Virus record (IMG/VR): IMGVR_UViG_3300029791_000002 | Span: 1 to 64,000 of that record | Source of the DNA: a virus | DNA length: 64,000 nt | Reading direction: 5' to 3' (one strand) | Part shown: piece after piece, positions 1 to 64,000 of the stretch | How the letters are laid out: each line of letters starts with the position of its first letter | Position numbering within the stretch: the stretch's first letter is position 1 | Translations under genes and position numbers: made by a program | The notes under the pieces: generated by a model | What the model was told of the DNA's origin: nothing | Database searches by the model: none | What the model saw: the letters and a program-made list of their open reading frames with translations, nothing else

Positions 1-11
1 ATTATGAATCT

Positions 12-326
12 ATGGTTTATAATCATAGCAATAATGGTATTTTTATATTAGGTGGAAATAAAATTGGTAATATAGAAGACCATATGCAAGATCTAACATA
101 TTGGTACGAATATGATCCGAGTCTTAATGAAAATTATTGTTATTATTATTATGAAGCTGATAATAGTGGAAATGCTATTAAGTTGAATGGTGAGTTTTGT
201 GATGTTAGCACTGTTTTTAACATTCCCAGTTTGAAGGTTACCACTCTTCGTGATGGCAGTTTGAGTTTTCCAGAGATTTATATAGAAGGAGTTTGGGATC
301 CGTCATTGTATAAGTCGATTTTATAA
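12..326 (+). CDS. hypothetical protein (possibly the 3' part of a gene that starts before the window)
   Basis: 104-aa ORF at the window edge, co-directional with the + block; no motifs recognised. Confidence 0.35.
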   Translation: MVYNHSNNGIFILGGNKIGNIEDHMQDLTYWYEYDPSLNENYCYYYYEADNSGNAIKLNGEFCDVSTVFNIPSLKVTTLRDGSLSFPEIYIEGVWDPSLYKSIL

Positions 327-352
327 TTAACTTTGCAAAAAAGTTAATTACA

Positions 353-2611
353 ATGGGTGTCAAATGTCAGATAGAAAAGAAGGAAAATAAAATAGAACGG
401 GTTGAGGCTCCTAACGGTGAGCCTTCCGTTCTTTACGAAAGTGCCTTAAAATTATTAGGAAATAGCGAACGAGCTCTTCAGGTATGGGCTAAGGCTTACA
501 CTCCTGGTTTTTTGTCGTATTACGGTCATTGGAACAACCCGGCTCCAGGGGAGATGTTTAATACCGATCCCAATGGCGAACCTCTTTTAGAAGACGTGCT
601 GTCGTATATGAAGCGTCAGACTTATTTTGCTGATCCTTTAACGGCTCAGGACATTAAGGATGTAAGGGATTTCCTTTTGTCTACTCATTATTTTTTCAAT
701 GCGTCTTCATTGTCTAATGCTATCCTCTTCGATTTTTATGTAGATGGCAGTTTGATACTGAATGAGCAGAAATTAAGGAGATCCGGTTTGTATGATGAAA
801 CAGAGATAAGTCGTATTTTATCCGATCCTTCTGTTTTAAACGAGGTTTTGACTTCCATGAGAAAGTTAATAGATTCTTCTATTAACGAACATGATAGGGA
901 AAAAGATAATTATTTTATGTCTATTGACTATCAGTATGGTCCTATTGTTTACAAGGAGGGAGTGTTTAACCAATTTGGTAAAAAGGTACCATATAATCCT
1001 TCTGAGCTTTATTATGCTATGCGTAAAACAGTAGCCGGCATAAAAAACTTTTCTGAATTTTCATCTGCTTTTGAATCGTTGAGAAATTCCTATCCTGAAC
1101 TGGTTGAGAAATTCGTTTCTGATAAAGAATTTGCCGAATCTATGTTTGATGAGTTCTCATCTACGAATAAGATTCCGGTAATAAACATAGAAGGGGATGA
1201 TGTGGTAGAAGGCAAGAGAAGATCCTTGTCTAAGTTACAAGATCTGTCTTATTACAATCCTGGCAAAATAGAGTTCCTAAGAGCTCGTATATCAGCTTAT
1301 TTACATAGGGCTAATGCCGACACCGAATCCGATTTAAGAAGCATGATATGGGATATAGAAGAGGCTTGTACGTGGTTTGGCATAGATATAATAGGGACAT
1401 CGGAAACTTATGATGGCACAGAAGAATCTTTGAATAAGATAGATAATTTGATGCTGGATCTTGATATTTATGTGGCCAGGCATAATGATGTAAATTATGC
1501 TCCAACGCTGGCATCTTCTATAGATGATGTTCTTGGTGATAGCACAGATTATTATTCTGAATTATTGCCGGAGTATATGGATAATTTGAATATCGTTTAT
1601 TCTGAATCCAATATAGACCCAGTAGAAGCGTTTGAGAAACATTCATTGCTTAAGGTAGGAGATAATCTATATCAAAGGATCAGCAAAGATGATATTAACG
1701 AGATGTATCAAATATCAACAGTGTTAGCCAAGGACAACCTAACTCATTTTTCTACTAAAATATATCCTGAATCTTGTTTTAAGAACGGCGTTTTGGATAA
1801 AGAGAAAGTACGGAACGTAGATAATAATACGCTCATGGCTTCCATTAAAAAACACGTCAGATCGTTCATGGATTCTCAGAACACGGAGGACATGATAATG
1901 ACCAGGATGGCGTTTGGACACCCGGCGGTACTTGACGTTCCTTACGTGGATGTGGATCGGGAGTATAGTCGATACATGAACAAAAAACAAGATAGCGAAA
2001 ACCCATTATCCTTATTCGATTTATACCAATCTTACCTTGACAACAAACTCCATAAAACAAAATTATATGATAATGCCTATAAGTATCTTGACTTCAAACC
2101 TGGTCCATCTTTGGGCCTTATTTCTGATGATCCTGATATTTTGAAATCAATAGAATTATCTTTATCTGGAAAAGACAGGTTGATGTTGTTTGATTATAGC
2201 ATGACCAGTACCGACCCTTCTTTATCAGAATTGTTTTATTTGGAGAGGTATGACCCTTCGTATGCTGGGAATGATTTTGAACACTATTTTTACACCAGGC
2301 ACCCGTATCTGTTAAAAGAAAAATCGGGCCCTAATATCGTAGAGCAAGATGGTGTTATAACAGCAGAAGGTATTTATGATAATTTTATAAGAGTAGGTAA
2401 TAAGATATGGTCTAAAGTAAGCGAGAGTAGTTCCGGCTCTATCTACCAAAATCTGACAGGAACCGAATCGGAGGTGAAATACGATTCTACTCAGAAGGCT
2501 AAGACGGTAGAAACTGATTACGCTCCATACCAAAACAGATCTGGCTTGACGCAAGATATGACCGTAAGCAAGTCTGAATTGGATGATCTTAACAAATTGG
2601 AATGCAGGTAA
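353..2611 (+). CDS. hypothetical 752-aa protein (possible virion/structural protein)
   Basis: Long uninterrupted ORF followed by a hairpin terminator at 2655-2685; no catalytic motifs recognised. Confidence 0.65.
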   Translation: MGVKCQIEKKENKIERVEAPNGEPSVLYESALKLLGNSERALQVWAKAYTPGFLSYYGHWNNPAPGEMFNTDPNGEPLLEDVLSYMKRQTYFADPLTAQDIKDVRDFLLSTHYFFNASSLSNAILFDFYVDGSLILNEQKLRRSGLYDETEISRILSDPSVLNEVLTSMRKLIDSSINEHDREKDNYFMSIDYQYGPIVYKEGVFNQFGKKVPYNPSELYYAMRKTVAGIKNFSEFSSAFESLRNSYPELVEKFVSDKEFAESMFDEFSSTNKIPVINIEGDDVVEGKRRSLSKLQDLSYYNPGKIEFLRARISAYLHRANADTESDLRSMIWDIEEACTWFGIDIIGTSETYDGTEESLNKIDNLMLDLDIYVARHNDVNYAPTLASSIDDVLGDSTDYYSELLPEYMDNLNIVYSESNIDPVEAFEKHSLLKVGDNLYQRISKDDINEMYQISTVLAKDNLTHFSTKIYPESCFKNGVLDKEKVRNVDNNTLMASIKKHVRSFMDSQNTEDMIMTRMAFGHPAVLDVPYVDVDREYSRYMNKKQDSENPLSLFDLYQSYLDNKLHKTKLYDNAYKYLDFKPGPSLGLISDDPDILKSIELSLSGKDRLMLFDYSMTSTDPSLSELFYLERYDPSYAGNDFEHYFYTRHPYLLKEKSGPNIVEQDGVITAEGIYDNFIRVGNKIWSKVSESSSGSIYQNLTGTESEVKYDSTQKAKTVETDYAPYQNRSGLTQDMTVSKSELDDLNKLECR

Positions 2612-2654
2612 TTTTTGTATATACACATAGTTTTTTCATAGTTATAATTTGGGA

Positions 2655-2685
2655 AGTGAGGCTTGTGAAAGTCTCACTTTTCTTA
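2655..2685 (+). terminator. intrinsic terminator (AGTGAG-12 nt loop-CTCACT + T-run)
   Basis: 6-bp perfect stem 2655-2660/2673-2678 followed by TTTTCTTATATAT. Confidence 0.5.
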
Positions 2686-3117
2686 TATATGCACGTATAT
2701 CAATAACATACAAGAAAAGTTAGATTTTCATTGTTTATGAATTATTTTTGTTAAGTTTGCAATATTAGTTTCAGGAAGGGATTATGGAAATAAGGAAAAA
2801 GTAAGAACCGAACGTAACTAATAACAGTAGGAAATGAGAATCAGTACCATCAAACGTAACAACAGCATTCATCTTATGTATAAAAACATTATGAATGATT
2901 TAGGTCAATTAAGAACTGTAGTTTCAAAATCCTATATTTATAATCTGATACAAAATCAAACCGGATTAAGTATCAGAACTATATCCCATGTACTTAACCA
3001 TACCAAAGAACAGGATACGGATTCTTTGTGAAAAGCATGTATTTTCATACATTTGTTCGTTCTTTAGTTTTAGTAGGGAAAAGTTTTTCATGGTATTTTA
3101 GTTTAGATTAGTTGAGG

Positions 3118-3150
3118 CAGGATTCGCAGTGATGCGGATCCTGTTTTGAT
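3118..3150 (+). terminator. intrinsic terminator-like hairpin
   Basis: CAGGATTCGC...GCGGATCCTG 10-bp stem (one G:U) followed by TTTTGATTT. Confidence 0.4.
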
Positions 3151-3200
3151 TTACAGCGCTTTACCCAAAAAAGGAAAAGCGAAAGTTGCTGATTATCAAT

Positions 3201-3222
3201 TTTTCCCCATAAATGGGGAAAA
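3201..3222. promoter_or_regulatory. perfect 9-bp inverted repeat TTTTCCCCA-TAAA-TGGGGAAAA upstream of the Gly-rich gene
   Basis: Exact dyad symmetry read directly; no flanking T-run, so operator-like rather than terminator. Confidence 0.35.
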
Positions 3223-3291
3223 CTACTCGTTGTATATTATATTTCCGTTTTTACTGAAAATCCTTCCATTTTATCGGAAACAAACTCAGCC

Positions 3292-4374
3292 TTGTTCCAC
3301 CCTGCAATCATGATCTTTGTTACGTGCTTCATGCACGTATGTTTAACAATTAAATACTATAAAATTATGGGTGGTGATAAAATCGTCCTTTTAGATGGAG
3401 CCGGGGCTAACGGTGGTGGTGCAGCCACTAACGGTCTTCTTTCAATGATTCCCGGCATGTTTGCTAATTTGATAGGTGGTAATAAAATGGATCCGAATCT
3501 GGTGGCGGCTTTGATGAACGGTCGTAACAACCAGGACGGTTTCGGTGGGGCTAACGGTTGGTGGCTCTGGATAATTGTTTTGTTCTGGCTGTGGGGTGGA
3601 CGCGGCTTCGGTAACGGTTTTGGAAATGGCGGTGATTGTTGCGCCAATGGTTTGCCGGCTCAGTTGAATAACGATTACGGTCGTGAACTTTTGATGCAGG
3701 CAATTCAAGGTAATCGTAGCGCCATAGATCAGATTGCTTCTGCTTTGAACTGTTCTACTACTCAACTTCAGAACGCTATCTGCAACGTACAGGGTGCTAT
3801 TGATAAAGTAGCTGGTCAGGTAGGTATGACTTCTCAGGCTGTTATCAACGCAGTTCAACAACAAGGTTGTGAAATAGGAAATCAAATCAGCTCTTGCTGC
3901 TGCAATCTGAGTTCGTTGATCAATCAAAGCACTTGCCAGACTCAGGGAATGATTACTCAGCAAGGTTTTGATAACCAGCTTCGCACGTTGGAACAAACCA
4001 ATATCTTGCAGAATGGTCTCAACCAAGGTCTGGCTAACAATCGTGAGCAAGCTACAAGCCAATTCAATATCTTGTCTGCGAAACTTGACGCCCAAACCGT
4101 TATGATCAACGACAAATTCTGTCAGTTGGAAATGAGGGAGATGCAGAACACTATTGCTCAACTTCGTGAAGAAAAAGCGGCTTTGACAGCTTCGGCATTA
4201 TCTCAGCAACAAACCCAGAATATCGTTGGTCAATTACGCCCGACGGCCGTCCCGGCCTACCCCTCTTGTTCTCCTTACCAGGCTTATACTTGGGGACAGG
4301 TATTCGGAGGAGGTTGCTGTAATAACGGATGCGGATGTAACAACGGATGTTGCAATAACAACGCTGCTGTCTGA
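3292..4374 (+). CDS. Gly/Asn/Gln/Cys-rich membrane-associated protein of unknown function (probable true start ATG 3367)
   Basis: GGxGNG-type glycine tracts, one Trp-rich TM segment (WWLWIIVLFWLWGG), Q/N-rich coiled-coil-like middle, C-terminal CCNNGCGCNNGCCNNN cysteine repeat. Confidence 0.55.
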   Translation: MFHPAIMIFVTCFMHVCLTIKYYKIMGGDKIVLLDGAGANGGGAATNGLLSMIPGMFANLIGGNKMDPNLVAALMNGRNNQDGFGGANGWWLWIIVLFWLWGGRGFGNGFGNGGDCCANGLPAQLNNDYGRELLMQAIQGNRSAIDQIASALNCSTTQLQNAICNVQGAIDKVAGQVGMTSQAVINAVQQQGCEIGNQISSCCCNLSSLINQSTCQTQGMITQQGFDNQLRTLEQTNILQNGLNQGLANNREQATSQFNILSAKLDAQTVMINDKFCQLEMREMQNTIAQLREEKAALTASALSQQQTQNIVGQLRPTAVPAYPSCSPYQAYTWGQVFGGGCCNNGCGCNNGCCNNNAAV

Positions 4375-4397
4375 TTTTATTAAGAAAGGAGGCTAAT

Positions 4398-4811
4398 ATG
4401 GCTTGTGTTTCTAAAATAGGATCGTTGTATGAGATGGTTACGAAGAATGTTATTGTCAGTACGACAAATACAGTCTTCGGTATTAACCCACGGGCTTGGA
4501 TCGCCCTTCCGTGTGAGGGTCTTATCCTTCTTAAGATAAGGCAAGTAGTCCCCACAGTCGGAAGTGCTCTACCGGTACAGATTGCGGTCCCGGCAAACAG
4601 CACAGTTTCAACAGTAGGAGCCGACACCTGTTGCCCGGTTACGGGAGTGAATGTCGTGAACCCTATTAACGTAGCTGTCACGGGTGCTGCTATGGTAAAT
4701 GGCACAGAACGCCTTCTGTACTTCAATAAAGTTCGTGGCGTGTTAAGATTAATGGATTGTTGTGTTCCAACAACAACAGCCCAGGCGTCTGAAGTTAAAG
4801 CAGGTAAATGA
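4398..4811 (+). CDS. hypothetical protein (137 aa)
   Basis: ORF preceded by a canonical AAGGAGG 7 nt upstream (4385-4391), unusual for this genome. Confidence 0.6.
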   Translation: MACVSKIGSLYEMVTKNVIVSTTNTVFGINPRAWIALPCEGLILLKIRQVVPTVGSALPVQIAVPANSTVSTVGADTCCPVTGVNVVNPINVAVTGAAMVNGTERLLYFNKVRGVLRLMDCCVPTTTAQASEVKAGK

Positions 4812-4861
4812 TTTCAGTAGGGTGATGGAGATCATCACCCTATTTTCACCTAACTAATATT

Positions 4862-5356
4862 TTGATCATGTTTTCAGATTTGAAGAAAGGGTTTCAGGTA
4901 CATACCCTTGATACTAATACAGTACCTAAATACGAATTGGGAAAGGTAGTAGCCGTATCCGAACCCAGGTATCTTCCTCCTCAGCCAGGTCAGTATCAGG
5001 CGATGCAGACCCGCGTGGTGGATCTGACGGTAGAGCTCACTGGCGAAACCAAGACCTACACGGTTCCGGAATCCCAGAATGTGGCTAAGGCTATGGGCAT
5101 AACATTATCTACCAGCATAGATCCGATTATGAACGAACTGAATGCCATAAAAAGCACCAGTCAGGAAATAATAGACAGCGTAGATGCCCATCGTGCCAAG
5201 ATAGAGGCTTGTGAATCTATATTAGAAGACATCAATCCGGCATTCAAACAAACGAGAGAGCAGGATCGTAAAATAGCTGGTATAGAAAATAAGGTGAATG
5301 ACCTTACTGATTCATTCGAAGATTTAAAGAAGTTAATTGTAGAACGTTTGAAATAA
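4862..5356 (+). CDS. hypothetical protein (164 aa, C-terminal coiled coil)
   Basis: ORF tiling in the + operon. Confidence 0.55.
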   Translation: MIMFSDLKKGFQVHTLDTNTVPKYELGKVVAVSEPRYLPPQPGQYQAMQTRVVDLTVELTGETKTYTVPESQNVAKAMGITLSTSIDPIMNELNAIKSTSQEIIDSVDAHRAKIEACESILEDINPAFKQTREQDRKIAGIENKVNDLTDSFEDLKKLIVERLK

Positions 5357-5363
5357 GTATAAT

Positions 5364-5732
5364 ATGATAGTATATGATTTAAATTCAGGACACAGAGAAT
5401 ATCCTGGATATGACGAGATAGAAGACAGACGAGGTGGAGGCAGAGGCAGAAGCCGCCGTTCTGATGGGACGTACATGGGGTACGGTGGTGGTATTTACGA
5501 CCATTACGGTATGCATGAGAAGATGAAGGAAATGGAAGAACGCGAAAACGAGCTGGAAGAAAGGGAAAGAAGGCTCGAAGAGCGCGAACGTCGTCATGAA
5601 ATGGAGGACCGGGAATACCGGAGGATGGGTTACGAATCCTACCCGATAGATTACTATGGAGACGACAGATACTACGGTGACGGGCCTCAGATGCGCAGAG
5701 GTCGCGGACGTGGCAGAGGTCGTTCTTATTGA
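5364..5732 (+). CDS. low-complexity RGG/Tyr- and Glu-Arg-rich protein (122 aa)
   Basis: RGGGRGRSRR and RRGRGRGRGRSY tracts flank an (E/R)-repeat helix ERENELEERERRLEERERRHE; many Tyr/Gly. Confidence 0.5.
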   Translation: MIVYDLNSGHREYPGYDEIEDRRGGGRGRSRRSDGTYMGYGGGIYDHYGMHEKMKEMEERENELEERERRLEERERRHEMEDREYRRMGYESYPIDYYGDDRYYGDGPQMRRGRGRGRGRSY

Positions 5733-5825
5733 GGAGCAGACGCAGAGGATCCAGCTTATCAGAAATATGTAGATACTTACGGCTACCATTTTTCTAATGC
5801 TCTCGCTGATGAGGCGGTAAAGAAG

Positions 5826-6119
5826 ATGGTCAACGTCGATGGATCCAAGAGGATCTGGAAGCAGCCGAAAATAAAAGATATTTTTGAAAAGTGCGGAGCG
5901 AAGAAGCCGGATAAAGCGACATGGGGCGATGTCCAATATGTCTTTGCAATGTACTATTCGGATGGTTTTCCGAAGGTCTTCAAATGTGAGAACGAGTTGG
6001 TGAAAGCTACGTTAATGTATTTGGATGATCCGGATGCTCCCGAAGGAGTAGCCTTTATAAGATGGCTTGCCGTGCAAGATTACCTCGGCGAAAAAATAAA
6101 CTGGAAGGATCTGACCTGA
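5826..6119 (+). CDS. hypothetical protein (97 aa)
   Basis: ORF in + operon. Confidence 0.45.
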   Translation: MVNVDGSKRIWKQPKIKDIFEKCGAKKPDKATWGDVQYVFAMYYSDGFPKVFKCENELVKATLMYLDDPDAPEGVAFIRWLAVQDYLGEKINWKDLT

Positions 6120-6282
6120 GATCCAGATCCAGGTCCTTCCGGTGGTGCGGGAGCCATAGTAAAAAATATGATTCCCGCATTCCCGTTTTTCCCGTTTGGA
6201 AAAAAAGAATAAAAATGTTATACCGGTCGGCGGGCAATAGAATACCCGTGGCCGGTTTGTTTCACATAACTTTTTTTTTGAC

Positions 6283-6459
6283 ATGAATATAGCACACGAA
6301 TCTAAATCGAATAAAACCCCATTGTATTTAATAGGAGAGTTGATTGGCGTACCGAATACGGTTATGGACTCAGCATTGCATGAACTGAAAGATAGAATAG
6401 ACAAAGACCCTAAATATAAAGATGTTAAAAATTGGCTCGAATCTTTACCCAAGATCTGA
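6283..6459 (+). CDS. small hypothetical protein (58 aa)
   Basis: Short ORF immediately before the terminator 6483-6517; below ORF-track cutoff. Confidence 0.2.
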   Translation: MNIAHESKSNKTPLYLIGELIGVPNTVMDSALHELKDRIDKDPKYKDVKNWLESLPKI

Positions 6460-6482
6460 ACCTATTTTTTTTCAATACCAGG

Positions 6483-6517
6483 CCCGATGCGATTTTAACG
6501 TATCGGGTTTTTATTTT
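6483..6517 (+). terminator. intrinsic terminator
   Basis: CCCGAT-13 nt loop-ATCGGG followed by TTTTTATTTT. Confidence 0.55.
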
Positions 6518-6587
6518 AATTCATATTGTTTTATTTTAAATCTAATTAATTCATAAATGTCGTACTTTTGTTGAAAAAGTATTTTTT

Positions 6588-6815
6588 ATGGAAAATAAGG
6601 AAGATTACGTTGGTTACGAAGATCAAGAACTGTGTAACCGGTATTACAAAGAGGCTGAAGCCATGAGGCAAAAGCAGGACTGGTCTCGGCTTAGGGCTGT
6701 CCCTGCTCCGGCCAAGGGAACGCCATCGCCCGGCTGGGGTCAGCTTGGACGTGGAAATGATGTCCGTGTTAAGTACGTTAGCATCAATTCAGGATTAGGA
6801 GGGGACAGATTATGA
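6588..6815 (+). CDS. hypothetical protein (75 aa)
   Basis: ORF; overlaps next ORF by ATGA. Confidence 0.35.
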   Translation: MENKEDYVGYEDQELCNRYYKEAEAMRQKQDWSRLRAVPAPAKGTPSPGWGQLGRGNDVRVKYVSINSGLGGDRL

Positions 6816-7027
6816 CTGTAGAAGAATTGGCTAATAAAAGATACAGTGGCGAATTTGTTTTCATGCTTGGTCATTTGGAAGGTATAACAAGATTCGTTTT
6901 TGAATGTTTTGATCCCAGACCTGATCACGAAGGTAAAAATACTTATATGGTTTCCTATTTTGATAAGGGACTTCGTAGAAGAGATGTGGTAGATGTGCCA
7001 TGTTATACGAATGTTTTAGCAAAATAA
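6812..7027 (+). CDS. hypothetical protein (71 aa)
   Basis: ORF translationally coupled (ATGA overlap). Confidence 0.4.
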   Translation: MTVEELANKRYSGEFVFMLGHLEGITRFVFECFDPRPDHEGKNTYMVSYFDKGLRRRDVVDVPCYTNVLAK

Positions 7028-7047
7028 ATTAAAATATTGTAAATATC

Positions 7048-7479
7048 GTGGTTAGAATCGCATATTTCGGAACCGATGGCCGTCCTGGTCATTACGCTAT
7101 TCCGATACGAGGTAAATTCACAGAAGAGGATATTAAGGTAATAGAATCTGTAGATTGTGATGATTTCTATAAGGTGTTTGACGTTATGCGTTTTAAGATA
7201 GCTGAGTTTAAAGGATGGACGATATTAGGAATCCCGGCAAGCTTAGACGATCATAGACCTGGAAGCAAAACCGTTATCTTCATAGAGGGTAAAGCTAACG
7301 AAACTGACTTTATGGAAGTTATACAAGAGTATTCTTTTCTTAAAAATAAGGTAAAGAAACTTGCCGAATTGTATCATGATGGAGAATGGCTTGCGACTGG
7401 TAAATTGAATCAAGATCCGCCTACTAACAAGGAGCGGTTTCAATTTACTATCTTTAACAAAGCCCCTGCTTTTAAGTAG
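7048..7479 (+). CDS. hypothetical protein (143 aa)
   Basis: ORF. Confidence 0.5.
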   Translation: MVRIAYFGTDGRPGHYAIPIRGKFTEEDIKVIESVDCDDFYKVFDVMRFKIAEFKGWTILGIPASLDDHRPGSKTVIFIEGKANETDFMEVIQEYSFLKNKVKKLAELYHDGEWLATGKLNQDPPTNKERFQFTIFNKAPAFK

Positions 7480-7580
7480 GAGATCAATGATTCTTTTATT
7501 CATATATGTATTCTTTAATAATTGATTCTGATATATGCCAAAAAGTTATTATTATATTTGTATTATAAATGTGGTTAAAA

Positions 7581-7938
7581 ATGATTTCATACAAATACAA
7601 CATCTATCATTCAAAGAAAACGAAGTATCTTGATAAGATGCTTCGCGAATGCTGTTTTGTATGGAATCATGCTTTAGCTCTACAACGTAGATATTACAAA
7701 CTGTTTGGGAAATACATCTAACGCTACCAAGATCCTCGTCAAGACCTTTAGAGGCAAGTTGTTCAAGAAAGCTTTTGGAAGAGCTCGTAGAGGAAAGGAT
7801 ATTAGTTCTTTTGAAAGACAGGAAAAAGAAAGTGGTTTCAATTTTCTACACAATCATAATAATGGTCGTATGCGAAGCGGTCATATTGTAATAAACGGAA
7901 TTGGTATGTTTAAACAAATAATGAAGTCGGGTACGTGA
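7581..7938 (+). pseudogene. tnpB: frameshifted remnant of a TnpB (IS200/IS605 OrfB) N-terminal region
   Basis: 46-aa ORF 7581-7721 MISYKYNIYHSKKTKYLDKMLRECCFVWNHALALQRRYYKLFGKYI matches the canonical TnpB N-terminus (YKYRIYP...G..RFVWNH.L). It continues in another frame (7705-7938) with TnpB-like segments (KLFKKAFGRARRGK, NGIGMFK ~ LPKLGWVK). No RuvC motifs follow. Confidence 0.55.
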
Positions 7939-8291
7939 GTTATCCGACTTTTTCGTATATTTGTGGCATGGCAAAAGGTTATTATTGGATACCACAAACA
8001 GATGAAACGTTAAATGGCATAAGCTATTACGTGACTAAGGTAGTAGGAGATATAGTGTTTGATACTAAACGAAAAAGAATAGTGTTTCAAACTACCAGGT
8101 ATTTCCCAGTAGGCTCCGTATTCCATTTTACTCACAACTGCTTTAAATACGTCATAACCTGCCGGCTCCGTAAGCCGGGGCTGTGGTATGAGGCAAGGAG
8201 GGAAGACTGCGGACCTATTGGACCGGATGATGTGGAAAGGTTCGAATCAGGAAGGTTTATTCATAGAAATGGGTACAAATATAATGCGTAA
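7935..8291 (+). CDS. hypothetical protein (118 aa), possibly a further degenerate part of the TnpB remnant
   Basis: ORF; weak resemblance only. Confidence 0.3.
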   Translation: MSYPTFSYICGMAKGYYWIPQTDETLNGISYYVTKVVGDIVFDTKRKRIVFQTTRYFPVGSVFHFTHNCFKYVITCRLRKPGLWYEARREDCGPIGPDDVERFESGRFIHRNGYKYNA

Positions 8292-8343
8292 GCGTAACTT
8301 GACGATTTACGTCAGATTATAATTATTTTTTCATATGTATATT

Positions 8344-8380
8344 AAGCCGTCAGACTGGGAAGTTAGACGGCTTTGTTTTT
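8344..8380 (+). terminator. intrinsic terminator
   Basis: AAGCCGTC-loop-GACGGCTT 8-bp stem followed by TGTTTTT. Confidence 0.5.
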
Positions 8381-8431
8381 ATCATGTGCCTGATTTTTAA
8401 TTACCTTTGTGTCAAAACAAAATAAATTCTT

Positions 8432-11400
8432 ATGGCGTCAACGTGTATTATTAAAAGAGATAATAAAAAGAAAGTTGTTTCTGTCTCTACCAGATCAGGG
8501 GACAGGTCTATGTTGTTTGATAAAATAGCATCTATTCCTCTTATGGAAAATAGGGAGCGGGCTACTACTGTTTTTAAAACCGTATTTTCTAATAAGTTCT
8601 TAAAGGCTTTTGGCGACTGGAGAAAGAGAGTGCCTATCAACAAACCGGCTTATAATAAGGTAAAATCCAACATCGATCTTATTCCGGAAGCCTATAGAGA
8701 AAGGGTGCTGGATAAGGCTTCTAAGATGAGTAATCCTGTTCTTGTGTCAAAATCAGATGCACCTTATGAAATCCGAGAATCGGGCTTTGGATTCTACAGC
8801 CAAGATCTGGGTGATAATATTATGTTGGTGGATGCTATGGTTCCGTCAAGTATTTCCGTACCGGAAGGACCTGGAATAGACGCCGGTCAGTATCTACAAG
8901 ATACTATATCTTCGGACTTCACCCCCGTATCTATGGTACAGGATAAGGGTGTTAATTATATGGTTATAAAAGACGGTCTTAAGATATTTAGCCCAGAAGA
9001 GTTACCACAGACAGATTCTAATCCTGTGGGTGTAACGTATCAGACCGGAGAGCCTCGTTTGTTTTTCATGAACGATCGTAATCAATTATTTGAAGATTAC
9101 GGAGAAGCTCTTCGCTCTGGCGGGAATGATATTAGAATAGGATTCTTGTCAGGCACCGTTCAAGAATCTGCCTGGGATGGCGTGGCAGACATTACTTACA
9201 AGGCTGGAAAGTATGTTCTTAATAATCCAAAATCTTTTATACCGGTCATGACCGCTTCTGCTTCCACTTCTTTATCAACAAAAGGTGGTATAATTAACTA
9301 CCTTATAAAGAAAGGTCTTTTGTCCGGATCTAAGATATTCGATCCTGAAACAAGAAGCTATTATCTTACAGGAGAAGGTCATACAGGACAAATTAGACTT
9401 TTCAATTCAGCCTTATCCTACACTGAGCTCCGTAATCATTTTGGTTCCGATGTTTCCATGAACGACCAAGGTATGATAACCATAAGCTCGTTGGATAACA
9501 GTAAGGTAACGATGAGACTCGCCACCGGAGGAACGGAAAGGGTTAGCAAAGAGCAGATAAAGAACGATCTTAAGTCAGGAAGATACAATGAATTGGACGC
9601 CAAGTACGATCATTTTGATGCGCTTGTAGTTTCATTCATATTAGAAGACAACGATCTTTATGCTGATACTAAAGCTAAGATCGTATCGGATTATAGCAGG
9701 CAGGAACGTGACCAACGAAATTCTATTGTCGAGATACTGAAAACTCTTGGCGTTAGTGTCATAGGTATGACCGACTATATAGAGAAGTACCAAACCAAAT
9801 ACGGGCATGAACCTTCTGCTAAGGCATTGGCGGATATTGCCAATAACGTAATAGCAGTTGGTGAAGATGCTACTTTATCCGATTTAGTAGAAGAAACAGC
9901 CCACTTCCTTGTAGAGGCATACAGAGATCAGAATGCTGTTGAGGCTGTTCTGCAAGATGTAGAAGGTACGGAAGAGTGGAACCAGTATGCAGGTCAGTAT
10001 TATAATACATACGGTAAGGTATATGAAGGATCTGAGCTTGATAATGCCGTTAGGAGAGAAATTCTTGGAAAGATCCTCGCCAGGGAGATGCAGACCGGCA
10101 CAGCGCAGGCGTCGGTAGAGCCCACCTCCTTCCTGGGGCGCGTCCGGCAGCTTCTCTCTGGAATCGTAAGCTGGCTTAAATCAGCTTTATCAACCCAAAG
10201 ACAAGATTTGAATAACGTTATTAAAAACATTCGTGATCTTGCCATTACTGACATAGATAAAGGATTTGACACCTCTCTGTTAAAGGATAATGACTTTACA
10301 TTATACTCCCTTTCTTCTATGAACAAGAACAAGTTTCTTGAGTCTAAGATCAGATCGCTAAGAAAAACATTAAGAGACTTACGTCAGATAAGCTCTGATA
10401 GGGCTGTAACTACGTCTATGACCCTTGCGCAGCTTAAGACCATAGAAGATAAGATAAATAAGGTAGAGACCGAAATAGACAAGAATGAGATGGCGGCTGC
10501 CATGAACAGCATGATCTCTACAGCCGAAGCTCAGGTCAGATACTTAAGCAATGTGGTGAACACCATCCTTCATGGTGATACCAAAGACGGCAAGCTTCAT
10601 TTCAATACCAATGATCGAAAGAACGTAGATATTATCAACAATCAGGTTCTTCCGATCATGAACGATCTTCGAGGATATATCCGTAACAGAAGTACCGAAT
10701 TTGATGAACGTGAAAAGCAGGATTATACAAATAGGATCAATACCGTCATTGCCGACATCAATGGTATTCAGTCTGATATTAAATCAGTACAAGACCTTGA
10801 TGAAAGCACGTTGCTTGATAAGTTAATGAACGAACTTCATGTGCCGGCAGATAAGGTAAAGAGAGTAAAAGAATTTTTCGACAAGGTTCAACACGATGTT
10901 TCTTGGATAAGTAGGTGGTTTGGTATATTAGAGCATTCTTCCAGTCCGTTCAATAACGCTCTTGGAGCTATGATTGCCAAAGACAATTACAATGCGATGG
11001 TGAATGCCCAGCCCGCCATATCCGATTTCCTGGCATATGCGAAAAAGCATGGTTTTAACAAATCTGAATTTGAAAAACTGCTTCAGAAAGTAGATGGCAA
11101 AACTTCTAATTACCTTCGTAGTGCTCTTGATATGGCTAAATACGATCGTAATAAGAAGCTGGCGCAGATGCGAGCGTTTGCGACTGCCATGAACATAGAG
11201 ATATCAGAAGAAGAAATTGGTGATGTGGTTGACAATAACCGTAATTACGTATTTAAAAGAGAAGTAGTTGACAAGGATGGAAATACGGTTACTGAAAACG
11301 CTAAATTCAAACCATCGTCTGATAGAGTTAATACCGATATTTTTACCATCGAGCAGGAAAAGATCTATACAGAGCAGATGGAAAAGTGGGATGCTGAAAA

Positions 11401-14400
11401 TTCGGAACTGGAATTTAGCGAAAGTTATGCCACAAGAATGGAATCCATATACAAAAAGGCTGAAGAAGAATTAGGGCATCCGGTTTCTCAAACAACCAAA
11501 GAATACCTTAATGCTCTATCCAGGCAAAAACGGATATTGAGGCAGCCTTTTATTGATAGCGGTGGTAATTTTGATGAGGTTGCCTATTTTAAAAGCAGCA
11601 ATTACGAAGAAGAAGGACTGCTTCGTAAACAACGTAAGGAAGCAGCTTCAGAATACATATATGTAGGAACCAGGAGAGTGGAAAAAACCGGCGACCAACT
11701 TAAGATGGCTAAAGAAATACAAGCTATAAATGAAGTTTGGAGAAAGGAATCAAATAATGTTACCAATGCCGTATCAGAATCGTTTTTGCAAAAATTAAGA
11801 ACGATTCAGAGCGAGTCGGGAGGAGAAGCTGCGCTGAAGACACTTATGTTGGGAGGTCACCTGTCGTTCAATGATCGGTTTTGGAATGAAGTAGAATCGG
11901 AACAGTCGGCGCGTACCGAATCAAATAACAAGGCTTCGTATCTTAAAATGGCGCATGATATCATTAGTTCTACGACAAGTGATAGAGATGCGACTGACGT
12001 GGATTCGATTGTGAAAGATATAGAAAAAAATAAGGCCATTATCAAGGAAATAATCGGAAACAACCGAGATGTGGCTGATATCGGAGAAATTAACGAAGCG
12101 ACATTTACCTCATCTGAAAGAGATGCTTTTAGGGCCGCATCTGAAGCTATTGAAGCTGATTACGCTATCTTAATAGATTATGCTAAGATGGTGGGTCTTG
12201 AAGATATTGATAAGTACCTTACTAAAAGCAGTAAGGCCGAAAACGAAGTAAATCAGTCTTATTTAAATGCTCTTGCTGACTCCAAGGAAGTGGAATGGAA
12301 GTTCGTACAACGTCATACTACGGCGAAGAAAGCAAAAAGGATTCAGGCTTTAAGGGATAAGCTGTTTAAGGCTGCTGATAACCGATATCTGTTTACCGTA
12401 TCTGAAACCAACTACCTGTCAGAAAAGCTTGGTATAAGCAAAGAATTAGACGGTAGAGATTTCAGGAATGCTGTTAATGCTAAGATGGCCAGCTTGTTTT
12501 TAAATAATACAAGAGAAGAGGGCATAGAAGAGACCAATGCTATTGTTAATGAATTTGCCAGGAGCCAGGTCTTTTCGTACTATAAACGCATGGCGCCTAC
12601 CGGATATGCGGCCATGATCGACAAAATAGGTCGAGGTGAGATAGATGTGGCGCAGATGGTTAAGGACGTACAAAACGGTACATCCACCCAAGATTATGGC
12701 ATGGACATATCGTACCTGTCTTTCGATCCTGCAAGGGCATGGGTGGCTGAATCTGAAGCCGAAAATAGCGGCCGTAATCCTGATTATGTAAAAGATCATG
12801 GGTATGGTCATCGAATGCCTAAGAAAAGCCTGTATCGTGATGAATCGTATTTCAATGACTTTGGTATCAAGTATGATGCTGACGGTAATGAAGTTGCTAC
12901 TAAAAACGTAGAGCAGTGGAATATGATTCAAAAACTCAAGGAAATAAAAAGACAATCGCTTGATCTATACAAAGAGCAGAGTCCTAATCTGTATGCTATT
13001 CCACAGATATCAAAACAAGACATAGAACGTGTAGAAGGATTGGGTATTAACTTCAAAAATACGGTTCGTAATTTTGTATCAGATCTGTGCCTGGACAGAG
13101 TAGACGATTCTCTATATGGTAAGACCAGGCAAGGGGAAGTATATGATCCGGAAGACAGACTTAGGTCTATACCTAAATACTACATATATGAGTTGGAGAA
13201 CCAAGATGATGTATCTCACGATTTTGGCTACTCTTATTCGATGCTTATGATGCAGTCATCGTTATATAACGAAAAGCAGAAGTCTATAGAGCTTGCCCAA
13301 GGACTGGAGCAGATGTTACTGAATAAACAATTTGAAGGCGGTAAGAAGGCTGAAGCAACCCAAGCATATCAGATGTTCAGGGACTTCTTCAACGATCATT
13401 ATTATGGCATTAGGATGAACACCAAAAAACTTACGGTGAACATCGGAGGATATACGGTAGACCTTACAAGAATTATGATGGCTGTTGAAAGATTTATGTC
13501 GGTTATGAACCTGGCACTGTCTCCGTTTGTGGCAGCTACCGGCGCCCTGACAGGTCATATCAACCTCATCATGGAATCTGCCGTAGGACAGTATATAAGC
13601 AAAGACTCCCTTAAATACGCATCGGCTGAGTTTTCACGTCTTGCGCCATCTTGTATAGCAGAAACCGGAGACATAGATAGGAAAAGCAAATTATATGTCA
13701 TAGGTGAGAGAATGGGGATATTCAATATCCGAAATCGTATGTATGGTGCCGGATACAATAGAGCGGCCAGGACCTTAATGCGTTCGCCTATGTATGCTTT
13801 TATGGAAATCCTGAACTACCCTCTTGATCCGCAGGTTATGATTGCTACTATGGACAATGTTCGTTATTACAAAGGCCGGTTCTACACGTTCCAAGATTTC
13901 AAGATGGAAAAAGAACGCAATAAAGAACAGAGTACCATAAAAAGAGAATGGAACGCATTAAAAGATCGTACTTTATGGAGTATGGTAGACGTCGTGGATG
14001 GGAAGGTGGTTGTAAAGCCAGGATCGGGTGTTACTGTTGAGGAAGTAGAAACCCAGATGGCTATAACCAGAAATCAAGTTCGTAGCTTGTCGCAGATATG
14101 CAACGGATCTTTGAATGAAGAAAACCGAACTGCCGCATCGCGCAACTGGATAGCCAGGTTCATGACCGCCCACCGAGGATGGTTGGTGCTGTCGGCTCAA
14201 CGTCTGTGGAAAAGACGTGGCTTCAATTTCCAGACAATGCAAGAAGAGGAAGGGTTGTCAATTACGTTAAAGAATATGATAGCCAAAACATTTAGCCTGG
14301 CTTCCGAGTCTGGTATGAAAAACATCATAGATGCCTGGAATGAAAATAAAGACAATATGAATGAGGTAGAAAAAACCAATCTCAAACGTCTCAGTGTCTA

Positions 14401-14854
14401 TGCCGGCACGTTCCTTATCATGCAGGCCGTATCTATGCTTCTTGCCGGATGGCGTGATGATGATGAAAACGAAGAAAGTTGGCTTACTCAATTTGGATCC
14501 TATGTCGGATTCAGAACCATAAACGAAATAGCTTCACAGATGCCGTTTATTATGGAGCTTAACGTGGTAGATATCATTAACGATCCGTTTGTTATGGGGC
14601 GAAAACTGAAGGATCTTACCGATCTTAGGAATTATTCACTTGATAAAGTAACATCCGGTACATACAAGGGAGAGTCTAAGTTATTTAGGCAACTCGCCAA
14701 ACAGACGTTTATCAAACAATGGTATAATATCAAGACGCCGGAAGACGTAGCGCGCGCCTATAATTGGTGGCAGCAGACGAACAACAAGTCAATGATGTTC
14801 TTCATCGGCGCTACTCCTGATTCGGAAGGGGACGATGATGTTAGCTACAAGTAG
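8432..14854 (+). CDS. giant 2140-aa protein of unknown function (candidate virion-packaged/ejected protein)
   Basis: Single 6.4-kb ORF ending at a strong terminator; mixed alpha/coiled-coil composition; no polymerase or enzymatic motif recognised by eye. Confidence 0.8.
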   Translation: MASTCIIKRDNKKKVVSVSTRSGDRSMLFDKIASIPLMENRERATTVFKTVFSNKFLKAFGDWRKRVPINKPAYNKVKSNIDLIPEAYRERVLDKASKMSNPVLVSKSDAPYEIRESGFGFYSQDLGDNIMLVDAMVPSSISVPEGPGIDAGQYLQDTISSDFTPVSMVQDKGVNYMVIKDGLKIFSPEELPQTDSNPVGVTYQTGEPRLFFMNDRNQLFEDYGEALRSGGNDIRIGFLSGTVQESAWDGVADITYKAGKYVLNNPKSFIPVMTASASTSLSTKGGIINYLIKKGLLSGSKIFDPETRSYYLTGEGHTGQIRLFNSALSYTELRNHFGSDVSMNDQGMITISSLDNSKVTMRLATGGTERVSKEQIKNDLKSGRYNELDAKYDHFDALVVSFILEDNDLYADTKAKIVSDYSRQERDQRNSIVEILKTLGVSVIGMTDYIEKYQTKYGHEPSAKALADIANNVIAVGEDATLSDLVEETAHFLVEAYRDQNAVEAVLQDVEGTEEWNQYAGQYYNTYGKVYEGSELDNAVRREILGKILAREMQTGTAQASVEPTSFLGRVRQLLSGIVSWLKSALSTQRQDLNNVIKNIRDLAITDIDKGFDTSLLKDNDFTLYSLSSMNKNKFLESKIRSLRKTLRDLRQISSDRAVTTSMTLAQLKTIEDKINKVETEIDKNEMAAAMNSMISTAEAQVRYLSNVVNTILHGDTKDGKLHFNTNDRKNVDIINNQVLPIMNDLRGYIRNRSTEFDEREKQDYTNRINTVIADINGIQSDIKSVQDLDESTLLDKLMNELHVPADKVKRVKEFFDKVQHDVSWISRWFGILEHSSSPFNNALGAMIAKDNYNAMVNAQPAISDFLAYAKKHGFNKSEFEKLLQKVDGKTSNYLRSALDMAKYDRNKKLAQMRAFATAMNIEISEEEIGDVVDNNRNYVFKREVVDKDGNTVTENAKFKPSSDRVNTDIFTIEQEKIYTEQMEKWDAENSELEFSESYATRMESIYKKAEEELGHPVSQTTKEYLNALSRQKRILRQPFIDSGGNFDEVAYFKSSNYEEEGLLRKQRKEAASEYIYVGTRRVEKTGDQLKMAKEIQAINEVWRKESNNVTNAVSESFLQKLRTIQSESGGEAALKTLMLGGHLSFNDRFWNEVESEQSARTESNNKASYLKMAHDIISSTTSDRDATDVDSIVKDIEKNKAIIKEIIGNNRDVADIGEINEATFTSSERDAFRAASEAIEADYAILIDYAKMVGLEDIDKYLTKSSKAENEVNQSYLNALADSKEVEWKFVQRHTTAKKAKRIQALRDKLFKAADNRYLFTVSETNYLSEKLGISKELDGRDFRNAVNAKMASLFLNNTREEGIEETNAIVNEFARSQVFSYYKRMAPTGYAAMIDKIGRGEIDVAQMVKDVQNGTSTQDYGMDISYLSFDPARAWVAESEAENSGRNPDYVKDHGYGHRMPKKSLYRDESYFNDFGIKYDADGNEVATKNVEQWNMIQKLKEIKRQSLDLYKEQSPNLYAIPQISKQDIERVEGLGINFKNTVRNFVSDLCLDRVDDSLYGKTRQGEVYDPEDRLRSIPKYYIYELENQDDVSHDFGYSYSMLMMQSSLYNEKQKSIELAQGLEQMLLNKQFEGGKKAEATQAYQMFRDFFNDHYYGIRMNTKKLTVNIGGYTVDLTRIMMAVERFMSVMNLALSPFVAATGALTGHINLIMESAVGQYISKDSLKYASAEFSRLAPSCIAETGDIDRKSKLYVIGERMGIFNIRNRMYGAGYNRAARTLMRSPMYAFMEILNYPLDPQVMIATMDNVRYYKGRFYTFQDFKMEKERNKEQSTIKREWNALKDRTLWSMVDVVDGKVVVKPGSGVTVEEVETQMAITRNQVRSLSQICNGSLNEENRTAASRNWIARFMTAHRGWLVLSAQRLWKRRGFNFQTMQEEEGLSITLKNMIAKTFSLASESGMKNIIDAWNENKDNMNEVEKTNLKRLSVYAGTFLIMQAVSMLLAGWRDDDENEESWLTQFGSYVGFRTINEIASQMPFIMELNVVDIINDPFVMGRKLKDLTDLRNYSLDKVTSGTYKGESKLFRQLAKQTFIKQWYNIKTPEDVARAYNWWQQTNNKSMMFFIGATPDSEGDDDVSYK

Positions 14855-14990
14855 ACGAAGAATATCGGACTTGCATTGTTTTTGTATGATTCCAATATGT
14901 TATATTAGCATCGTCAAAGAGTAGATTGTACGTTTTTTGTTCTTACTTGAAAGATTATGTAGGTTTAATTTTTTCTGAAATTGTTTTCCT

Positions 14991-15033
14991 ACCGGTTCTC
15001 AGTCAGAGATGATAGAGAACCGGTTTCTTTTGT
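14991..15033 (+). terminator. strong intrinsic terminator at the convergence point of the two blocks
   Basis: Perfect 10-bp stem ACCGGTTCTC/GAGAACCGGT with 13-nt loop followed by TTCTTTTGTT. Confidence 0.7.
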
Positions 15034-15065
15034 TATGAAAAAAAGGTATATAATTACCTAAGTCT

Positions 15066-15554
15066 CTAAGCATTAACTTCATGACCTTCCCTATCTGTGA
15101 AAACTAAACCAATACCTTCTATGATATATCCTACTACAGGAGCTTTGTCAAATTCCTCCTTCGTAGCCCAGGTAGCATTATCAGGCATCAGATCCTTAAA
15201 TGCGTCCGAAACATCACCTTGGCACCAGCAGTTATTTGATACAACAATGCCTTTCCCTTCGATATTGATATACATCTTTCTTCCACCGCATCCAAGGCTG
15301 TTCCATCCGCTCGGTACGTTTTTCACCATAGGCTTAAGCACCCAGCTTTTACCGTCTATCCTAACCCATCCAGGATCGTCTTTGTGCTTGTCGTACATAT
15401 TTTGCCAAAAAGAGCATTCGTAGCACCATCCCCTGTCTTCCATGACCGTTCTTATCTCACACCTTTCAAATCCATCTGCATCCATCGTGTGCGGAGAATG
15501 AGGCTGGTGAGGGGTGCCACATTTTGGACATACGAGTTTCAAATTATTTTTCAT
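15066..15554 (-). CDS. Cys-rich hypothetical protein (162 aa)
   Basis: ORF; CPKCG and several further Cys/His suggest metal binding. Confidence 0.5.
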   Translation of the reverse strand: MKNNLKLVCPKCGTPHQPHSPHTMDADGFERCEIRTVMEDRGWCYECSFWQNMYDKHKDDPGWVRIDGKSWVLKPMVKNVPSGWNSLGCGGRKMYINIEGKGIVVSNNCWCQGDVSDAFKDLMPDNATWATKEEFDKAPVVGYIIEGIGLVFTDREGHEVNA

Positions 15555-15555
15555 A

Positions 15556-15792
15556 TTATTTCACTTTTACGATTTTAATAGAATCTCCTATATTGTATTC
15601 CCCTTGGTATCCAACGAATTTTATAAGCCTATTATTATAAAATATTGAAATTCTTTCGTCTTCACCATAATACATTATACATCCATCTTCTAAAGGACGT
15701 AAATCATATATAACCCATCCGTTATTAACCTGACTATCATCATGCGAACATGATGATAACACAAGTGCCATCAATAAAACAAAATACCTCAT
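15556..15792 (-). CDS. small putative lipoprotein (78 aa)
   Basis: N-terminal signal MRYFVLLMALVLSSC with lipobox-like LSSC. Confidence 0.45.
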   Translation of the reverse strand: MRYFVLLMALVLSSCSHDDSQVNNGWVIYDLRPLEDGCIMYYGEDERISIFYNNRLIKFVGYQGEYNIGDSIKIVKVK

Positions 15793-15799
15793 GTTATTT

Positions 15800-15991
15800 T
15801 CAACATAAAAATTTATAACCTGGTTTTACTGCCTCTGCTTCTTCTCTCGTATCAAACATTAATGTAGTAGTTGATTCTGTACCTTCACAAATGTAAGATA
15901 CTTCCACCCACCACCTAAAAATCCCAGAGCCATAATCATCATAGTACGGCTCAGAAAGAACTTCTTCTACATACCCATCCAAATAATTCAT
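15800..15991 (-). CDS. hypothetical protein (63 aa)
   Basis: ORF tiling. Confidence 0.35.
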   Translation of the reverse strand: MNYLDGYVEEVLSEPYYDDYGSGIFRWWVEVSYICEGTESTTTLMFDTREEAEAVKPGYKFLC

Positions 15992-16734
15992 GATCGCTCC
16001 TCCTTATTTTTAGATTCTGATTCTTCGAGTATGCTAATTACCTTATCGACAATATCCGAATCAGACATTTTCTCAATAAAAACATCCATTGCCTTAGTTA
16101 TGTTATTGGCTTCTTTTTCTTCAAGAGCTATTTCTCCACCGGTAATAGCATCAGACAATGATGTAGATAAGTGTCTTATCTTATCAATGCTCATAAACGT
16201 AAATGGATTACCACCTTGACCTCCACCCATTTCTTTCATGATCTGATATCCACCTGAGATAAGTCTGCCTGATGTCGTAGCCAAGGAGGATACGATTAGG
16301 GACAGTACCGCCGCTTCCGTCCGCTCCTCGGACACACCCCTCGACCACACGGCTGCCCTTATAGCGCCGGCCAGGTCGTCTATGTATGGCATGAGGCAAT
16401 CTTCCATCGCTTGTGTTATATCAGCTATAACCTCACTACGCTCTTTATTTATGTAGTAGATAGAAGCATTGTACCTCTTTATCTCTTTGTCCATATCATT
16501 CAAAAATCGTTTGACATTATGTTTGTACATAGGACCACCCTTAATCACTTCCTTCAGCTTAAGAATGTAATTATAAGCCTGGTCGTTTACGAACAACGTC
16601 ATGGTTTCAACCGTCGAATGAAGCGTGTTGAGGCTGTTAAGAATCTTATCGAAATTGTTTATCAAATAAGCTCTTCTGGCTTTTGCTGCGTAGTTAATGT
16701 TATTAAAATTATTCATTTTATTCATTAGATTCAA
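15988..16734 (-). CDS. hypothetical protein (248 aa; annotated start is TTG, first ATG at 16725)
   Basis: ORF immediately downstream of tnpB; contains a ~90-bp GC-rich island (16296-16385). Confidence 0.55.
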   Translation of the reverse strand: MNLMNKMNNFNNINYAAKARRAYLINNFDKILNSLNTLHSTVETMTLFVNDQAYNYILKLKEVIKGGPMYKHNVKRFLNDMDKEIKRYNASIYYINKERSEVIADITQAMEDCLMPYIDDLAGAIRAAVWSRGVSEERTEAAVLSLIVSSLATTSGRLISGGYQIMKEMGGGQGGNPFTFMSIDKIRHLSTSLSDAITGGEIALEEKEANNITKAMDVFIEKMSDSDIVDKVISILEESESKNKEERS

Positions 16735-16741
16735 CCTTATA

Positions 16742-17932
16742 TCACAAAATATTTATTCTAACCGGATTAAACACAAATCCACTATCGATTATCTTTCCAA
16801 TGAAAGAATCACCGACTACTTTTCTTGCTATTCCTATAGCTCCATTAATATCAGCATTAATTAGCTTTCCAACGGAACTTTGGAATAATCCACGTTTCTT
16901 TCTTTTCCCTAAATAGGATTCTTGTTTCTTTAGAGGTTCAAAAGCAAGATGGTCAATCTTTGATGTGTAAGATTCCTCATGAGTAATTACCTCTATCCCT
17001 AAAAGATTTGCTTTGTAAACAATCTTATCAATCAATTTAGAATGAGGAATAGAAACAAAATGTTGGTTATTCCTTTTACCGATATTTATCTCGTTTTTCC
17101 ATTCTTTGTTTAATCCAATGATGATTGTTCCTATATTGTTAGATTTACAAAAGTCTACAATGTATCTACTGATTTTATGCAATTTGTCTTCTATCCAACA
17201 ATTTCTAAACAAAGTAATTTTTCTTATTCTATTTGAAGTTCCCTTATTACCAACAAAAGACATCAACTTAGCTTTCTTCTTATTGTACCACTGATTTACT
17301 GATTTCATAACCCGTCCGTTTATAATGAAAGAATTAGTTTCTACATTACTAATACATGAACATAAATTATTCAATCCTAAATCAATCGAAAGAAAATTGT
17401 CTTTGTTTAAACCAAGATCAGTTTCCTTTCTTTCATAAACTACCTCTACTACATAACATGTAGCTTGAGGGATTATTCTAACTTGTTTTAGTTCGTCTTT
17501 CTTTACATTTGTTTTGATAGGTTTGATTATATCTTTAACAAAATAAATACAATTATCACCCTTTACCCTACAATTGCAGTTGGTGAAAACAACCATGTTT
17601 TGTTTCTTACCTTGTTTGTATGATGGAAGGTGAGGTCTATGATTTCCGTATTTAGAAGGATTCTTTTCAAAATCCTTCTTGAGTTTTATCCAGGATTTTA
17701 TGTTTTTAAATACCTGTTTAATCACCTGTTGGGATACATGATTAGGTAAATTCCTGAAATCGAATTGGTTTTCTTTGCAAAGTTTGTTTGATAAATCAAA
17801 TTCCTTTAAATAGTTACCTGAAAAGATTCCTTGACGAATGTTGTAAAGAACATAATTATATAACAAGCCGGATTTGAAGCAAATATCCTCAAACCGGTTG
17901 TCTTTAACTATATGCCTTTCAACTAATCTCAT
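16742..17932 (-). CDS. tnpB: TnpB-family RuvC-like nuclease (IS200/IS605 OrfB / OMEGA effector), zinc-finger-less
   Basis: Collinear with ISDra2 TnpB. RuvC-I SIDLGLNN and RuvC-II LLGIEVITHEE are present, then ESYTSK (YTSQ motif) and RuvC-III NADINGAIGIARK. The expected CxxC...CxxC zinc finger between RuvC-II and RuvC-III is replaced by a Lys-rich Cys-less segment. Confidence 0.85.
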   Translation of the reverse strand: MRLVERHIVKDNRFEDICFKSGLLYNYVLYNIRQGIFSGNYLKEFDLSNKLCKENQFDFRNLPNHVSQQVIKQVFKNIKSWIKLKKDFEKNPSKYGNHRPHLPSYKQGKKQNMVVFTNCNCRVKGDNCIYFVKDIIKPIKTNVKKDELKQVRIIPQATCYVVEVVYERKETDLGLNKDNFLSIDLGLNNLCSCISNVETNSFIINGRVMKSVNQWYNKKKAKLMSFVGNKGTSNRIRKITLFRNCWIEDKLHKISRYIVDFCKSNNIGTIIIGLNKEWKNEINIGKRNNQHFVSIPHSKLIDKIVYKANLLGIEVITHEESYTSKIDHLAFEPLKKQESYLGKRKKRGLFQSSVGKLINADINGAIGIARKVVGDSFIGKIIDSGFVFNPVRINIL

Positions 17933-17985
17933 TTGAATGATTTATATCGTAAATGTAATCGTTATTTGTAAAATAATCAAATTAT

Positions 17986-18528
17986 TCAATCATCGCATTC
18001 AAATTTTAGATTTTCAAGTTCATGTATTTGTAACTTAAGAGACTTAATTAAATCCGTTCTCTGTTCCTCTGCATGTTTTAAAGCCTCTTCCTTGCTTTCA
18101 AAAGCACAATCCCCTATCTGATAAGGGGTGTAACGACCAGGAGTGTCGGCTAATAAAAGACCACCACAATCTTCTATTCTGGCTTTTACCTTTCTTATTT
18201 TCCCATCTTTTAGACACATGTCTGTAACCCATACGAATTTACCATATAATTTATCATACTCTTCTGATCTCTCTTCTTGCAATTCATACCATTTAGGCTT
18301 AGGAAATCTTAATGTGAATTTAACCTCAGTATCTTTTTCTAAGACATTAATATCGTATGCTTCCGGCCACAGCTCTTTTATGCTGTCTTCGTCTTCGGCA
18401 TACGCTACAAGTATGAATGAATCATCGGATTCACCACTACACCAATATGGATATTTTATAGGCCATTTGACTGGACGGTAGTCGTTACCGCAGTCGGATT
18501 TTTTAATGTAAAATCTTGCTCTAATCAT
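17986..18528 (-). CDS. hypothetical protein (180 aa)
   Basis: ORF. Confidence 0.55.
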   Translation of the reverse strand: MIRARFYIKKSDCGNDYRPVKWPIKYPYWCSGESDDSFILVAYAEDEDSIKELWPEAYDINVLEKDTEVKFTLRFPKPKWYELQEERSEEYDKLYGKFVWVTDMCLKDGKIRKVKARIEDCGGLLLADTPGRYTPYQIGDCAFESKEEALKHAEEQRTDLIKSLKLQIHELENLKFECDD

Positions 18529-18535
18529 ATCGTTA

Positions 18536-18847
18536 TTAATCTGATAATTTTTCTATTTTAATTAATTTTGATGATAGATACATATTCCATTTCCCTCTGC
18601 CTCTGTCACCTTTTTCGTTTTGTTTTTGGATTGTCAAGTACAGATCTCCGTCTTCACATACTTCAACTTTTTTCAAGAAGCCTATCATTTCATCTCCTGC
18701 TTCGTGTAAAATACGGATCTTATCTCCTTCTTTTAACCCATAATTGGAATCAAAATATTCTTTTTTGATTCTATCAATGTTGTCTTTATGGTTTTTTATA
18801 GCATAAAGCTCTTTTCTTAATAAATAATTTAGTTGTTCTATTGTCAT
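18536..18847 (-). CDS. hypothetical protein (103 aa)
   Basis: ORF. Confidence 0.5.
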   Translation of the reverse strand: MTIEQLNYLLRKELYAIKNHKDNIDRIKKEYFDSNYGLKEGDKIRILHEAGDEMIGFLKKVEVCEDGDLYLTIQKQNEKGDRGRGKWNMYLSSKLIKIEKLSD

Positions 18848-19389
18848 TTCTTTTCCTCCTTATTTAATGGTATTAATCCTTTCCCGTGCTTATCATACCA
18901 CAGCATAGCTATACAATTCCATGCACATTGTGCAAGATGAAAAGCTCCTGTATCTGAGTCTATTCTTTCCCCTTTCATGTATTCCATTAGGTGTCTGGCA
19001 GCCGCAGCACGATACCGTTCAAACCCGTTGTCAAGGTTCTGCCATTTATTGGGTCCGTACTTCTTTGCACCAGCATGATAGACTCTTACAATATCCTCAA
19101 TCTCTTCCATTGGAAGCAAATCCCATCGTAGTTTGTCGTCAATGATGTCATTCTTTACCGACTTACTTTCTTTATTTTCAAAAAGAGTATTATCACTCTT
19201 AGATATATATTCAACTGGTACATCGAACTCCATACGACCTTCGTATGACAGTGTAACTTCTGTATCTCCTTTTTTGATATCCTTTTCACATGCAACCTTA
19301 AGTCCTTTTCTGGCTACTGTTACTTCACGAACATTAAGATCTCTGTTAAGAACTACATCGGTTCCTTTTTTAATAATAATATCGTCCAT
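18844..19389 (-). CDS. hypothetical protein with C-terminal domain resembling phage dATP/dGTP pyrophosphohydrolase-like (DUF550-like) domains
   Basis: Motif WDLLPMEEIEDIVRVYHAGAKKYGPNKWQN; assignment from memory of the family, weak. Confidence 0.5.
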   Translation of the reverse strand: MDDIIIKKGTDVVLNRDLNVREVTVARKGLKVACEKDIKKGDTEVTLSYEGRMEFDVPVEYISKSDNTLFENKESKSVKNDIIDDKLRWDLLPMEEIEDIVRVYHAGAKKYGPNKWQNLDNGFERYRAAAARHLMEYMKGERIDSDTGAFHLAQCAWNCIAMLWYDKHGKGLIPLNKEEKK

Positions 19390-19450
19390 CTTTTATTTTG
19401 TTTTATCGTTGTTTTACCATATTTAGATAGTAATATAATTCATCTTCGTC

Positions 19451-19738
19451 CTATACCCTATCATTCCTGTTTTTCTCAAAATACTGTCTTACGGCTTCAA
19501 TCGCCTTATCGTCATCAAAAACCTCTACAAATTCCTCATAGAATCTATTTCGTTCCATAGAGAACGTGTTGCTTCCTTCCGGAATGGTCCTGAATACAAC
19601 TACTTTCTCTCCGTCTACGTTCGTTCCTATTATGTTATTGTGAAGAATAATAGAATAGCGCCCAGAGCTTTTGTTTTGGACGACACTATGTTCGAGATTG
19701 TAGAGTCTAAGTAGTTCTCTTATTTCTTTTACTCCCAT
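19451..19738 (-). CDS. hypothetical protein (95 aa)
   Basis: ORF. Confidence 0.45.
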   Translation of the reverse strand: MGVKEIRELLRLYNLEHSVVQNKSSGRYSIILHNNIIGTNVDGEKVVVFRTIPEGSNTFSMERNRFYEEFVEVFDDDKAIEAVRQYFEKNRNDRV

Positions 19739-19739
19739 A

Positions 19740-20507
19740 TTATTTTACGTTTTTAGAAGTTACAGCCTCTTCTCCCCATTTCTTTACATATATAGATCTC
19801 ATCATGTTCATTAAATTAGAGAAAGAAGAGATGGTTCCCATCTCTATGCAGAATGCAAGATTAGACTGTAGGGTTTCAAGTTCTTTCAACTGCTCCTGTG
19901 TAGCCCTATTTCTTATCATGCTTTCATGCTCATTAAATACAATCCAATTTAAGCCTTTAGCCATCTTGGAGTAATCGGCATCCGGAAATCTTGATATAGC
20001 TCTTGATAAGACATTGTATTTATCACCTGCCTCTATTCGGTTTAAGATAAGCTTATCTGTCAACCACGTAACAACCTCAGCGTACAACATAGGGTTCAGT
20101 TCCATAGCTACAAGCACCCATATATATGGATTACACATAGTCCTTCTATTCTCTCCTCTACCCATTGTTTTATAGGCTCCCATCTTTTTCATCACTTTTA
20201 TAAGTGATTCTTTTTCAACAGATTGTATAAAACCAGGAAATCCTGATTCTATCTTATATCCCTGTTTTTCAAGGATATAGTAAACCCGTTCCGCACTCTC
20301 CTTATTAGATAGGATATTCTCTATTCTCTTTTCATTCCACCCCATCTCAACCCTCTTCTTCGTGTAGGCTTCCTGAAGGTCTGTTAAGGACATAAACGAA
20401 GTTTTAGTGTCCTGCTTAATTATTACGCCAAATAATTCTCGGTCTTTTGATACCATTGTGACATTCGTTTTCATAAAATATAACACATAAAAAATAATAC
20501 GATACAA
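19740..20507 (-). CDS. hypothetical protein (255 aa)
   Basis: ORF. Confidence 0.55.
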   Translation of the reverse strand: MYRIIFYVLYFMKTNVTMVSKDRELFGVIIKQDTKTSFMSLTDLQEAYTKKRVEMGWNEKRIENILSNKESAERVYYILEKQGYKIESGFPGFIQSVEKESLIKVMKKMGAYKTMGRGENRRTMCNPYIWVLVAMELNPMLYAEVVTWLTDKLILNRIEAGDKYNVLSRAISRFPDADYSKMAKGLNWIVFNEHESMIRNRATQEQLKELETLQSNLAFCIEMGTISSFSNLMNMMRSIYVKKWGEEAVTSKNVK

Positions 20508-20572
20508 AAATATGTATCGTATTATACCTATACAAATATACTGTGTTAAATTTTATTATTGTATTTTTTATA

Positions 20573-20935
20573 CTATGCGCCTATGGCTGCCTCTAAATTT
20601 CCTATAATATCAGTTTCTATCTCATCGATTTTATCATCAATGGTTGAAACCGCATTCTCTAAATCCCCTACAATACTTTCCATATCATCAACAACCGCCT
20701 CCATATTAGCTACAGCCTCATCTGATTGATAATATCTTTCTGTATCTTGTAACGACTCCGGCATATTGTCTCTTGCTTCTGTCTCCTCGTCTAAAATCAT
20801 ATCAACATCATCCTTGGCTGAATCCAGATTATGCCTGACCTCTGACAGCTTTGATTTGATAAACTCAAGATCTGTTTTATGCTTTTCCAAATTGGAAATA
20901 ATATCCTCTATTTTCTTACGTCTTTTGCTGTTCAT
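20573..20935 (-). CDS. highly acidic coiled-coil protein (120 aa)
   Basis: About one-third Asp/Glu after a basic N-terminal KRRKK. Confidence 0.5.
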   Translation of the reverse strand: MNSKRRKKIEDIISNLEKHKTDLEFIKSKLSEVRHNLDSAKDDVDMILDEETEARDNMPESLQDTERYYQSDEAVANMEAVVDDMESIVGDLENAVSTIDDKIDEIETDIIGNLEAAIGA

Positions 20936-22353
20936 GCTTTTATCCTATTATAATATTCGATAATCTTTTCTTTCCTATCTCCCGGTTTTACTGCCATATT
21001 CTCAGCCAAGAACCTAAAATACGACACCGGTATGTCTTTGAATCTAATTCCTTCATATTTTCCAAACCACATTATTATGCTGTCAAGATCGTCCTCTCTC
21101 CTACCATCTCCATTTACGGATTTAAGCGAGGCTGCCCGGCGAAGGATTTCGTCTTTGGTAATAATATCACCCATCCTTATATTGGACAGAAGTTGATCGC
21201 CGGCAAACATACACCATCCCTTAGAAGGAAATTGTTCGATCGTTAAATCTTCTATCCGGCCGAAACGCCTCATGTTGTCGCAGCAATCAACTATCAGCGC
21301 CTCTTTCTTGTCAGGATGGATGCGGACGGCTCGACCTACAATTTGGTAAAATACTGAATATGAGAACGTTGGTCGTCCAAACATCACACAATCAAGTTCA
21401 GGAAAATCAAATCCGGTAGCAAGCGTTGAATAATTAAACACGACCTTTAACTTACCTTCTTTGAAATCGGATATGATTTGCTCTCTTTTCTTTTTGGTTG
21501 TTAGCGATGTTACGACACCTGTTATGGCTCCCATCCTGGCATTCATGAACTCGGATATTCTATTACATGATTCGATAGAATCCATGCAAACCAAAATGGC
21601 CTTACGCTCGTTCATAAGCTGAAGAAGACGCTTATAGATAGAGTTGTTTAAGCCGTTTCGTACAATGCTTTCTTTGATAGATTCGTTGGTGTATTCGGCT
21701 CCGGTACTGTTTAACATCAGAGCCGATTCATCAAACGACCATCGTTCGTACTTAAGTGGACACCAAAAACCTTGAGAAGTTAGCTCTTGTATTTGTATTA
21801 CATGAACTATTTTCTTGAAGAAGTTATGTTCGTCTTTCGTCAGCATATTAAGTTTGCTGTAGTTTCCTTCCAGCATGGAGCTGTAGGTCCGGAGGCGGCA
21901 GGGCGTGGCGGTGAAGCCCAGCACCTTCGCCTCGGGAAACTCGCTCATAAACTCCATAAATTCAGAACCTTCCTCAGGGGAATACCCCGAGTGGCATTCG
22001 TCCACCAATAAGGTGTCTATCCCTATATCTTTCAACCTTGCTACGTCTTTCTTTATGCTTTTAAGTGTAGCATAAGTCATAGCCGATAATTCCTTTACGC
22101 CACATGAGGCAGAGTATATGGTAGGTTTAGCTCCAAATGATATGGCTTTCGCATAATTCTGTTCCAGAATCTCTTTTGATGGCTGCAATACTAACGTCGG
22201 TCTATTTATCTCATGCGCTATCTTGGATATCAGAAGGCTCTTACCTGCTCCGCATGGGGCCACTATTATGCCAGGCTTCTTAGATTTTCCTGTAAGAAAC
22301 TTAAGCCCGGCATCTACGGCCTCTTTTTGGTAAGGTCTAAGTTCAAAGCCCAT
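20932..22353 (-). CDS. superfamily-2 DEAH-box DNA helicase
   Basis: RPYQ (Q-motif), Walker A APCGAGKS, DECH (LLVDECHSG), motif III FTATP, motif VI QIVGRAVR. Confidence 0.85.
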   Translation of the reverse strand: MGFELRPYQKEAVDAGLKFLTGKSKKPGIIVAPCGAGKSLLISKIAHEINRPTLVLQPSKEILEQNYAKAISFGAKPTIYSASCGVKELSAMTYATLKSIKKDVARLKDIGIDTLLVDECHSGYSPEEGSEFMEFMSEFPEAKVLGFTATPCRLRTYSSMLEGNYSKLNMLTKDEHNFFKKIVHVIQIQELTSQGFWCPLKYERWSFDESALMLNSTGAEYTNESIKESIVRNGLNNSIYKRLLQLMNERKAILVCMDSIESCNRISEFMNARMGAITGVVTSLTTKKKREQIISDFKEGKLKVVFNYSTLATGFDFPELDCVMFGRPTFSYSVFYQIVGRAVRIHPDKKEALIVDCCDNMRRFGRIEDLTIEQFPSKGWCMFAGDQLLSNIRMGDIITKDEILRRAASLKSVNGDGRREDDLDSIIMWFGKYEGIRFKDIPVSYFRFLAENMAVKPGDRKEKIIEYYNRIKA

Positions 22354-22729
22354 CGCAATCTATTTTACTGTTTTTTGAAAGTTCTATTATCGCCTCCTTT
22401 AGCATTTCTCTCGCTTTATTCTCATTATCTTCAAACAGACATACACTGCATGTAGCACCTTTGGAGGGGTAGTCTCTGTAGGCTTCTGCTCTTTCTACAA
22501 CGTATTCACAACAATAGTCGTGACTCATGTCTTTTGCTATACTTATAAAATGATCTTCTCCATCCATCAACACGCAATATTCAGCATCGTTTTCACATGC
22601 AATAACACCTTTGTTTTTTAAAATGGATAGCACTTTATTTCCAAAAAGTCCAATATAGACCCATATATCTTTCCCTGCATTTTTGTAAAAAATATCCATC
22701 CCTTCTTTGATTGTGACTTTCTTTTCCAT
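22343..22729 (-). CDS. hypothetical protein (128 aa)
   Basis: ORF. Confidence 0.5.
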   Translation of the reverse strand: MEKKVTIKEGMDIFYKNAGKDIWVYIGLFGNKVLSILKNKGVIACENDAEYCVLMDGEDHFISIAKDMSHDYCCEYVVERAEAYRDYPSKGATCSVCLFEDNENKAREMLKEAIIELSKNSKIDCDGL

Positions 22730-22735
22730 AACCCC

Positions 22736-23086
22736 TTATTTTATATCAGTAATTAAAATATATTTTTTAACAATATATTCAAGACTCTCAGAAGAACGTA
22801 TATATAGTTTTTCTTCGTACTCATATAGAGCGTACCCTTCTTTTATGTCTAATATCTTAATCACATGCTTGCCTCTTTCAAATGGATCCTCAAAGTAGTT
22901 CTTATGTTCGTATCTTTGACCGACTTTTATTTTGTCAGTTTTCTTCTTCATCTTATAACGCTCTACTGCTCTACCTGTTTTTATGAAAGCTGTCGTGAGT
23001 AAGTATAATAAAACTAAATACAAAAGGATCGCTACTCCACATATTAGATCTTCTTTCATTACACTCCTTTTAAATAGTTGAACCAT
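22736..23086 (-). CDS. small membrane protein (116 aa)
   Basis: One hydrophobic TM helix (ILLYLVLLYLLTTAFI). Confidence 0.45.
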   Translation of the reverse strand: MVQLFKRSVMKEDLICGVAILLYLVLLYLLTTAFIKTGRAVERYKMKKKTDKIKVGQRYEHKNYFEDPFERGKHVIKILDIKEGYALYEYEEKLYIRSSESLEYIVKKYILITDIK

Positions 23087-23225
23087 ATATCCTCCAGCTT
23101 CTCCTGAATCTCAAACGCTTTCTTGAAATTCCCGCATCGTACAGCAACGTCTCTCATGTATGTCAAGTTTATAACTTCCGGATCTTGCCGGTATTTTGTT
23201 CTTAACTTTTGAACATCCTCGTATT

Positions 23226-24245
23226 TCATCGTTTTATCTTTTTAGACGGATCCCAATCCGAAGAGAAAGGGCATTCGTTTTTGTTATGTAATCCAAAGTC
23301 ACAATAATAACACAGTGCTGACGGGCAGGGCAGCTTGTTTTGCGGAACAGGCTGGCTTAGGGTGGCGCGCCGCTTGCTATACCTGGCTCCTTCTGCCCCC
23401 TGGATGTACGCTTGAAATGTTTTTACACTATTATCTTCAAAATCATACATTTTGGATAAAGTGTCATTTAGCATTTCTATAGATTTTGTTTTACGTTCCT
23501 CATCAACTTTAACCTTTTGGTATTGTCTGGTCCTGGTAAAGAAATAGATGTTCATATCTGGCAGAACTCCACCATATTTTCTATAGATGTAAAACGAATA
23601 TATAGGATGCTGTAAATTCGTTTCCAACTTCTTAGAATCAAAAACCTTATTACCTGATTTCCAATCTATGACATAATGGTGAACTACGTTCTTGCTCTTT
23701 ATAGCCAGATGAAGGTCTACCGATCCTACTATGTACACATGAGTATGAACGTCACCATTTATATCAACAGGCTTAGGAAGACGGTACGGCAGCACAAAAT
23801 CTTCTTCGACTCCAACTATAGCGCCGTGTCTGATAAGTTTCTCACAGGGATTAAGATCACTATCAGCTATCATAAACCTATTCCCGTCTTTTTTAAACAG
23901 ATCCACAATCCAAGCAAGAAGCTCCCCAGATTGTTTCATGGCTATCATCATATTTTCCGGTGATAGCCAAGGTATGTCTTCTTGGTAAGCATAGTAACTT
24001 ATTGCTTCTCCAAGGTCTTTACCAGAAGGCTGTCTTCCGTTCTTAAAGAAGTATTCCAGTGTCTTATGGATAACCGTACCATAAGACGTAGCTTCTTGTT
24101 TTTCCGTAGACCTTTTGCCCTCTACGTAAGTCTTATACCATTTCATTGGACAGGCAAGAAACGTATCTATCTGGGAATAAGATATGGCAAGACGTTTCAC
24201 ACCATTAAACTCCTTATATAGCAAATGCGTTTCTGGGACCATCAT
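23226..24245 (-). CDS. Cas4/RecB-like PD-(D/E)XK nuclease with 4-Cys cluster
   Basis: GSVDL (motif II), IDWKSG (D-x-K), QHPIYSFY (QxxxY); N-terminal Cys plus C-terminal CPSALCYYCDFGLHNKNEC, as in Cas4/AddB Fe-S nucleases. Confidence 0.7.
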   Translation of the reverse strand: MMVPETHLLYKEFNGVKRLAISYSQIDTFLACPMKWYKTYVEGKRSTEKQEATSYGTVIHKTLEYFFKNGRQPSGKDLGEAISYYAYQEDIPWLSPENMMIAMKQSGELLAWIVDLFKKDGNRFMIADSDLNPCEKLIRHGAIVGVEEDFVLPYRLPKPVDINGDVHTHVYIVGSVDLHLAIKSKNVVHHYVIDWKSGNKVFDSKKLETNLQHPIYSFYIYRKYGGVLPDMNIYFFTRTRQYQKVKVDEERKTKSIEMLNDTLSKMYDFEDNSVKTFQAYIQGAEGARYSKRRATLSQPVPQNKLPCPSALCYYCDFGLHNKNECPFSSDWDPSKKIKR

Positions 24246-24601
24246 AAGCTATCGTCTTTAAATCCTTCCGGGTAATATACGACATACTTTTTACCGTCTT
24301 CTGGTGTCATAGCAAACTGCATGTAGTTATTACGATTACGATGCTTGCCATCTAATCCTCGCTTCCAATACAGAATCCCGTCTATATCCACATAAGACCG
24401 TCCGCGTTCGGCTCTAACTACGTCCGTGTGTAGCAGATACCCGTCGGAAGACACAATCCATACTTTATCCCCTTTGTTTAAATAAGATATTCTTTTTCTT
24501 ACAACAACCTTTTTCTTATTATCCAATACAAATTCCTCATCAGTCATACTCTTCATCCTCCTCTTCTTCTGTTTCAAAATCAATTCCATAACACTGATCA
24601 T
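24242..24601 (-). CDS. hypothetical protein (119 aa)
   Basis: ORF. Confidence 0.5.
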   Translation of the reverse strand: MISVMELILKQKKRRMKSMTDEEFVLDNKKKVVVRKRISYLNKGDKVWIVSSDGYLLHTDVVRAERGRSYVDIDGILYWKRGLDGKHRNRNNYMQFAMTPEDGKKYVVYYPEGFKDDSL

Positions 24602-24764
24602 AATGCTTGGTCAGTTCTTCTGGTTCTAAATCTTGTCCAAAATCCATGTTAAAAATATCGTAATTAGTAAAGCACTTAAAAGCACTATCCCAGCCGGCAG
24701 GAAATCTATGAATGCTGCTTTTATTTCTTCAATTAGGCCCAAGTGTAACCTTGGGCCATTGTAT

Positions 24765-26465
24765 TTATTTTTTGTCATCTCCCTTTAACTTCTTTAAAGT
24801 ATCTGCAATCGGAAGCTGATCAATGACTCCCAATGCCGGAGCGACGGTCTTGACAACATTGTTAAGGAAATTACCGGTACTGTTCTGACCGCCGTCAAAT
24901 ACCGTGATATTTCCGAGGTTAATGTGCTCAAATGCCTTAACCTGTTCTCCGGCAATTTCTTTCCACTGATTAACCATCTTGTACTGGATGGCGATCTGAG
25001 GATTGGATTCTGCTGCTTCCACCATAGCCTTAAATCCGTCGGCTTCTGCCATCAACGATTTTTTCTTACCTTCGGCTTCTGCCTCCAGCTTCATCTGAAT
25101 AGCTTTTGCCTCCGCCTCAGCTTTTGCCAAATGTGCTGCTGCCTCTGCCTCAGCCCGGCGTTTGATCTTCTCTGCCTCAGCATCAGCTTGTAATATAGCC
25201 TCTTCCTTCTGGGTTTCAGCCGGCACAATCTTTTCAGCCTTAAGCGCAGCCTGAACTTTCTTAGCCTTAGCTTCTTCCACTTCTTTGTCGGCAAGCTCTT
25301 TTGCTGTTTTTACAGCCGCTTCCGATTTAACTTTTTCTTCTCCGGCCTTCTTCTCTGATTGAGCTTTGATGATCTGTAGTTCTGATACTGACACAGCAAC
25401 CTCCTTCTGGGCATTGTTGTATCCTATAGACGCATTTTTCTCAGCCTCAGCCTTCTTAATCTGAGCTTCAGAGTCTTGTATTGCTATAGCTGCTTCCTTG
25501 TCAGCTTCAGCCTTATTCTTTCCGACTTCTTCCATCCTTTCAGCCTCGGCTTTATTTACTTCAAGTTCTGCCTTAGATCTTACAATCGCCGATTCCTTGT
25601 CGGTTAAAGTTTTTGCGATAACCGCAGCCCTGTCTCTATCTGCTTGAGCTACGCCGATCTGTTTTTCTTTATCGGTTAAAGCCAAGGCTATTTCTTTTTC
25701 TTTCTTCGTTTCAGCTACTATCGTTTCCTTTTCTTTTTCAGTACAAGCAATTTGAATCTCTTGCTCTTTTTTGGTATTAGCCACAGCCGTTTCTTTCTCC
25801 TTCTGCTGTACAGCAATCTTAATAGCACCCAGCTTCTCCTGTTCTTCGATATTAGCCTGTGCCTCGTTCAGAGCCCTACTTTCAGCCTCCTTACCAAGGT
25901 TCATAATATAACCAGCTTCGTCTCTGATGTCACTGATGTTGATGTTCAGGAGGTAAAGACCTAACTTGTTAAGCTCGTTGTCAATGTTCTTTCTTGCCTT
26001 ATCCAAAAACTCATCCCTGTCAGAATTAAGTTTTTCGATTGTCATTTCAGCAATAATCAAACGCATCTGACCGTAAACAATGTCCGTAATAAGATTTTCA
26101 GTAGATTCGGTATCCATCTCCAAAAGTCTTTCTGCCGCATTTTGCATGATTTCGGGATTTGTACTGATAGCTACTGTAATGGTCGTAGGTACATCTACTC
26201 TAATATTCTGAGATGATAAAGCACCGGTAAGCTTGCAATCTATTTGCATAGGCTCCATTGACAAAACATCATAGCTTTGAATAATAGGCAAGACAAATGC
26301 CGCTCCACCATGATATAATTTCGCCGATTTCTTTTCCCCACCTGTCTTACCATAAACGACCAAGACCTGATTAGGCTTACATCTACGATACCTTGATAAG
26401 ACTCCGATGATTGTCAAAATAATCACTACAGCTAAGATAGCTGACACGTACATGATTGTTGTCAT
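24765..26465 (-). CDS. flotillin-like SPFH/Band-7 membrane protein
   Basis: N-terminal TM helix, SPFH core (VLVVYGKTGG...HGGAAFVLPIIQSYDVLSMEPMQIDCKL) and a long KEKE/EA-rich repeat coiled coil (KEKETAVANTKKEQEI x several). Confidence 0.85.
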   Translation of the reverse strand: MTTIMYVSAILAVVIILTIIGVLSRYRRCKPNQVLVVYGKTGGEKKSAKLYHGGAAFVLPIIQSYDVLSMEPMQIDCKLTGALSSQNIRVDVPTTITVAISTNPEIMQNAAERLLEMDTESTENLITDIVYGQMRLIIAEMTIEKLNSDRDEFLDKARKNIDNELNKLGLYLLNINISDIRDEAGYIMNLGKEAESRALNEAQANIEEQEKLGAIKIAVQQKEKETAVANTKKEQEIQIACTEKEKETIVAETKKEKEIALALTDKEKQIGVAQADRDRAAVIAKTLTDKESAIVRSKAELEVNKAEAERMEEVGKNKAEADKEAAIAIQDSEAQIKKAEAEKNASIGYNNAQKEVAVSVSELQIIKAQSEKKAGEEKVKSEAAVKTAKELADKEVEEAKAKKVQAALKAEKIVPAETQKEEAILQADAEAEKIKRRAEAEAAAHLAKAEAEAKAIQMKLEAEAEGKKKSLMAEADGFKAMVEAAESNPQIAIQYKMVNQWKEIAGEQVKAFEHINLGNITVFDGGQNSTGNFLNNVVKTVAPALGVIDQLPIADTLKKLKGDDKK

Positions 26466-26496
26466 AACTTTTAAAATTTAATTGTTGATAAAAAAA

Positions 26497-26991
26497 TTAG
26501 ATACCTAATTCTCCTTCTTCATATTTTATATTCACCTTGTCACCGTTTTTGTAGGTTTTTCCAGACAAGCATCTTACTCTCATTTGCTCCTGTCTTCCAT
26601 TTTTTGAAATATTTACCATATAATGATTCTTCCCTGATCTAAACACTATCTCCACTTCTCTTCCATTTAAATCTTCCGGACATTCGTATACCATTTCTTG
26701 CTTTAACTTAAGAAGTAACTTATATACGTAAAACAAAACGATAAAGAAAAACGACCCTATCACAACCCCTACTAAATGGGAACCCGAAAAGTAGGTAGTC
26801 CAGCTATATCCAAGAATAAAATGTGTTATGCCCTTGAATGATATGATATCCGACAAAGACATGCTTAAATCAGAAGCACTGTCAATGTCAATATCCGTAT
26901 CCAGATCAGATCCTAATATCGACAACAAAAACTGTATAACAAAAGCAAATGACGCTATTAAAGCCATGCATAAAATTATGTCACTTCCCAT
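26497..26991 (-). CDS. NfeD-like membrane protein (partner of SPFH proteins)
   Basis: Two N-terminal TM segments plus C-terminal beta-rich domain (EVEIVFRSGKNHYMVNI...GDKVNIKYEEGELGI) typical of NfeD OB-fold; directly upstream of the flotillin gene. Confidence 0.65.
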   Translation of the reverse strand: MGSDIILCMALIASFAFVIQFLLSILGSDLDTDIDIDSASDLSMSLSDIISFKGITHFILGYSWTTYFSGSHLVGVVIGSFFFIVLFYVYKLLLKLKQEMVYECPEDLNGREVEIVFRSGKNHYMVNISKNGRQEQMRVRCLSGKTYKNGDKVNIKYEEGELGI

Positions 26992-27232
26992 ACCCTTCTG
27001 TTATTATTTTGTAAACAAGATCAGTCATATCTTTGATGGTCTCCATATCATAATCAATAATAACAATATTGAATTTTTGTTCCACCATCACTTCCAGTTC
27101 AATTTGATCAACAGAATCTAATCCAAGTTCTTTAAACGTCACATCTTCTTCATGAATTATATCTATTTCCGAATTAAGAAACTGAGTAATAATTATATCC
27201 TCTATTATCTTTCTGATTCTTACTTTTTCCAT
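26981..27232 (-). CDS. acyl carrier protein-like (83 aa)
   Basis: Carrier-protein signature ELGLDSVDQIELEVMVEQKFNI (cf. ACP LGADSLDTVELVMALEEEF), with Ser in the phosphopantetheine position; four-helix size. Confidence 0.65.
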   Translation of the reverse strand: MEKVRIRKIIEDIIITQFLNSEIDIIHEEDVTFKELGLDSVDQIELEVMVEQKFNIVIIDYDMETIKDMTDLVYKIITEGYGK

Positions 27233-27933
27233 TGCTTTCTAATTTTGTTAAATAAATACGTTTTTATGTTTTTCAATCGCTCTTTGTCTGTTTCAGAACT
27301 TCCGGTAAACAAATAATCCGGATTGCCTTTAGCCGGAGGCGTAGGCAATTTAGATACGGCAAACAACCAATCCATTTCCTTATTCTTCTTAGACTCCAAA
27401 TAAGGCTCGGTAGCGATCTTAAATTTTTCAGCTATTAAGTCAAAGAGCTTTGAATTTTTAAGGTTCATATGAACTGAAAAAGTCTGAGAAGGCGGTTTCC
27501 ATATGAAGTTACATAAGCTCATTGTATAATCTCCTGACTCTGCTATATAAGATTCCGTTACCTGAAGTATGACCTCTTTCTTGAATGAGGTGTTACCCAT
27601 AAACCAACACAATCTGGATTCTGCTTCTTTTCTGCTGACACCTATGTCTTTTGAATATGATTCGTACATTCCTATCATAATCTTCAACGTTTCCAGAACC
27701 TCGTCTGTCATTTCCGGTGTCTCTATATAATTCACAAAAGACGTTCCCTTGTTGGTCAATCTCATCACGCCTGATTTTAATTTCTCAACCAGGCCAAGCT
27801 CTATATACCTCCCAGCATCTTCTTCCGGCATGGCTTCGATCATAACCGAATCCTTCTGTCTTATGGCAAGAAGATTGGCAAGATCATTAGGAGTCATGTC
27901 TGATGCTGCAAGTTGTCTGAAATTGATGTACAT
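27220..27933 (-). CDS. hypothetical protein (237 aa)
   Basis: ORF overlapping the ACP start, same operon. Confidence 0.55.
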   Translation of the reverse strand: MYINFRQLAASDMTPNDLANLLAIRQKDSVMIEAMPEEDAGRYIELGLVEKLKSGVMRLTNKGTSFVNYIETPEMTDEVLETLKIMIGMYESYSKDIGVSRKEAESRLCWFMGNTSFKKEVILQVTESYIAESGDYTMSLCNFIWKPPSQTFSVHMNLKNSKLFDLIAEKFKIATEPYLESKKNKEMDWLFAVSKLPTPPAKGNPDYLFTGSSETDKERLKNIKTYLFNKIRKQWKK

Positions 27934-27935
27934 TC

Positions 27936-28133
27936 TTAATCAGCTTTAATAAAAATAACATTCTTGTTATCTTGTCTATCAACATGTCCACATGGACCAA
28001 TAATTATGTCTGTACATGAACAAGAATCGTAATCTTCGAATATACATCCATCGCATGTATCACCTTCCACACATTTTAATCTTACAAGTCCGGCAGTAAA
28101 TACTTCTCCTACTTTAAATTCCTTCTTTTCCAT
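27936..28133 (-). CDS. small Cys-rich protein (65 aa)
   Basis: CVEGDTCDGC...CSCTDIIIGPCGH. Confidence 0.4.
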   Translation of the reverse strand: MEKKEFKVGEVFTAGLVRLKCVEGDTCDGCIFEDYDSCSCTDIIIGPCGHVDRQDNKNVIFIKAD

Positions 28134-28148
28134 ATTCCCTCCTTGTTT

Positions 28149-28751
28149 TTAACTGTTGTACCCTTCTTTAATAATCGAATTTCTACCGGTAGATACCGAC
28201 TGTCGAAGATCGTCATGTACAGAATCTACCGTAGAATACTTGTTTCTGGTTGTAAAAATCACTTCCAGCATCTCCTTGTAATCACCTAAAGCTACTTCGT
28301 ATCTCGGATCTACTTTGGCTTTTCTTTCGGCCTCGGCATTACTTTTAGCCAGTTCTCGATCAAGAAGGTCTTCTTTGATTCGGTCAGCAATCATATCAAG
28401 TTCTTTTTTAATAACTTCTCCTGCTGCCCGAAGTTGACCTTCTACGTCACCAAGCTGGTCTTGGACGGTACCTATTTCTTTCTTTAGACGATCGTATTCG
28501 TTAATCATACCCATATCACCTGCATAGCCGGAAAAGTCCTTGATTATTCTGGTTCCTTCTTTAAGGAGCTCAATGACTCGTCTTTTACGTTCTCTGCTTA
28601 TTAAAGACGGAAGACGATAATTCATATCCGCCACCGCCTTATCATGTATGGAGTTGATTAAAAACATCTCTCTTTCATCCCCTGCAAATTCAGTAAGAAC
28701 CAAAAGGAACTTACTTATCAGGTATTCGTTTTCTTCTACTGTTAGTCTCAT
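28149..28751 (-). CDS. hypothetical protein (200 aa)
   Basis: ORF. Confidence 0.55.
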   Translation of the reverse strand: MRLTVEENEYLISKFLLVLTEFAGDEREMFLINSIHDKAVADMNYRLPSLISRERKRRVIELLKEGTRIIKDFSGYAGDMGMINEYDRLKKEIGTVQDQLGDVEGQLRAAGEVIKKELDMIADRIKEDLLDRELAKSNAEAERKAKVDPRYEVALGDYKEMLEVIFTTRNKYSTVDSVHDDLRQSVSTGRNSIIKEGYNS

Positions 28752-28766
28752 GGTTCTTATTTTTTT

Positions 28767-29900
28767 TTAATACAATGACTGTTCTTCTTTTGTCTCTTGT
28801 TCTTGTTCCTGATTGTCCGTAACATCTTCCACAGTATAGAGCTTGGGCGGCGTCGGCGGCTGGTTGGGGTTCACGAACTTCGTCCCGCCCTCCCCGTACA
28901 TCCATCCATGTCCCGGCAGGATCTCTGGGTGGATTGTATTAGTAAGCTCTTCCATACTAACTTGCCTTACCTTCAGTATATGATGAAACACAAGTCCGGC
29001 TGTCCTGAATGATGTTTTGTTTTCAGTTTTAAACCTATCAAGAGTCTGATACCAATCTTTCCCAAATATCATATACTTATCCAGCCCGTACCTACGAGGA
29101 TTGTGCAAACCTATCATTAACGTACATAACTGACCCAGCGTATCAGATTGGTAAAAATCAGAAAGACGCGGAGGCTGCTCTTGTGGGCTTTTTATCCTTC
29201 CTTCTATTTCTCTGTTGAATTGGGATATGATGAGGAAAAATATGTTTTTATATACTAATTTAGCTTCGTTCATAACCGCCACCAAATCATCTATAGCCGA
29301 CTTAGGATCTAACCCCATTCTTTTTATCAAAGCAATATGATCGACTTTAAATATTATAAGACGTTTGTCTTTGTGTTTGGTAGCTATATGATACACAGCC
29401 GCCTCAAACTCTTTTACCGTACACGGAGCATCGATGTATATTATATTATTCCTGATTTCACCTTGAAGGATTTCAAACATCCTCATCTCTTCTACTGTAT
29501 TAGAATCTTGCCTTCTTAATATTTCAGGAGCTCGCTTTTTCATATCCTGGCTCATTCTGCGAAGAAGAAGATCTTGAGGATTCATTTCGAACTCGCAATT
29601 AACAAGAAAATAATCTTCTGCTTGCGGGTTGATCATCGGATTCATCACATTTTCCAATATCTTTTGGGCCACATACGATTTACCTACAGATGGCCGGGCT
29701 CCTATGGCAATAGCGTGCTGAGGAAAAATACCTCCAAGCAAAGCCTCATCAATATAATCGTATCCGGTTTTAGCGGGGATAAGCTCTCCCCGCCTGTATT
29801 TCAAGATATTCTCATACGCCTCTTCCATAACCTGTTTAGAGGTCTTGAATATCCTTCTTATATCTATTTTATTTTTCAGATCCTCTTGCATTTTTGTCAC
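28767..29900 (-). CDS. DnaB-family replicative helicase (C-terminal RecA-like domain)
   Basis: LGGIFPQHAIAIGARPSVGKS (Walker A, cf. DnaB AARPSMGKT), LIIFKVDHIALI (cf. LIMIDYLQLM), IISQFNRE (cf. ALSQLNRSLE). Confidence 0.7.
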   Translation of the reverse strand: MTKMQEDLKNKIDIRRIFKTSKQVMEEAYENILKYRRGELIPAKTGYDYIDEALLGGIFPQHAIAIGARPSVGKSYVAQKILENVMNPMINPQAEDYFLVNCEFEMNPQDLLLRRMSQDMKKRAPEILRRQDSNTVEEMRMFEILQGEIRNNIIYIDAPCTVKEFEAAVYHIATKHKDKRLIIFKVDHIALIKRMGLDPKSAIDDLVAVMNEAKLVYKNIFFLIISQFNREIEGRIKSPQEQPPRLSDFYQSDTLGQLCTLMIGLHNPRRYGLDKYMIFGKDWYQTLDRFKTENKTSFRTAGLVFHHILKVRQVSMEELTNTIHPEILPGHGWMYGEGGTKFVNPNQPPTPPKLYTVEDVTDNQEQEQETKEEQSLY

Positions 29901-30147
29901 CTTTCGTATCCGATTTGGATCCCCTATTAGCTTTTACTGATTTATACCTAAGACCGTTCTTGGTATGAGAACAATCCTTTCCTTTTCTCCAGCCCTTACC
30001 CTTCTTCTTGTCCGTTTCGTAGTTTTTACGACCAAGCTCTCGGCGTTTGGCTTTCTGTTCCGGTCTGGCATTTATCTCCTTGTCCTTTTTAGCCTTTTTC
30101 TTCCTGGCTTCGGGATGAGTCCTGTAGTACTCTGTCGATCTACCCAT
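29869..30147 (-). CDS. very basic Lys/Arg-rich small protein (92 aa), possible nucleic-acid binding
   Basis: Roughly 40% K/R. Confidence 0.4.
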   Translation of the reverse strand: MGRSTEYYRTHPEARKKKAKKDKEINARPEQKAKRRELGRKNYETDKKKGKGWRKGKDCSHTKNGLRYKSVKANRGSKSDTKGDKNARGSEK

Positions 30148-30199
30148 GTGCTTATATTTTTTTTGATTAATAATAGCACAAAGATAGGCAATTCACGCC

Positions 30200-30766
30200 C
30201 TATTTCAACCTGCCGTAGCTCATATCAGGATCACACCAGACATACCCGTCTTTCTCATCATGAAGATACTCAGGACATCCTCTACATGCGCTACTGCCTG
30301 ACACTATTTGATTGTTTTTATTAGGGCACTTATCTCCAGGTTTATGCCATTCTATTCTCGAACCTGATCGTTCTTTGTTTACATGACAGAACTGAAAGAC
30401 TTTTCCCATCGTCTTCTCGCCAAACATACCTATATGTGTGTACTCTTCCGGTATAGAGAGAAATTCAGATAAATCTTTATACATCCTTTTCCGTTCCTCC
30501 GGCGTAGACCATAGTCTATCAAGTTCGGCATGGACTCTTATCTTAAGAGACCTCAGTGATGGCCCCGCAAGCCGGCCTTTAGCTTTTCCCTTATTCGGCC
30601 CTGATTCATGAACACCGACATAAGCATTGCATGGTTTACACATCATAACCATCCCTAAGCCTTTTCTGCTATATATTTTATCGGCATTGACCAACTCGGT
30701 TTCTCTTCCACAATAAGGACAAATTTCGCCTCTTAAAACCCGTTGTTGGCGCTCATTAAGTTCCAT
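30200..30766 (-). CDS. zinc-ribbon protein (188 aa)
   Basis: CPYCG...CKPCN and C-terminal CRGCPEY...C motifs. Confidence 0.5.
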   Translation of the reverse strand: MELNERQQRVLRGEICPYCGRETELVNADKIYSRKGLGMVMMCKPCNAYVGVHESGPNKGKAKGRLAGPSLRSLKIRVHAELDRLWSTPEERKRMYKDLSEFLSIPEEYTHIGMFGEKTMGKVFQFCHVNKERSGSRIEWHKPGDKCPNKNNQIVSGSSACRGCPEYLHDEKDGYVWCDPDMSYGRLK

Positions 30767-30990
30767 ACCCTATTCTTTTGTTTTTCTTTAAACTTTTCAT
30801 ACAAACTGCTCTCAGTTTCCATTTCCGAAATCTCTACCTCTACGTCCTCTCTTTTGAAAATTACTTTCTTGGCTGTCGGATACGCACATTTAGAGATACG
30901 AATAGCATTACGAATAGCGTAAACAAAATACGTTTCTGGTGATGATTCGATCACCACTACCTCATTTAAAGTGTTTTTATAATTTTCCAT
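30733..30990 (-). CDS. hypothetical protein (85 aa)
   Basis: ORF. Confidence 0.4.
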   Translation of the reverse strand: MENYKNTLNEVVVIESSPETYFVYAIRNAIRISKCAYPTAKKVIFKREDVEVEISEMETESSLYEKFKEKQKNRVWNLMSANNGF

Positions 30991-30991
30991 A

Positions 30992-31345
30992 TTATCTACT
31001 TGCTTTAATTATATAACCCGGATGATCTTCACACGCCTCTTTGTATTTGATAAGAAACTTAAGAAATGAATCATAAGACCCCCATCCGTTTTCCGGCTCG
31101 TATCTCAAAAGACTTTTTCTCTTGGAGATCATAATACATATACCTTTTGTAAGTACATTCTTCATCTCATTGGTATATATTTCTCTACACAATTCTTCTG
31201 GTCTCCAAACATAATCGTACAGCGTTTCTTTATTTTTTGATACGAATATTCTTTGTGCCATCTTGTTCATGTTGTGGGTGATGTTTGCAACCCATCTACA
31301 ATCCTCTTCTTTCTTCTTGTTCTTAATATAAACATCCAGGCTCAT
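30992..31345 (-). CDS. hypothetical protein (117 aa)
   Basis: ORF. Confidence 0.5.
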   Translation of the reverse strand: MSLDVYIKNKKKEEDCRWVANITHNMNKMAQRIFVSKNKETLYDYVWRPEELCREIYTNEMKNVLTKGICIMISKRKSLLRYEPENGWGSYDSFLKFLIKYKEACEDHPGYIIKASR

Positions 31346-32336
31346 GATATTTTTCTTTTACCTTGTTACTAATTATCAGATCTGCCACATCATCTCCGTC
31401 TCCTACATTTTCAACATTTTGAAGATAGTCCGATACTTTTATCCTTGACTTCATCATCATCCCATCTATCTTTTTACTCCATGTCTCAAATGCTTGTCCT
31501 TTGTCCGGAAAAGCTACGGTCTTTCTATCTTTTAAAACATCTATCACTTCCGGCCTTAGATTCTGCAACCCACCGGTAGCTACAAATAACTCATCCGGTT
31601 TATTCACAGCGCATATAATAGCCGTCTTTTCTGATTCCACCAAATTAACCACCTTATCCGGATACTGGCTTAGAAGATGCTCTCCGAACAGGCATTGTCT
31701 AAACAAGAAGTCTCTTGCATGCAACGAGTGATAAAACATAACATGAGGCCGCTCATTGTCACCGTCTTTTTCCTTCACTCTTTTTACATCAATCTCATTC
31801 CCCTGGCCGTCGGTTTTTATATAAAAGTCCATGATCTTGCCGGTTCTACATACAAAATCTTTGTCTATCTGCCAGAATATACAACATCCTTTCCATCCCC
31901 ATAAGTCCATTGTTCCTACATGATACCTCCTGAATACATCAGACACCCTTTCTTTTCCCCATAGAGACGATAAAAATCTAAATACAGTGTTTCTATCGTC
32001 TGGAACCACAGTCCTCTCAAACTCGCTAAAAGGTATGTAATTTACAACGTCAGGATTTACAGGAGGGCGATAAGCTCTTATACACTTGTTTCCTGAAATC
32101 CAAAGATCTTTGTCACCTACATCCTTACCAGTAGGTCGTTTATCGTAACCGCAAGTCCGTTCATGATCGCATCTTCCGAACTCGTTGCCAACAACCTGAC
32201 CTGTTGCCACATCAATATAAGGAGTGAGGCACCGGCTTTTTCCGCAAGCCGGGCAGGTTAGCTTCAGTCGGCTCCTTCCGGGCCTGCGGTCAAGTTGAAA
32301 CCGAGGTACGTTTTCGTATCTTCTGAAATCAAGCAT
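31323..32336 (-). CDS. primase-like protein: N-terminal zinc ribbon plus Toprim-like domain
   Basis: CPACGKSRC...CDHERTC zinc ribbon; VESEKTAIIC (Toprim Glu) and VGDGDDVADLI (DxD). Confidence 0.55.
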   Translation of the reverse strand: MLDFRRYENVPRFQLDRRPGRSRLKLTCPACGKSRCLTPYIDVATGQVVGNEFGRCDHERTCGYDKRPTGKDVGDKDLWISGNKCIRAYRPPVNPDVVNYIPFSEFERTVVPDDRNTVFRFLSSLWGKERVSDVFRRYHVGTMDLWGWKGCCIFWQIDKDFVCRTGKIMDFYIKTDGQGNEIDVKRVKEKDGDNERPHVMFYHSLHARDFLFRQCLFGEHLLSQYPDKVVNLVESEKTAIICAVNKPDELFVATGGLQNLRPEVIDVLKDRKTVAFPDKGQAFETWSKKIDGMMMKSRIKVSDYLQNVENVGDGDDVADLIISNKVKEKYHEPGCLY

Positions 32337-32679
32337 TTTGAACTCCTCTCATTGCTTCTATGATTCTATCTGCTATAGTTATAGACCATGACACCACATC
32401 TGGTACATATACTCCGCAATCTATCTCTCCTTTTCTATGCAGTGTTTTGATAAACTCAATAGAATAAGCCTTAACAAGATCGAATCTACGTTGTTCCCAA
32501 TCCACGTCTTTGTTTTCATCATCCACAGGAAGGGTATCGAGATAATAATTTAAACTCTCATTTATCACACTTCCTTTGCTGTCATAGAATTGTATTTTGT
32601 CACAGTCGCTTCTTGTAGTTGAGCCGCTGAAGGTGATTATGTCTATTATCTCCCCGGTTCTTCTAATTTTTCTTTTCAT
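32329..32679 (-). CDS. hypothetical protein (116 aa)
   Basis: ORF. Confidence 0.5.
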   Translation of the reverse strand: MKRKIRRTGEIIDIITFSGSTTRSDCDKIQFYDSKGSVINESLNYYLDTLPVDDENKDVDWEQRRFDLVKAYSIEFIKTLHRKGEIDCGVYVPDVVSWSITIADRIIEAMRGVQNA

Positions 32680-32909
32680 ACTCTTCTTGTGTTTCTAACC
32701 AGTATAGGCATTATCACATTAACAGTCTTGCCATATTTCTCGTAAGATGTAAGTATGCATATTGCATACTTATCCCCTATTTTCAAATCTTTCGATAATC
32801 TTAATCTTGAACCCCTTTTGATGTTAATAAAATAATCACCAAAAGGATTGATACATATCGGTTTTACGATTTCCACATAATCTCCTTTAGGAATAACAAT
32901 ATCACTCAT
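32676..32909 (-). CDS. hypothetical protein (77 aa)
   Basis: ORF. Confidence 0.4.
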   Translation of the reverse strand: MSDIVIPKGDYVEIVKPICINPFGDYFINIKRGSRLRLSKDLKIGDKYAICILTSYEKYGKTVNVIMPILVRNTRRV

Positions 32910-34222
32910 ATTACGAATCTTTTAGACATTTCCTCAGCAATATCATATACAACAATATGATCCTCTTCATTGTAAGGCTTATTGATATTCAGCACTCCTT
33001 TTCTCACTTTGAACCTCTTGTCTTTTCTAAGGTGATTCAACATCCCTTGTTGGAACACACAGTCCGCCTTTTCAAGTGCTACACTATCTTCTGTCCATTC
33101 TTTCAGCGTATATCCTTTACTGCTCGTGCTTTTTGGAGAAAAGTTCATAATACGCGCGTCAATTCCGTACCATGCTTTAACCATTCTTCTTTCAGCTTCT
33201 AATTGGAATGCGTATGATTCCCATATACCTCCCGATTTAAAGTCAAGAATGACCACTTCTTCCTTCTCCACTTCTCTTACTTCCTTCTTCGGATCGCCTT
33301 TTTTGAACTGCCCTGTAGCCCTTTGATATACGGCTCCAAAATAACCTTCTTCTTTGTATTTGAATGTCATTTTAACCATCGCATCAATAGGTGTTGCTAC
33401 AAGGTAATCCTCTAAAGAAAGGATTCTTTCTATCATCATCGGTTTCACCTTGTAATCAGAACAGAATTTGGCAAACTTCATGACCCTGACAATCATATCG
33501 TCAAGATCATCTATGCTGTTAAAAAATCGGTCAAGATTTTTCTTCGATATCTTCAGCTTACCTTCTTGCACTGTCTTAACTATAAAATTTCGATTTAAGA
33601 CCATATCTCTACCTGTCAAGTACAATCCGTATAGGTAGTGCATGATCGTTCCCTTATCGGCTTCATACTGCGCTATCTCTTCTGGATTGCGACCAAGCAT
33701 CTTTATCTCTTGCTTCCATTCCTGAAGTGCTGTCTTATCATCTACATATCCGTCTTTGATTAAGGTCGTTACCGAAGCATATATCTTGGCTGTCCCATCA
33801 TCCATCTTCCTTACATAAAAACGATTGTCGTCTAATGTCAATCTTACGAATTTGGGAGTCTCAATCTTCTTTAACTCATCACAGATATAAAACGGTTCTA
33901 ACGTTTCCTGATTTTCTGTAAACGGATTCGAATCCTCTTCTCCAGGGTTAGGAGCGGCTTCCTCCGCCGGAGCTTCCGGTTCCTCCTTCTGGGCCTGCTC
34001 TGTCTCAGGCGCCGGCTCTTCAACTACTGGAACCTGTCCGCCTCTTTCTGCTATGTCTCTGTTCTTTATTAAAGACATAACCTCCTTCTTCAACTGCTCT
34101 GGTGTTTGGTTAGGATCTGACACCGACATCACAACATCGTTCATTCTAAACAACGTATTTCCTTCTCCTTCCACCATAGGGACAAATCCTAAATCTGTCA
34201 ATATTTTTATTTTCTCTTTCAT
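32906..34222 (-). CDS. second PD-(D/E)XK (RecB/YqaJ-like) nuclease with acidic Pro/Glu-rich N-terminal linker
   Basis: ASVTTLI, IDAMVKM (motif II), VVILDFKSGG (D-x-K), FQLEAERRMVKAWY (QL...Y); same core pattern as 23226-24245. Confidence 0.5.
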   Translation of the reverse strand: MKEKIKILTDLGFVPMVEGEGNTLFRMNDVVMSVSDPNQTPEQLKKEVMSLIKNRDIAERGGQVPVVEEPAPETEQAQKEEPEAPAEEAAPNPGEEDSNPFTENQETLEPFYICDELKKIETPKFVRLTLDDNRFYVRKMDDGTAKIYASVTTLIKDGYVDDKTALQEWKQEIKMLGRNPEEIAQYEADKGTIMHYLYGLYLTGRDMVLNRNFIVKTVQEGKLKISKKNLDRFFNSIDDLDDMIVRVMKFAKFCSDYKVKPMMIERILSLEDYLVATPIDAMVKMTFKYKEEGYFGAVYQRATGQFKKGDPKKEVREVEKEEVVILDFKSGGIWESYAFQLEAERRMVKAWYGIDARIMNFSPKSTSSKGYTLKEWTEDSVALEKADCVFQQGMLNHLRKDKRFKVRKGVLNINKPYNEEDHIVVYDIAEEMSKRFVI

Positions 34223-34404
34223 GATCTTCCTCTAATCAATTCTTCTTTAATACAATGTAACACTGTTTCCACTTCATCTTTATCTCTATCTTTCACTGCG
34301 ATAGCTATATCCTTACCATAACTTTCTCTCTGTATGTGAGCATAAAAGATAGTTTCATCGTCAGCTTCTATTCTTATTTTATAAAGTTTTCTCATATCTG
34401 TCAA
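34219..34404 (-). CDS. hypothetical protein (61 aa)
   Basis: ORF. Confidence 0.3.
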   Translation of the reverse strand: MTDMRKLYKIRIEADDETIFYAHIQRESYGKDIAIAVKDRDKDEVETVLHCIKEELIRGRS

Positions 34405-34903
34405 TTATTTCAATAATTAATCTACCTCTTTCTTTAATCATTCCCCTGCTTTCCATATCCAGCACCTTCTTTACCGCATACTTCCACACAAAAGGAAATT
34501 CTGTTTCAAGTTTATCAAATTCCATCCGGTCGAGATACATGTCGAATATCGTATGCTCCGATTCATGTAGGAAAACTATGTTATCCCTGCAAGTAGCAAC
34601 CGACTTATATATCCTTTTCGGAAGTATGTGACAGACGTTACATACTGTAGGAAAATGAATAGCCTTACCGGTCATAGACATCCGACTATTATTTAACTCT
34701 TCCAGCATAAGACGAAAAAACCCGGATAAATCCGGGTTCTCTAACTTTTTCTTCTTGCTGCTGTTTTTAATGGATGTAATTCTGTCTTTTTTCTTCGGAG
34801 TCAACTCTTTACTCCTGCAAGCCTGGCATAAGCCATGACTTCTTATCATCACTTTTCGTCCACATCGTTCGCAGACGTATAGCTTCTTTTCCTTGCTTTC
34901 CAT
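34379..34903 (-). CDS. zinc-ribbon protein (174 aa)
   Basis: CERCGRK...CQAC at the N-terminus. Confidence 0.5.
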   Translation of the reverse strand: MESKEKKLYVCERCGRKVMIRSHGLCQACRSKELTPKKKDRITSIKNSSKKKKLENPDLSGFFRLMLEELNNSRMSMTGKAIHFPTVCNVCHILPKRIYKSVATCRDNIVFLHESEHTIFDMYLDRMEFDKLETEFPFVWKYAVKKVLDMESRGMIKERGRLIIEIIDRYEKTL

Positions 34904-35088
34904 TCGAATAATAATGATATTATTGAAAAGAACAATCCCGCTGAAGCCAGTAGATAAGGTACGTTCATTAATAATTTAGATACCTCGTCTGTCTTAATCA
35001 CTATCAGAAGGAAAGCGCCTGCTGAAAGCAATGATATTATCGCCACAACAAGCGCTATGTTGGAAACTACATCAGCCTTACTCTTCAC
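34849..35088 (-). CDS. small membrane protein (2 TM, 79 aa)
   Basis: Two hydrophobic helices. Confidence 0.4.
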   Translation of the reverse strand: MKSKADVVSNIALVVAIISLLSAGAFLLIVIKTDEVSKLLMNVPYLLASAGLFFSIISLLFEWKARKRSYTSANDVDEK

Positions 35089-35548
35089 TCTTCTTCTCGC
35101 CTAATTTTTCAGCTCCCTTCTGAAGATCGTATTTAAACACTTCAATGATTTTCGTTTCCACAATAGACTCGCAATTCCAGTCTCCTAACGTACCCTGCAT
35201 ACCTTTAGTCAACACAGCTTCGGCATCCTTAGGATTTCCGGCCTGGATATACATATAGCATGGAGTTTTCTTTTCTTTACCTTTCTTTTCATCCAGTGTA
35301 ATGTAATTCACCTTACACTTATACCAGTACTCAGCTTCTCCGTTGAAGAAGATTTCCGACACTTTAATAGGATTAATTTTTACAACCTCGAAAGAATTGT
35401 ACAAATCCTTGAAGATCTCCAACGATCTTGATTCTGCCTCTGTGTAAGACAAGGCATCCACCAAATACTTTTCAGTTACTTTCTTTTTTTTGCCGTTCTC
35501 GATATTATCAATCTCGGCTTTTACCGTAATTTCAAACCAGCGATTCAT
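35078..35548 (-). CDS. hypothetical protein (156 aa)
   Basis: ORF. Confidence 0.55.
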   Translation of the reverse strand: MNRWFEITVKAEIDNIENGKKKKVTEKYLVDALSYTEAESRSLEIFKDLYNSFEVVKINPIKVSEIFFNGEAEYWYKCKVNYITLDEKKGKEKKTPCYMYIQAGNPKDAEAVLTKGMQGTLGDWNCESIVETKIIEVFKYDLQKGAEKLGEKKSEE

Positions 35549-35559
35549 TGTATTAATAT

Positions 35560-35814
35560 TTAATTAGTTGATTTCTTTCCTTTCTCTATACTATTTTTAA
35601 ATCTTTCAGAACACCACTGCAAAACGTCCATCATCATCATCTCATTATTAGATAAGATACCTTTTATAACTAACGCCAATTGATGCTGTGACATTCTTTG
35701 GCTCATATCAAATCTTCTTTCCTCTTCATTTACTATCGTAGCCACGAAATACTTACACCCCTCTAAGTGCGTCAGGGCTTCAATCATAGCTTCTTTTATC
35801 TCTTTTTCTTCCAT
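35560..35814 (-). CDS. hypothetical protein (84 aa)
   Basis: ORF. Confidence 0.45.
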   Translation of the reverse strand: MEEKEIKEAMIEALTHLEGCKYFVATIVNEEERRFDMSQRMSQHQLALVIKGILSNNEMMMMDVLQWCSERFKNSIEKGKKSTN

Positions 35815-36317
35815 TCTGTTTGTTTTTTTTTGGACAAAGATATGTCTTTTGATAATAAAAAAGATTCAAATTGACCGAACATTAAATTGAAAAGTGATTC
35901 CAATGATAACACCACTTTCTCTCCATAAGATCTTCTAATATTATTCACATACAAATCTAAGTTGCTGATGTTTTTCAATACACTATCTCGATTCATCTCC
36001 GCCGATGGCAATAAACGGAATACTTTCCCTGCATAATCGGATGATATGTCAATCCCATCAAGAACCTTGTCATCATCATCAAATATAGGTGGAAAATCCA
36101 GTGCCTCGATCGGTATTTCAGAGCACATGGATTTCTCGCATAACGCATACATTGATATGATGTTAAGCAAAGTTGATTTTCCACTACCGTTTTTACCTAC
36201 AATCACATTCACTCCTGGCTTGAAAATAAATTCTCTACTATTTTCAAACGCTTCTATGTCAGAAGCATATTCAAAAGGAGTTTTTGTATTGTCTTTTATT
36301 TTTACTGATGTTATCAT
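35796..36317 (-). CDS. miniature P-loop ATPase (173 aa) related to SMC/RecF/OLD-type ABC ATPase N-termini
   Basis: GVNVIVGKNGSGKSTLLNIIS Walker A; signature-like SYGEKVVLSL; no Walker B/D-loop follows, and the protein ends about 60 aa later. Confidence 0.6.
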   Translation of the reverse strand: MITSVKIKDNTKTPFEYASDIEAFENSREFIFKPGVNVIVGKNGSGKSTLLNIISMYALCEKSMCSEIPIEALDFPPIFDDDDKVLDGIDISSDYAGKVFRLLPSAEMNRDSVLKNISNLDLYVNNIRRSYGEKVVLSLESLFNLMFGQFESFLLSKDISLSKKKQTEWKKKR

Positions 36318-36328
36318 TGTAATCCTTT

Positions 36329-37183
36329 TTAAAAATCAATTACCGCCCGAACCATGTCTCCGATGTGCTTGTTGCCGGTGCCCGTGAGGCCACTGGAGAA
36401 GACCACGTACCACGCGACGGCCTGGCTGCTCTCAGTACTGGACCAATACCACGTCGAGGAGAGGGGAGATGCCGAAACATAAGTGAATGCTTTGTTTAGT
36501 TCGTCCATATAATGGGCCATTAAATTTAATTGACCAAGAGATGGTATATACTCGCCATCTTCCAGCAGATTTCTCAATTTTGGATTTCTGGCTACAAGGC
36601 GTTCCGTATTGCCGCGTCCGTCAATGTCAAACAGCGCATCACATTCACGTTCGTAATATGTTCCACTTCCGGATTCTTCACGGCTATCATCGTCAAGCAA
36701 TTGTACGATATCATGTTCCGTCAGTGAGATTGCAAATGACATGTATCTGTGCTTCAACCCAATGTATCGTACACAATCTTTGGAGTTATCGCCGGTAAAC
36801 GGCTCTGCATGTCCATCTTTGTAGATTATATACAGTCCGTCAGTTGACTCTTTCTTATCCTCTTCGGATGGTACTCTGTTTTCACATGTACATTTCTCAC
36901 TTTTGGATCTTACGATTATATTCAACTCATTTAATACATGATCCCTGATGACGCTCTCGCATGCTCTTCTTACAAAATCATGATCTCTTTGTTTGAGTTC
37001 ATCATTCACCATGCATCTGATCCAGTTTTCTATCTGGTTGTCACCTCCATATGTATTAACCATGTACCGTTTTACGTGTTTCTCTAATAACGGCTCTATG
37101 TTTTTGATTATATCTTCTTTGGTAAGGTGAAGTTCATTTAATATACAGTTCCTTACTGCCCTGTATTCTTTACTTGTGCTCAT
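36329..37183 (-). CDS. hypothetical protein (284 aa) adjacent to the mini-ATPase
   Basis: ORF; C-terminal about 45 aa encoded by a 130-bp GC-rich island (36342-36475). Confidence 0.6.
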   Translation of the reverse strand: MSTSKEYRAVRNCILNELHLTKEDIIKNIEPLLEKHVKRYMVNTYGGDNQIENWIRCMVNDELKQRDHDFVRRACESVIRDHVLNELNIIVRSKSEKCTCENRVPSEEDKKESTDGLYIIYKDGHAEPFTGDNSKDCVRYIGLKHRYMSFAISLTEHDIVQLLDDDSREESGSGTYYERECDALFDIDGRGNTERLVARNPKLRNLLEDGEYIPSLGQLNLMAHYMDELNKAFTYVSASPLSSTWYWSSTESSQAVAWYVVFSSGLTGTGNKHIGDMVRAVIDF

Positions 37184-37194
37184 GATATGCCCAT

Positions 37195-37554
37195 TTAATA
37201 CTGTGAATCATATTTTCTTTCTCTCCCGCTGTCTTCCCCTATAGGATTATCCCATCCTAAACAAGAATCTAAATGTGAAATAAAAATTGTAGCTCCCTTA
37301 TTTTCTTCTACAGTAGGATACTCTACCTCATAATAGTCAAATTCAGAGCTCTCTAATCCGACCCTATCTTCACCCCATCCATTTTTGGTTCCATCCTCTG
37401 CCATTTCTTTAAGCTTTTCCAAAGCCTCTTCTGGTGTTTCTGCTTCAATGGATAATCTATCTTTCATCCATCCATAAACCCTTCTTTCTACTTCAAATAT
37501 AAATTCTTTCATTTCGCTATTTTTTTGTTTATTATATTTCACATCTTGTATCAA
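37195..37554 (-). CDS. hypothetical protein (119 aa)
   Basis: ORF. Confidence 0.5.
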   Translation of the reverse strand: MIQDVKYNKQKNSEMKEFIFEVERRVYGWMKDRLSIEAETPEEALEKLKEMAEDGTKNGWGEDRVGLESSEFDYYEVEYPTVEENKGATIFISHLDSCLGWDNPIGEDSGRERKYDSQY

Positions 37555-37871
37555 ACAACCTCCTTGGAAGCATTATTTAATGGTGATTCCTTCAATCTCT
37601 TTAGATTAAATCCTATCATATTCCCACACTGTGGACACCTAAAACCATAAGGTTCACTAACCATCCTGTCACTTCTGTTGCACATCATACAGTATGGGCG
37701 CCATCCGTCATACCATGTCCCTCCCTTGGCTTCCTTCAATCTTCTCAACTTTTCTTTTTCTGGAAGATCTATATTCTGTTTTAGTGTTTCCATTAATCTG
37801 TTGTTTACCTTGATAATATCAATATCTGAGACATCAAAACATAATACGGCTATTTTGATTTTCGCTTCCAT
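37551..37871 (-). CDS. zinc-ribbon protein (106 aa)
   Basis: CMMCN...CPQCG. Confidence 0.5.
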   Translation of the reverse strand: MEAKIKIAVLCFDVSDIDIIKVNNRLMETLKQNIDLPEKEKLRRLKEAKGGTWYDGWRPYCMMCNRSDRMVSEPYGFRCPQCGNMIGFNLKRLKESPLNNASKEVV

Positions 37872-38059
37872 GATTGTTTATTGTTCTACATCAATAATCC
37901 CATACTCTGCTACTTCCAACACATCCTGCACTATTTCCGGATAGTCAGTCGTATCTAACGAAGCATCTTGAACGTATGCTTCCGCTAATTTCTTGGCTTC
38001 TTCAAACGATTCGGCTTGTATATATAAATCAAGCGTTAATGAAAACGGATATAACATAG

Positions 38060-38374
38060 CTAATCTGTTATTCTGTAATAATAATCAAGTTCTTCTCCCT
38101 TAAAATTGTTCATGGCATACTCGTCAGCTTCTTGCCATAACCGGTCATACAATGCAGCCAGTTCACGATTGCTTTTATAATGTTGCCATATTTTATGATT
38201 CAACACAATCACCAATTCTGTGAAGAACTTATAATTACCTTTCCATTCATCAAACGCACGTTTGTAGGTATCTTTGACACCTGCTATACCATACTTGTCG
38301 GCTATGCTGAAATCTTCCCAAAAGGTAGTCATTAGGTTATAGCCCACTTCTTTCATAAATTCTTTGAATGTCAT
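38060..38374 (-). CDS. hypothetical protein (104 aa)
   Basis: ORF. Confidence 0.5.
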   Translation of the reverse strand: MTFKEFMKEVGYNLMTTFWEDFSIADKYGIAGVKDTYKRAFDEWKGNYKFFTELVIVLNHKIWQHYKSNRELAALYDRLWQEADEYAMNNFKGEELDYYYRITD

Positions 38375-38405
38375 AAGCTATTATTTTAGGTATATAATTA
38401 CCTCA

Positions 38406-38696
38406 TTAAATTTTTGAATTGTCATATAATTCCCCTGAATATGGACTGTATATTGTTCCGGCTTCCACCGCTCCAGGTTCTACCGCCATCAGTCCTACAC
38501 CTACTTCATAATACAGTTCAAGATCTATTGGCTCCATCGCCATCCTCTCAGCTTCTTTCTTGCTAAGACCTGAAAGCATTAAACATTTCACCTTATTTGC
38601 GTACGCAATAGGATACTCTTCTGGAGTTAATCTTATTAAGACTACTTCTGCTTCTTCTGCGCTGTTAAGTTTTAATTCGTTTCCCATTTTATGCAT
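38406..38696 (-). CDS. hypothetical protein (96 aa)
   Basis: ORF. Confidence 0.45.
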   Translation of the reverse strand: MHKMGNELKLNSAEEAEVVLIRLTPEEYPIAYANKVKCLMLSGLSKKEAERMAMEPIDLELYYEVGVGLMAVEPGAVEAGTIYSPYSGELYDNSKI

Positions 38697-38779
38697 TGTT
38701 TTCGCTGTTCACTATCTGACTAATGTACGGTCCTGGTCACGAACAGCCAGGCCGACCTCATGGCAGGGCAGGCGTCGCC

Positions 38780-38968
38780 TTACCCTGGCTGTTCTACCCA
38801 CTCCCTGTACCCTACATTAAAACCAATAGGATCATACCTTTTGATCATAGTGCCATAATTCTCTCTACCGCAATACCTGTTCTTTCCTCCAATAACCCAT
38901 GCTTCATCGTCTCTATCTGGAGATATGGAGTTAAGAAACTTCTCATAATCTTTTCTACTCTTTCCCAT
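38780..38968 (-). CDS. hypothetical protein (62 aa)
   Basis: ORF; 3' end overlaps the GC-rich hairpin. Confidence 0.3.
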   Translation of the reverse strand: MGKSRKDYEKFLNSISPDRDDEAWVIGGKNRYCGRENYGTMIKRYDPIGFNVGYREWVEQPG

Positions 38969-39323
38969 CTTTGTCTTGATTTAAACAATAGTTAATAAAA
39001 TAAGCAACCTGTTCATTTTCCCCTGTATTATCATAATCACCTAAAGTCATATCATCATAATCCAGCAGAACTATACGAAAATCGTTTTTTTTGACATACA
39101 CTTCCGTTAAATACATAGGAATCCCAGCAATTTCTATTATCACCGGAAACTGATCATCGAAGTCAAACGCATCATTAGTTTCTTTAAACTCTTTAAATTC
39201 TTTGAATTTTAGCTTTATACTTCCACCGTTCTCCACTAATGCCTCTTTGATGTACTTTAATCTTTTTGCATTCAGATCAACCTCTGCTTTTTCTATTTCT
39301 TTGTACAATTCATTCAGATCCAT
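38955..39323 (-). CDS. hypothetical protein (122 aa)
   Basis: ORF. Confidence 0.5.
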   Translation of the reverse strand: MDLNELYKEIEKAEVDLNAKRLKYIKEALVENGGSIKLKFKEFKEFKETNDAFDFDDQFPVIIEIAGIPMYLTEVYVKKNDFRIVLLDYDDMTLGDYDNTGENEQVAYFINYCLNQDKDGKE

Positions 39324-39825
39324 ATTCCACTATATTTATGTTGTCAAATTTTTCTTTTATAACATCCAAGGCACCACACTCGTTTGTTACCATAACATAC
39401 TTTCCTGGCTTCATTCTCCACAGATTGAAATACCTTGTCACATTTATAATGTTATTAAATAATGATATTTCGTATCTTGTGTTCCCATTTTCATCATGTC
39501 CCGCTTTTTTAAAATAACATAGGGTCGGCTTGTATTTGAAATAATTAAAAAGCCTATACCATCCCTTCCCGTTACATGTTTCACGATTCCATATTCCAGT
39601 AAGCTTCCTATATCCCCTTACCGGTATTTTCTCTATTTTTTTTGGTACGATCTTGACATACTCTCCTTCTCCGATTGGTATAGTCATATTACCTGTCTCT
39701 TCCGTGCAAAAGTATTCTATTTCAGATGCCATGTCTTTATATACATAGAACCGGTATAGGTTCCCGTCAGGGTCTACCCGATCCATGTAATATAATATCA
39801 CTTTGTCTACTTTTATCTTTTTCAT
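39310..39825 (-). CDS. hypothetical protein (171 aa)
   Basis: ORF. Confidence 0.55.
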   Translation of the reverse strand: MKKIKVDKVILYYMDRVDPDGNLYRFYVYKDMASEIEYFCTEETGNMTIPIGEGEYVKIVPKKIEKIPVRGYRKLTGIWNRETCNGKGWYRLFNYFKYKPTLCYFKKAGHDENGNTRYEISLFNNIINVTRYFNLWRMKPGKYVMVTNECGALDVIKEKFDNINIVEYGSE

Positions 39826-40133
39826 TCCTTTATTCTCCTTATCTTTAAATCGTTATTCCCACAGTATTCCTTCAACCAACTATCCGTTAGATAACGATTA
39901 ACTCTATCGTATTTCTTTTTCGGACCCTTGCTCCAGAATTTCCATTCGTTTGTGATATTGTACCCATATTTATCAAACCAATGGATATAATACACTACGT
40001 TACCGTACAAATCCACTCTTTTTCTTTCCTGTATGACTACCTCGTAAGGTATCTTCTTGTCTCTTTTCTCCATCTTTGTCCTCCTTTCTTGAATAAAAAA
40101 ACGGCACCTATCTTCGCAGACCAGTGCCGGCAA
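39822..40133 (-). CDS. hypothetical protein (103 aa)
   Basis: ORF. Confidence 0.5.
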   Translation of the reverse strand: MPALVCEDRCRFFIQERRTKMEKRDKKIPYEVVIQERKRVDLYGNVVYYIHWFDKYGYNITNEWKFWSKGPKKKYDRVNRYLTDSWLKEYCGNNDLKIRRIKE

Positions 40134-40150
40134 CTAACTCGCATGGAAAA

Positions 40151-40561
40151 CTACTTAACCTCAACTAATTCTACAGAGCTGTAGAATTTAGTGAAGCTAC
40201 CAACAAATTCTCTTATATCTTTATATTCTTCTGGTCGTTTTCTGTTACCGTCTTTTATATAATTTACCCACAGTCTATCTTCTATGCTCTTAATCGCATT
40301 TTCTATAGTAAATTCGTCGCTGACACACATTAAACACGAAGACCCTGTTTTCTTATGCGGTTTATATATCCTTGAAAAAGACCACATTTTTATCCTGTCG
40401 TATATATATCCGTTGTTGGGATAAACGAATCCTATTCGGCTGTCACCTTCTTTAGCGTAAAACACACCTGGCTCCTTCCCGCCCTTTCTATATACTACGA
40501 ATCCTTTTTCTTTTAGGATCTTAACCACTTTATTTAATTTATTTTCTACGTTCATTTTCAT
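40151..40561 (-). CDS. hypothetical protein (136 aa)
   Basis: ORF. Confidence 0.5.
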   Translation of the reverse strand: MKMNVENKLNKVVKILKEKGFVVYRKGGKEPGVFYAKEGDSRIGFVYPNNGYIYDRIKMWSFSRIYKPHKKTGSSCLMCVSDEFTIENAIKSIEDRLWVNYIKDGNRKRPEEYKDIREFVGSFTKFYSSVELVEVK

Positions 40562-41012
40562 GCAAAAATTTAAAAACGACCTTCATTACATTTCCAAAGT
40601 TCTCCACCTTAACCCACTCGTGAGCTACTGCTCTAAGTACGGATGTTTCGTATGTCGGAATATCGTCTTCTTCAACCACCTTACAAGAAGCCAGAACTCC
40701 TTCAGTCGGCTTTAGTCCGAGGTCATGCAGCTCGCAGAGACCGCCCGGCTGGCGGAATGCGCACCACCCGTCTTTCTCTGTTGGCTGGATCATCGCTATT
40801 GGTTTTTCTTTCACTGCAAGATACCCTACCATCCACATTGTTTCTTTTAACCTGTCAGCGTATCCGGCATCTATGATAGCCTCTATGTCTTTTGGCGTAC
40901 CAATACAAGGAACTTTACACATGTTTTTACATTTATCACATGTACAAGGTTGCTCCCATCTGTTATGATCTATGCCTACCAACTTCTTTATCCGTTCTAC
41001 TTCTTCTTTCAT
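40539..41012 (-). CDS. Cys-rich putative metal/Fe-S-binding protein (157 aa)
   Basis: CTCDKCKNMCKVPC cluster plus three further Cys. Confidence 0.5.
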   Translation of the reverse strand: MKEEVERIKKLVGIDHNRWEQPCTCDKCKNMCKVPCIGTPKDIEAIIDAGYADRLKETMWMVGYLAVKEKPIAMIQPTEKDGWCAFRQPGGLCELHDLGLKPTEGVLASCKVVEEDDIPTYETSVLRAVAHEWVKVENFGNVMKVVFKFLHENERRK

Positions 41013-41013
41013 A

Positions 41014-41295
41014 TTATACTATCTCTGTTAGTTTTTCATAATACAACTTCATTTCCGGTGAAGCATATTCCATGAATGCTTCGAATAAGTAGGGTACCTC
41101 TATTATCATATTCACATTACAACCTTCTGCCTGTGAAAGAGATTCAAGATCATTGCTGTATGAACACGTTACATGAGCTCCTACATTAAACACATGTAAA
41201 TCTAATCTTACATATTCCATACATAAATCTAACGCTTTAAACAAGTTTTCTACCTCAATCTCCTGAAATAGGTCTATAAACATCCTTAAATCCAT
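41014..41295 (-). CDS. hypothetical protein (93 aa)
   Basis: ORF. Confidence 0.45.
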   Translation of the reverse strand: MDLRMFIDLFQEIEVENLFKALDLCMEYVRLDLHVFNVGAHVTCSYSNDLESLSQAEGCNVNMIIEVPYLFEAFMEYASPEMKLYYEKLTEIV

Positions 41296-41678
41296 TATTT
41301 TACTACCCTTTCTATGTGTTTAATTAATACTACTGCCATCCCCTTACCTGTTTTTATCGCACATTCCGATCCTTTTATCCATTCTACACACCCTACATAC
41401 TTTTCTGTAGAATGAAATCCGGGATTGTATTTTCCAGATGTACTGAACTCTACCGTATCCCCTACCTTCAGATCATCAAAAGCAATAGACCATGTGGTCC
41501 AAATTCTATCATGTCTCCCAGGCTGAATGGCTCCGATTACGCCTTTTTTACGACCGTTTTTTATTGCCCTTAGTATTATCTTCCTATCACCTTCGATAAG
41601 GCTGCAAAAGCGCCCGTAAAAGGTCAAATCAACCTGTTTTCCTCCTATTTCTTCTCTTATTTTTGTTATTCTGTTCAT
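41295..41678 (-). CDS. hypothetical protein (127 aa)
   Basis: ORF. Confidence 0.5.
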   Translation of the reverse strand: MNRITKIREEIGGKQVDLTFYGRFCSLIEGDRKIILRAIKNGRKKGVIGAIQPGRHDRIWTTWSIAFDDLKVGDTVEFSTSGKYNPGFHSTEKYVGCVEWIKGSECAIKTGKGMAVVLIKHIERVVK

Positions 41679-41922
41679 TTTCTGATTTTGTTTTATTTTT
41701 TTCTTTGTTTTTTCTATCTTCTATAGAAGATGATAATAACATTATCTTTTCTATGTTACTTTTTGACTGTAAAAAAGAATCGCATTTCATTACTACTACC
41801 ACCTTCTTAAGTTCCCCATTATCGTATAGCGATACACGCATCATGTTTTGCACCTCGTCCACTATCAGACCTGGAGTAGTCTTAGCCATTTTGCGTAGCT
41901 TATTATACTCCGGTCTTTCCAT
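41629..41922 (-). CDS. hypothetical protein (97 aa), basic C-terminal tail
   Basis: ORF. Confidence 0.4.
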   Translation of the reverse strand: MERPEYNKLRKMAKTTPGLIVDEVQNMMRVSLYDNGELKKVVVVMKCDSFLQSKSNIEKIMLLSSSIEDRKNKEKNKTKSENEQNNKNKRRNRRKTG

Positions 41923-42187
41923 TTCCTCTGTTTATTACTCTATAGTATTTATCCTTATCCCCTTCTTTCAACTTCTCCAGATAGAAAATTCCATCATGTA
42001 AATGAGACAAACAAAACCTGTATCCGTATTTCTGTACTCTTCTTACATGATCCCGCAGTCTTATCTCTTCACTTTTGTCTTGTACTTTGATTTTAATACT
42101 GTCTCCTTCTTTGATTGTGTATAAAATAGTTTGAATCTCTTCTTTTTTCATCTTATAAAATATTTTAACGGCAGCACCTATACTCAC
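41903..42187 (-). CDS. hypothetical protein (94 aa)
   Basis: ORF. Confidence 0.45.
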   Translation of the reverse strand: MSIGAAVKIFYKMKKEEIQTILYTIKEGDSIKIKVQDKSEEIRLRDHVRRVQKYGYRFCLSHLHDGIFYLEKLKEGDKDKYYRVINRGNGKTGV

Positions 42188-42214
42188 GCACCACTACTGC
42201 CTTATGTTTAACAA

Positions 42215-43024
42215 TTAAATACTTAACTCTTCAATGGTCAAGCCTTTTTCTTTTGCCCACTTTAGCATCGCGCATAATTCTGTTTCTGACTTATATTTCG
42301 GATCACGCCACGCCCATCCGAATTTATCCAGGACATGATGATATAATTCGTCGGCCTTTGCCGTGTAAATGTCTTTGAATAAATGCTCCGAACCTTCCGG
42401 TATAAGCATCTCTGTTGTTGCAAAATCGGAATACGATAAACATCCGTAAGCATATTCTGTTATTTCACTCCATGCTTCTCCGGCTTTAAATCCAAATTCT
42501 TTTACAAAAGCCAAAGTTAGATACATATTTAATAATATTGTTACATCATATCCGGAATCCGACTTTCTTTCTATTATTTCCTTTTCAAATTCCTTTAAAT
42601 CTTCAGGCCCTAAAAAGATGTATCCTGATACCGACCGGTAATTAGTCTCCGCATACTTCTTGCATTTATCATCATTGACAATCTTACTAATGTTAGATAA
42701 CATCTTTTGCCTCCATTCATCACAAAACTCTACCTCTACGTTCATCCAATCAGTACCATAATTATATTCTTTCGGATATCCGACCGATGTTACCTTTATA
42801 CTATTCACGCCATATCCGTAAAGGCGTTCACTTACCTCATTCGCCCATTCCTGTACAAAAGGAATAAACTTATTGTAATAAGAATCAAAATCAAAATCCG
42901 ATTCCTCCTCATATTCTGGCATCTCTTCATAATCCTGTTCAAAGAAATGACGAGGATCTGCTATTGTTTCGTAGAAACTTACGTTAATGAAACAAAACTC
43001 GTTGGTTGTCGTTTTTAATATCAT
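42215..43024 (-). CDS. strongly acidic protein (269 aa)
   Basis: DYEEMPEYEEESDFDFDSYY and overall high D/E content. Confidence 0.6.
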   Translation of the reverse strand: MILKTTTNEFCFINVSFYETIADPRHFFEQDYEEMPEYEEESDFDFDSYYNKFIPFVQEWANEVSERLYGYGVNSIKVTSVGYPKEYNYGTDWMNVEVEFCDEWRQKMLSNISKIVNDDKCKKYAETNYRSVSGYIFLGPEDLKEFEKEIIERKSDSGYDVTILLNMYLTLAFVKEFGFKAGEAWSEITEYAYGCLSYSDFATTEMLIPEGSEHLFKDIYTAKADELYHHVLDKFGWAWRDPKYKSETELCAMLKWAKEKGLTIEELSI

Positions 43025-43275
43025 AACTTTTTGTATTTACGTACATTTTTCTTGCCATAGAATCTACACATGGCACGAATCTGACTATAAAATACTTTTG
43101 TCCTCCTGGCCTCAAAGTATTTAAACATTTCTTCATTCTTTGTTTCCCAAACGTAATCCGTTTGGGAACTCATGCGATCTTTCTCCTTGCGTGAATAATG
43201 GTAATATGATACCACAACACGTTTCATACCATTCTTTACAGGTACGATATTTACGTCTATACTATTCTCTGTCAT
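43021..43275 (-). CDS. hypothetical protein (84 aa)
   Basis: ORF. Confidence 0.45.
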   Translation of the reverse strand: MTENSIDVNIVPVKNGMKRVVVSYYHYSRKEKDRMSSQTDYVWETKNEEMFKYFEARRTKVFYSQIRAMCRFYGKKNVRKYKKL

Positions 43276-43384
43276 ATTATTATTGTTTTATGCATTATAC
43301 AAATACAAAGAGCGCATACCTTCACAGGCCGGCGCTCCTTTCAATAAAAATGAAAAAACTAACATTAACATAAAAATCCGTTTT

Positions 43385-43612
43385 CTACTTCTTATGTTTT
43401 AATCTTTTAATGGCATCCTTTCTTGAGTATGCCATTACTTTAGTGCCATTAATATCAAATTCTTTTTCTGTTCTGACAATCTTTTCTCTTCTATATGTAG
43501 ATTGCATTCCTTTTCCCCTTTTAGTATTTAGCACAAAGGCATCATCTCCGCACATTGCAACTAATATCATAGGGAGCAACAGACCTCTGTATTTCATATT
43601 TTTCCTCCACAA
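43385..43612 (-). CDS. small putative secreted/lipoprotein (75 aa)
   Basis: Signal-like LLLPMILVAMC. Confidence 0.35.
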   Translation of the reverse strand: MWRKNMKYRGLLLPMILVAMCGDDAFVLNTKRGKGMQSTYRREKIVRTEKEFDINGTKVMAYSRKDAIKRLKHKK

Positions 43613-43824
43613 TTATTATATCTACCATATTCGTTTCTTCCATCATTCCGTATTTCAAAAACCATCTTCTTGTGATCTTCGTTTGGTAACCTATCCTTAA
43701 CAGCCGATATTACGCCCGCTATAGACGTAAAGCCTGAATCTGTTATTGAACACAGCAACACGCCTCTGTCGGCTCCGGTGCTTATTGCTGACGCCTTTAT
43801 AATATCATTCTTATATATTCTCAT
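43594..43824 (-). CDS. hypothetical protein (76 aa)
   Basis: ORF. Confidence 0.4.
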   Translation of the reverse strand: MRIYKNDIIKASAISTGADRGVLLCSITDSGFTSIAGVISAVKDRLPNEDHKKMVFEIRNDGRNEYGRYNNCGGKI

Positions 43825-43999
43825 AACTTTTTTGTTTTATTGTTTGTGAGATGCCCAGAATCGAACCAGGACCGGCACATACGCACCGGCACGCCGCGTC
43901 ATCCCCTCTATGATGCAGAAATAGGCATGCCTATCCTCACGAACCGACATGCCAAAACCCAAAACTTAATTTGATGAATAAAATAGATTAACAAAAATA

Positions 44000-44266
44000 C
44001 TATTCTAATTCTTTTATAATATCTTTCACAATATTCAGCCTTACCTCCTTCGTTTCTGGATTAAGACAACCAAACCACCCATAAAACGTTCTTGTTTCCT
44101 CTGGTTCTGTGGCCATACTTATCTTCTCCTCCAATTCCGGGAAATATATTCTCACCATTTCGTCTGAACGAAACTCATAGATATTTTTATGTGTTTTGAA
44201 ATACATAAACACTACATTTCTTAACGCAACACATATGTATTCCCCATCCTCTAACCTATCAATCAT
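44000..44266 (-). CDS. hypothetical protein (88 aa)
   Basis: ORF. Confidence 0.45.
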   Translation of the reverse strand: MIDRLEDGEYICVALRNVVFMYFKTHKNIYEFRSDEMVRIYFPELEEKISMATEPEETRTFYGWFGCLNPETKEVRLNIVKDIIKELE

Positions 44267-44328
44267 CTCATATACCTTTTTCCATATGAATAATCGCTCT
44301 TCTTTTGTAAATATATCTTTCTTTATTT

Positions 44329-44670
44329 TTATGGTATTATTTGACTGTACGCAGACTTTTCCATGTACACAATACTATGCTCCTGTCCAAGTATTTTCTT
44401 TGCTGCTTCTTTCTTTATCGCGCAATATCTCCCTGTACGATACGGATTCTTTTGATCTGATCCATCCTCAACTTCGATAATAAAACAACCTCCGTCATCT
44501 ATTATCTTTTTGCAATTGTCACATATTTCTCCCGTGCATATATGATGCGGCGCCTGCCCTTTGATGTTATTCCCTAATAAAGCAATCCCCATCTCTTCAC
44601 CGCATACTATGCATAGTTCTATGGATGGATTCAACCCATGCTCTGGATGCAATACAATACCGTCTTTCAT
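44329..44670 (-). CDS. zinc-binding protein (113 aa)
   Basis: CIVCG...HHICTGEICDNC. Confidence 0.5.
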   Translation of the reverse strand: MKDGIVLHPEHGLNPSIELCIVCGEEMGIALLGNNIKGQAPHHICTGEICDNCKKIIDDGGCFIIEVEDGSDQKNPYRTGRYCAIKKEAAKKILGQEHSIVYMEKSAYSQIIP

Positions 44671-45218
44671 TTTCTATCCTCCTTTATTAATTCTATTATA
44701 AACTTTTTATCTTGTTCCCACAATGGCAGCCCTTCTTTTACTGTGTATGCCACTGTTTCCCTCTCTCCTATTAATCGCACGGCAATCTCTCTTGCTTTCA
44801 AGTCATCCTCCTCATGCGATTTGTTTATTAAATCATAGGCACATGATTCCACCTTTTGCCTTTCGATTATTATCGAACCCATTAACTCGCTTATATGCGA
44901 TCCTAAAAACGATAAGACATTAATAGCTTTCCCAATATCATTTGAAATAGCACTTGCTAAATACATCTTATCCATATACTCCGGCAAAGCCTCGTATGCC
45001 GTTTCTATGTTTTTATACTGATTTTCGTTTACCTCCCTTTTAATCAGTTCTTCAAATTCTTCTTTTAACATGTTCTTCCCTATTTTAATGTTGTGTGAGA
45101 TCGCCGGAATCGAACCGACTTGCTGCACCATGAATCCCATAAAGCAAATGCTCCGATCTTCGCAGATGGGAGCATTCTGTCTAAAGCATAAGAAAATTAA
45201 TGAAGAAATTTTTCTCAC
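44667..45218 (-). CDS. hypothetical protein (183 aa)
   Basis: ORF. Confidence 0.5.
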   Translation of the reverse strand: MRKISSLIFLCFRQNAPICEDRSICFMGFMVQQVGSIPAISHNIKIGKNMLKEEFEELIKREVNENQYKNIETAYEALPEYMDKMYLASAISNDIGKAINVLSFLGSHISELMGSIIIERQKVESCAYDLINKSHEEDDLKAREIAVRLIGERETVAYTVKEGLPLWEQDKKFIIELIKEDRK

Positions 45219-45406
45219 TTACGCCATAACATCTAAAATAGCTATCAGCACTATTTCTATGACAAACATAATAGAAAATATCTTAAATGCCTTTTTCATA
45301 TCGCTATCTCCTCCTTTTTATTTTTTTTAGTTCCACAATAAACTGTTCCGGCTCTGCTCCGACCTACGTTCCACCTACAACCGCAGGCCTTAGCCCAAGG
45401 CGCCGC

Positions 45407-45676
45407 CTACTCCCCCTCTATGGCAGCCTGTTCGTACCTACAAATCCAATCTCCATCTATACAACTATCACTACGCGATAATAAACATTTATCCTTATAA
45501 CAATCATAAAAAATACACCTATCACAACTGTAATCCTTAACGTCTACACAGCTAACTACCTTAGCATATACTATTCCATCACTGCCTTCTATTCCTTTTA
45601 CCCCGAAAATAGAACCTTCTACCTCCTTACTCAAATCTAAGTCAGGCGCAAAGTCATATACGTTCATACCATCCAT
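45407..45676 (-). CDS. Cys-rich hypothetical protein (89 aa)
   Basis: ORF with 7 Cys. Confidence 0.4.
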   Translation of the reverse strand: MDGMNVYDFAPDLDLSKEVEGSIFGVKGIEGSDGIVYAKVVSCVDVKDYSCDRCIFYDCYKDKCLLSRSDSCIDGDWICRYEQAAIEGE

Positions 45677-45786
45677 ATTTTAATTGTTAAACATCCCGCT
45701 TAAAAAAAAATACTCACATAATGCAGTCCTCAACCCTTAATCTGTTGGAAGGAACCTATATAATGCTGTTTTAAACCCTTATCATA

Positions 45787-45984
45787 TTGAATTTTGTGGA
45801 AATGATCTACAGAACACTGTTTTAAAACGCTTATCTATTGAATTTTGTTGGTAGGGAGTTGAATTTTGTTGGTAGGGAGTTGAATTTTGTTGGTAGGGAG
45901 TTGAATTTTGTTGGTAGGGAGTTGAATTTTGTTGGTAGGGAGTTGAATTTTGTTGGTAGGGAGTTGAATTTTGTTGGTAGGGAG
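45787..45984. repeat. tandem array of 7 perfect 21-bp direct repeats (TTGAATTTTGTTGGTAGGGAG) plus one degenerate upstream copy
   Basis: Copies at 45838-45984 are read directly and identical; a partial copy TTGAATTTTGTGG lies at 45787-45799. Confidence 0.9.
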
Positions 45985-46705
45985 TGCCCTCCCTCTCCCC
46001 CTCTCCAACCCCGGCTAATCCTCCGGCTTTCCGCATAGAACCTGCGCTCTCACACCTCGCTACAGGCATACGAAGAGCGCTACAAGCTTATACTCTGGCA
46101 TGGAGTATGGGGGATTTGGAGATAATATCATTCCATAGAGAGAATAGAGAGACTTCAGCCCACGCCCTACCGCCTGCTCCTCCTATCAAGATAGATATTC
46201 AGACCTATAATCAAAGCCAAAAACGAAAAGCAAAAAACCATCACAATATTATACTGATCTGGTCCGTACTCTAACATAGACCTTACTCCAACCGATAAAA
46301 AATACAGGTCAGCTACTAATAAAAACCACCACATAAAATAAAAAATTTACAATAAGTGTGTCCGAAAATACGGGTATCATAAAACCTAACTAATTGATAA
46401 TCAAGCATACCTTATTTTTAAGAAAAGTACAATAAGCCTAATTTTCAATCCATAGAGACGAAAAAGGCGGCATCCGACGCCCTATTTTGGGCCAGAAAAC
46501 CGCCTTAAGTTTCGTTTTAAACCAATTTTAACGACATGATATAGACAAAATACCGGCATTATATCCGAACTCTCATATTTTAGTTTCGTTTTAGACCAAT
46601 ATAGCACACATCCGCCGTTCACTCTCAGAATATCTTACCCTTAAATAGAAAGGGTAGGATACGAAAATAGGGCTGCTCCGATATTCGGAACAACCCTATC
46701 CCTAT

Positions 46706-46912
46706 TTAAATACTGTTTATGTTTTCTTTCACGTATGTTCGTGATGTATGGACTTTACGTTTGCATTTGTCCTTTCCTGTATCGGCATGATACGCTTCTT
46801 TGAGATCACGATACAACATAAATTCCCGATACGCTCTTTTCCGCTTTTCTTTAGCTTCTTTCCTGGACAGACCGCGGACGTCTACCATATGAGATTTAAA
46901 TTTCCTTTCCAT
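46706..46912 (-). CDS. small basic protein (68 aa)
   Basis: ORF in a poorly coding region; K/R-rich. Confidence 0.35.
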   Translation of the reverse strand: MERKFKSHMVDVRGLSRKEAKEKRKRAYREFMLYRDLKEAYHADTGKDKCKRKVHTSRTYVKENINSI

Positions 46913-46934
46913 TTTCTTTATGCTTTAATTATGA

Positions 46935-47105
46935 TTAACTCCAGCGGTTAAGTGCTTCGATATAGAAACCTTCCGCCTCTTTGTACTCACTTTCGCTCAA
47001 TGTTTCCACCGTCTCGATATAGTTACGCAATGTTATTTTTACGCAACTGTTTTTAGATTTATTGAACGCTTCAATTAAAGCGTTGATCATTTCTTTCTTT
47101 CCCAT
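46935..47105 (-). CDS. small hypothetical protein (56 aa)
   Basis: ORF below track cutoff: MGKKEMINALIEAFNKSKNSCVKITLRNYIETVETLSESEYKEAEGFYIEALNRWS. Confidence 0.3.
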   Translation of the reverse strand: MGKKEMINALIEAFNKSKNSCVKITLRNYIETVETLSESEYKEAEGFYIEALNRWS

Positions 47106-47632
47106 GTTATTGTATTGTTTATAATTTAGAGGTTGCTCCGGAATCGAACCGGACGCGCATTCCTATCCTGTACGAATTTTATGCTACAACCAACAGCCCG
47201 TAATTAGTACGTAGTTCTTGTGTACAGGCCCGTACTATGTTGTTATTATATTTTCCGTCTGCTACACAACTTAGCCACAAATAAAGGCGATTGTGTCCTT
47301 GCGTTTTGATACGACACGTCCCTACATGGTAGGCTACATGCTTGTACCCTGTAATTTAATCTACAGCCTTGTTCTATTTTTTCGTGTAAGCAAGTAAGAC
47401 ACGTTTCGATCTGGAGACAAACCTCGTACAACGGCATGTTTTCCAAACTGTAATCACATACCTAACATAAACCGCGCTTATTCAACGTAGTTCATGCAGT
47501 AATACCAACCCTTTGATTGCCAACGGCAAGGGCAACGGTATATTTGCCTTCCAATATGTAAAATAACTCTCTGCTTGTCAGCTTCAGTCTAAAGCATACG
47601 CGGGACGTGCACCCACTGACAATGGCGTACAG

Positions 47633-47666
47633 GCGCGTTTAACGGTACGCGCCTAACCTTTTTTTA
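47633..47666 (+). terminator. +-strand intrinsic terminator-like hairpin at the end of an ORF-less region
   Basis: GGCGCGT-TTAACGGT-ACGCGCC, then TAACC and TTTTTTT. Confidence 0.4.
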
Positions 47667-48203
47667 CTGCTGGTTGCTTTCGTGCGCCAAATATTCACTC
47701 ACACACTTTGCAATGGTACGGATTGAATAAGATTTGATCTTAACAGCCACATAAGTAGCTTTATACTCGTCGTTTTCTTTTATCAACCATTTAGTGCTTT
47801 TTTTGGTCTCCAATGATTCGGCAGTAGTAAAACCAAATGATTTATATTCGCTACCGTAAACCACATTCTCAGCGCACCAATCAGCCGTTTTAGCCTCAAC
47901 GCCTTTCTCTTTGTCTGCATTGGTATCCTTATACACTTTAGAGTATAAAGCAAATTTAACAAATGTATCGTCAACTTTCGGTAACATTTGGCTACACACA
48001 GCTACCAGGCGTTTTTTATCCTTGGCGAGGGCTGCTACCTTTACAGCGTATTCTGCCGGTATTTCCAAAGCCTTGCAAATGGATTTCAAATCAGATCCAT
48101 TTGAAAATAGAGCGTTGTACAGTTTAACAGCACCTACCAAATTTGCGGCATTCTCTTTAATAACAGCGTTTTGCAGCTTGTTTACATTTTTTTTCGTAAT
48201 CAT
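47664..48203 (-). CDS. hypothetical protein (179 aa)
   Basis: ORF. Confidence 0.6.
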   Translation of the reverse strand: MITKKNVNKLQNAVIKENAANLVGAVKLYNALFSNGSDLKSICKALEIPAEYAVKVAALAKDKKRLVAVCSQMLPKVDDTFVKFALYSKVYKDTNADKEKGVEAKTADWCAENVVYGSEYKSFGFTTAESLETKKSTKWLIKENDEYKATYVAVKIKSYSIRTIAKCVSEYLAHESNQQ

Positions 48204-48531
48204 ATCCCAATATATTTTAATTGTTAAATCAAATTAATGACCCACAACGCGGGCAATTACAGATACATATATAGTTAGCCCAACGGGTACACTATATAGG
48301 TTCATCATGTTAACTTGCGATCTCTCTCGATCACGACGCAAATATACGAAATTTGTTGTTGCTACAAATATATATGCTATCTTTTTTTTGTTAACTTGTA
48401 TTAATTTCGATTCTATCGTCTGATTATCAGCAATTTATAAAACGAACGAGAGCGGTATTACACGCGTACATTAATATGTAGGATATATGCTTATTTAAGT
48501 GGCTTATAATCAATAATTTATAATAATACAT

Positions 48532-48568
48532 TGATTATCAATAATTTAAATAAGTTATTGATAATCAG
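48532..48568. promoter_or_regulatory. perfect 13-bp inverted repeat TGATTATCAATAA-11 nt-TTATTGATAATCA, with a nearby direct copy of ATCAATAATTTA
   Basis: Exact dyad read directly in an AT-rich intergenic region. Confidence 0.5.
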
Positions 48569-48670
48569 CGAGTTTGTAGGTTTGAGATAAAAACGCGTTT
48601 CCGATTTTCCAGCGAAGGGGGTGTGGGGGAGAAAACGCGTTTCGGGGGCGGGAGGTTCGTGATAGGTACC

Positions 48671-48857
48671 CCCTCTCTCCCATCACATAAACATCTTTCA
48701 TATCCCTCATTACATAAACATCTTTTACCCTCTCTCCCATCACATAAACATCTTTCATATCCCTCATTACATAAACATCTTTTACCCTCTCTCCCATCAC
48801 ATAAACATCTTTCATATCCCTCATTACATAAACATCTTTTACCCTCTCTCCCATCAC
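48671..48857. repeat. 3.3 tandem copies of a 57-bp unit (each containing two ACATAAACATCTTT cores), preceded by G-rich tracts (48611-48660)
   Basis: Copies at 48671-48727, 48728-48784 and 48785-48841 are identical, followed by 16 nt of a partial copy. Confidence 0.9.
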
Positions 48858-48930
48858 CCACCCACCTCACACACAACAAGAAAATAGGATTGATAGAAAC
48901 CAATCCTATTTAAAACACGACCTTATTAAT

Positions 48931-49890
48931 TTATTTAATTGAAGTAAGTTTATGGTTTTCAAGGAAGTCCTTAAACTGGTCACTTGATACATCTATAACA
49001 AATCCAGCAGCACCAGCATGTCCTCCACCACCGAATCTCTTACTTACCTCACAGCAATCTACGCTGTCTTCCACGCATTCATAAAGAGAGAACCTAACCT
49101 TACCACCTGGCATGATACAAAATGGCATAAGGGCTTTAATTTTTCTACCGTCTAACCAGTCTCGTGTAAGAGAATCAAATACTTTAGAACTAAATTCTGT
49201 AGTATTCATCGCCACGACCTTAACCTCGTCGACGTAAGCTTCGAACGAGTACCTACTTACCTCATCTTCGTTTTTACCAGCCATGTAGTTAATTATAGCA
49301 CGTCCTTCTTTAGCAAGATCATAAAAAATAAGATCAATTTCATTGTCTTTCATATTTTCTTTAAAGTGATCATATAAATACGACAATGCAATCAATACAT
49401 TGAGTCTTATTTTTGATCTCAAGGCATACTGGACAGCTACTACCGTATCCCAGCCTAAACCGGATTCTTTATTCCACACATCGTAGTCTGACAAGCACCG
49501 GACGATCGCAGGCACCTTCCCCATCAGCAGGTCGGCGGCAAGTGCGCACGCACCGACACCGACTCTCCTCAACCCTGGAACAGTGAACCCCCATGTCTTA
49601 CTATCTTCGATAATTCCCTTATGATGATCTATCCACATCAGGCCCTTTCCTTCATCAAGCCACTTTTTGAAAACCGTTTTAGAATCGGCTCCGAAAGACA
49701 CGTCAAGAACATAAACAACATCTAAATCACGCACCTTGCTGGTAACTTTCTTAACATCATCTTCATACGAATACGGGATATAAACAACATCCCTGTCTTT
49801 ACTGTTTTCGTACATGGTTGCGATAGCTGCCGATACAACGCCATCCAAATCCGATTTATGATAAACTATTGCTGTATTCTTTACTTTCAT
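48931..49890 (-). CDS. DHH/DHHA1 phosphoesterase (NrnA-like nanoRNase / pAp phosphatase family)
   Basis: HKSDLDGVVSAA (motif I), LMWIDHHKG (DHH), C-terminal GGGHAGAAGF (DHHA1 GGGH). Confidence 0.8.
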   Translation of the reverse strand: MKVKNTAIVYHKSDLDGVVSAAIATMYENSKDRDVVYIPYSYEDDVKKVTSKVRDLDVVYVLDVSFGADSKTVFKKWLDEGKGLMWIDHHKGIIEDSKTWGFTVPGLRRVGVGACALAADLLMGKVPAIVRCLSDYDVWNKESGLGWDTVVAVQYALRSKIRLNVLIALSYLYDHFKENMKDNEIDLIFYDLAKEGRAIINYMAGKNEDEVSRYSFEAYVDEVKVVAMNTTEFSSKVFDSLTRDWLDGRKIKALMPFCIMPGGKVRFSLYECVEDSVDCCEVSKRFGGGGHAGAAGFVIDVSSDQFKDFLENHKLTSIK

Positions 49891-49899
49891 AATATGAGA

Positions 49900-50478
49900 T
49901 TATAAATTTAAATCAAGATCCTTACCAACAAACCGAGTAACATCCATATAGTCAATACCAGCATTCTCAGCACATACCTTATCCGAATCAGAGAACTGCC
50001 CTGGTAGGCCACTGGCGTCCCCGACCATCAACGAACATTCCTTAAGTTGACTAAAGTTCATACCGTGCATTACAGTGTCTTTACATTCCATAAGGACATC
50101 ATCAATCATGCCAGTGTTAGGCTTCCTCATCGGATCTTGTTTATCATTGGAATAACATAGTCGCTTTTCATATATCACGCCTCTTATGCCACGTTTTACC
50201 GCCAAATCATGTACGGACCTCAGTACGTATTCTATCTTAGCTTCAATATCAGCTCCAGAAACAAACCCAGCTTCTACTCCTCCTTGATTGCTTACGATAG
50301 CAAATACCTTAACACCGTTCTCCTGCATGAGGTCAAGAGCCTTATTCACCACATCCATCTTAATCCTCATATCTGTCAAGTCTGTAGCGAACGTATTCCC
50401 AGAAGCGGTTTCTATAAGCGTCCCGTCAAAATCAAATAGCAGTATTCTTTTATTTTTAATATCTATATCGTTCATCAT
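49900..50478 (-). CDS. HAD-superfamily phosphatase (polynucleotide 3'-phosphatase-like)
   Basis: LLFDFDGTLIET (DxDGT), FAIVSNQGGV (motif II), DASGLPG (motif IV). Confidence 0.65.
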   Translation of the reverse strand: MMNDIDIKNKRILLFDFDGTLIETASGNTFATDLTDMRIKMDVVNKALDLMQENGVKVFAIVSNQGGVEAGFVSGADIEAKIEYVLRSVHDLAVKRGIRGVIYEKRLCYSNDKQDPMRKPNTGMIDDVLMECKDTVMHGMNFSQLKECSLMVGDASGLPGQFSDSDKVCAENAGIDYMDVTRFVGKDLDLNL

Positions 50479-50885
50479 TTTTCACTCCTACTCTTTTTTA
50501 TTACCCTAAGCTGAAGACGGAATAGATTACTGTCTTCTTTTATAATATCATACACAGCATAAGAATTTTCTCCTATATCCCATCCAAGATAATCGAGCAG
50601 GTCTTTTAAGTAAACCCTCTTGTATTTTACACCAAGGTTATTTACCTTAAACGATCTCTCGTCTTCAACATCAGAAGCAGCCAGATAAAAGACCGTATTT
50701 TCAACTCCTTCAAATGCCTTCCCTTCTTCTAAGCCGATAACAACCGCATCCGTTACCCCCATCCAATTCAAATTATAGACAGAGATAGTCATTATCTTAC
50801 TTTTGCTGATTGACAACTTCCGGATCTTGCTTTCTTTAGTTTTAGATCCTAAAAAATCCTTACTGTTAAAAAAATCTACTTTCAT
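50475..50885 (-). CDS. hypothetical protein (136 aa)
   Basis: ORF. Confidence 0.5.
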   Translation of the reverse strand: MKVDFFNSKDFLGSKTKESKIRKLSISKSKIMTISVYNLNWMGVTDAVVIGLEEGKAFEGVENTVFYLAASDVEDERSFKVNNLGVKYKRVYLKDLLDYLGWDIGENSYAVYDIIKEDSNLFRLQLRVIKKSRSEK

Positions 50886-50965
50886 GGCTATAATATTTTA
50901 TATTGATGTTGCAAACATACATAATAATATCAACAATACTATTTAAAAACAGTTAAAATATGATA

Positions 50966-52165
50966 TTATAATGCTGGTAATTTTTTAAACTGCTCCGGAC
51001 TTACTTCGGATATGGTTCCACGAAAAGCGAGACGCGAACCGTAGTATGGATACATGCTTGAGGCATCGTAAAACGCATCCACAAACGCCACACCGTCATA
51101 CGAATACGAGTCGTAAGCGGAGCGCGCCAAAACAAGGTTGACGTCCGATGATTGATCATAGTGATCTGAATAATGTGTCGTTTCGCTGCCACCTACATTC
51201 GTTGGTACCATATCGAAAAAAGGACCGTTTTCGGCTGCGATGTTCGTTATCCAGCCGTCGGAAGTCGCGGCGTTCACGTTGCGAGTCGAACCGTCAGGAT
51301 CGGTTATTTTCCAAACTCGGTTATTGATTTCCACACCGTCCACCCATTCGAAGATACCGCCGAAAACACCTTCCAAGCCTAAGCCTGAAACGTATTTAGA
51401 GTTTTCGTTTTTGGTATCCACATTACCGATCTCGTTACTGCTGCCAGTTGTTGTAGCCGGATCAGAGATTGCTCCACCGGTTCCTAATACAGCTTGCGTG
51501 TTTCGTGTTTTGTACTTAGCATACAACATCATAGCAATCACGCAATGTTGCTGGAAATCTATCACCTGGTATCCGGTACCACGTGCTTTTGCGTAACTTC
51601 TGAAATCAGATAATGATACGTTCGTCGTAGGAGTAACATCACTCCAGCTATATAATCTATTCAAAGATACATATCCTTTATATGCTCCAACAAGAGATTG
51701 CGGGACATGGATGTAAGTGCCATCGATATTATGATCAGCAAAATGATAAAGAAATCTATTATCATCCACCTTATACCATTTATACCAAAATTCTAAGAAA
51801 ACGACCATCACATCACCTTCTTGTCCGGTAAGAACAGCCCTACTGCCATCAAGATATAAGTTGCTGTCATTATTTCCCAATCTACATACAAAAACCTCTC
51901 TTCCTCCCGCAGCGCTCTTGCAAAGAACTCTATAAAAGCCACTGGTAATCAAACGATATAAAAAATCACTGTCTTCGCTTATTGTTATATTAGCCGGATC
52001 TGATACTGATTTATCAAAAACCATAAAATTATCAGTAGGGAGATCGCCCCCTATTTTGTCAAAAAATCTTCTTCTCATAATTGTCTTATATTTTAGGTCA
52101 AATATAGCTTTTAATTTATAAACATGAATAATATGATTTTCGTGTAATAAATATATCTTTGTCAA
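50966..52165 (-). CDS. hypothetical protein (399 aa)
   Basis: ORF. Confidence 0.6.
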   Translation of the reverse strand: MTKIYLLHENHIIHVYKLKAIFDLKYKTIMRRRFFDKIGGDLPTDNFMVFDKSVSDPANITISEDSDFLYRLITSGFYRVLCKSAAGGREVFVCRLGNNDSNLYLDGSRAVLTGQEGDVMVVFLEFWYKWYKVDDNRFLYHFADHNIDGTYIHVPQSLVGAYKGYVSLNRLYSWSDVTPTTNVSLSDFRSYAKARGTGYQVIDFQQHCVIAMMLYAKYKTRNTQAVLGTGGAISDPATTTGSSNEIGNVDTKNENSKYVSGLGLEGVFGGIFEWVDGVEINNRVWKITDPDGSTRNVNAATSDGWITNIAAENGPFFDMVPTNVGGSETTHYSDHYDQSSDVNLVLARSAYDSYSYDGVAFVDAFYDASSMYPYYGSRLAFRGTISEVSPEQFKKLPAL

Positions 52166-52196
52166 GATATTAATTAACTACAAAATTATTTATGTC

Positions 52197-52853
52197 ATGG
52201 CAGAAATGAAAATAGGTTTTGTAACCTTCAATCCGGGATCAGGTGACGGTGATCAGGCGGTTACCGTATCAGGTGAAAAATACGAAGGTCGTGTACAGCG
52301 TACGTTACAAGTAGAATTTGGTGCCGAATCCGGGGATGTTAAGAAAAGTGCTACCATCAACCAATCTCCGGTAGCTGAGTTCGTAAAAATAGATCCTACT
52401 GCATCTGTAGGGAAAGAAGGTGGTACTGTAACAATCAACGGTACAAGTAACTCAACTAAATTAACGTTCTCCTTAACTCCGGACGGAACTCATCCTCTGA
52501 CGTTGGAAATACCTACCTCCTATCAGGCGGCAGGTAAGGCTACCAACAACGGCGCTGTTATCGCCGACGACCCTGGTGCAACAGGAGCCTTTGCTTTCAG
52601 TATCGTATTCTCCGATATTGCTGCGAACACTAATATAAACGATCTGGTAAATACTCTTAAGGTGACGGCCGCTGGTGGTCAGGCAGCTAATACGGTTATT
52701 ACCCAGACAGCAGGTGATCCGTTCTTGGAGATAGACAAGGAGGTAATTAACTTGGATGCAAACGGTACTCCTCAGACTATCAATGTTAATGCAAACATCA
52801 GGTGGACTATCACGCAAGCTGTTTCTAAGTTGGTAAGGAAAGTAATGAAATAA
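52197..52853 (+). CDS. Ig-like/BACON-like beta-sandwich repeat protein, encoded antisense to the surrounding block
   Basis: Two repeats of the Thr/Asn/Gly-rich beta-strand pattern (TVTINGTSNSTKLTFSLTPDG; TINVNANIRWTITQA); an isolated + gene with its own terminator. Confidence 0.55.
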   Translation: MAEMKIGFVTFNPGSGDGDQAVTVSGEKYEGRVQRTLQVEFGAESGDVKKSATINQSPVAEFVKIDPTASVGKEGGTVTINGTSNSTKLTFSLTPDGTHPLTLEIPTSYQAAGKATNNGAVIADDPGATGAFAFSIVFSDIAANTNINDLVNTLKVTAAGGQAANTVITQTAGDPFLEIDKEVINLDANGTPQTINVNANIRWTITQAVSKLVRKVMK

Positions 52854-52869
52854 CAATTACTTACAGAAA

Positions 52870-52905
52870 AAGAAAAGGGGCGTCTATTTGGCGTCCCTTT
52901 TTTCT
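52870..52905. terminator. bidirectional intrinsic terminator
   Basis: A-tract, then GGGGCGTC-TATTTG-GCGTCCC, then TTTTTTC; serves the + gene and the converging − ORF. Confidence 0.55.
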
Positions 52906-53153
52906 ATGCATTGTATGTAGTATTTATCTTTTTGCCTACTGACAAAAATCTTTTTTAAAATCATCTGTTTTCTGATATGGACTCTTTTCCCGTCATCTAA
53001 TTCCCTCCATATTTCATTAAAGATCAAATTTATTAATTCCATGACCTTCTTATCAGAGACAAGATTCTTCCTACCGGGGCTGACCCATCCATCATCAGTC
53101 ATCTTACCGGCTATCCTATTAGCTATCCTGCTTAATTCACGTGGGGTGCTCAT
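52884..53153 (-). CDS. hypothetical protein (89 aa)
   Basis: ORF. Confidence 0.45.
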   Translation of the reverse strand: MSTPRELSRIANRIAGKMTDDGWVSPGRKNLVSDKKVMELINLIFNEIWRELDDGKRVHIRKQMILKKIFVSRQKDKYYIQCIEKRDAK

Positions 53154-53842
53154 TTTAATTTGTTTTTAAATATTCTACCTTTTTCACACTGAAGTATGCA
53201 GTCTCTCATGGGATGATCTTGTTCGTGATCGTCACACATCGGAAATTCTTTTCCATAGGGGAAAGCAATGTGCGGGCACTGCGCCCTGAACGCATCCCAG
53301 GCCGACTTCCTCACAGCCTCAGCTCCGGCACGCACGCCTTTCTCTCTTTCCTTGGCTGGGTCAGCATACACGTTTGAAATAGCTCTTTTCTTCCAAGTAA
53401 GCATATTGTAGTAAAACTTATCCACCAGTTTCCTACCCACTACATCAAACTTCTGTCTATGAATTAAAGGTGCTACCTTAACGACGTTCTTCCTATTTTT
53501 ACTAACATCGACATAAATCAGCCCGGCATAAGAAGGGACTTCACTTACGTCAATCATATTAGGCGGACAGGCGTAGTAGAAATAGTTTGGAGGATAGCTT
53601 ATGACACCACCTACCTTAATAATGCCGTCTTTAAGAACCTTATGTTTTTTATCCTTTTTGAAGTCGTTAAAGAAATCTTGTTTAGACATCTTGACCTCTA
53701 CTTCATAAGCGTACAATGATCTTGTTATGGCCAGGAAGTCAGATTCCCAATCATATATATGAAGATTGTTAATAACATACATCGGATTACTTAACAGATC
53801 CCTATTAAGGATCTTAAGCATTTGTTGCTCTGGGTAGTTCAT
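53150..53842 (-). CDS. hypothetical protein (230 aa)
   Basis: ORF. Confidence 0.55.
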   Translation of the reverse strand: MNYPEQQMLKILNRDLLSNPMYVINNLHIYDWESDFLAITRSLYAYEVEVKMSKQDFFNDFKKDKKHKVLKDGIIKVGGVISYPPNYFYYACPPNMIDVSEVPSYAGLIYVDVSKNRKNVVKVAPLIHRQKFDVVGRKLVDKFYYNMLTWKKRAISNVYADPAKEREKGVRAGAEAVRKSAWDAFRAQCPHIAFPYGKEFPMCDDHEQDHPMRDCILQCEKGRIFKNKLK

Positions 53843-53859
53843 TGTCTTACTTTTTTTAG

Positions 53860-53931
53860 AGGCTTGTGGCGGAATCGAACCGCCCTACGAGATTTTGCAG
53901 ATCCCTGACTAAACCACTCATCCAACAAGCC
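53860..53931 (-). tRNA. tRNA-Cys (GCA)
   Basis: Cloverleaf folded by hand: acceptor GGCTTGT/ACAAGCC, D-stem GATG, anticodon stem GGGAT/ATCTC with loop CTGCAAA, T-arm GGCGG-TTCGATT-CCGCC; no encoded CCA. Confidence 0.75.
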
Positions 53932-53934
53932 ATG

Positions 53935-54006
53935 TAGCCCATGCCTGAATCGAACAGGCAACTTTTGATTAGGACTCAAAGGTTTTATCCGTTAAACTAA
54001 TGGGCC
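53935..54006 (-). tRNA. tRNA-Arg (CCU)
   Basis: Acceptor GGCCCAT/ATGGGCT (G1:U72), D-stem GTTT/AAAC, anticodon stem TTTGA/TCAAA with loop GTCCTAA, T-arm GCCTG-TTCGATT-CAGGC. Confidence 0.7.
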
Positions 54007-54075
54007 GTTTAATGTTTGCTATGTTCACACACCGCAAACACTGAGATAATTAACATTTCCACAAAAACTTAATCG

Positions 54076-54146
54076 TTATCCAAGGAGGATTCGAACCTCC
54101 GATAACAGAACCAAAATCTGTTGTGTTACCACTACACCATTGGACA
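54076..54146 (-). tRNA. tRNA-Gln (UUG)
   Basis: Acceptor TGTCCAA/TTGGATA, D-stem GTGT/ACAC with loop AGTGGTA, anticodon stem ACAGA/TCTGT with loop TTTTGGT, T-arm GGAGG-TTCGAAT-CCTCC. Confidence 0.7.
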
Positions 54147-54147
54147 G

Positions 54148-54220
54148 TGGTCCCGGAGGGATTTGAACCCACGATCTTGCGGTTATGAGCCGCCTGCTTT
54201 CACCACTAAGCTACAGGACC
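54148..54220 (-). tRNA. tRNA-Met (CAU) (elongator Met, or Ile2 if lysidinylated)
   Basis: Acceptor GGTCCTG/CGGGACC, D-stem GCTT/AAGC with loop AGTGGTGA, anticodon loop CTCATAA, T-loop TTCAAAT. Confidence 0.7.
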
Positions 54221-54368
54221 TTAAAAATATGCAGGAGCCTTCACAGACGCCTGCATATATCAGCTAAAATTTTCAACCAAATAATTTATCCTAAAAACTC
54301 TCTCAACGCAAAGTTAAGTACTAACCCATAATATGGCAAACATTAAAATATAAAAAGGATTAAAATAC

Positions 54369-55109
54369 CTACTTCTTTTTTTTCTTCTTCTTTTTAGTGT
54401 CTTTTACTCGTTCAGCTTCGTTTTCGGGCTCCACAATATCACCGGCTTCTTCCTGAATCACATCCGTCTCAGGAACAACATCGGACTTCTCTGGTTCTGC
54501 CACATCCTTATCTGCCTCCTCATCTTTATCCAATTCCGGCTCAGCGACATCATTTTTGTCTTTACCGATTATACCTATCTGGTAGCCTCTTAATTCTACT
54601 TGCATTAATTTCAGCTTCGATTCTAACTCTTGTATTGTTTTGGACCCAACAGAAACCTCGTTTTCCAAATCTCCGATTCTGATCCTGGCTTCAATCAACG
54701 CATTTGATTTCTTTTTTAATTCATATGATATACTGTTTTTCTTTTCTTCCAAGTTACTGATTTTGTAATTAGCCTCATCAAGATCAGACTTAGCTTTGTC
54801 AAGATCAGCCTTGACCGAATCAAGTTCTTCCGTTTTCTTCTTGACGCTTTTTATCAGCTTTTTCTGATTTTCCTTCAAGGCGTCAATCTTTTCCTTAGAC
54901 TCAGAAAGATCTTTGCCAATAGATAAAATCTCTTTATCCTTTGAAGCGATATCTGACTTAAGTTCGGAAAGCCTTTCCTTGTAAAAATCAGCCTTATCCT
55001 GCATTTCCTCAATTTCTTTTGCAAGATTTTCGGATTTAATAACTTTCTCCCTGTACATTGACAGCTTGCTGTCTGTGATGAATGTAAAACCTAACATGCT
55101 CATTTTCAA
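54369..55109 (-). CDS. coiled-coil protein with poly-Lys C-terminus (246 aa)
   Basis: Heptad-rich sequence ending in KKKKKKKK. Confidence 0.55.
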   Translation of the reverse strand: MKMSMLGFTFITDSKLSMYREKVIKSENLAKEIEEMQDKADFYKERLSELKSDIASKDKEILSIGKDLSESKEKIDALKENQKKLIKSVKKKTEELDSVKADLDKAKSDLDEANYKISNLEEKKNSISYELKKKSNALIEARIRIGDLENEVSVGSKTIQELESKLKLMQVELRGYQIGIIGKDKNDVAEPELDKDEEADKDVAEPEKSDVVPETDVIQEEAGDIVEPENEAERVKDTKKKKKKKK

Positions 55110-55121
55110 AATATTTAAACA

Positions 55122-55793
55122 TTACTTAACTCCAGAACTACCAAGACCTTTTTCTCCACGTTCATTTCCGTCTTCTACCTCAATATCTGTCACCTCTTCC
55201 AATACCATTTTGTATTGTGGAACTATTTCCATCTGAGCTATTCGATCGTTTTTATGGATTACGGTCGGTTTTTTATTGATTTTAGTAAGATTAACCATAT
55301 ACTCTCCTTTGTAGGTAAATTCGCATTTACCGGGTGCGTTAGTAACTACCACTCCCTCGTCAAAAGAGAATCCTGATCTTCCTTCTACATTCGCACACCA
55401 TCCTTCTGGGATATTCAACTTGAAGCCGGTTCCGATTCTAACAGAATAACCTTGATATAAGGTAATTGATTCAAAATCGGAAGGAACATCTATTTCCACT
55501 CCCATGTCATTCACCATCTTCACCACTCTATATGCACGAATATCACAACATGCATCTCCATCATGTTTGTATTCAGGTACCACTACATCAGGATAAAGTT
55601 TCTTAATACCTACCTGCACAGTCTTCTGATAACCTGGAGTCAAATAAGATTCAGGTATTTTATTAACAACCTTATCTTCTTTTTTATGTTTGTTGTTCTT
55701 TTCAGAAACAGTATCCTTCTTGCTATCTTCTTTTTCAGAAAGAAGTCTTTCAATATCTTCCAACTTGTCCATAATTATATTTTTATAGTACAA
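55122..55793 (-). CDS. dut: dUTPase (dUTP pyrophosphatase) with N-terminal extension
   Basis: Motifs GDACCDIRA (I), GRSGFSF (II), TYKGE (III, cf. DYRGE), DRIAQMEI (IV, RIAQL). Confidence 0.75.
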   Translation of the reverse strand: MYYKNIIMDKLEDIERLLSEKEDSKKDTVSEKNNKHKKEDKVVNKIPESYLTPGYQKTVQVGIKKLYPDVVVPEYKHDGDACCDIRAYRVVKMVNDMGVEIDVPSDFESITLYQGYSVRIGTGFKLNIPEGWCANVEGRSGFSFDEGVVVTNAPGKCEFTYKGEYMVNLTKINKKPTVIHKNDRIAQMEIVPQYKMVLEEVTDIEVEDGNERGEKGLGSSGVK

Positions 55794-56032
55794 TAAACAA
55801 TACCTTCTTTTTTTATATCCTTCGTTGATTCATAGCACTCACGAAAAGTACTTATGTCTGCATCATTAGGATCATCGACCCACTCATCTCCTTGCTTATA
55901 TTTTTCTCTGGTTTCTGAGTAGATCATACATAATTTATCCCCATGCTTCGCCATAATCCTTTCTTCTGTCACTTTCCTACGAAGTTTAATAAGGGGAAAT
56001 CTTGTAACTATTTCTACTATCATTCTACACAA
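55775..56032 (-). CDS. hypothetical protein (85 aa)
   Basis: ORF. Confidence 0.45.
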   Translation of the reverse strand: MCRMIVEIVTRFPLIKLRRKVTEERIMAKHGDKLCMIYSETREKYKQGDEWVDDPNDADISTFRECYESTKDIKKEGIVYCTIKI

Positions 56033-56078
56033 TCTTTAAAAGCCCAAGAGATGTTATTCTCCTGGGCTGATGTTTATA

Positions 56079-57026
56079 TTAAAATGGAAGGTCTTCTTCT
56101 TCCATAGGAGGGAAGTTCGGCATCTGTGCTTGCGGCTGTGGCTGCGTCTGATGCTGAGGCTTGGTGCTCCTTGTAGTAGGCGCCTGGGCAGGTGCAGCAG
56201 GCTGAGCCGGTGCCTGATACTGTGCTGGCTGTTGAGCAGGCTGTTGGTAATTTTGATACGGAATAGCACTCGGAACAGACTGAGGTTGTTGAACCTGTTG
56301 AGGCGCGGCCGGCTGCTGGGTATAAGTCTGAGGGGCTGTAGGCTCTTGCTGAGTATTTCCTCCTAAACCTAATTTAGCCATTATACCTGCTCTGATATCT
56401 TTAATAGAAGCATTGAACCTGTTTGAATATTCAGTAATCTTCTGATAAGTAAAGTTGTTTTGAGCTGAATAATCGAGGCTTTTCTTGCCATCAAATCCTG
56501 TAACTTCAACAGGGTCAGGCCAACCATTTACGCCTTTTTTATAAAAACGTTCAACAAGCTGATCTTTTTCTCCGTCTACTCCGGCATATGCGATAATAAG
56601 TTCCGAAGATCCAAACTCGTCATCTTTCTTCTTCTTAAAGACATTGAAATAAATTTCACGACTGAAATCGATGTTTTCGTAGTATTTTACGAAGCTCTTA
56701 ACAAAGCCCTTGATATTTCCTTTTTGATTGACGAGAGGTATGGAAATACAATAGTTTTCATTAAGTTCGTAATCTTTTAATACGATAAGGAAATTAGTAA
56801 CAGTATTTCCATTAGAGAAAGTGCTTGACTTTAACCCGATGTAGTTAATGTATCCAACTACTCCATTATAATACTCTTTCCAATATCCCGCCGGCTGACC
56901 GCTATTAGGATTTATGTGCTGAACAAAACCTTCTTTTGGTTCGTTACTTTTTTCATACAAGTTACCATCTGAATTAATATACAGATAATAAGTTGTACCA
57001 AAACTTCTGTTTTCTCTAAAAGCCAT
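56079..57026 (-). CDS. putative single-stranded DNA-binding protein
   Basis: Pro/Gln/Ala-rich disordered linker ending in the acidic tail EEEDLPF, the hallmark SSB C-terminus (D-[IL]-P-F); the N-terminal OB fold was not verified. Confidence 0.45.
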   Translation of the reverse strand: MAFRENRSFGTTYYLYINSDGNLYEKSNEPKEGFVQHINPNSGQPAGYWKEYYNGVVGYINYIGLKSSTFSNGNTVTNFLIVLKDYELNENYCISIPLVNQKGNIKGFVKSFVKYYENIDFSREIYFNVFKKKKDDEFGSSELIIAYAGVDGEKDQLVERFYKKGVNGWPDPVEVTGFDGKKSLDYSAQNNFTYQKITEYSNRFNASIKDIRAGIMAKLGLGGNTQQEPTAPQTYTQQPAAPQQVQQPQSVPSAIPYQNYQQPAQQPAQYQAPAQPAAPAQAPTTRSTKPQHQTQPQPQAQMPNFPPMEEEDLPF

Positions 57027-57038
57027 ATTATTATTTTT

Positions 57039-58154
57039 TTATAGATTATACAATGTTTGATTTAAGACGTATGTTGATTCGTATTTAGGATTGAACATCT
57101 TTATCATCTTATACTGATCAGACCAATCCATGACAACATCTCCTTTTATAAGTGATTTTACGGAAGACAGTATATTTTCCTTACCGATAGAAAAATTAAA
57201 ACACGGGCCTTCAAGCGCATTCAAAGGCATTGATTCCATTATCTTTTTTCTATTTCCAAAATCCTCAGACATTACTGTTATGCCGCTTTCTTTATCTACC
57301 TTAACATTGACAACATTATCCACTAAAGTCATAGAATTAAGAACAGATATAAGCAAATCCCTGTCGAACTTAACCCTTGAAGATTTTTCGAATTTATTAC
57401 ATACGTATTCGTAGTTAGGATACTGTTGTTCTACGTTCATATCCGATATAATTACATTATCAAAGCATAAGAACGTTCTAACGCCATCTGTGGAAATACT
57501 GATCTCCGTATCTTTATCATATAGAAAGCGGTATAAGATGGAAGCCGCAACCTCACTTAGCATAATCGACCTTTCTTCTACTGCATTAGCATACTCTTTC
57601 CTGTTTATAAACAGACGGAACATATCAGTAGAAACAATGTCAATATAGTCTTTCTTCACATTAAGAAGAATCGAGCATATAGCCGGTCTAAATTCATCCG
57701 ATCCAACAAACGCAAAAGATCTTTTCATAGACTGAATGAAAGACGAGCTCATAACACGAATACCATCACCTACAGGATAAAAGAAATCAGGGAAAGCCTT
57801 ATCCTCAATCCAAATAGAAGAAAAAGATCCTCTATCGTATTTAAAAACGATACTGTAATCGTTTTTAATCTCTATCTCTATCTCTATATCCTGGTTATGA
57901 TTTTTAAAAAACGAAATAAGAGTCCCGGCATCTACTAAAAGAGAAAACTTATGGTCACAAGAAATATCAGTATTCACATCGAAAATATCATCCGTATATG
58001 TTATACGTTCGTTCATGGCTTGTATCCGGATATGATCAAAATATAAAGTAATTTTTATATTCGATGTGACACAATCCTTTAGAACCTTATCAAACATCTT
58101 TGAAATGTTTGAAAGTTTCTCATTCATTAGTATGCCAGGAACTCTTACTTTCAT
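57039..58154 (-). CDS. hypothetical protein (371 aa; size compatible with a sliding-clamp-like protein, unverified)
   Basis: ORF between SSB-like and RuvC-like genes; no motif evidence. Confidence 0.5.
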   Translation of the reverse strand: MKVRVPGILMNEKLSNISKMFDKVLKDCVTSNIKITLYFDHIRIQAMNERITYTDDIFDVNTDISCDHKFSLLVDAGTLISFFKNHNQDIEIEIEIKNDYSIVFKYDRGSFSSIWIEDKAFPDFFYPVGDGIRVMSSSFIQSMKRSFAFVGSDEFRPAICSILLNVKKDYIDIVSTDMFRLFINRKEYANAVEERSIMLSEVAASILYRFLYDKDTEISISTDGVRTFLCFDNVIISDMNVEQQYPNYEYVCNKFEKSSRVKFDRDLLISVLNSMTLVDNVVNVKVDKESGITVMSEDFGNRKKIMESMPLNALEGPCFNFSIGKENILSSVKSLIKGDVVMDWSDQYKMIKMFNPKYESTYVLNQTLYNL

Positions 58155-58251
58155 TTTTTTAAAACTTACGATTATGACTATCTAACACTGCAAATGTATT
58201 ATTTTAAAATCTAATTACGAATTAATCTATTTTAAAATGATTTAAAATAGA

Positions 58252-58785
58252 TTAAATGGTTCTTCTTGCTGCTTCTGCTATAAGCATCGCATCAACTATA
58301 CCGTCATGGGCTGTCTTACATCTTTCGTTTTTAACGAACGTATCGTTTGGCCACAGCCTTTTAGCGCAAGCCAATGACGTTTTCTTAGTATTTACCTTAC
58401 TGGCTTCCATGACCTTATCAGAATGCGTCCAAACCAATTTCTGCCATGTTTTAGGGGCTATGAAATTAACGGAGCAACTTATGTCCGTAAATGCCATGCA
58501 GAGGGAGAGGAACAGCCCATGCAGTTGGCCTTTGTTCTCCATGAGGGAGGCTGTAGAGGACGTGCTGACCCCGTACAGTGCGTGTACGTCCTCTATGACA
58601 AATACTACCCTATCAGGATTGTTTTCTACGATCGTATCCCGGCAAAAAACATATTCTTTAGTCAAGTCTACTGGTCCTGAAGCTGATATTCTTGGAGTGG
58701 AGATTCTTGATATTAGTTTACTGTCCTGATCGATGCAGGCTATGGCTCCATCTTTTCCCGGATCTGCTGCTATATATAATACCAT
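58252..58785 (-). CDS. RuvC-like Holliday junction resolvase
   Basis: N-terminus YIAADPGKDGAIAC (cf. ILGIDPGSRVTGYGV) and C-terminus HDGIVDAMLIAEAA (cf. ADAADALAIA). Confidence 0.65.
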   Translation of the reverse strand: MVLYIAADPGKDGAIACIDQDSKLISRISTPRISASGPVDLTKEYVFCRDTIVENNPDRVVFVIEDVHALYGVSTSSTASLMENKGQLHGLFLSLCMAFTDISCSVNFIAPKTWQKLVWTHSDKVMEASKVNTKKTSLACAKRLWPNDTFVKNERCKTAHDGIVDAMLIAEAARRTI

Positions 58786-58791
58786 AATGTA

Positions 58792-59226
58792 TCAATTTAG
58801 ATTCATGTCGATTTTACCAATACTATCATCATTTTCAAAACCTCCATTGTCTGTAAGTTCATAATCGATAGCCACAGCACCATTACTAAGAATGTAAAAT
58901 CCTTTAAACTTCTTTCCTATTTCAATAGGATACACTACATTTACATCCCTTCCAATATCCTCAAACGGCATAGCAATATCTTCTGTTTCAGCTTCTTTTT
59001 GTTTTGCTAATACACCAACAGGTATATTTTTACCTTTTATAGAGGCGTATGTAACCATATACAGAATATCGTTATTGACAAACGCCCTATCACTACTTAC
59101 CTTATCCAAGCTGACATATATAATGTGTTTTATAAAACTATCGATATCTCCACATATGTTAATAGCTTCTACTTCTTTAGGAATAACGACTTCCACTTCT
59201 TCTGGTTTTATATTTTTCTTTTTCAT
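58792..59226 (-). CDS. hypothetical protein (144 aa)
   Basis: ORF. Confidence 0.5.
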   Translation of the reverse strand: MKKKNIKPEEVEVVIPKEVEAINICGDIDSFIKHIIYVSLDKVSSDRAFVNNDILYMVTYASIKGKNIPVGVLAKQKEAETEDIAMPFEDIGRDVNVVYPIEIGKKFKGFYILSNGAVAIDYELTDNGGFENDDSIGKIDMNLN

Positions 59227-59501
59227 TGCATTAATCTTTTCGTGTTTTGTTTCACTTCTTCAACAAGATCCTGATCTTTCATCATCTCTTGCTTAAGTTT
59301 CTCATTCTCCTTAATTCTTTTCACCCTATCGGCAAGAATCTTCTTATATTTCTTATCCGATATTTTAATAAACCAAGGACAGTTCCTTGATGGAATCCTT
59401 TTACATGGATAGTCAGTGAGACCGTTCGGTCCAAACTGCTCGCATCGGTTACATTTTTCTTCGCCTGTCATTGTACTATATTTTAGGGAAATATTCTTCA
59501 A
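59223..59501 (-). CDS. Cys-containing small protein (92 aa)
   Basis: CNRCEQ...C...C. Confidence 0.45.
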   Translation of the reverse strand: MKNISLKYSTMTGEEKCNRCEQFGPNGLTDYPCKRIPSRNCPWFIKISDKKYKKILADRVKRIKENEKLKQEMMKDQDLVEEVKQNTKRLMQ

Positions 59502-59778
59502 GTTCTCTATAAGAGCACTCTACTACAACAGAATCTCCTTTAGGGAGAAATACTAAAATAGAATCGATAGAAAAAACACTATCTACTTTCCTTACAAGTT
59601 GGCCATGCTTATAAGAAGATATGACCAACCTAATTCCATACGCATCTGAATAAGATCCTTTCCTACATGGAGTTATGCTTTCAACAATATAATCAAAGCC
59701 TCCGATATTAACTTCATCGCCGGCACTGATTTCCATAATAGGAATCATTTTGGCTCTTCTATCTATGCTTATTTTCAT
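59476..59778 (-). CDS. hypothetical protein (100 aa)
   Basis: ORF. Confidence 0.45.
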   Translation of the reverse strand: MKISIDRRAKMIPIMEISAGDEVNIGGFDYIVESITPCRKGSYSDAYGIRLVISSYKHGQLVRKVDSVFSIDSILVFLPKGDSVVVECSYRELEEYFPKI

Positions 59779-60647
59779 TTCGCAATCTCAAATTTTATTT
59801 GCTCCTTCGGTTCATAATTCCATACCTCAAAATCATCAGCTACAAAATCATAAAACCCTTTCCCTTCCATACGAGATGAGATAGTAACCTGCGGAACCGG
59901 TCCGAAGAGAGAGCGACGGAGGAGCTCGTTTGCCTGCTCTTCGTGCCGGTCATATACGTGCATATCTTGAATGAAGTGCGTAAAAATAGCCGGCTTCAGG
60001 CCTGCGTCGTGAGCGAACATCATCATAAGTGCAGCGTACTGTGCTACATTCCATAGGCCGGCAACAATAGCATCCTGGCTGCGCTGATAAAGCGTCATAT
60101 ACAACTCATCTCCTTTAACAGATAAATTTACCTGAAACGCACATTCTTGAAGAGGTTTTAGTCCATTGGTTTCAGGATCAAACATAGATGCTACGATCCT
60201 TCTTGATGAACGATCATTCTTGAGTGACCAAAGAATGAAGTCTGTTTGGTTAAGAAAACCGTAAAGACCATCATGGATGTCTATCATACCCTCTGGAGCT
60301 TTTCCGGTTCCCATATAAACATGTCTGTTCACCATATCTCCATAACATCCTTCGATCTTTCCATTATCATCAGCCCACTGATCCCATATATGAAGACCAA
60401 GATCTTTGATATCTACCGATCTTTTTTGCCAAATCCACAAAATTTCTTTTATGGAGTTTTTAAGATTAGTAGGTCTAAGCGAACCAAGAGGAAATTCCCG
60501 GCGAAGATCGTACTGGTTGCATACTTGCAGGATACGCTTCACCTTTACGCCTGTCCCGTCACCGTAGACCGGTCGCCTTACCTCTTCCCATGGCTGGCTC
60601 ATTATAAGAGCCAAATTGTCTTGAAATATTTTATCTACTCTTGCCAT
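59775..60647 (-). CDS. thyA: thymidylate synthase (ThyA family; could be a pyrimidine hydroxymethylase paralogue)
   Basis: IWDQWADDNG (cf. IWDEWADENG), SSRRIVASMFD (cf. DSRRIIVSAWN), LQECAFQ with conserved nucleophile Cys (cf. LAPCHAFFQ), YQRSQDAIVAGLWNVAQYAALMMMFA (cf. [26 protein letters not shown]). Confidence 0.8.
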   Translation of the reverse strand: MARVDKIFQDNLALIMSQPWEEVRRPVYGDGTGVKVKRILQVCNQYDLRREFPLGSLRPTNLKNSIKEILWIWQKRSVDIKDLGLHIWDQWADDNGKIEGCYGDMVNRHVYMGTGKAPEGMIDIHDGLYGFLNQTDFILWSLKNDRSSRRIVASMFDPETNGLKPLQECAFQVNLSVKGDELYMTLYQRSQDAIVAGLWNVAQYAALMMMFAHDAGLKPAIFTHFIQDMHVYDRHEEQANELLRRSLFGPVPQVTISSRMEGKGFYDFVADDFEVWNYEPKEQIKFEIAK

Positions 60648-60722
60648 ATTCTTATTAGGTACTTATATACTATAGTATCACCATCTCAAGGTTATGCCAA
60701 CAAACAAGGATCATTGAAAATT

Positions 60723-60944
60723 CTAAGAGGAATGGTTATAAAGACGATTAATTTCTTCTTGTTCTAAACACGGACCACCTACAACTTTCTCTGTCGCTTT
60801 TCTTTGTCTAACAAAATCTTCAGCTTCGGAAAAAGTTGTAGCATAAATATATCCGCCATACTTTTCTCCATTGATTTCAAATTCTGTCACAAACTTCTTT
60901 TGTTTTTCTTCTTTTGTTTCCATAACTGTAATTTTTAAAAGCAA
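60723..60944 (-). CDS. hypothetical protein (73 aa)
   Basis: ORF. Confidence 0.4.
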   Translation of the reverse strand: MLLKITVMETKEEKQKKFVTEFEINGEKYGGYIYATTFSEAEDFVRQRKATEKVVGGPCLEQEEINRLYNHSS

Positions 60945-60995
60945 ATAATTGATTGATTTATAAAAAGAAATAAAGCGGTGATAAACTAAGTTACC

Positions 60996-61307
60996 TTAAC
61001 CAACTACCATCCAATCATCAGCCAACATATCTGATTGAGAAGCTAACCATCCATTTACAATATTATTGTTAGCATCTTTCATGCACAGATAAGAACAAAA
61101 TTTAATCATGTTGGTTTCATCTATGTCATAATAATCGTTTACGTATTTTTTAAACGAATCCGGCAATGACTTTACTTTATTAACTATCATATCAGTAGAC
61201 AACCAATCTTCCGGTCGCTGGAATACGAACATTCCTTTACCATTCCATCCTGAACGAGCAATTAACTTACCTTCTTTTACTGCCTCTAAAGCTTCTCCAA
61301 ATTTCAT
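60996..61307 (-). CDS. hypothetical protein (103 aa)
   Basis: ORF. Confidence 0.5.
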   Translation of the reverse strand: MKFGEALEAVKEGKLIARSGWNGKGMFVFQRPEDWLSTDMIVNKVKSLPDSFKKYVNDYYDIDETNMIKFCSYLCMKDANNNIVNGWLASQSDMLADDWMVVG

Positions 61308-61321
61308 AACTATATTTTTTT

Positions 61322-63805
61322 TTATAAATTAAACTCTGCAAAATCTATTTCAGATCCGGTTGACAAATTAATCATTGACTTTTCAAGCTCTTCCATTGGA
61401 ACCGGTTTCACAATACCTCCATTACCAAGAGTCCTTTTATAGAAGTTTATCACCACCTGATCGCTGGTTTTTACCGTCTTAGGAATAGGTTGACGAAGAT
61501 ATAATCCATCAAGAGACTTTACTCTTGAAAGAGCCGTATATAGCTGTCCTGTTTCAAAAGAATTAGATACGTCCATCATAGCCGCATCCAATGTCAGGCC
61601 TTGGGCTTTATGGATCGTGATAGAATAACCTATTTTTATAGGATACTGAATAATAGCTCCTACTACTTCAGATTCTATCTTATATCCGTTTCTTACGTAT
61701 TTTACTTTCTCAAACGAACATGGTGTTATAACAACCTTAGTATGCTCATCATCTTTCGGTTTATCAAGGACTACTTCAATCTCACCCTTTTTTATAGATA
61801 ATACAGTACCAAGAGAGCCATTGAAGTACTCTCCTCCGTTTCTTGTTATCATAACTCTTGATCCTTCTTTCAAGAAAAGAGTTTTTTCAACCGGAGCATC
61901 TTTAGGATAATCACCGTTTATAACAGCTTCTAATTTTCTTAAAGAGCCTGGTAACGATGATATTCTCATTTCGTTAATAGCCGTAGCTTTTGAGTTGGTA
62001 GTTACAATCTCAACATATCCTTGATTATTATCAGACTGAATACATCTGCTGTTTATTGTATCAAATACATCATCATCCATCTGCCCTTCACGCACCTTAT
62101 TAAGGACACTAATAAACTTCTCATCTTTCTGACGGTATATTTTTTCAAAAGAAACCATTTCCATACCAGAAGCCATTAGAGACTTGGAGCTAAAGAAGTA
62201 AGATGTATCGTATATTTCTCTAAAAAAATCCTCCTTAATTACTGGCGGAAGTTGAAATAAATCACCTACCATAATAAGTTTCACGCCGCCAAACGGGTCC
62301 TTGTCTCCTCTTGCATGACGAAGTATATCAGCTACGTTGTCAAGAAGATCAGGGCGAACCATAGAAATCTCGTCTATGATAAGATACTTTATATTCTGTA
62401 AAATCTTTTCCGAACCTCCGTTGAATTTATATTCGCAGTTATCCATAAACGCGCCTTTTCGTATTTCAGGTATATACGGCTGCATTCCTATTCTAAAAAA
62501 TGAATGAATGGTTTGACCACCTGCATTAACAGCAGCAACACCTGTAGGAGCTACAACAACCGCATTTTTTAATGCCGGTATAATACGCTTAAGGAAAGTA
62601 GTATTATGAGTTACAATATAATTATCTGTTATATACAACTCGTCTTTATTTGATACTTTTATACATACGCATTCAGAATCATCTACCTTTTCCACGCTTT
62701 CTATATACCTTGAAACTCTTGCCGGATTAGGAACATATCTTTCTTTTTTTCTTTTTAATGTAAATACATTATCGTACATTTTTATTCTTACGGTATATTC
62801 ATACACGTATTTCTTATCAGGTCTAAAAAGCGTATTTATCTTAGCTATTCCACCTAACGACTGTACAAGATCAACAATGTCTTCAGCCAATCTCTTGCTT
62901 GTAGTAGAATACGTCAATCTATTTCTTTCTTTCGAGCATGTTCCATCGGTGTCCATTAAACCATTTAACAAATGCATTCTCTGATCGATACTGCCAAGTT
63001 TATATTCTTCTGGTATAAATTTATACCCAGACGTAACATTTAGTCCTAAATCCTTTATCCTATTTATAAACCCACCACCTTTTGTATGATTTTTTTGAAT
63101 CACACTGTATTGAGGACATGTGATGGCTGGATGTTCCTTTTTTTTACTCAATAGAAAATCTTCTCCAAGAAATGACTCTACTCTATTTCTTATTTCTACA
63201 TCAGAATCAGAACAAGAAAAAATAGCCATATTACCATTTAAACTCCCATCACCTATAAGAACTCCCAATACATACGGATGTATAGAAAATTTCTTTTCTT
63301 CATATTCTATAGGTCGGCACACTGGAATTTCATATCTTAACGGCTGTTTTTCACCATTTTTTATTTTAACATTCTTCCTGATACCTGTACTTATAATTTC
63401 TTTTAGTGTACTGCATCTCGAAAATGGAGTTTTACCATAATGACTGGATAATCTATATGACCACAAATGCTCTTCATCGCAATATGTAAAATAACCATCA
63501 TTCATAGTTACCTTATATACAGGTCTAATTCCCTGTGGATACACACCCAATACAGTCTGTTGTTTACCATCTGCGCCCATAACTTTATCACCAACCTTTA
63601 TATCCCCCATATTCTTAAAACCATCTGGCGTTAAAATTTTAGCATACAAAGGCTGTGCTTTTCCACTTCCTCCTTTACCGGTTATAAACAGCGGTTTTGG
63701 TGACTTACAAATAGACTTAATAGCCTTTCCCTGGGCGACATTACCTTCGGACATAACTGAACGAAGAACGCACTCCATGATTTTTTTGTCGTAACTTATA
63801 GCCAT
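61322..63805 (-). CDS. Pif1/RecD-like SF1 helicase interrupted by an intein
   Basis: Extein reads ITGKGGSGK|...|TTFLKRIIPALKNAVVVAPTGVAAVNAGGQTIHSF, then LIIDEISMV (Walker B) and MVGDLFQLPPV, all Pif1/RecD motifs. A 352-aa insertion splits the Walker A. Confidence 0.9.
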   Translation of the reverse strand: MAISYDKKIMECVLRSVMSEGNVAQGKAIKSICKSPKPLFITGKGGSGKAQPLYAKILTPDGFKNMGDIKVGDKVMGADGKQQTVLGVYPQGIRPVYKVTMNDGYFTYCDEEHLWSYRLSSHYGKTPFSRCSTLKEIISTGIRKNVKIKNGEKQPLRYEIPVCRPIEYEEKKFSIHPYVLGVLIGDGSLNGNMAIFSCSDSDVEIRNRVESFLGEDFLLSKKKEHPAITCPQYSVIQKNHTKGGGFINRIKDLGLNVTSGYKFIPEEYKLGSIDQRMHLLNGLMDTDGTCSKERNRLTYSTTSKRLAEDIVDLVQSLGGIAKINTLFRPDKKYVYEYTVRIKMYDNVFTLKRKKERYVPNPARVSRYIESVEKVDDSECVCIKVSNKDELYITDNYIVTHNTTFLKRIIPALKNAVVVAPTGVAAVNAGGQTIHSFFRIGMQPYIPEIRKGAFMDNCEYKFNGGSEKILQNIKYLIIDEISMVRPDLLDNVADILRHARGDKDPFGGVKLIMVGDLFQLPPVIKEDFFREIYDTSYFFSSKSLMASGMEMVSFEKIYRQKDEKFISVLNKVREGQMDDDVFDTINSRCIQSDNNQGYVEIVTTNSKATAINEMRISSLPGSLRKLEAVINGDYPKDAPVEKTLFLKEGSRVMITRNGGEYFNGSLGTVLSIKKGEIEVVLDKPKDDEHTKVVITPCSFEKVKYVRNGYKIESEVVGAIIQYPIKIGYSITIHKAQGLTLDAAMMDVSNSFETGQLYTALSRVKSLDGLYLRQPIPKTVKTSDQVVINFYKRTLGNGGIVKPVPMEELEKSMINLSTGSEIDFAEFNL
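62603..63658 (-). mobile_element. intein (residues 50-401) with double-motif LAGLIDADG homing endonuclease, inserted in the helicase P-loop
   Basis: Hint N-block AQPLYAKILTPDGFKNMGDIKVGDKV; LAGLIDADG motifs YVLGVLIGDGS and LLNGLMDTDGT; C-terminal IVTHN followed by +1 Thr. Removal restores GKGGSGKTT. Residue 1 is Ala, not Cys/Ser. Confidence 0.8.
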
Positions 63806-64000
63806 CTTTTTTCTGATTTTGTTCTACAAAACAAAAGTATGAAAATAAAATAAAACATAAAATATAAAATGAATTAATTAGGATTAAAAAGAAATAATAA
63901 GTTGGATAAGTTTCTTTGTGACAGACAGTAATGTGGTTTAGTATGGGTGCAGTAATGGCATAGTAGTGGCTAACGGGTGTTTACGTCGATGTTCTACGAG

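What the first reader, a model, noticed from the sequence alone, without database searches (positions are those of the whole stretch)
3292..4374. Gly/Asn/Gln/Cys-rich protein with Trp-rich TM segment and terminal CCNNGCGCNNGCCNNN motif
The composition is highly unusual: GGxGNG glycine loops, a single WWLWIIVLFWLWGG membrane segment, a Q/N-rich helical core, and paired/triple cysteines (SSCCCNL, GGGCCNNGCGCNNGCC). It resembles glycine-rich bacteriocin or cell-envelope-acting proteins and metal/disulfide-rich fibres more than typical phage structural proteins. It may be an envelope-targeting or lysis/entry factor.
Basis: seen in the sequence. Interest (0 to 1): 0.55.

Follow-up and report, generated by a model that had tools for sequence, protein, structure and literature searches.

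The report
Unknown membrane-anchored cysteine-rich phage stalk protein
This is a real, very oddly composed gene of a gut crAss-like phage that most likely makes a membrane-inserted helical stalk protein of unknown function; it belongs to a large uncharacterised family that leads a travelling gene cassette in Bacteroides phages and also occurs in viruses of gut methanogens.

Summary
The gene most likely starts at ATG 3367, giving 335 aa, not at TTG 3292. Among 63 ORFs in the window the protein ranks first for Gly, Asn and Gln. It has 17 Cys and almost no charged residues.

It carries a 13-residue Trp-rich hydrophobic segment between Gly-rich flanks. After that come helical repeats and a predicted 133-residue helix, then a Pro/Gly/Cys tail.

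The window is a csAssE-Sib-like crAss phage. The protein matches phrog_16490 (function unknown; E 2.5e-43), with about 3,300 homologues. An invariant CCC triplet is the family hallmark.

The GenBank labels "spike glycoprotein" and "viral fiber" appear to rest on weak coiled-coil matches. I found no homology to fibres, collagen, bacteriocins, holins or spanins.

The gene leads a conserved accessory cassette: X, Y, Z, a charged small protein, DUF7841 and sometimes a Zn-peptidase-like gene. crAss001 lacks the whole cassette. It often, but not always, lies beside holin and endolysin genes. In recoded crAss phages it carries in-frame TAG codons, as the neighbouring late genes do.

Best guess, at 0.38: a late membrane- or envelope-acting accessory protein. 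The function itself is unproven.

The parts
3367..4374 (+). CDS of protein X (335 aa plus TGA stop), a member of phrog_16490
   Evidence: ORF. The start is fixed by homologue N-termini. phrog_16490 E 2.5e-43. 3,285 homologues and 935 clusters at 50% identity.
3367..3555 (+). N-terminal region (aa 1-63): Gly-rich, nearly uncharged, with a conserved G-x-DPNL-x-A-x-MN helix motif
   Evidence: Alignments. AF2 predicts short helices at 28-32 and 43-50.
3556..3594 (+). Trp-rich hydrophobic segment GWWLWIIVLFWLW (aa 64-76) between Gly-rich flanks; the putative short membrane helix
   Evidence: Hydropathy. A hydrophobic core averaging 13.3 residues was located in 46 of 47 homologues, with no K/R bias on either side. 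AF2 predicts a helix at 65-76.
3673..3819 (+). Two conserved helices (aa 103-151) with the LLMQAIQGNxxAIxQLAxxLNC motif and strong heptad periodicity
   Evidence: AF2 helices at 103-127 and 131-151. 3.5-residue periodicity z up to 5.5. Near-invariant A112, I113, G115, N116, A119, I120. This stretch gives the weak coronavirus S2 HR1 hit (E 0.008).
3838..4236 (+). Predicted single long helix (aa 158-290, about 20 nm if straight)
   Evidence: AF2 with a 47-sequence alignment; block-mean pLDDT about 81-94 for aa 201-290.
3895..3903 (+). CCC triplet (aa 177-179), the family hallmark
   Evidence: C179 invariant; C177 in 44 of 47 and C178 in 45 of 47. Also present in the archaeal-virus homologue.
4105..4149 (+). 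Conserved motif INDKFCQLEMREMQN (aa 247-261) in the long helix
   Evidence: Invariant in the 8-sequence alignment A2. It served as the search pattern that recovered 23 genome loci.
4237..4371 (+). Pro-rich linker (RPTAVPAYPSCSPY) and low-complexity Gly/Asn/Cys tail ending GGGCCNNGCGCNNGCCNNNAAV
   Evidence: Sequence. AF2 predicts disorder. Homologue tails are mostly Gly/Tyr/Phe-rich and commonly end either in GCGC-type or in G-x-W-[GNS]-type sequences; a minority have other endings.
4398..4811 (+). Cassette gene Y (137 aa, no family match), preceded by an AAGGAGG Shine-Dalgarno-like sequence
   Evidence: Family 1 follows X in most of the 92 loci held, with 86 ORFs clustered. No Pfam, PHROG or PDB hit.
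4868..5356 (+). Cassette gene Z (162 aa, phrog_28898): an N-terminal half and a helical C-terminal half with a conserved Cys
   Evidence: phrog_28898 E 3.5e-19. Family 4 has 78 ORFs across the loci. The ATG 4868 start is fixed by the MF-x-x-L N-terminus. Weak coiled-coil hits to paramyxovirus F HR2 (E 5e-4) and syntaxin.
5364..5732 (+). Cassette gene for a small, highly charged RGG/Asp/Glu/Tyr-rich protein (122 aa)
   Evidence: It occupies the same position as families 7, 18 and 66 (77-97 aa, R/D/E/Y-rich) in other loci. The correspondence rests on position and composition, not on detected homology.
5733..6119 (+). Cassette gene DUF7841 (PF25223, phrog_38431); homology begins at 5754, upstream of the only in-frame ATG (5826)
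   Evidence: HMM E 2.6e-39 for the stop-to-stop ORF against 7e-5 for the 97-aa form. Pfam DUF7841 match for family members.
2834..3031 (+). Small upstream gene, labelled 'lactose operon repressor' in the csAssE-Sib record; a possible cassette regulator
   Evidence: Annotated in OR575929. In C3_41-like phages and the Parabacteroides element, a DnaA-C-type HTH gene sits at this position instead. Any regulatory role is inference.

Best explanation
X is a late-expressed phage protein that most likely inserts into the host cytoplasmic membrane. Insertion would be through its short Trp-rich hydrophobic helix, and the protein would oligomerise into a helical stalk projecting about 20 nm.

Its parts:
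- A heptad-repeat helical region (aa 103-151).
- A long helix (aa 158-290).
- An invariant CCC knot that staples the oligomer, by disulfide or by metal.
- A sticky Gly/aromatic/Cys tail at the far end.

It is the first gene of a mobile accessory cassette: X, Y, Z, a charged disordered protein, DUF7841 and sometimes a Zn-peptidase-like gene. The most likely place of action is the cell envelope near the end of infection, helping or timing membrane and envelope disruption or particle release. It is probably not a virion spike.

Shown: the anatomy, family membership, cassette conservation, absence from crAss001, and in-frame TAG codons like those of neighbouring late genes.

Inferred: membrane insertion, oligomerisation, topology (N-in, C-out) and the envelope or lysis role.
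For: Anatomy:
- A hydrophobic core was located in 46 of 47 homologues.
- Helices and a 133-residue helix are predicted with block-mean pLDDT about 81-94.
- Heptad periodicity reaches z 5.5.
- The CCC triplet is invariant.

Late expression: X carries 7, 2 and 1 in-frame TAG codons in the TAG-recoded phages cr124_1, cr109_1 and cr273_1, as do neighbouring structural and lysis genes. In crAss-like phages recoding is reported mostly in late structural and lysis genes (PMC10136315; bioRxiv 10.1101/2021.08.26.457843).

Position near lysis genes:
- cr1_1: pholin, LysB-like gene, DUF7841, X, Y, Z, one gene, then the L,D-transpeptidase-like lysin.
- cr109_1: holin, LysB-like gene, DUF7841, X.
- cr116_1: the holin and L,D-carboxypeptidase lie within 7 genes.
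- cr273_1: the endolysin lies 6 genes downstream.
- Parabacteroides segnis element: holin (PF05105), M15 endolysin, a 134-aa gene, an HTH gene, then X.
- Archaeal virus vir215: X follows the tail-protein and reverse-transcriptase genes and precedes the integrase region.

Not a core virion part: crAss001, whose virion structure I recall being solved, lacks X, Y, Z, DUF7841 and fam3, while the LysB-like control HMM finds gp27. In the siphovirus C3_41T2LP the cassette lies outside the structural operons.

Breadth of hosts: the family occurs in viruses of Methanomassiliicoccales. This points to the membrane, which all these hosts share, rather than to a particular wall.
Against: - There is no experimental datum of any kind.
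- The hydrophobic core is only 11-15 residues and shows no positive-inside bias. It could instead be a buried or fusion-peptide-like segment.
- The cassette is about 11 kb from the M15 endolysin in C3_41T2LP. No lysis gene was detected near it in this window.
- crAss001 lacks the gene entirely yet is a cultured, plaque-forming phage, so X cannot be an essential lysis component.
- The loci showing adjacency to lysis genes are related to one another, so they are not independent observations.
- The long helix lacks clean heptad hydrophobicity on the Kyte-Doolittle scale.
Confidence: 0.38

Rival explanations
1. X is a virion-associated fibre or ejection (pilot) protein. It would be a disulfide-stapled coiled-coil rod carried on or in the particle, and its hydrophobic Gly-flanked peptide would insert into the host membrane at entry. 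This would resemble the P22 tail needle or T5 Pb2. Y and Z would be partner or adaptor proteins.
For: - It shows signs of late expression in recoded crAss phages.
- It lies between giant virion structural genes in this window (phrog_37651) and next to 'virion structural' and tail genes in cr109_1.
- The combination of a rod and a hydrophobic peptide recalls membrane-penetrating phage proteins (own knowledge).
- Conserved single Cys residues in X, Y and Z would suit extracellular disulfide links.
- GenBank annotators labelled it a fibre or spike.
Against: - Those labels appear to rest on coiled-coil matches of E 0.008-0.3.
- The gene is absent from crAss001.
- In C3_41T2LP it lies outside the capsid and tail operons, at the end of the recombination-gene block.
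- In the Parabacteroides element it comes after the lysis cassette and has its own HTH gene.
- No structural PHROG or Pfam family matches X or Y.
Confidence: 0.25
2. X is a membrane-level accessory (moron-like) protein. Candidate roles are superinfection exclusion, lysis-timing control or protection against host defences, rather than membrane disruption itself.
For: - The cassette is accessory and mobile: its genomic position varies, it has a dedicated small HTH gene upstream, and homing endonucleases are inserted within it.
- In the temperate-looking elements it lies between the late genes and the lysogeny or early block.
Against: - In-frame TAG codons argue for late rather than early or lysogenic expression.
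- A conserved cassette of five or six genes is large for an exclusion function.
- There is no significant match to known defence proteins. The only hit is a 16.5-bit coiled-coil match to the ZorA tail.
Confidence: 0.17
3. X is a cytoplasm-facing, membrane-tethered scaffold. Its cysteines would bind metal, and its low-complexity tail together with the neighbouring RGG/Tyr-rich protein would organise an assembly or condensate at the membrane.
For: - The CCC motif and the CxC/CC tail resemble metal-binding motifs. The hosts are strict anaerobes, in which periplasmic disulfide formation may be limited (own knowledge).
- The N/Q-rich, Gly/Tyr-rich tails and the adjacent RGG/Asp/Tyr-rich protein are compositions typical of phase-separating proteins (own knowledge).
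- In C3_41T2LP the cassette follows the recombination genes.
Against: - This is purely compositional reasoning.
- Several homologues have no Cys in the C-terminal tail.
- In the archaeal homologue, three Arg precede the hydrophobic segment and one follows it, which weakly suggests that the large C-terminal domain lies outside the cell.
Confidence: 0.1
4. X is a secreted glycine-rich bacteriocin-like toxin.
Against: - It is 335 aa with an internal hydrophobic anchor and no leader peptide.
- No exporter or immunity gene is present in the cassette.
- It is conserved as the first gene of a phage cassette across Crassvirales, a siphovirus and archaeal viruses.
Confidence: 0.03

Closest known systems
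phrog_16490 (PHROGs v4, function unknown); labelled 'spike protein/glycoprotein' or 'outer capsid protein/viral fiber' in GenBank crAss-like phage records such as OR575929 WOZ57306.1 and MT774380 QOR58550.1
   Same: It is a true family member: E 2.5e-43 over nearly the full length and 99.7% identical to the csAssE-Sib protein.
   Different: Nothing differs in sequence terms. The GenBank names, however, are not backed by significant similarity.
Inner-membrane spanin subunits (lambda Rz, P2 LysB; crAss001 gp27 'lysis regulatory protein')
   Same: A bitopic layout, a long helical extracytoplasmic part, conserved cysteines, frequent position in or beside lysis cassettes, and a length comparable to the periplasm.
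   Different: - The hydrophobic segment comes after a 60-residue N-terminal region.
- No lipoprotein partner gene is embedded or adjacent.
- There is no profile similarity to the crAss LysB-like family (hhalign probability 0.9%).
- The gene co-exists with that family in cr1_1 and cr109_1.
- It also occurs in viruses of archaea.
Class III holin (T4 gp t type): one transmembrane helix with a large periplasmic domain containing cysteines
   Same: A single hydrophobic helix with a short N-terminal and a large C-terminal part, cysteines in the large domain, and late expression.
   Different: - There is no sequence similarity to any Pfam or PHROG holin family.
- It is much larger and rod-like.
- Canonical holins are already present nearby in several genomes.
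Class I viral fusion proteins (coronavirus S2 HR1; paramyxovirus F HR2) and SNAREs
   Same: - The order of elements: a Gly-flanked hydrophobic peptide followed directly by a heptad-repeat helix.
- X gives weak hits to S2 HR1 (E 0.008).
- The cassette partner Z gives weak hits to F HR2 (E 5e-4) and syntaxin (E 0.03).
   Different: - The matches cover only about 40-100-residue helical stretches and are at the level expected for coiled-coil composition.
- There is no fold match.
- There is no signal peptide, cleavage site or C-terminal anchor.
- This is resemblance in layout, not homology.
P22 gp26 tail needle and T5 Pb2 (membrane-penetrating coiled-coil phage proteins)
   Same: A long helical rod combined with a hydrophobic, membrane-active element in a phage protein (own knowledge).
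   Different: - No sequence similarity was detected.
- The gene is not in the tail modules of C3_41T2LP.
- It is absent from crAss001.

Membership tests
phrog_16490 | Significant full-length match to the family profile | tested here: met
   E 2.5e-43, residues 37-328 on profile positions 6-284 of 286. GenBank notes also assign the archaeal-virus homologues to phrog_16490.
Two-component spanin, inner-membrane subunit (Rz/LysB type) | N-terminal transmembrane helix followed by a periplasmic coiled-coil domain | tested here: inconclusive
   A hydrophobic helix and long helices are present. However, the helix starts at residue 64, its core is only about 13 residues, and the topology is not predictable.
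Two-component spanin, inner-membrane subunit (Rz/LysB type) | Partner outer-membrane lipoprotein gene (lipobox) embedded in, overlapping or adjacent to it | tested here: not met
   The + strand ORFs inside or after X (3968-4105, 4226-4396 and Y at 4398-4811) have no signal peptide or lipobox.
Two-component spanin, inner-membrane subunit (Rz/LysB type) | Sequence or profile similarity to a known or annotated spanin family | tested here: not met
   hhalign of the X profile against the crAss001 gp27 / cr1_1 LysB-like pair gave probability 0.9%. There were no Pfam or PHROG lysis hits.
Unimolecular spanin (T1 gp11 type) | N-terminal lipoprotein signal plus a C-terminal transmembrane helix | tested here: not met
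   There is no N-terminal signal or lipobox. The only hydrophobic segment is at aa 64-76, and the C-terminus is a Gly/Asn/Cys tail.
Holins | Match to a holin family, or a small membrane protein placed directly beside the endolysin gene | tested here: not met
   There is no holin family hit. Separate holin genes are annotated or detected near X in cr1_1, cr109_1, cr116_1 and the Parabacteroides element. Hole-forming activity itself cannot be tested here.
Viral spike / class I fusion glycoprotein (GenBank label) | Significant sequence or fold similarity beyond a heptad-repeat stretch; signal peptide; C-terminal anchor | tested here: not met
   The best PDB profile hit was E 0.008 over 40 residues of S2 HR1. 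Foldseek against the PDB gave nothing with E below 4. No signal peptide or C-terminal anchor is visible in the sequence.
   - No Pfam, PHROG or PDB fibre hit. Rotavirus VP4 scores E 0.33 over a helical stretch only.
- The Gly runs are GGxGNG-type, not Gly-X-Y.
- The gene lies outside the structural operons in C3_41T2LP and is absent from crAss001.
Tail fibre, collagen-like or 'outer capsid protein/viral fiber' | Physical presence in purified virions | not testable with these tools
   No proteomic data were found for any phage carrying the gene (paper searches).
Glycine-rich bacteriocins / class II microcins | Small secreted peptide with a leader, plus dedicated export and immunity genes | tested here: not met
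   It is 335 aa with no leader. The cassette neighbours are Y, Z, a charged protein and DUF7841, none of which is an exporter.
Known anti-phage defence proteins (PADLOC) | Significant match of X or its cassette partners to a defence-system model | tested here: not met
   Only weak hits of 13.5-16.5 bits were found, to ZorA, LmuB, DruC and AbiEii.

The most novel reading that the evidence does not exclude
X, possibly with Z, could be a new wall-independent membrane-rupturing or membrane-fusing egress or entry device shared by bacterial and archaeal gut viruses.

The layout would resemble a class I fusion protein or a SNARE. It would comprise a Gly-flanked aromatic hydrophobic peptide, an HR1-like helix in X, an HR2/syntaxin-like helix in Z, and a cysteine staple.

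Because it would act on the bare lipid bilayer, it would work both in Bacteroidota and in Methanomassiliicoccales, which I recall being described as lacking a cell wall.
Probability: 0.12. Interest if true: 0.8.

Novelty: new variant of a known kind. Interest (0 to 1): 0.45.

Why it matters
crAss-like phages are the most abundant viruses of the human gut, yet most of their genes have no known role.

This family is large: about 3,300 clusters at 90% identity and 935 at 50%. It has an absolutely conserved CCC motif. It leads a conserved cassette that moves between Crassvirales, an unrelated cultured Bacteroides siphovirus, a Parabacteroides genomic element and viruses of gut methanogens.

If it acts on membranes, it would be a cross-domain viral membrane effector and would add a component to phage lysis or entry in Bacteroidota, where these steps are poorly understood.

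The work also has a practical result. The GenBank names "spike glycoprotein" and "viral fiber" for these genes are unsupported and should not be propagated.

A cultured phage-host pair exists (C3_41T2LP on B. uniformis MB20-41), so the question is directly testable.

Tried and rejected
- **Single-sequence AF2 model:** useless, with mean pLDDT 44. The model built with an alignment is mostly one long helix, and Foldseek against the PDB found nothing.
- **Sequence and profile searches of X against the PDB:** these gave only coiled-coil-level hits. The same was true for Y, Z and fam3.
- **The search for related loci with the 47-sequence alignment:** failed because no stretch was conserved enough.
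- **The look-up of encoding contigs on P0159:** returned only a 1.4-kb contig.
- **Spanin paralogy:** rejected.
- **Defence-system and NCBIfam matches:** none of significance.
- **TGA recoding or read-through of the X stop:** read-through would add W-F-Y, which resembles the FW[GNS] tails of homologues. I rejected this because TGA ends 31 of 95 genes in the window, and 23 of 27 distinct X genes end in TAA with no such pattern.
- **Positive-inside rule for topology:** uninformative, with 1.09 against 1.04 K/R in the 25-residue flanks.
- **Lysis genes in the window:** HMMs for the DUF5675 lysin, the LysB-like family and fam3 found nothing.
- **Literature searches:** searches for the phage name, the PHROG, DUF7841, the C3_41T2LP host strain, the archaeal viruses and crAss spanins found no paper that treats this family.
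Full report
**1. What is there**

The real start is almost certainly ATG 3367, for three reasons:
- Close homologues begin MGG/MGTSGDKIVLL.
- The largest cluster is 335 aa with 1,072 member sequences.
- The first Met of the 335-aa form is an invariant column in a 47-sequence alignment.

The 25 extra residues are not conserved.

The 335-aa protein has G 13.1%, N 11.6%, Q 10.7% and C 5.1%, which is 17 Cys. Among 63 ORFs of at least 100 aa in the window it ranks first for G, N, Q and N+Q (z 3.2 to 5.6). It has the second-lowest charged-residue content, 10% against a mean of 29%. Five of its six Trp lie in aa 64-76. The terminal Cys cluster is far beyond chance (P about 9e-5). The CCC run would be only mildly unusual by chance (P about 0.035), but it is conserved.

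**2. Where the window comes from**

Window region 2600-6000 is 96.5% identical over 97% of its length to phage csAssE-Sib (OR575929, 151 kb, human gut). That record calls this gene "spike protein/glycoprotein". Weaker relatives are Crassvirales of the families Suoliviridae and Steigviridae.

**3. The family**

- There is no Pfam match. There is a strong match to phrog_16490, function unknown (E 2.5e-43).
- 3,285 clusters at 90% identity score E<=1e-3, as do 935 clusters at 50% identity.
- Conserved features:
  - an N-terminal G-x-DPNL motif;
  - a hydrophobic, aromatic core between Gly-rich flanks;
  - LLMQAIQGNxxAIxQLAxxLNC;
  - VINAIQ;
  - CCC, with C179 invariant and C177 and C178 in 44 and 45 of 47 sequences;
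  - INDKFCQLEMREMQNKI in many members;
  - a P-x-PAY or VPY Pro-rich linker;
  - a low-complexity Gly/Tyr/Phe/Asn/Cys tail that commonly ends either GCGC-like or G-x-W-[GNS]; a minority of sequences have other endings.
- The window's tail (GGGCCNNGCGCNNGCCNNNAAV) is an expanded example of the first tail type.
- Homologues with the same hallmarks occur in two kinds of viruses assigned to Methanomassiliicoccales: vir335 at 83 kb and vir215 at 38 kb. They show 27-29% identity and E 4e-6 to 4e-5, and form a clade of at least 120 listed clusters among 731 hits.

**4. Where the GenBank names come from**

A profile of the family against all PDB sequences gives these as its best hits:
- coronavirus S2 heptad repeat 1 (E 0.008 to 0.3, about 40 residues);
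- rotavirus VP4 (E 0.33).

Both matches cover helical stretches only. This most plausibly explains the "spike glycoprotein" and "outer capsid protein/viral fiber" labels, though I could not check how the annotators derived them. The matches are at coiled-coil composition level, not homology.

Foldseek of the model against the PDB found nothing.

**5. Anatomy**

AlphaFold2 with the 47-sequence alignment (mean pLDDT 60) predicts:
- short N-terminal helices;
- a helix at 65-76, which is the hydrophobic segment;
- helices at 103-127 and 131-151;
- one uninterrupted helix at 158-290, with block-mean pLDDT about 81-94 for aa 201-290;
- a disordered tail.

If straight, 133 residues is about 20 nm (inference).

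Hydrophobic 3.5-residue periodicity is strong for aa 106-168 (z up to 5.5). It is not strong for aa 200-290 on the Kyte-Doolittle scale. The first helices are therefore good coiled-coil candidates, while the long helix is rod-like but irregular.

The hydrophobic core averages only 13.3 residues across homologues. It has no K/R asymmetry, with 1.09 against 1.04 in the 25-residue flanks. Insertion is thus plausible but not canonical, and topology cannot be called from charge. In the archaeal homologue three Arg precede the segment and one follows it, which weakly favours N-in, C-out.

**6. Genomic context: a conserved accessory cassette**

I clustered the ORFs of the 92 loci held (the phage records plus 80 IMG/VR contigs retrieved with the C3_41T2LP homologue). 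This gives a recurrent order:
- X;
- Y (137-180 aa, no family match);
- Z (162-187 aa, phrog_28898);
- a small R/D/E/Y-rich charged protein (77-122 aa);
- DUF7841 (PF25223, phrog_38431);
- a protein of about 140 aa with invariant H-E-x-x-H and a downstream E, labelled "PolyVal metallopeptidase" in C3_41T2LP.

Family sizes are 86, 78, 81 and 79 ORFs for Y, Z, DUF7841 and the peptidase-like protein. These loci are biased towards relatives of one query, so they are not independent.

An HNH/I-HmuI-type homing endonuclease is inserted between X and Y in many loci. A small HTH gene often sits just upstream.

The window has X, Y, Z, the charged protein and DUF7841, but no peptidase-like gene.

**7. 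The cassette is accessory**

crAss001, whose virion structure I recall being solved by cryo-EM, has none of these genes. HMMs for X, Y, Z, DUF7841 and fam3 find nothing better than E 0.078 in the first 100 kb of its genome, in six-frame translation. The LysB-like control HMM finds gp27 at E 2.9e-12 (gene map). In cr116_1, from the same subfamily, the cassette is inserted between the equivalents of crAss001 gp30 and gp31.

**8. Relation to lysis genes**

| Genome | Arrangement |
|---|---|
| cr1_1 | pholin, LysB-like gene, DUF7841-like, X, Y, Z, one gene, then the L,D-transpeptidase-like (DUF5675) putative lysin |
| cr109_1 | holin, LysB-like gene, DUF7841-like, X, Y, Z, then virion structural genes |
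| cr273_1 | endolysin and terminase lie a few genes downstream |
| Parabacteroides segnis BX2 (147-kb contig) | tail protein, holin (PF05105), M15 endolysin (phrog_894), a 134-aa gene, a DnaA-C HTH gene, then X, Y, Z, DUF7841 and the peptidase-like gene |
| vir215 | X follows the tail-protein and reverse-transcriptase genes and precedes the integrase region |
| Siphovirus C3_41T2LP (cultured) | the M15 endolysin lies between the portal and tail genes, about 11 kb from the cassette, which ends the recombination-gene block |

In this window no lysis gene was detected nearby. The association with lysis genes is therefore frequent but not obligatory.

**9. Timing**

In three TAG-recoded Crassvirales, X carries 7, 2 and 1 in-frame TAG codons, like the adjacent terminase, tail and lysis genes. 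In crAss-like phages recoding is reported mostly for the late structural and lysis genes (PMC10136315; 10.1101/2021.08.26.457843). This argues for late expression.

**10. Tests against known families**

- **Two-component spanin:** there is no lipoprotein partner ORF and no profile similarity to the crAss LysB-like family (probability 0.9%). X also co-exists with that family.
- **Unimolecular spanin:** there is no lipobox and no C-terminal anchor.
- **Holin:** no family match, and separate holins lie nearby.
- **Bacteriocin:** the size is wrong, and there is no leader, exporter or immunity gene.
- **Defence systems:** only weak hits of 13.5-16.5 bits were found.
- **NCBIfam:** nothing.

**11. 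Interpretation**

The best-supported reading has three parts: a late, membrane-inserted, oligomeric helical stalk protein, stapled at the CCC layer, with a sticky low-complexity tip. It would head a mobile accessory cassette and most likely act at the cell envelope around lysis or release (confidence 0.38).

Three observations favour action on the membrane over a wall-specific or core-virion role:
- the family occurs in viruses of Methanomassiliicoccales;
- crAss001 lacks it;
- in a siphovirus it lies outside the structural operons.

The main rival is a virion-borne fibre or ejection protein (0.25). After that come a membrane-level accessory role such as exclusion or lysis timing (0.17), a cytoplasm-facing metal-binding scaffold (0.10) and a bacteriocin (0.03).

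One resemblance is intriguing but unproven. X has a Gly-flanked hydrophobic peptide followed by an HR1-like helix. Its partner Z gives weak HR2 and syntaxin-like hits (E 5e-4 and 0.03). This is the layout of membrane-fusion machines, though the scores are what coiled coils give by composition.

**12. Verdict**

The gene belongs to a catalogued but uncharacterised family. Its current database names are unsupported. Its function can be tested in an existing cultured phage-host pair.

Noticed in passing
window 5364-6119 (+); also L001 11767-12531: The RGG/acid/Tyr-rich 122-aa ORF and the DUF7841 ORF are in the same frame, separated by a single TGA at 5730-5732. DUF7841 homology starts at 5754, but the first in-frame ATG, GTG or TTG is at 5826. 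The arrangement is conserved in csAssE-Sib despite an upstream indel. Elsewhere the two are separate genes about 60 nt apart. This could be TGA read-through producing a fusion protein, or a non-canonical start.
   Followed up: partly
about 30 IMG/VR loci, e.g. L016, L045, L068 (between X and Y); L003 6009-6629 (upstream of X): An HNH/I-HmuI-type homing endonuclease gene (my family 6, about 210 aa) is inserted inside or next to the cassette in many phages, on either strand.
   Followed up: partly
window about 3032-3366, compared with L001 8709-9593: csAssE-Sib carries an extra 885-bp antirepressor (Bro-N type) gene between the small upstream gene and X, and the window lacks it. Several database 'homologues' of X with PF02498 are probably gene calls fused across this junction.
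   Followed up: no
window 7569-7721 (+): A 50-aa ORF matches the N-terminus of a transposase family (phrog_506, E 2.6e-6). It is possibly a remnant of an insertion element. One X homologue cluster (P0079) also carries transposase OrfB domains.
   Followed up: no
window 2651-2682 (+): A strong 14-bp-stem hairpin followed by a T-rich run lies just after the 752-aa gene (stop at 2611). It is probably a terminator marking the end of the preceding transcription unit.
   Followed up: no
L005 (cr109_1), L007 (cr124_1), L008 (cr273_1): X and most of its neighbours contain in-frame TAG codons, consistent with TAG-to-Gln recoding of late genes in these Crassvirales. Z of cr109_1 has 9 TAG against 7 CAA+CAG.
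   Followed up: yes
L092 (Vibrio olivae, 2.3-kb contig) and L107 (Thauera sp., 1.4-kb contig, coverage 1.09): Short contigs encoding X homologues (72% and 52% identity) sit in assemblies of unrelated Proteobacteria. These are most likely contamination from gut-phage DNA. Many MAG hits labelled Bacilli or Clostridia are contigs of about 99 kb or 140-172 kb and are probably mis-binned phages.
   Followed up: no
L094 (Parabacteroides segnis BX2 contig, 95978-112835) and L111 (P. leei): Genomes of cultured Parabacteroides carry the whole cassette next to a holin and M15 endolysin pair and a 1,176-aa tail-like protein. This suggests a prophage or a resident phage in isolates that could be used for experiments.
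   Followed up: partly
window 3442-4161 (-) and 4151-4726 (-): Long antisense ORFs of 239 and 191 aa overlap X and Y. They are most likely artefacts of the skewed codon composition. I did not search them for homologues.
   Followed up: no
window 4375-4397: Y is preceded by a strong Shine-Dalgarno-like AAGGAGG 8 nt before its ATG, whereas X has none. This is unusual for Bacteroidota-type genes, which I understand rarely use such sites.
   Followed up: no

Follow-up and report, generated by a model that had tools for sequence, protein, structure and literature searches.

Upstream of a giant gene encoding 2140 aa, a short ORF resembling the N-terminus of TnpB raises the question of how much of the surrounding DNA derives from an IS200/IS605 transposon, and whether the giant gene is affected by it. 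The preliminary description of this stretch of 64,000 nucleotides of viral DNA (the window) had placed a decayed, frameshifted TnpB copy at 7581-8291, in the 5' leader of the giant gene, with leftover right-end or omegaRNA hairpins at 8344-8380 acting as a terminator or attenuator.

The plus-strand ORF at 7581..7721 encodes 46 aa (MISYKYNIYHSKKTKYLDKMLRECCFVWNHALALQRRYYKLFGKYI), starting with MISYKYNIYH, followed by FVWNHALAL and ending in GKYI. It belongs to the HTH_OrfB_IS605 domain family in Pfam (23.8 bits, E 3e-5; gathering cut-off 21) and matched PHROG 506 'transposase' with an E-value of 3.6e-6. Compared with residues 1-46 of the 360-aa TnpB of Parabacteroides phage PF672P2, its identity was 67% (E 2e-18), and residues 1-46 of an intact 379-aa TnpB in two sibling contigs, L033 and L056, were the same at 45 of 46 positions. 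Judged by these matches, the ORF is a genuine TnpB N-terminus and no low-complexity coincidence, and the presence of a second TnpB copy is borne out by Pfam, PHROG 506 and the sibling identity. The intact TnpB of the window (396 aa, 16742..17932, minus strand) contains the OrfB_IS605 and Cas12f1-like_TNB domains and had no HTH_OrfB_IS605 match in Pfam, in agreement with the earlier remark that the stub is closer to the canonical N-terminus than the intact copy is. The stub family and the 396-aa TnpB share 22.8% identity over 246 aa (E 0.01) and, at this level, seem essentially unrelated. Using Pfam, blastn and tblastn, neither the RuvC-like nuclease domain OrfB_IS605 nor the zinc-finger domain TNB was found in the window copy, and the lack of a RuvC motif after the stub is thereby confirmed; in the intact sibling TnpB, OrfB_IS605 and Cas12f1-like_TNB scored 67.0 and 66.9 bits, respectively. 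Since the nuclease and zinc-finger domains are absent, the feature is to be classed as an IS200/IS605 remnant and no functional member.

The ancestral intact element, which had been recommended as a comparison, was located in related phages. Intact 379-aa TnpB genes were present in L033 and L056, with a third copy at the contig end in L082. Because the 132 bp ahead of the ATG in the window differ from the left end in L033, IMG/VR was searched for the left-end (LE) hairpin motif of the window with both variable positions degenerate, and 12 contigs were obtained, the flanks of the mappable copies being shared with the window and those contigs having 85-98% identity to it. A full tnpB follows the left end in L086, L087, L089 and L093; the copies in L091, L092 and L094 are ended by contig borders, those in L088 and L095 are frameshifted, L090 is a mini-copy with an internal deletion, and L085 and L096 continue differently. 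From filled and empty sites, the element ends were determined as TTTAC followed by TATCTTTAAC ... GGGAGTATGTCAA and then the flank, with a length of 1,289 bp, the right end reading ...CCCATTTGCTTTAGCGATGGGAGTATGTCAA before the flank. At one filled site (L087, L091, L093) TTTTAC is followed by the element and then by TACAATATGCTCAC..., and in L088 and L095 the sequence TTTTAC-TACAATATGCTTAC is unbroken and the element lies 14 bp further on; the corresponding site in the window is empty (53371-53433). Target duplication was absent when filled and empty sites were compared. By this alignment of sites, the element is 1,289 bp long, inserts 3' of TTAC, ends in TCAA and generates no target duplication.

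The stub at 7449-7717 aligned without gaps to nucleotides 1-269 of the element in L093 (blastn, 97.8% identity; 97-98% across the intact sibling copies), and the portion kept in the window corresponds to the first 270 bases of the 1,289-bp element, no other piece of which was found by blastn within the 64-kb window. With 6 substitutions in 269 nt and a clean truncation at 7718/7719, the copy is not the frameshifted and decayed gene that had been described, and the feature extends over 7449-7718 instead of 7581-8291. The copy in L033 and L056, located 235 bp upstream of the homologue of 7719, was also considered as the orthologous ancestor and rejected, as its left end is both shorter and of a different sequence, it lacks a TTAC junction, and the left junction of the window lies 2.2 kb further left.

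At the left border, homology in all 80 related loci, which were collected from IMG/VR with the 143-aa ORF at 7048..7479 as the probe, breaks off at 7447/7448. This plus-strand ORF is a phage gene truncated by the insertion, encoding 143 aa here compared with 209-211 aa in relatives. Its sequence is native up to 7448 (...ERFQFT), and the left end of the element supplies IFNKAPAFK and the stop codon TAG at 7477-7479, which is itself made by a C>T substitution at 7477; the counterpart in relatives runs on ...FQFTLDKDDIINMIRG... to about 209-211 aa. In tblastn comparison with relatives, residues 1-135 alone aligned. The tetranucleotide TTAC (7445..7448, plus strand; TTTAC at 7444-7448) stands directly 5' of the left end, and 12 of 12 other IMG/VR copies of the left end, in eight different flanks, are likewise preceded by TTAC, mostly TTTAC. 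TTAC is the target of IS608 (PMC13565253). With TTTAC joined directly to the left end at 7448/7449, as expected for insertion 3' of TTAC without duplication, this position is identified by its sequence as a true transposition junction.

The left end itself (7449..7488, plus strand), which falls within the stretch aligned to L093, has its subterminal hairpin at positions 7463-7482. The sequence here is CCCCTGCTTTTAAGCAGGGG in intact copies and ...AAGTAGGAG in the window. The 8-bp stem is abolished in the window by C>T at 7477 and G>A at 7481, so that the hairpin no longer forms; in L093 it folds with -15.5 kcal/mol, and 12 of 12 other copies have it intact. Among the 270 nt, no other position distinguishes the window from every one of the nine comparable copies.

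Next to the left end lies a relic of a transposase gene. On the minus strand, 13 codons of the 3' end of tnpA (HISESIIKEYIYE) were recognised at 7499..7537, with the stop at 7496-7498, by comparison with L083/L085 and the human-faecal scaffold MT839900; the minus-strand ORF of the window at 7496..7603 terminates in ...HISESIIKEYIYE. In L083 and L085, the same left end runs into the C-terminus of an opposite-strand Y1 transposase at the contig end, and this fragment is 69% identical to residues 99-130 of the TnpA of MT839900. MT839900 carries a complete 132-aa tnpA at 757..359, divergent from and upstream of a tnpB at 826 that is 73-78% identical to tnpB of the stub family; its TnpA showed 43% identity to what we take to be the TnpA sequence of IS608. 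Neither of these two TnpA sequences gave a tblastn match to a Y1 (HUH) TnpA in the 64-kb window, where the 13-codon relic is all that remains. The relic, together with L083/L085 and MT839900, indicates that the 1,289-bp form arose by loss of tnpA from an element with IS605 organisation, and autonomous, tnpA-bearing versions are present in the same phage clade. Between the relic and the ATG, the segment 7540..7580 (plus strand) comprises the presumed tnpB promoter region and 5' UTR, with a -7 box TAnnTTTG (TATATTTG) at 7553-7560. TAnnTTTG is a known Bacteroides promoter consensus, a -7 box of the Bacteroidota type; the box ahead of the tnpB ATG is kept in 11 of 13 listed copies and is predicted to be the tnpB promoter.

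The right border is a deletion junction at 7718..7720. The element reaches C7718, T7719 is shared, and phage DNA starts from A7720, in agreement with the blastn boundaries. Element alleles read ...AAATATATCT followed by CAGTTGG at this point (in a longer reading, ...GGGAAATA(C/T)AT(C/A)T followed by CAGTTGG), the native phage reads ...GCCGGCAAT followed by AACGCTACC, and the window reads ...AAATACATCTAACGCTACC (longer, ...GGGAAATACATCTAACGCTACC). Microhomology between the two parents is limited to 1 nt, T7719, and microhomology-mediated slippage was rejected as the cause of the deletion for this reason. The stub of tnpB on the plus strand, identified by Pfam, PHROG 506 and L033, consists of codons 1-46 (7581-7718), and the TAA ending the ORF (7719-7721) was created by the join with phage DNA.

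In place of the 270 bp of the window, relatives have 1.1-3.4 kb, typically about 2.17 kb. The nearest relative, L077, is 99% identical over 7719-9498, and its interval contains the 3' third of the 211-aa gene, genes encoding 241, 65, 101 and 117 aa, and 34 codons of a 106-aa gene. The 241-aa gene encodes a WDGH domain (PF25311, 124.9 bits) and a Tad2-like domain (PF11195, 49.2 bits). The four lost accessory genes are retained by 65-76 of 81 related loci, and paralogues of the lost genes were not found in the 64-kb window. The ancestral content of the deleted segment was taken from relatives, in which this variable region measures about 1.1-3.4 kb.

The right end of the element was examined with a model of its structure. 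The last approximately 115 nt of the element have a conserved multi-helix fold, and double changes have preserved 14 base pairs across a 220-nt right-end alignment, which is what an omegaRNA scaffold and a right-end hairpin would be expected to show. An Rfam search of the locus of the intact copy found no curated omegaRNA family, and a covariance model (CM R1) was therefore built de novo from nine copies. CM R1 gave 49-92 bits for independent copies with 56% TnpB identity, the copies of PF672P2 and MT835597 falling within this range, and 44 bits for the shortened copy in L090. In the 64-kb window, searched with filters off, the maximum was 12.9 bits (E 0.11); the hairpin at 8344-8380 scored 11.7 bits (E 0.24), among some thirty equally weak matches. 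By CM R1 and blastn, no right end or omegaRNA of the element was found in the window. The stub is regarded as inert because it lacks the RuvC and zinc-finger domains, the right end and the omegaRNA, and its left-end hairpin is broken; it would be able neither to move nor to cut.

Taken together, 7449-7718 is very probably the dead 5' stub of a 1,289-bp, IS608-like, tnpB-only IS200/IS605 element, left by an insertion and a later deletion. The element would have transposed into the 211-aa gene at TTTAC, with the transposase supplied in trans; this supply is proposed because tnpA-bearing versions of the element occur in the phage clade. Next, illegitimate recombination would have deleted about 3.2 kb in one event, taking away approximately 1,020 bp of the element and approximately 2,180 bp of phage DNA, namely the 3' third of the 211-aa gene, the 241-, 65-, 101- and 117-aa genes and 34 codons of the 106-aa gene. 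At most, a short transcript covering the 46-codon ORF and the gene remnant behind it may start from the box of the stub and end at a hairpin at 7926-7951, and the downstream 118-aa and 2140-aa genes would retain promoter boxes of their own as well as the native terminator. As no contig carrying the full element at the 7448 site was found, either in IMG/VR or among the JGI metagenome contigs, the order of insertion before deletion is one that we infer. Whatever the order, the transposon remnant is genuine, ordinary and precisely delimited at 7449-7718.

The state of the stub might also suggest that it has been kept for a function, as a promoter for downstream genes, as a source of a 46-aa peptide acting against the TnpB/omegaRNA of competitors, or as a disarmed solo left end. 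Neither the promoter box nor the 46-codon ORF is damaged, the ORF being free of changes unique to the window, and both window-unique substitutions fall in the 3' arm of the LE hairpin, the chance of two random changes falling in two 8-nt arms being estimated at roughly (16/270)^2, or about 0.4%. However, with two unique substitutions in all, a recent deletion explains the intact ORF equally well; the truncated gene owes its TAG stop to one of these substitutions, which leaves room for other explanations; a similar retained stub was found in no second phage; and a terminator-like hairpin (7926-7951) stands between the stub and the next gene, the downstream genes having TAnnTTTG boxes of their own. 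Exaptation is thus considered improbable.

An assembly error, in which either the join at 7718/7719 or the whole insert at 7449-7718 was produced by mis-joining through a multi-copy element, was considered as well. The element is repeated and polymorphic in the clade, and the contig L082 breaks inside it. The deletion junction had 0 matches in IMG/VR, and the left junction had 6 chance matches in unrelated context in JGI metagenomes; neither junction recurs in any other contig of the two collections, so the configuration rests on one assembly. Mis-joins form at shared repeats, whereas the parents share 1 nt here; the 64-kb window has no second copy of the element with which to recombine in silico; both flanks are ordered and oriented as in the relatives; and the left junction is a perfect TTAC site followed by the left end. 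An artefact is rated as even more improbable than exaptation.

The DNA beyond 7718 was compared with that of relatives. The window is approximately 96% identical at the nucleotide level to the phage csAssE-Sib (OR575929.1, 151 kb, human gut), for which no paper was found in a literature search, and is collinear with it at 4894-7038, 7719-7922 and 7921-12920. Homology to relatives restarts exactly at 7719 in most of them and at 7743-7940 in a few. The plus-strand segment 7720..7938 is a 5'-truncated remnant of the 106-aa phage gene (codons 35-106 and the stop; homologue WOZ57319.1 in csAssE-Sib), its product having 100% amino acid identity to residues 35-106 of the ORF in L077, and the region is found in most relatives. 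A hairpin and T-run at 7926..7951 (plus strand; -16.7 kcal/mol, z -4.4) are shared with relatives and predicted to be the native terminator of this gene. A conserved 118-aa phage gene, which does not belong to the element, occupies 7935..8291 (plus strand; homologue WOZ57321.1; identical ORF in L077) and starts with GTG at 7935 or, more likely, with ATG at 7970 behind a TAnnTTTG box at 7956. Substitutions in this gene among relatives were distributed as 402/305/1341 over codon positions 1/2/3, indicating that it is a real gene under purifying selection. The 118-aa ORF had no Pfam or PHROG match, and neither it nor the 77-aa ORF at 7705..7938 had a Pfam match at E<=10.

Residues 47-379 of TnpB, searched by tblastn against 7719-8431, scored no higher than 17.3 bits, and 40 shuffles averaged the same (17.3 +/- 1.4). 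With full-length TnpBs from GenBank phages, only residues 1-46 aligned within 7300-8500 and the rest stayed at noise level, and with the TnpBs of two intact relatives and of the window itself no TnpB similarity was detected past 7718. The supposed continuation of TnpB in another frame therefore does not hold, since Pfam returned nothing, tblastn remained at the level of shuffled sequence and the DNA from 7719 on is native to the phage.

The hairpin at 8344..8380 (plus strand) was examined in the same manner. It consists of GCCGTC-AGACTGGGAAGTTA-GACGGC and a T-run, lies 53 nt past the stop of the 118-aa ORF and folds with -16.8 kcal/mol (z -2.5). It is kept in 79 relatives, almost all without the element at this place, and its stem shows a compensatory change from G:C to A:T (GCCGTC/GACGGC compared with GCCATC/GATGGC) as well as a wobble variant, GGTGGC. 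A consensus terminator scan called neither hairpin, the inner bulge of 8344-8380 exceeding the loop limit of the scanner, and the terminators were therefore assessed by folding and covariation. With its G+C-rich stem, T-run, position after a gene and covariation, the hairpin has the properties of an intrinsic terminator and is, by fold and conservation, the predicted native terminator of the 118-aa gene. Its origin as a right-end or omegaRNA remnant was ruled out by the noise-level CM R1 score and the conservation in element-free relatives.

Plus-strand TAnnTTTG boxes occur in 7000-8500 only at 7553, 7956 and 8402, standing 14-30 nt ahead of the ATGs at 7581, 7970 and 8432. The giant 2140-aa gene thus seems to be served by a promoter of its own, located past the terminator at 8344-8380, and the stub does not lie in its 5' leader as first described, because a terminated gene remnant, the 118-aa gene, its terminator and the box at 8402 intervene. 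The reading of 7581-8291 as a decayed, frameshifted TnpB pseudogene with right-end or omegaRNA hairpins at 8344-8380 regulating the giant gene from its leader, though correct in that the 46-aa N-terminus is real and that a stable hairpin with a T-run is present, is hardly tenable, since 7719-9500 is native phage DNA in all relatives, most of them free of the element here, 7720-7938 matches a phage ORF completely over residues 35-106, 7935-8291 is a conserved coding gene, the remainder of TnpB is matched at shuffle level, the omegaRNA model gives only noise despite good sensitivity, and the hairpin covaries in relatives.

IS200/IS605 elements are widespread in relatives of the window. In window coordinates, the 1,289-bp element or its remnants were found next to 6156, at 28096, near 39645 and near 43841, at 53410/53409 and 53397/53396, and at one unmapped site, and the mini-copy lies between 15578 and 18419, where the window has the 396-aa TnpB. 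Counting the site in the window, at least nine insertion sites are known, with eight or more other TTAC sites in siblings; csAssE-Sib has a copy of 75% identity at 58969-60130. Some of the sites are inside genes, and adjacent deletions are frequent. Deletions beside or within copies include 14 bp in L089, 199 bp replaced in L033/L056, and internal and 3' deletions in L090; the event of about 3.2 kb in the window is the largest of this recurrent kind. Other TnpB types were also present in the 12-kb loci of relatives, including the 396-aa family at 89% identity, a type sharing 44% identity with the 396-aa TnpB, a 40%-identical copy and a 380-aa type 32% identical to the family of the stub. The earlier estimate of at least two IS200/IS605 invasions is correct and understated, as the stub family and the 396-aa family are joined by three more diverged TnpB types. 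Among bacterial genome contigs, with one genome per species, close relatives (>60% aa identity) were not found, and the best match in this search, which was sensitive to close relatives only, was a TnpB of 56% identity from a MAG of Candidatus Cryptobacteroides.

A wider reading, which we offer tentatively and consider unlikely on present data, is that the stub is one footprint of a phage-living insertion sequence actively reshaping a clade of human-gut phages of about 150 kb. If TnpB/omegaRNA is a weapon or homing device between co-infecting siblings, insertions and deletions would drive the turnover of accessory and anti-defence genes, such as the lost WDGH/Tad2-like gene, and the two substitutions that destroy the hairpin might result from selection for disarming a solo left end still open to nicking by TnpA.

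For annotation, the label of an IS200/IS605 remnant applies to 7449-7718 only, and the upstream region of the giant gene is native and unchanged. The stub is also the marker of about 2.2 kb lost in a strain-specific manner: four accessory genes are gone, one of them encoding a Thoeris-anti-defence-2-like domain, and two more genes are truncated. The polymorphism of the element across the clade is a more interesting by-product than the remnant itself. A mobile IS608-like element is documented with base-pair-exact borders as polymorphic in large gut phages of the Bacteroidota type, providing a usable data set on the spread of TnpB elements in virulent-phage populations.

The closest deposited relatives are the TnpB of PF672P2 (WAX17138.1) and those of the human-faecal scaffolds MT839900 and MT835597, whose N-termini are 67-80% identical to the stub and whose full TnpBs share 56-78% identity with the intact 379-aa TnpB of the siblings. 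Unlike the stub, these are full-length genes, in which the RuvC D-E-D and CxxC...CxxC motifs are present, and they have left ends that differ or have diverged further.

The element also resembles known members of the family. Its right end finishes in TCAA, as in IS608 of Helicobacter pylori, for which TCAA is the right cleavage site. It further shares with IS608 insertion 3' of TTAC without target duplication, subterminal hairpins instead of terminal inverted repeats, and a TnpB (OrfB_IS605 and zinc-finger TNB) that overlaps, at its 3' end, with a structured right end resembling an omegaRNA; the target and hairpin features of the IS608 type are summarised in PMC13565253. It differs from IS608 in that the common phage form lacks tnpA except for a 13-codon relic, in that tnpA and tnpB, co-oriented in IS608, are divergent in the tnpA-bearing phage versions, as in IS605, and in that the element is housed in gut phage genomes of about 150 kb, the copy in the window comprising nucleotides 1-270 only. 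The IS1341 type consists of tnpB-only members of the IS200/IS605 family (PMC13565253), and the 1,289-bp element is similar to it in encoding TnpB alone and relying on TnpA in trans. In contrast to that type, the derivation of the phage element from a tnpA/tnpB element is still visible in the relic and in the tnpA-bearing siblings of the clade, and the copy in the window has lost even the catalytic part of TnpB.

In the 270-nt stub of the 1,289-bp tnpB-only element (window 7449-7718), a comparison of copies showed that positions 7477 and 7481 were the only ones unlike all nine comparable copies. Both changes hit the left-end hairpin in its 3' arm and abolish it, and the C>T change at 7477 also gives the truncated 143-aa ORF its TAG stop. 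Chance, relaxed constraint or selection against a solo site for TnpA nicking could account for the two changes.

The 1,289-bp element was also found at another site, which is empty in the window (53371-53433, minus strand) and lies inside an ORF (53150..53842) encoding 230 aa in the window. The empty target reads GGAAACTGGTGGATAAGTTTTAC-14 nt-TTGGAAG..., and it is filled by the element in the related IMG/VR loci L087, L091 and L093. In L088 and L095 the element is placed 14 bp beyond the site used in those three loci, and in L089 the element is present and the 14 bp are deleted.

The window interval 15579-18418 (2.8 kb), which holds the intact 396-aa TnpB of a separate family (16742..17932, minus strand), is occupied instead in the relative L090 by a mini-remnant of the 1,289-bp element, in which the left end is joined directly to the tnpB 3' end and the sequence is cut off short of the right end. 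In sibling phages, one and the same spot has thus hosted two different TnpB elements. L038, L059 and L071 also carry the 396-aa TnpB family (89% aa), there in the variable region lying upstream of the giant gene.

An intact 379-aa TnpB of the stub family was found in the IMG/VR relatives L033 (8129-9367) and L056. The left end of this copy is different and shorter and has a compensated hairpin (CCACC...GGTGG). No TTAC precedes the copy, which stands in place of 199 bp from the 5' portion of a 117-aa gene. These features suggest that the copy is a chimeric element, or that it came by recombination and not by clean transposition. A further 380-aa TnpB (MHKAFKYRIYPNK...), 32% identical to the stub family, was observed in L032, L035, L078, L080 and L081 at ~4190-5245; its insertion point is flanked by the homologues of window positions 6563 and 6587, and the site is empty in the window.

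Within the segment missing between window 7448 and 7719, the nearest relative L077 encodes a 241-aa protein (6809-7534) with WDGH and Thoeris-anti-defence-2-like (Tad2/DUF2829) domains. The gene was present in 74 of the 81 related loci, and no paralogue of the protein was found in the window. The interval that separates the 211-aa gene from the 106-aa gene ranges in length from 1.1 to 3.4 kb across relatives and so behaves as an accessory or anti-defence hotspot would. Most relatives carry a ~175-bp segment with a 56-aa ORF (L001 4205-4378; WOZ57320.1 in the related phage csAssE-Sib) that lies between the 106-aa gene and the 118-aa gene; this segment is missing from the window (join 7922/7921), L077, L028 and a few other relatives.

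Elsewhere in the window, an 827-aa PIF1/RecD-like helicase (61322..63805, minus strand) showed Hint, LAGLIDADG and Hom_end matches (residues ~62-341), suggesting that its gene holds an intein with a homing endonuclease. A 566-aa protein (24765..26465, minus strand) has SPFH/Band 7 and flotillin domains, which is unusual phage cargo.

Outside these loci, Parabacteroides phage PF672P1 (OP172819.1) showed a solo match at 20503-20615, where no gene is annotated, to the last ~120 nt of the element (right end/omegaRNA region), and this match, in a Parabacteroides phage that has been isolated, may represent an orphan omegaRNA or a remnant of the right end.

Follow-up and report, generated by a model that had tools for sequence, protein, structure and literature searches.

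The 64,000-nt window analyzed here (positions 1 to 64,000 of IMG/VR virus record IMGVR_UViG_3300029791_000002) carries a 396-amino-acid (aa) open reading frame (ORF) at 16742..17932 on the minus strand, exactly where a sequence-only reading had placed a TnpB-family nuclease gene. The gene lies 53 nt from the upstream phage gene and 16 to 17 nt from the first ATG of the downstream one, and the three genes are co-oriented, in line with the 53- and 17-bp gaps and the co-orientation described in that reading. The family assignment also held when the HMM check was run, with Pfam and NCBIfam profiles scoring above their curated cutoffs: guided_TnpB (NF040570) over residues 18 to 371 (4.6e-46; 157.8 bits; cutoff of 100), OrfB_IS605 (PF01385; 1.3e-17; 64.5 bits; cutoff of 30.5), and Cas12f1-like_TNB (PF07282; 8.2e-8; 32.7 bits; cutoff of 26.3). 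The AlphaFold2 model of the protein (pLDDT of 92.9; pTM of 0.88) has a TnpB/Cas12f/Fanzor2 fold, and its Foldseek matches include AsCas12f (8e-17), ISFba1 TnpB (8.5e-13), ISDra2 TnpB (1.6e-11), and Fanzor2 (2.6e-11); profile matches of the protein in the PDB were to Cas12f and ISDra2 TnpB. The gene is intact and under strong purifying selection, with a dN/dS of 0.05 to 0.13 against family members and with an intact tnpB in at least 77 of 82 phage copies. Judged from its sequence, it is a real TnpB, predicted to be an RNA-guided nuclease and probably active.

The catalytic competence that had been predicted for this protein appears likely, and its active site differs in part from the one originally described. 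Residue conservation was scored over 124 diverse homologues (representatives), all codons being on the minus strand. The RuvC-I aspartate of IDLG (D184; 17381..17383) and the RuvC-III aspartate of NADIN (D361; 16850..16852) are invariant in 124 of 124 representatives, and so are the columns of YTS at residues 322 to 324; D184 and D361 align with the Cas12f/TnpB RuvC motifs in the profile alignment. These three motifs of the earlier reading (IDLG, YTS, and NADING) therefore stand, whereas its GIE motif does not represent RuvC-II, as the column of E314 is variable (K in 26, E in 24, and N in 21 of 124). The canonical RuvC-II glutamate position, in IIIG-LN, is instead occupied by glycine in all 124 representatives (G273; 17114..17116) and is placed opposite the Cas12f MEDL motif in the profile alignment, and no conserved acidic residue was found at residues 274 to 283 among the representatives. 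The conserved glutamate is E320 in EESYTS (16973..16975), present in 123 of 124 representatives and located six residues ahead of the first zinc-finger Cys position, which matches the published definition of the alternative RuvC-II glutamate (Ealt) (PMC10711439); a Glu-to-Gly rearrangement of RuvC-II is described in PMC10691335. Further, the EESYTS and NADxN motifs occur in all 82 phage copies. We conclude from these alignments that the predicted catalytic triad, D184/E320/D361, belongs to the relocated-glutamate type known from publications. Activity has been demonstrated experimentally for Ealt TnpBs and Fanzors (PMC10711439 and PMC13565253), and Ealt and RIIr TnpBs have been published as active or probably active (PMC10711439 and PMC10691335).

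The CxxC...CxxC zinc finger is absent, as the earlier reading had stated, because no Cys lies in the stretch from YTS to NADxN. The zinc-finger segment contains no Cys in the query and three or more Cys in none of the 124 representatives, and yet its length (about 36 aa) is kept despite the Cys loss. Large TnpB branches without a zinc finger have already been reported (PMC10691335), and all 124 homologues checked share both the relocated glutamate and the lack of the zinc finger. The absence of the canonical RuvC-II glutamate is a marker of a subtype and leaves the membership of the protein in TnpB standing. By this sequence comparison, neither the lack of the zinc finger nor the unusual active site is peculiar to the gene in the window; both run through the clade and have been published before.

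The gene sits within a larger inserted element of 1292 nt at 16697..17988 (minus strand, reading TGAATAATTTG...AATTTTAATAACAT), whose boundaries can shift by up to 3 nt owing to a GAT/ATT junction repeat. The corresponding empty site is found in phage csAssE-Sib, which is 97% identical and in which the two flanking genes overlap (ATGATTAA); in this alignment, window positions 15066-16698 and 17984-18528 correspond to L001 positions 3001-4633 and 4628-5171, respectively. The right boundary at 16697 was set independently by comparison with MT835500 and with 80 IMG/VR loci. GC content is 27 to 31% within the element versus 33 to 45% in the flanks. The noncoding left end (LE; 17933..17988, minus strand) has a conserved core, (R)GTTGAAT-A/T-ATTTG-TTTATTTTA, that is common to copies with unrelated flanks, and its first bases provide the upstream phage gene with its TGA stop (17986-17988). 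The LE and the right end (RE) have no relation to each other. The tnpB stop codon lies 45 nt from the end of the element, and sequence reading of the RE identified two ATG codons there, at 16723-16725 and 16714-16716 (16714..16725, minus strand), both in the reading frame of the phage gene downstream. The original ATG of that gene now lies to the left of the element at 17989-17991. The start of this gene is ATGATTAATTAC in csAssE-Sib, and its frame in the window reads ATG AAT AAA ATG AAT AAT TTT AAT AAC ATT AAC TAC. Scanning the element for sigma-70 promoters and terminators gave no enrichment and is uninformative; the probable host is Bacteroidota-like and would use promoters of another kind. 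A search of the window for a second copy of the element found none.

A conserved RNA structure with covariation support is formed by the final ~190 nt of the element and ends exactly at the element boundary. This predicted omega-RNA (reRNA) scaffold (16697..16886, minus strand), derived as an RNAalifold consensus of 25 diverse copies, overlaps the last ~145 nt of the tnpB ORF and consists of helices at 16830-16886, 16785-16815, 16764-16780, and 16724-16762 and a trailing A/U-rich segment (16697-16723). In the consensus structure, 97.4% of cells are paired versus at most 52.6% in slid registers, and compensatory changes occur in 10 pairs versus 5.6 ± 1.2 in shuffles, with the observed value reached by 0 of 500 shuffles; the single-sequence fold of the scaffold has a z score of −3.1. 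Conservation ends abruptly at 16697 in all copies, and the sequence directly 3' of the RE differs at each insertion site. By the published rule, the DNA just past the right end encodes the guide (PMC10711439 and PMC10691335). As the scaffold stops at the RE, the predicted guide therefore corresponds to the first ~20 nt of the downstream gene (TAACTACGCAGCAAAAGCCA; 16677..16696, minus strand), directly 3' of the conserved RE, and the same segment serves as the first codons of that gene; we infer the length and the first base of this guide. The earlier proposal of a guide RNA running across the 3' end of the ORF into the next gene, at about 16650-16800, is close to this placement. An Rfam search covering known omega-RNAs, RAGATH-18, and group I introns gave no match at the gathering score over the window and none at E ≤ 5 over 16500-18100.

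Neither a Y1 nor a serine-recombinase TnpA was found in the window, which agrees with the earlier observation that no Y1 transposase is nearby. A full IS607 unit is nevertheless present at a related phage locus (L063), where a 194-aa Resolvase+HTH TnpA (PF00239, 6.8e-20, and HTH_17) overlaps the tnpB ATG; an LE homologue lies upstream of this tnpA, and an identical LE variant, AT-GATTGAAT, occurs in copy 2 of L063. In addition, MT835500 carries a TnpA remnant, and relatives in Helicobacter pylori phages adjoin resolvases. Since the window contains no TnpA but L063 has one and MT835500 retains a remnant, the element in the window is a non-autonomous derivative, an incomplete IS607. We therefore rejected the IS605/Y1 model within which the gene had been framed, as the sole transposase associated with the family is a serine recombinase of the IS607 type and neither the window nor the inspected locus ends showed a Y1 TnpA next to tnpB. 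The sequence-only reading had itself named a complete IS with TnpA in a homologous phage as counterevidence to its proposal, and L063 provides exactly this. Regarding an IStron arrangement, no group I intron family was detected, and the LE is merely ~56 nt long.

Related copies of the element number more than 150 at 26 or more distinct sites in ~150-kb gut phages, with two copies on some contigs; a single large metagenome project (3300045988) is the source of most of these loci. The insertion is discrete and polymorphic. Among the many sites occupied by the family, some copies (the L036 group) have no LE and keep tnpB and the RE, and these are found in several backgrounds. The element usually adjoins the ATG of a gene in the same orientation, the start codon of which is restored by the terminal AAC-(A/G)T-G of the RE. 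Empty alleles available for ~12 sites have AT at the junction in all cases and ATG in 8 of 12, and an AT/RT dinucleotide is found at both junctions for most of the 12 sites, with A/G mismatches; the junctions of the window and of L029 are 3 to 4 nt off the register of a model with an AT core at both ends. These sequences suggest a target core of AT and a target-adjacent motif (TAM) of about KAT. This AT rule is drawn only from the comparisons made here, because characterized IS607 elements have GG cores together with G-rich TAMs (PMC13565253). A candidate TAM of AT[GA][GA]T, derived from left flanks alone, was rejected, as empty alleles give AT only as the target and RGT represents the first LE bases; exact empty-junction queries under that model for the L022 and L066 sites returned no match, whereas right-flank-only queries did recover empty alleles.

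At the site in the window, we counted 20 occupied versus 89 empty alleles, the element being present in ~17% and absent from about 77% of sampled genomes. The haplotype exactly matching the guide is found in 17 of the 20 occupied versus 4 of the 89 empty alleles, and the remaining alleles differ from the guide at target positions 4, 7, and 10, with all differences being synonymous. Four natural haplotypes of the empty site are CCA, which matches the guide perfectly, TCA, CTA, and TCG. Further, conservation is much higher in the element than in its flanks, with 99.6 to 100% identity of the element where the flanks are 80 to 95% identical. The element/flank divergence and the synonymous guide mismatches in most empty alleles fit RNA-guided homing, which had been listed earlier as one of the options for this gene. 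The haplotype skew could also arise from simple linkage to one founding insertion, and the divergence mismatch could also result from ordinary recombination sweeping a recently acquired segment.

Taken as a whole, these data are likely best explained by a non-autonomous ~1.29-kb IS607 element with TnpB-driven homing. Such an element would comprise the left end, tnpB, and the omega-RNA/right end, its serine-recombinase tnpA having been deleted, and would have inserted at an AT dinucleotide within the ATGATTAA stop/start overlap of two phage genes. TnpB would bind the omega-RNA, whose 3' guide may be the first ~16 to 20 nt of the downstream gene, and recombinational repair from an occupied genome would copy the element in (homing), with the killing of non-repaired competitor genomes as a possible side effect; new sites would probably be seeded by rare autonomous copies providing TnpA in trans. 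On this explanation, the gene is carried by a small selfish mobile element that has lost its transposase and spreads among related gut phages, and it has not been recruited by the phage for purposes of its own.

A rather doubtful alternative is that the family spreads by transposition in trans, with TnpA from rare autonomous IS607 copies and TnpB as an accessory or retention factor only. The existence of the autonomous L063 copy and the recognizable LE kept by many solo copies favor this alternative, as do the 26 distinct sites, which homing alone cannot create, and the RT dinucleotide at both junctions of most compared sites, which is expected of a serine-recombinase crossover (principle in PMC10711439). 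However, intact TnpA is present in only 1 of 82 loci, and L036-group copies without an LE are still found in several backgrounds. Moreover, the target specificity of IS607 TnpA is reported to be minimal (PMC4058570), yet one identical site holds near-identical elements in backgrounds with 5 to 20% divergence. Transposition in trans is in any case complementary to homing and not exclusive of it.

The sequence-only reading had favored a domesticated effector, i.e., a fixed RNA-guided weapon against hosts or competitor phages that is no longer mobile. The window has no transposase, the gene is co-oriented and tightly packed between its neighbors, and tnpB is under strong purifying selection; moreover, harm to competitors would be a by-product of cutting the empty sites of co-infecting relatives, a concept found in PMC13565253. 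Nonetheless, this proposal became very unlikely once the 1292-bp insertion was seen to be discrete, missing from a 97%-identical phage and from most sampled genomes at this site, and present at 26 or more sites, with the LE and RE kept and an autonomous relative in existence. As the guide is whatever flanks the RE, it would target the phage's own locus type rather than a host sequence or a fixed competitor sequence. It is extremely unlikely that TnpB is inactive or nuclease dead, either as part of a decaying IS remnant or as a TldR/dCas12f-like RNA-guided DNA binder, even though G273 replaces the canonical glutamate, no Cys is left in the TNB segment, and the best single-sequence PDB match is a nuclease-deactivated Cas12f (E = 2.4e-4 over 80 residues). 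The catalytic columns are kept in 123 to 124 of 124 representatives, with E320 at the published Ealt position of experimentally active proteins, and a TldR-like reading was rejected on this basis; the low dN/dS, a guide that changes with the flank (unlike the fixed TldR-type guides), and an element more conserved than its flanks argue in the same direction.

Among known systems, the Ealt IS607 TnpBs (ISXfa1; Yoon et al. 2023, NAR, PMC10711439) share the serine-recombinase partner family, the glutamate moved six residues before the zinc-finger position, an reRNA ending at or just past the right end, and, at most sites compared here, a matching dinucleotide at both junctions. Unlike the clade described here, ISXfa1-type proteins keep CxxC...CxxC, which is part of the search pattern of that study, and their crossover/TAM is GG/GGG rather than AT based (about KAT). 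Fanzors and pro-Fanzors differ in having DPG where RuvC-I here is IDLG. According to Altae-Tran et al. (2023, PNAS, PMC10691335), RIIr TnpB clades likewise combine a glycine at the canonical glutamate position with an alternative glutamate and a NADxN RuvC-III, the zinc finger is lost in some large branches, some rearranged branches are virus enriched, and most elements are solo tnpB; the start-codon insertion pattern seen here is not described there. ISFba1 and other RAGATH-18-guided IS607 TnpBs (Ren et al. 2024, Cell Res, PMC11061315; PDB 8iaz) resemble the protein in their IS607 link, length (~390 aa), and overall fold, but ISFba1 has a canonical glutamate (D194/E290/D371), an AGGAG TAM, and a wholly intergenic reRNA with the RAGATH-18 motif, whereas the RNA here overlaps the ORF and no Rfam family was detected. 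As in ISDra2/IS605 TnpB (Karvelis 2021, PMC8612924; Meers 2023, PMC10055086), the omega-RNA overlaps the tnpB 3' end, the guide is the right-end flank, and the proposed role is empty-site cutting driving element copying. ISDra2/IS605 TnpBs, in contrast, pair with a Y1 (HUH) TnpA and single-strand "peel and paste" transposition, have the canonical glutamate, a zinc finger, and a TTGAT TAM, and have been shown to home in bacterial chromosomes and plasmids, not between co-infecting phages (PMC8612924 and PMC10055086).

A further parallel exists with the free-standing homing endonuclease genes of T-even phages (Seg and Mob), which are likewise small selfish nuclease genes wedged between conserved phage genes, with presence/absence polymorphism in relatives, predicted spread by co-infection, and resistant target alleles; the difference is that recognition here is predicted to be RNA guided and that self and non-self are distinguished by the presence or absence of the insertion rather than by protein-DNA contacts. 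We tentatively propose, as a plausible but somewhat doubtful extension of the homing explanation, that this IS607-derived, transposase-less TnpB lineage may be an RNA-guided analogue of such homing endonucleases suited to compact phage genomes, with start-codon insertion, a dual-role right end, and a sweep via empty-allele cutting. Co-oriented genes would be entered at the A-T of their ATG start codons, and the RE (...AAUAAC-R-U-G) would be both the 3' end of the omega-RNA scaffold and the replacement start codon and leader of the displaced gene, so that insertion would be nearly silent; the sweep would proceed by cutting of empty alleles and leave behind alleles with synonymous seed mismatches.

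The lack of a zinc finger, the lack of a nearby transposase, and the unusual RuvC-II are ordinary for a large catalogued clade, and the gene itself is therefore no discovery. The population data are of moderate value, as one lineage of gut phages supplies dozens of alleles with and without the element, together with a relative that is autonomous, derivatives lacking the LE, and candidate resistant target alleles. This allele set makes "non-restorative" TnpB homing between co-infecting phages testable, a process that is conceptual in reviews and undocumented for phages in the searchable literature. The AT/ATG-linked insertion and the start-codon-rebuilding RE differ from the GG/G-rich IS607 rule, and such insertion may let a gene-dense virus tolerate a transposon. 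Finally, a compact 396-aa, zinc-finger-less Ealt-type TnpB with an A/T-rich candidate TAM could interest genome-editing groups.

The 396-aa minus-strand ORF at 16742..17932 is, as the sequence-only reading had described it, a TnpB-family gene packed closely among co-oriented neighbors, with 53 nt separating it from the upstream gene (17986..18528) and 16-17 nt between its end and the first ATG of the downstream gene. It matched Pfam OrfB_IS605 (1.3e-17) and Cas12f1-like_TNB (8.2e-8), NCBIfam guided_TnpB (157.8 bits against a cutoff of 100, residues 18-371), and PHROG 506 "transposase" (1.3e-36). A confident AlphaFold2 model (pLDDT 92.9, pTM 0.88, with 100 homologues as input) had AsCas12f (8e-17), ISFba1 TnpB (8.5e-13), ISDra2 TnpB (1.6e-11), and mimivirus Fanzor2 (2.6e-11) as its best structural matches. 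The gene is under strong purifying selection (dN/dS of 0.05-0.13 versus ten members of the family); at least 77 of the 82 copies have an intact gene, and none has lost the EESYTS or NADxN motif.

The earlier observations on this protein were mostly right, but RuvC-II was mis-assigned. An exhaustive HMMER search supplied 123 full-length representatives at 35-50% identity, which were aligned with the protein (n = 124). D184 (IDLG) and D361 (NADIN) occupy invariant columns, whereas the "GIE" glutamate proposed for RuvC-II, E314, lies in a variable column (K26/E24/N21) and therefore cannot mark that motif. The canonical TnpB/Cas12f RuvC-II glutamate position, at the end of beta-strand "IIIG", is Gly in 124/124, with no conserved acidic residue in the ten positions that follow; E320, within EESYTS, is Glu in 123/124. 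The reported lack of a zinc finger is borne out: the query has no Cys between YTS and NADxN, and across the alignment this segment, retained in length, has none in 33 sequences, one in 77, two in 14, and never more, while the Cas12f CSEC...CRAC cysteines align with non-Cys residues in a profile-to-PDB alignment. Since the pattern holds across the 124 sequences, the rearranged RuvC-II and the absent zinc finger are clade-wide traits. Both are already published: Altae-Tran et al. (PMC10691335) described large TnpB clades in which the RuvC-II Glu became Gly with another Glu compensating, zinc finger loss in some large branches, and rearranged branches enriched in viruses; they also described most tnpB elements as solo. 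A known, large TnpB clade thus already shows these protein features.

The related phage csAssE-Sib (OR575929) is 97% identical to the window on both sides of tnpB and lacks the gene itself; there the flanking genes overlap (...GAT GAT TAA / ATG ATT AAT TAC...). The occupied site in the window reads GCGATGAT[TGAATAATTTG...AATTTTAATAACAT]TAACTACGC (inner bracket, insertion), which defines a 1,292-nt minus-strand insertion at 16697-17988 with a 3-nt ambiguity from the GAT/ATT repeat and a GC content of 27-31%, versus 33-45% in the surroundings. Both neighboring ORFs survive: the upstream gene now ends at a TGA supplied by the left end, and the downstream gene has in-frame ATGs (16723-16725 and 16714-16716) contributed by the right end. 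A second presence/absence polymorphism directly adjoins the insertion: in csAssE-Sib, a 1.1-kb DNA (cytosine-5)-methyltransferase gene (5168-6295 of the compared locus) lies between the homologues of window 17986-18528 and 18536-18847, and this gene is absent from the window (~18529-18546).

More than 150 relatives (70-100% amino acid identity) occur in ~150-kb human-gut phage contigs in IMG/VR, of which 80 were retrieved. All retrieved copies share the right end ...AATTTTAATAAC(A/G)T, beyond which the sequences are unrelated, placing the right boundary at window 16697; many also share a left-end core ~57 nt upstream of the tnpB ATG. The family occupies 26 distinct insertion sites, and some contigs carry two copies (e.g., 113423 and 105904). 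A full element with TnpA in homologous phages, which the sequence-only reading had regarded as a sign of passive insertion, is present in L063, a phage locus with a complete IS607-type unit (3417-5231). Its 194-aa TnpA has HTH and Resolvase (PF00239, 6.8e-20) domains and a YGRVSTSKQ motif, the tnpA stop overlaps the tnpB ATG, and tnpA is preceded by a homologous left end. MT835500 retains a TnpA remnant of only 30 aa, with a tnpB that appears frameshifted. These two loci aside, no TnpA homologue was found in the window, in agreement with the sequence-only reading, or in the other 80 loci; the window element is therefore an IS607 derivative without tnpA. Distant relatives (~42% identity) in H. 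pylori phages adjoin resolvases.

L063 also carries a solo copy (6848-8080, 72% amino acid identity) only 1.6 kb downstream of the unit, with a single 481-aa gene between them. The closest GenBank copy (MT835500.1, 4001-5187; 82% amino acid identity) is split into two ORFs of 109 and 233 aa; it may be a genuine pseudogene, or the "UNVERIFIED" record may contain a sequencing error. Because the 5' third of its DNA is much more diverged than the 3' two-thirds (88% identity, window 17544->16697), the copy may be recombinant. In the L036 group (L033-L042, L046, and L057) and in L047/L049, no left end is recognizable, a flank or terminator hairpin reaching almost to the tnpB ATG (~15 nt upstream, ATG 4001), with tnpB and the right end still intact; lacking the left end, these copies are probably no longer movable by TnpA. 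Several relatives have a second, much more distant TnpB paralogue (43-52% amino acid identity) a few kilobases from the element (L007 6219-7433; L026 11-1171, minus; L060 6430-7200, minus), and csAssE-Sib has one at a locus other than the element site (64190-65410); these phages therefore harbor at least two TnpB lineages.

Right-flank sequences identified empty alleles for ~12 sites among the fetched loci. Each has AT directly before the right-flank sequence, preceded by G in 7, T in 4, and C in 1, and in 8/12 the AT belongs to an ATG with which the co-oriented gene downstream begins. The clearest example is L022, which reads GGAAGGATG|AATTTAGG when empty and GGAAGG-AT-[GGTTGAAT...AATAAC]-AT-GAATTTAGG when occupied. 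The same RT dinucleotide at both junctions appears to fit the IS607 crossover model; exceptions are A/G mismatches and 3- to 4-nt register shifts in the window and L029, for which slippage in GATGATGAT is one possibility. Characterized IS607 elements use GG cores and G-rich TAMs, unlike the AT junctions that sequence comparison indicates for this lineage. The terminal triplet of the element plus one flank base makes ATG or GTG at 18 of 26 sites, and at 17 sites an ORF of 50 codons or more begins exactly there (an open frame is expected by chance at 27% of random positions). This apparent start-codon-linked insertion, with the right end rebuilding the start codon, is a moderately interesting addition. 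The window also holds an empty allele of a second site (58169-58191, minus), GCAGTGTTAGAT|AGTCATAATCG, occupied in L021 by a 90%-identical copy of the family.

The terminal ~190 nt of the element (16697-16886; ~145 nt coding) form seven short helices conserved in 25 diverse copies. Helix cells are paired in 97.4% of cases in register versus at most 52.6% with slid partners, and 10 pairs have compensatory changes versus 5.6+-1.2 in column shuffles; 0/500 shuffles reached any of the five observed measures. The window sequence folded alone gave z = -3.1, and there was no Rfam match, including RAGATH-18 and group I introns. Taken with the abrupt drop in conservation at 16697, these results give the region the architecture of an omega-RNA/reRNA, with the flanking DNA as predicted guide. 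The predicted guide in the window is roughly TAACTACGCAGCAAAAGCCA (16677-16696), its first base and length being estimates.

Among 116 contigs sampled at the window's own site, the element is present in 20, the site is empty in 89, and 7 have other alleles. The haplotype matching the predicted guide exactly, TAACTACGCAGC, was found in 17/20 occupied and only 4/89 empty alleles; in the remaining empty alleles, csAssE-Sib among them, the differences fall at target positions 4, 7, and 10, which are synonymous third positions. The 19 other occupied loci carry elements 97.1-100% identical to the window copy, with right flanks typically 92-95% identical and immediate flanks down to 80-82% (L003, L007, L010, L014, and L017); for L003, L007, and L010, identity is 99.6-99.9% in the element versus 80-82% in the left flank. 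Nearly identical between flanks that differ, the element has therefore moved in the recent past from one diverged background into another while keeping to this site.

Such same-site spread is what nuclease-driven homing would predict. Homing by IS605 TnpB is treated in PMC10055086 and PMC10690162, and "non-restorative homing" into co-infecting phages has been put forward as a concept (PMC13565253). IS607 TnpA by itself would not be expected to give this pattern across backgrounds, because its target specificity is reported to be minimal (PMC4058570). Linkage combined with ordinary recombination, instead of homing, is a possible alternative. The proposal of a domesticated effector is unsupported. 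The locus holds an IS607-type TnpB/omega-RNA element that lacks tnpA and is non-autonomous, selfish, and polymorphic; RNA-guided homing among related gut phages most likely maintains it. A second moderately interesting addition is the clear evidence, from natural populations, for homing-like spread in phages.

Elsewhere, the window has a 2,140-aa ORF (8432-14854, plus) whose csAssE-Sib homologue is annotated "structural protein" and whose end lies ~200 nt from where the minus-strand gene block starts, and a cluster of four tRNAs (53859-54220, minus): Cys-GCA, Arg-CCU, Gln-UUG, and Met-CAU.
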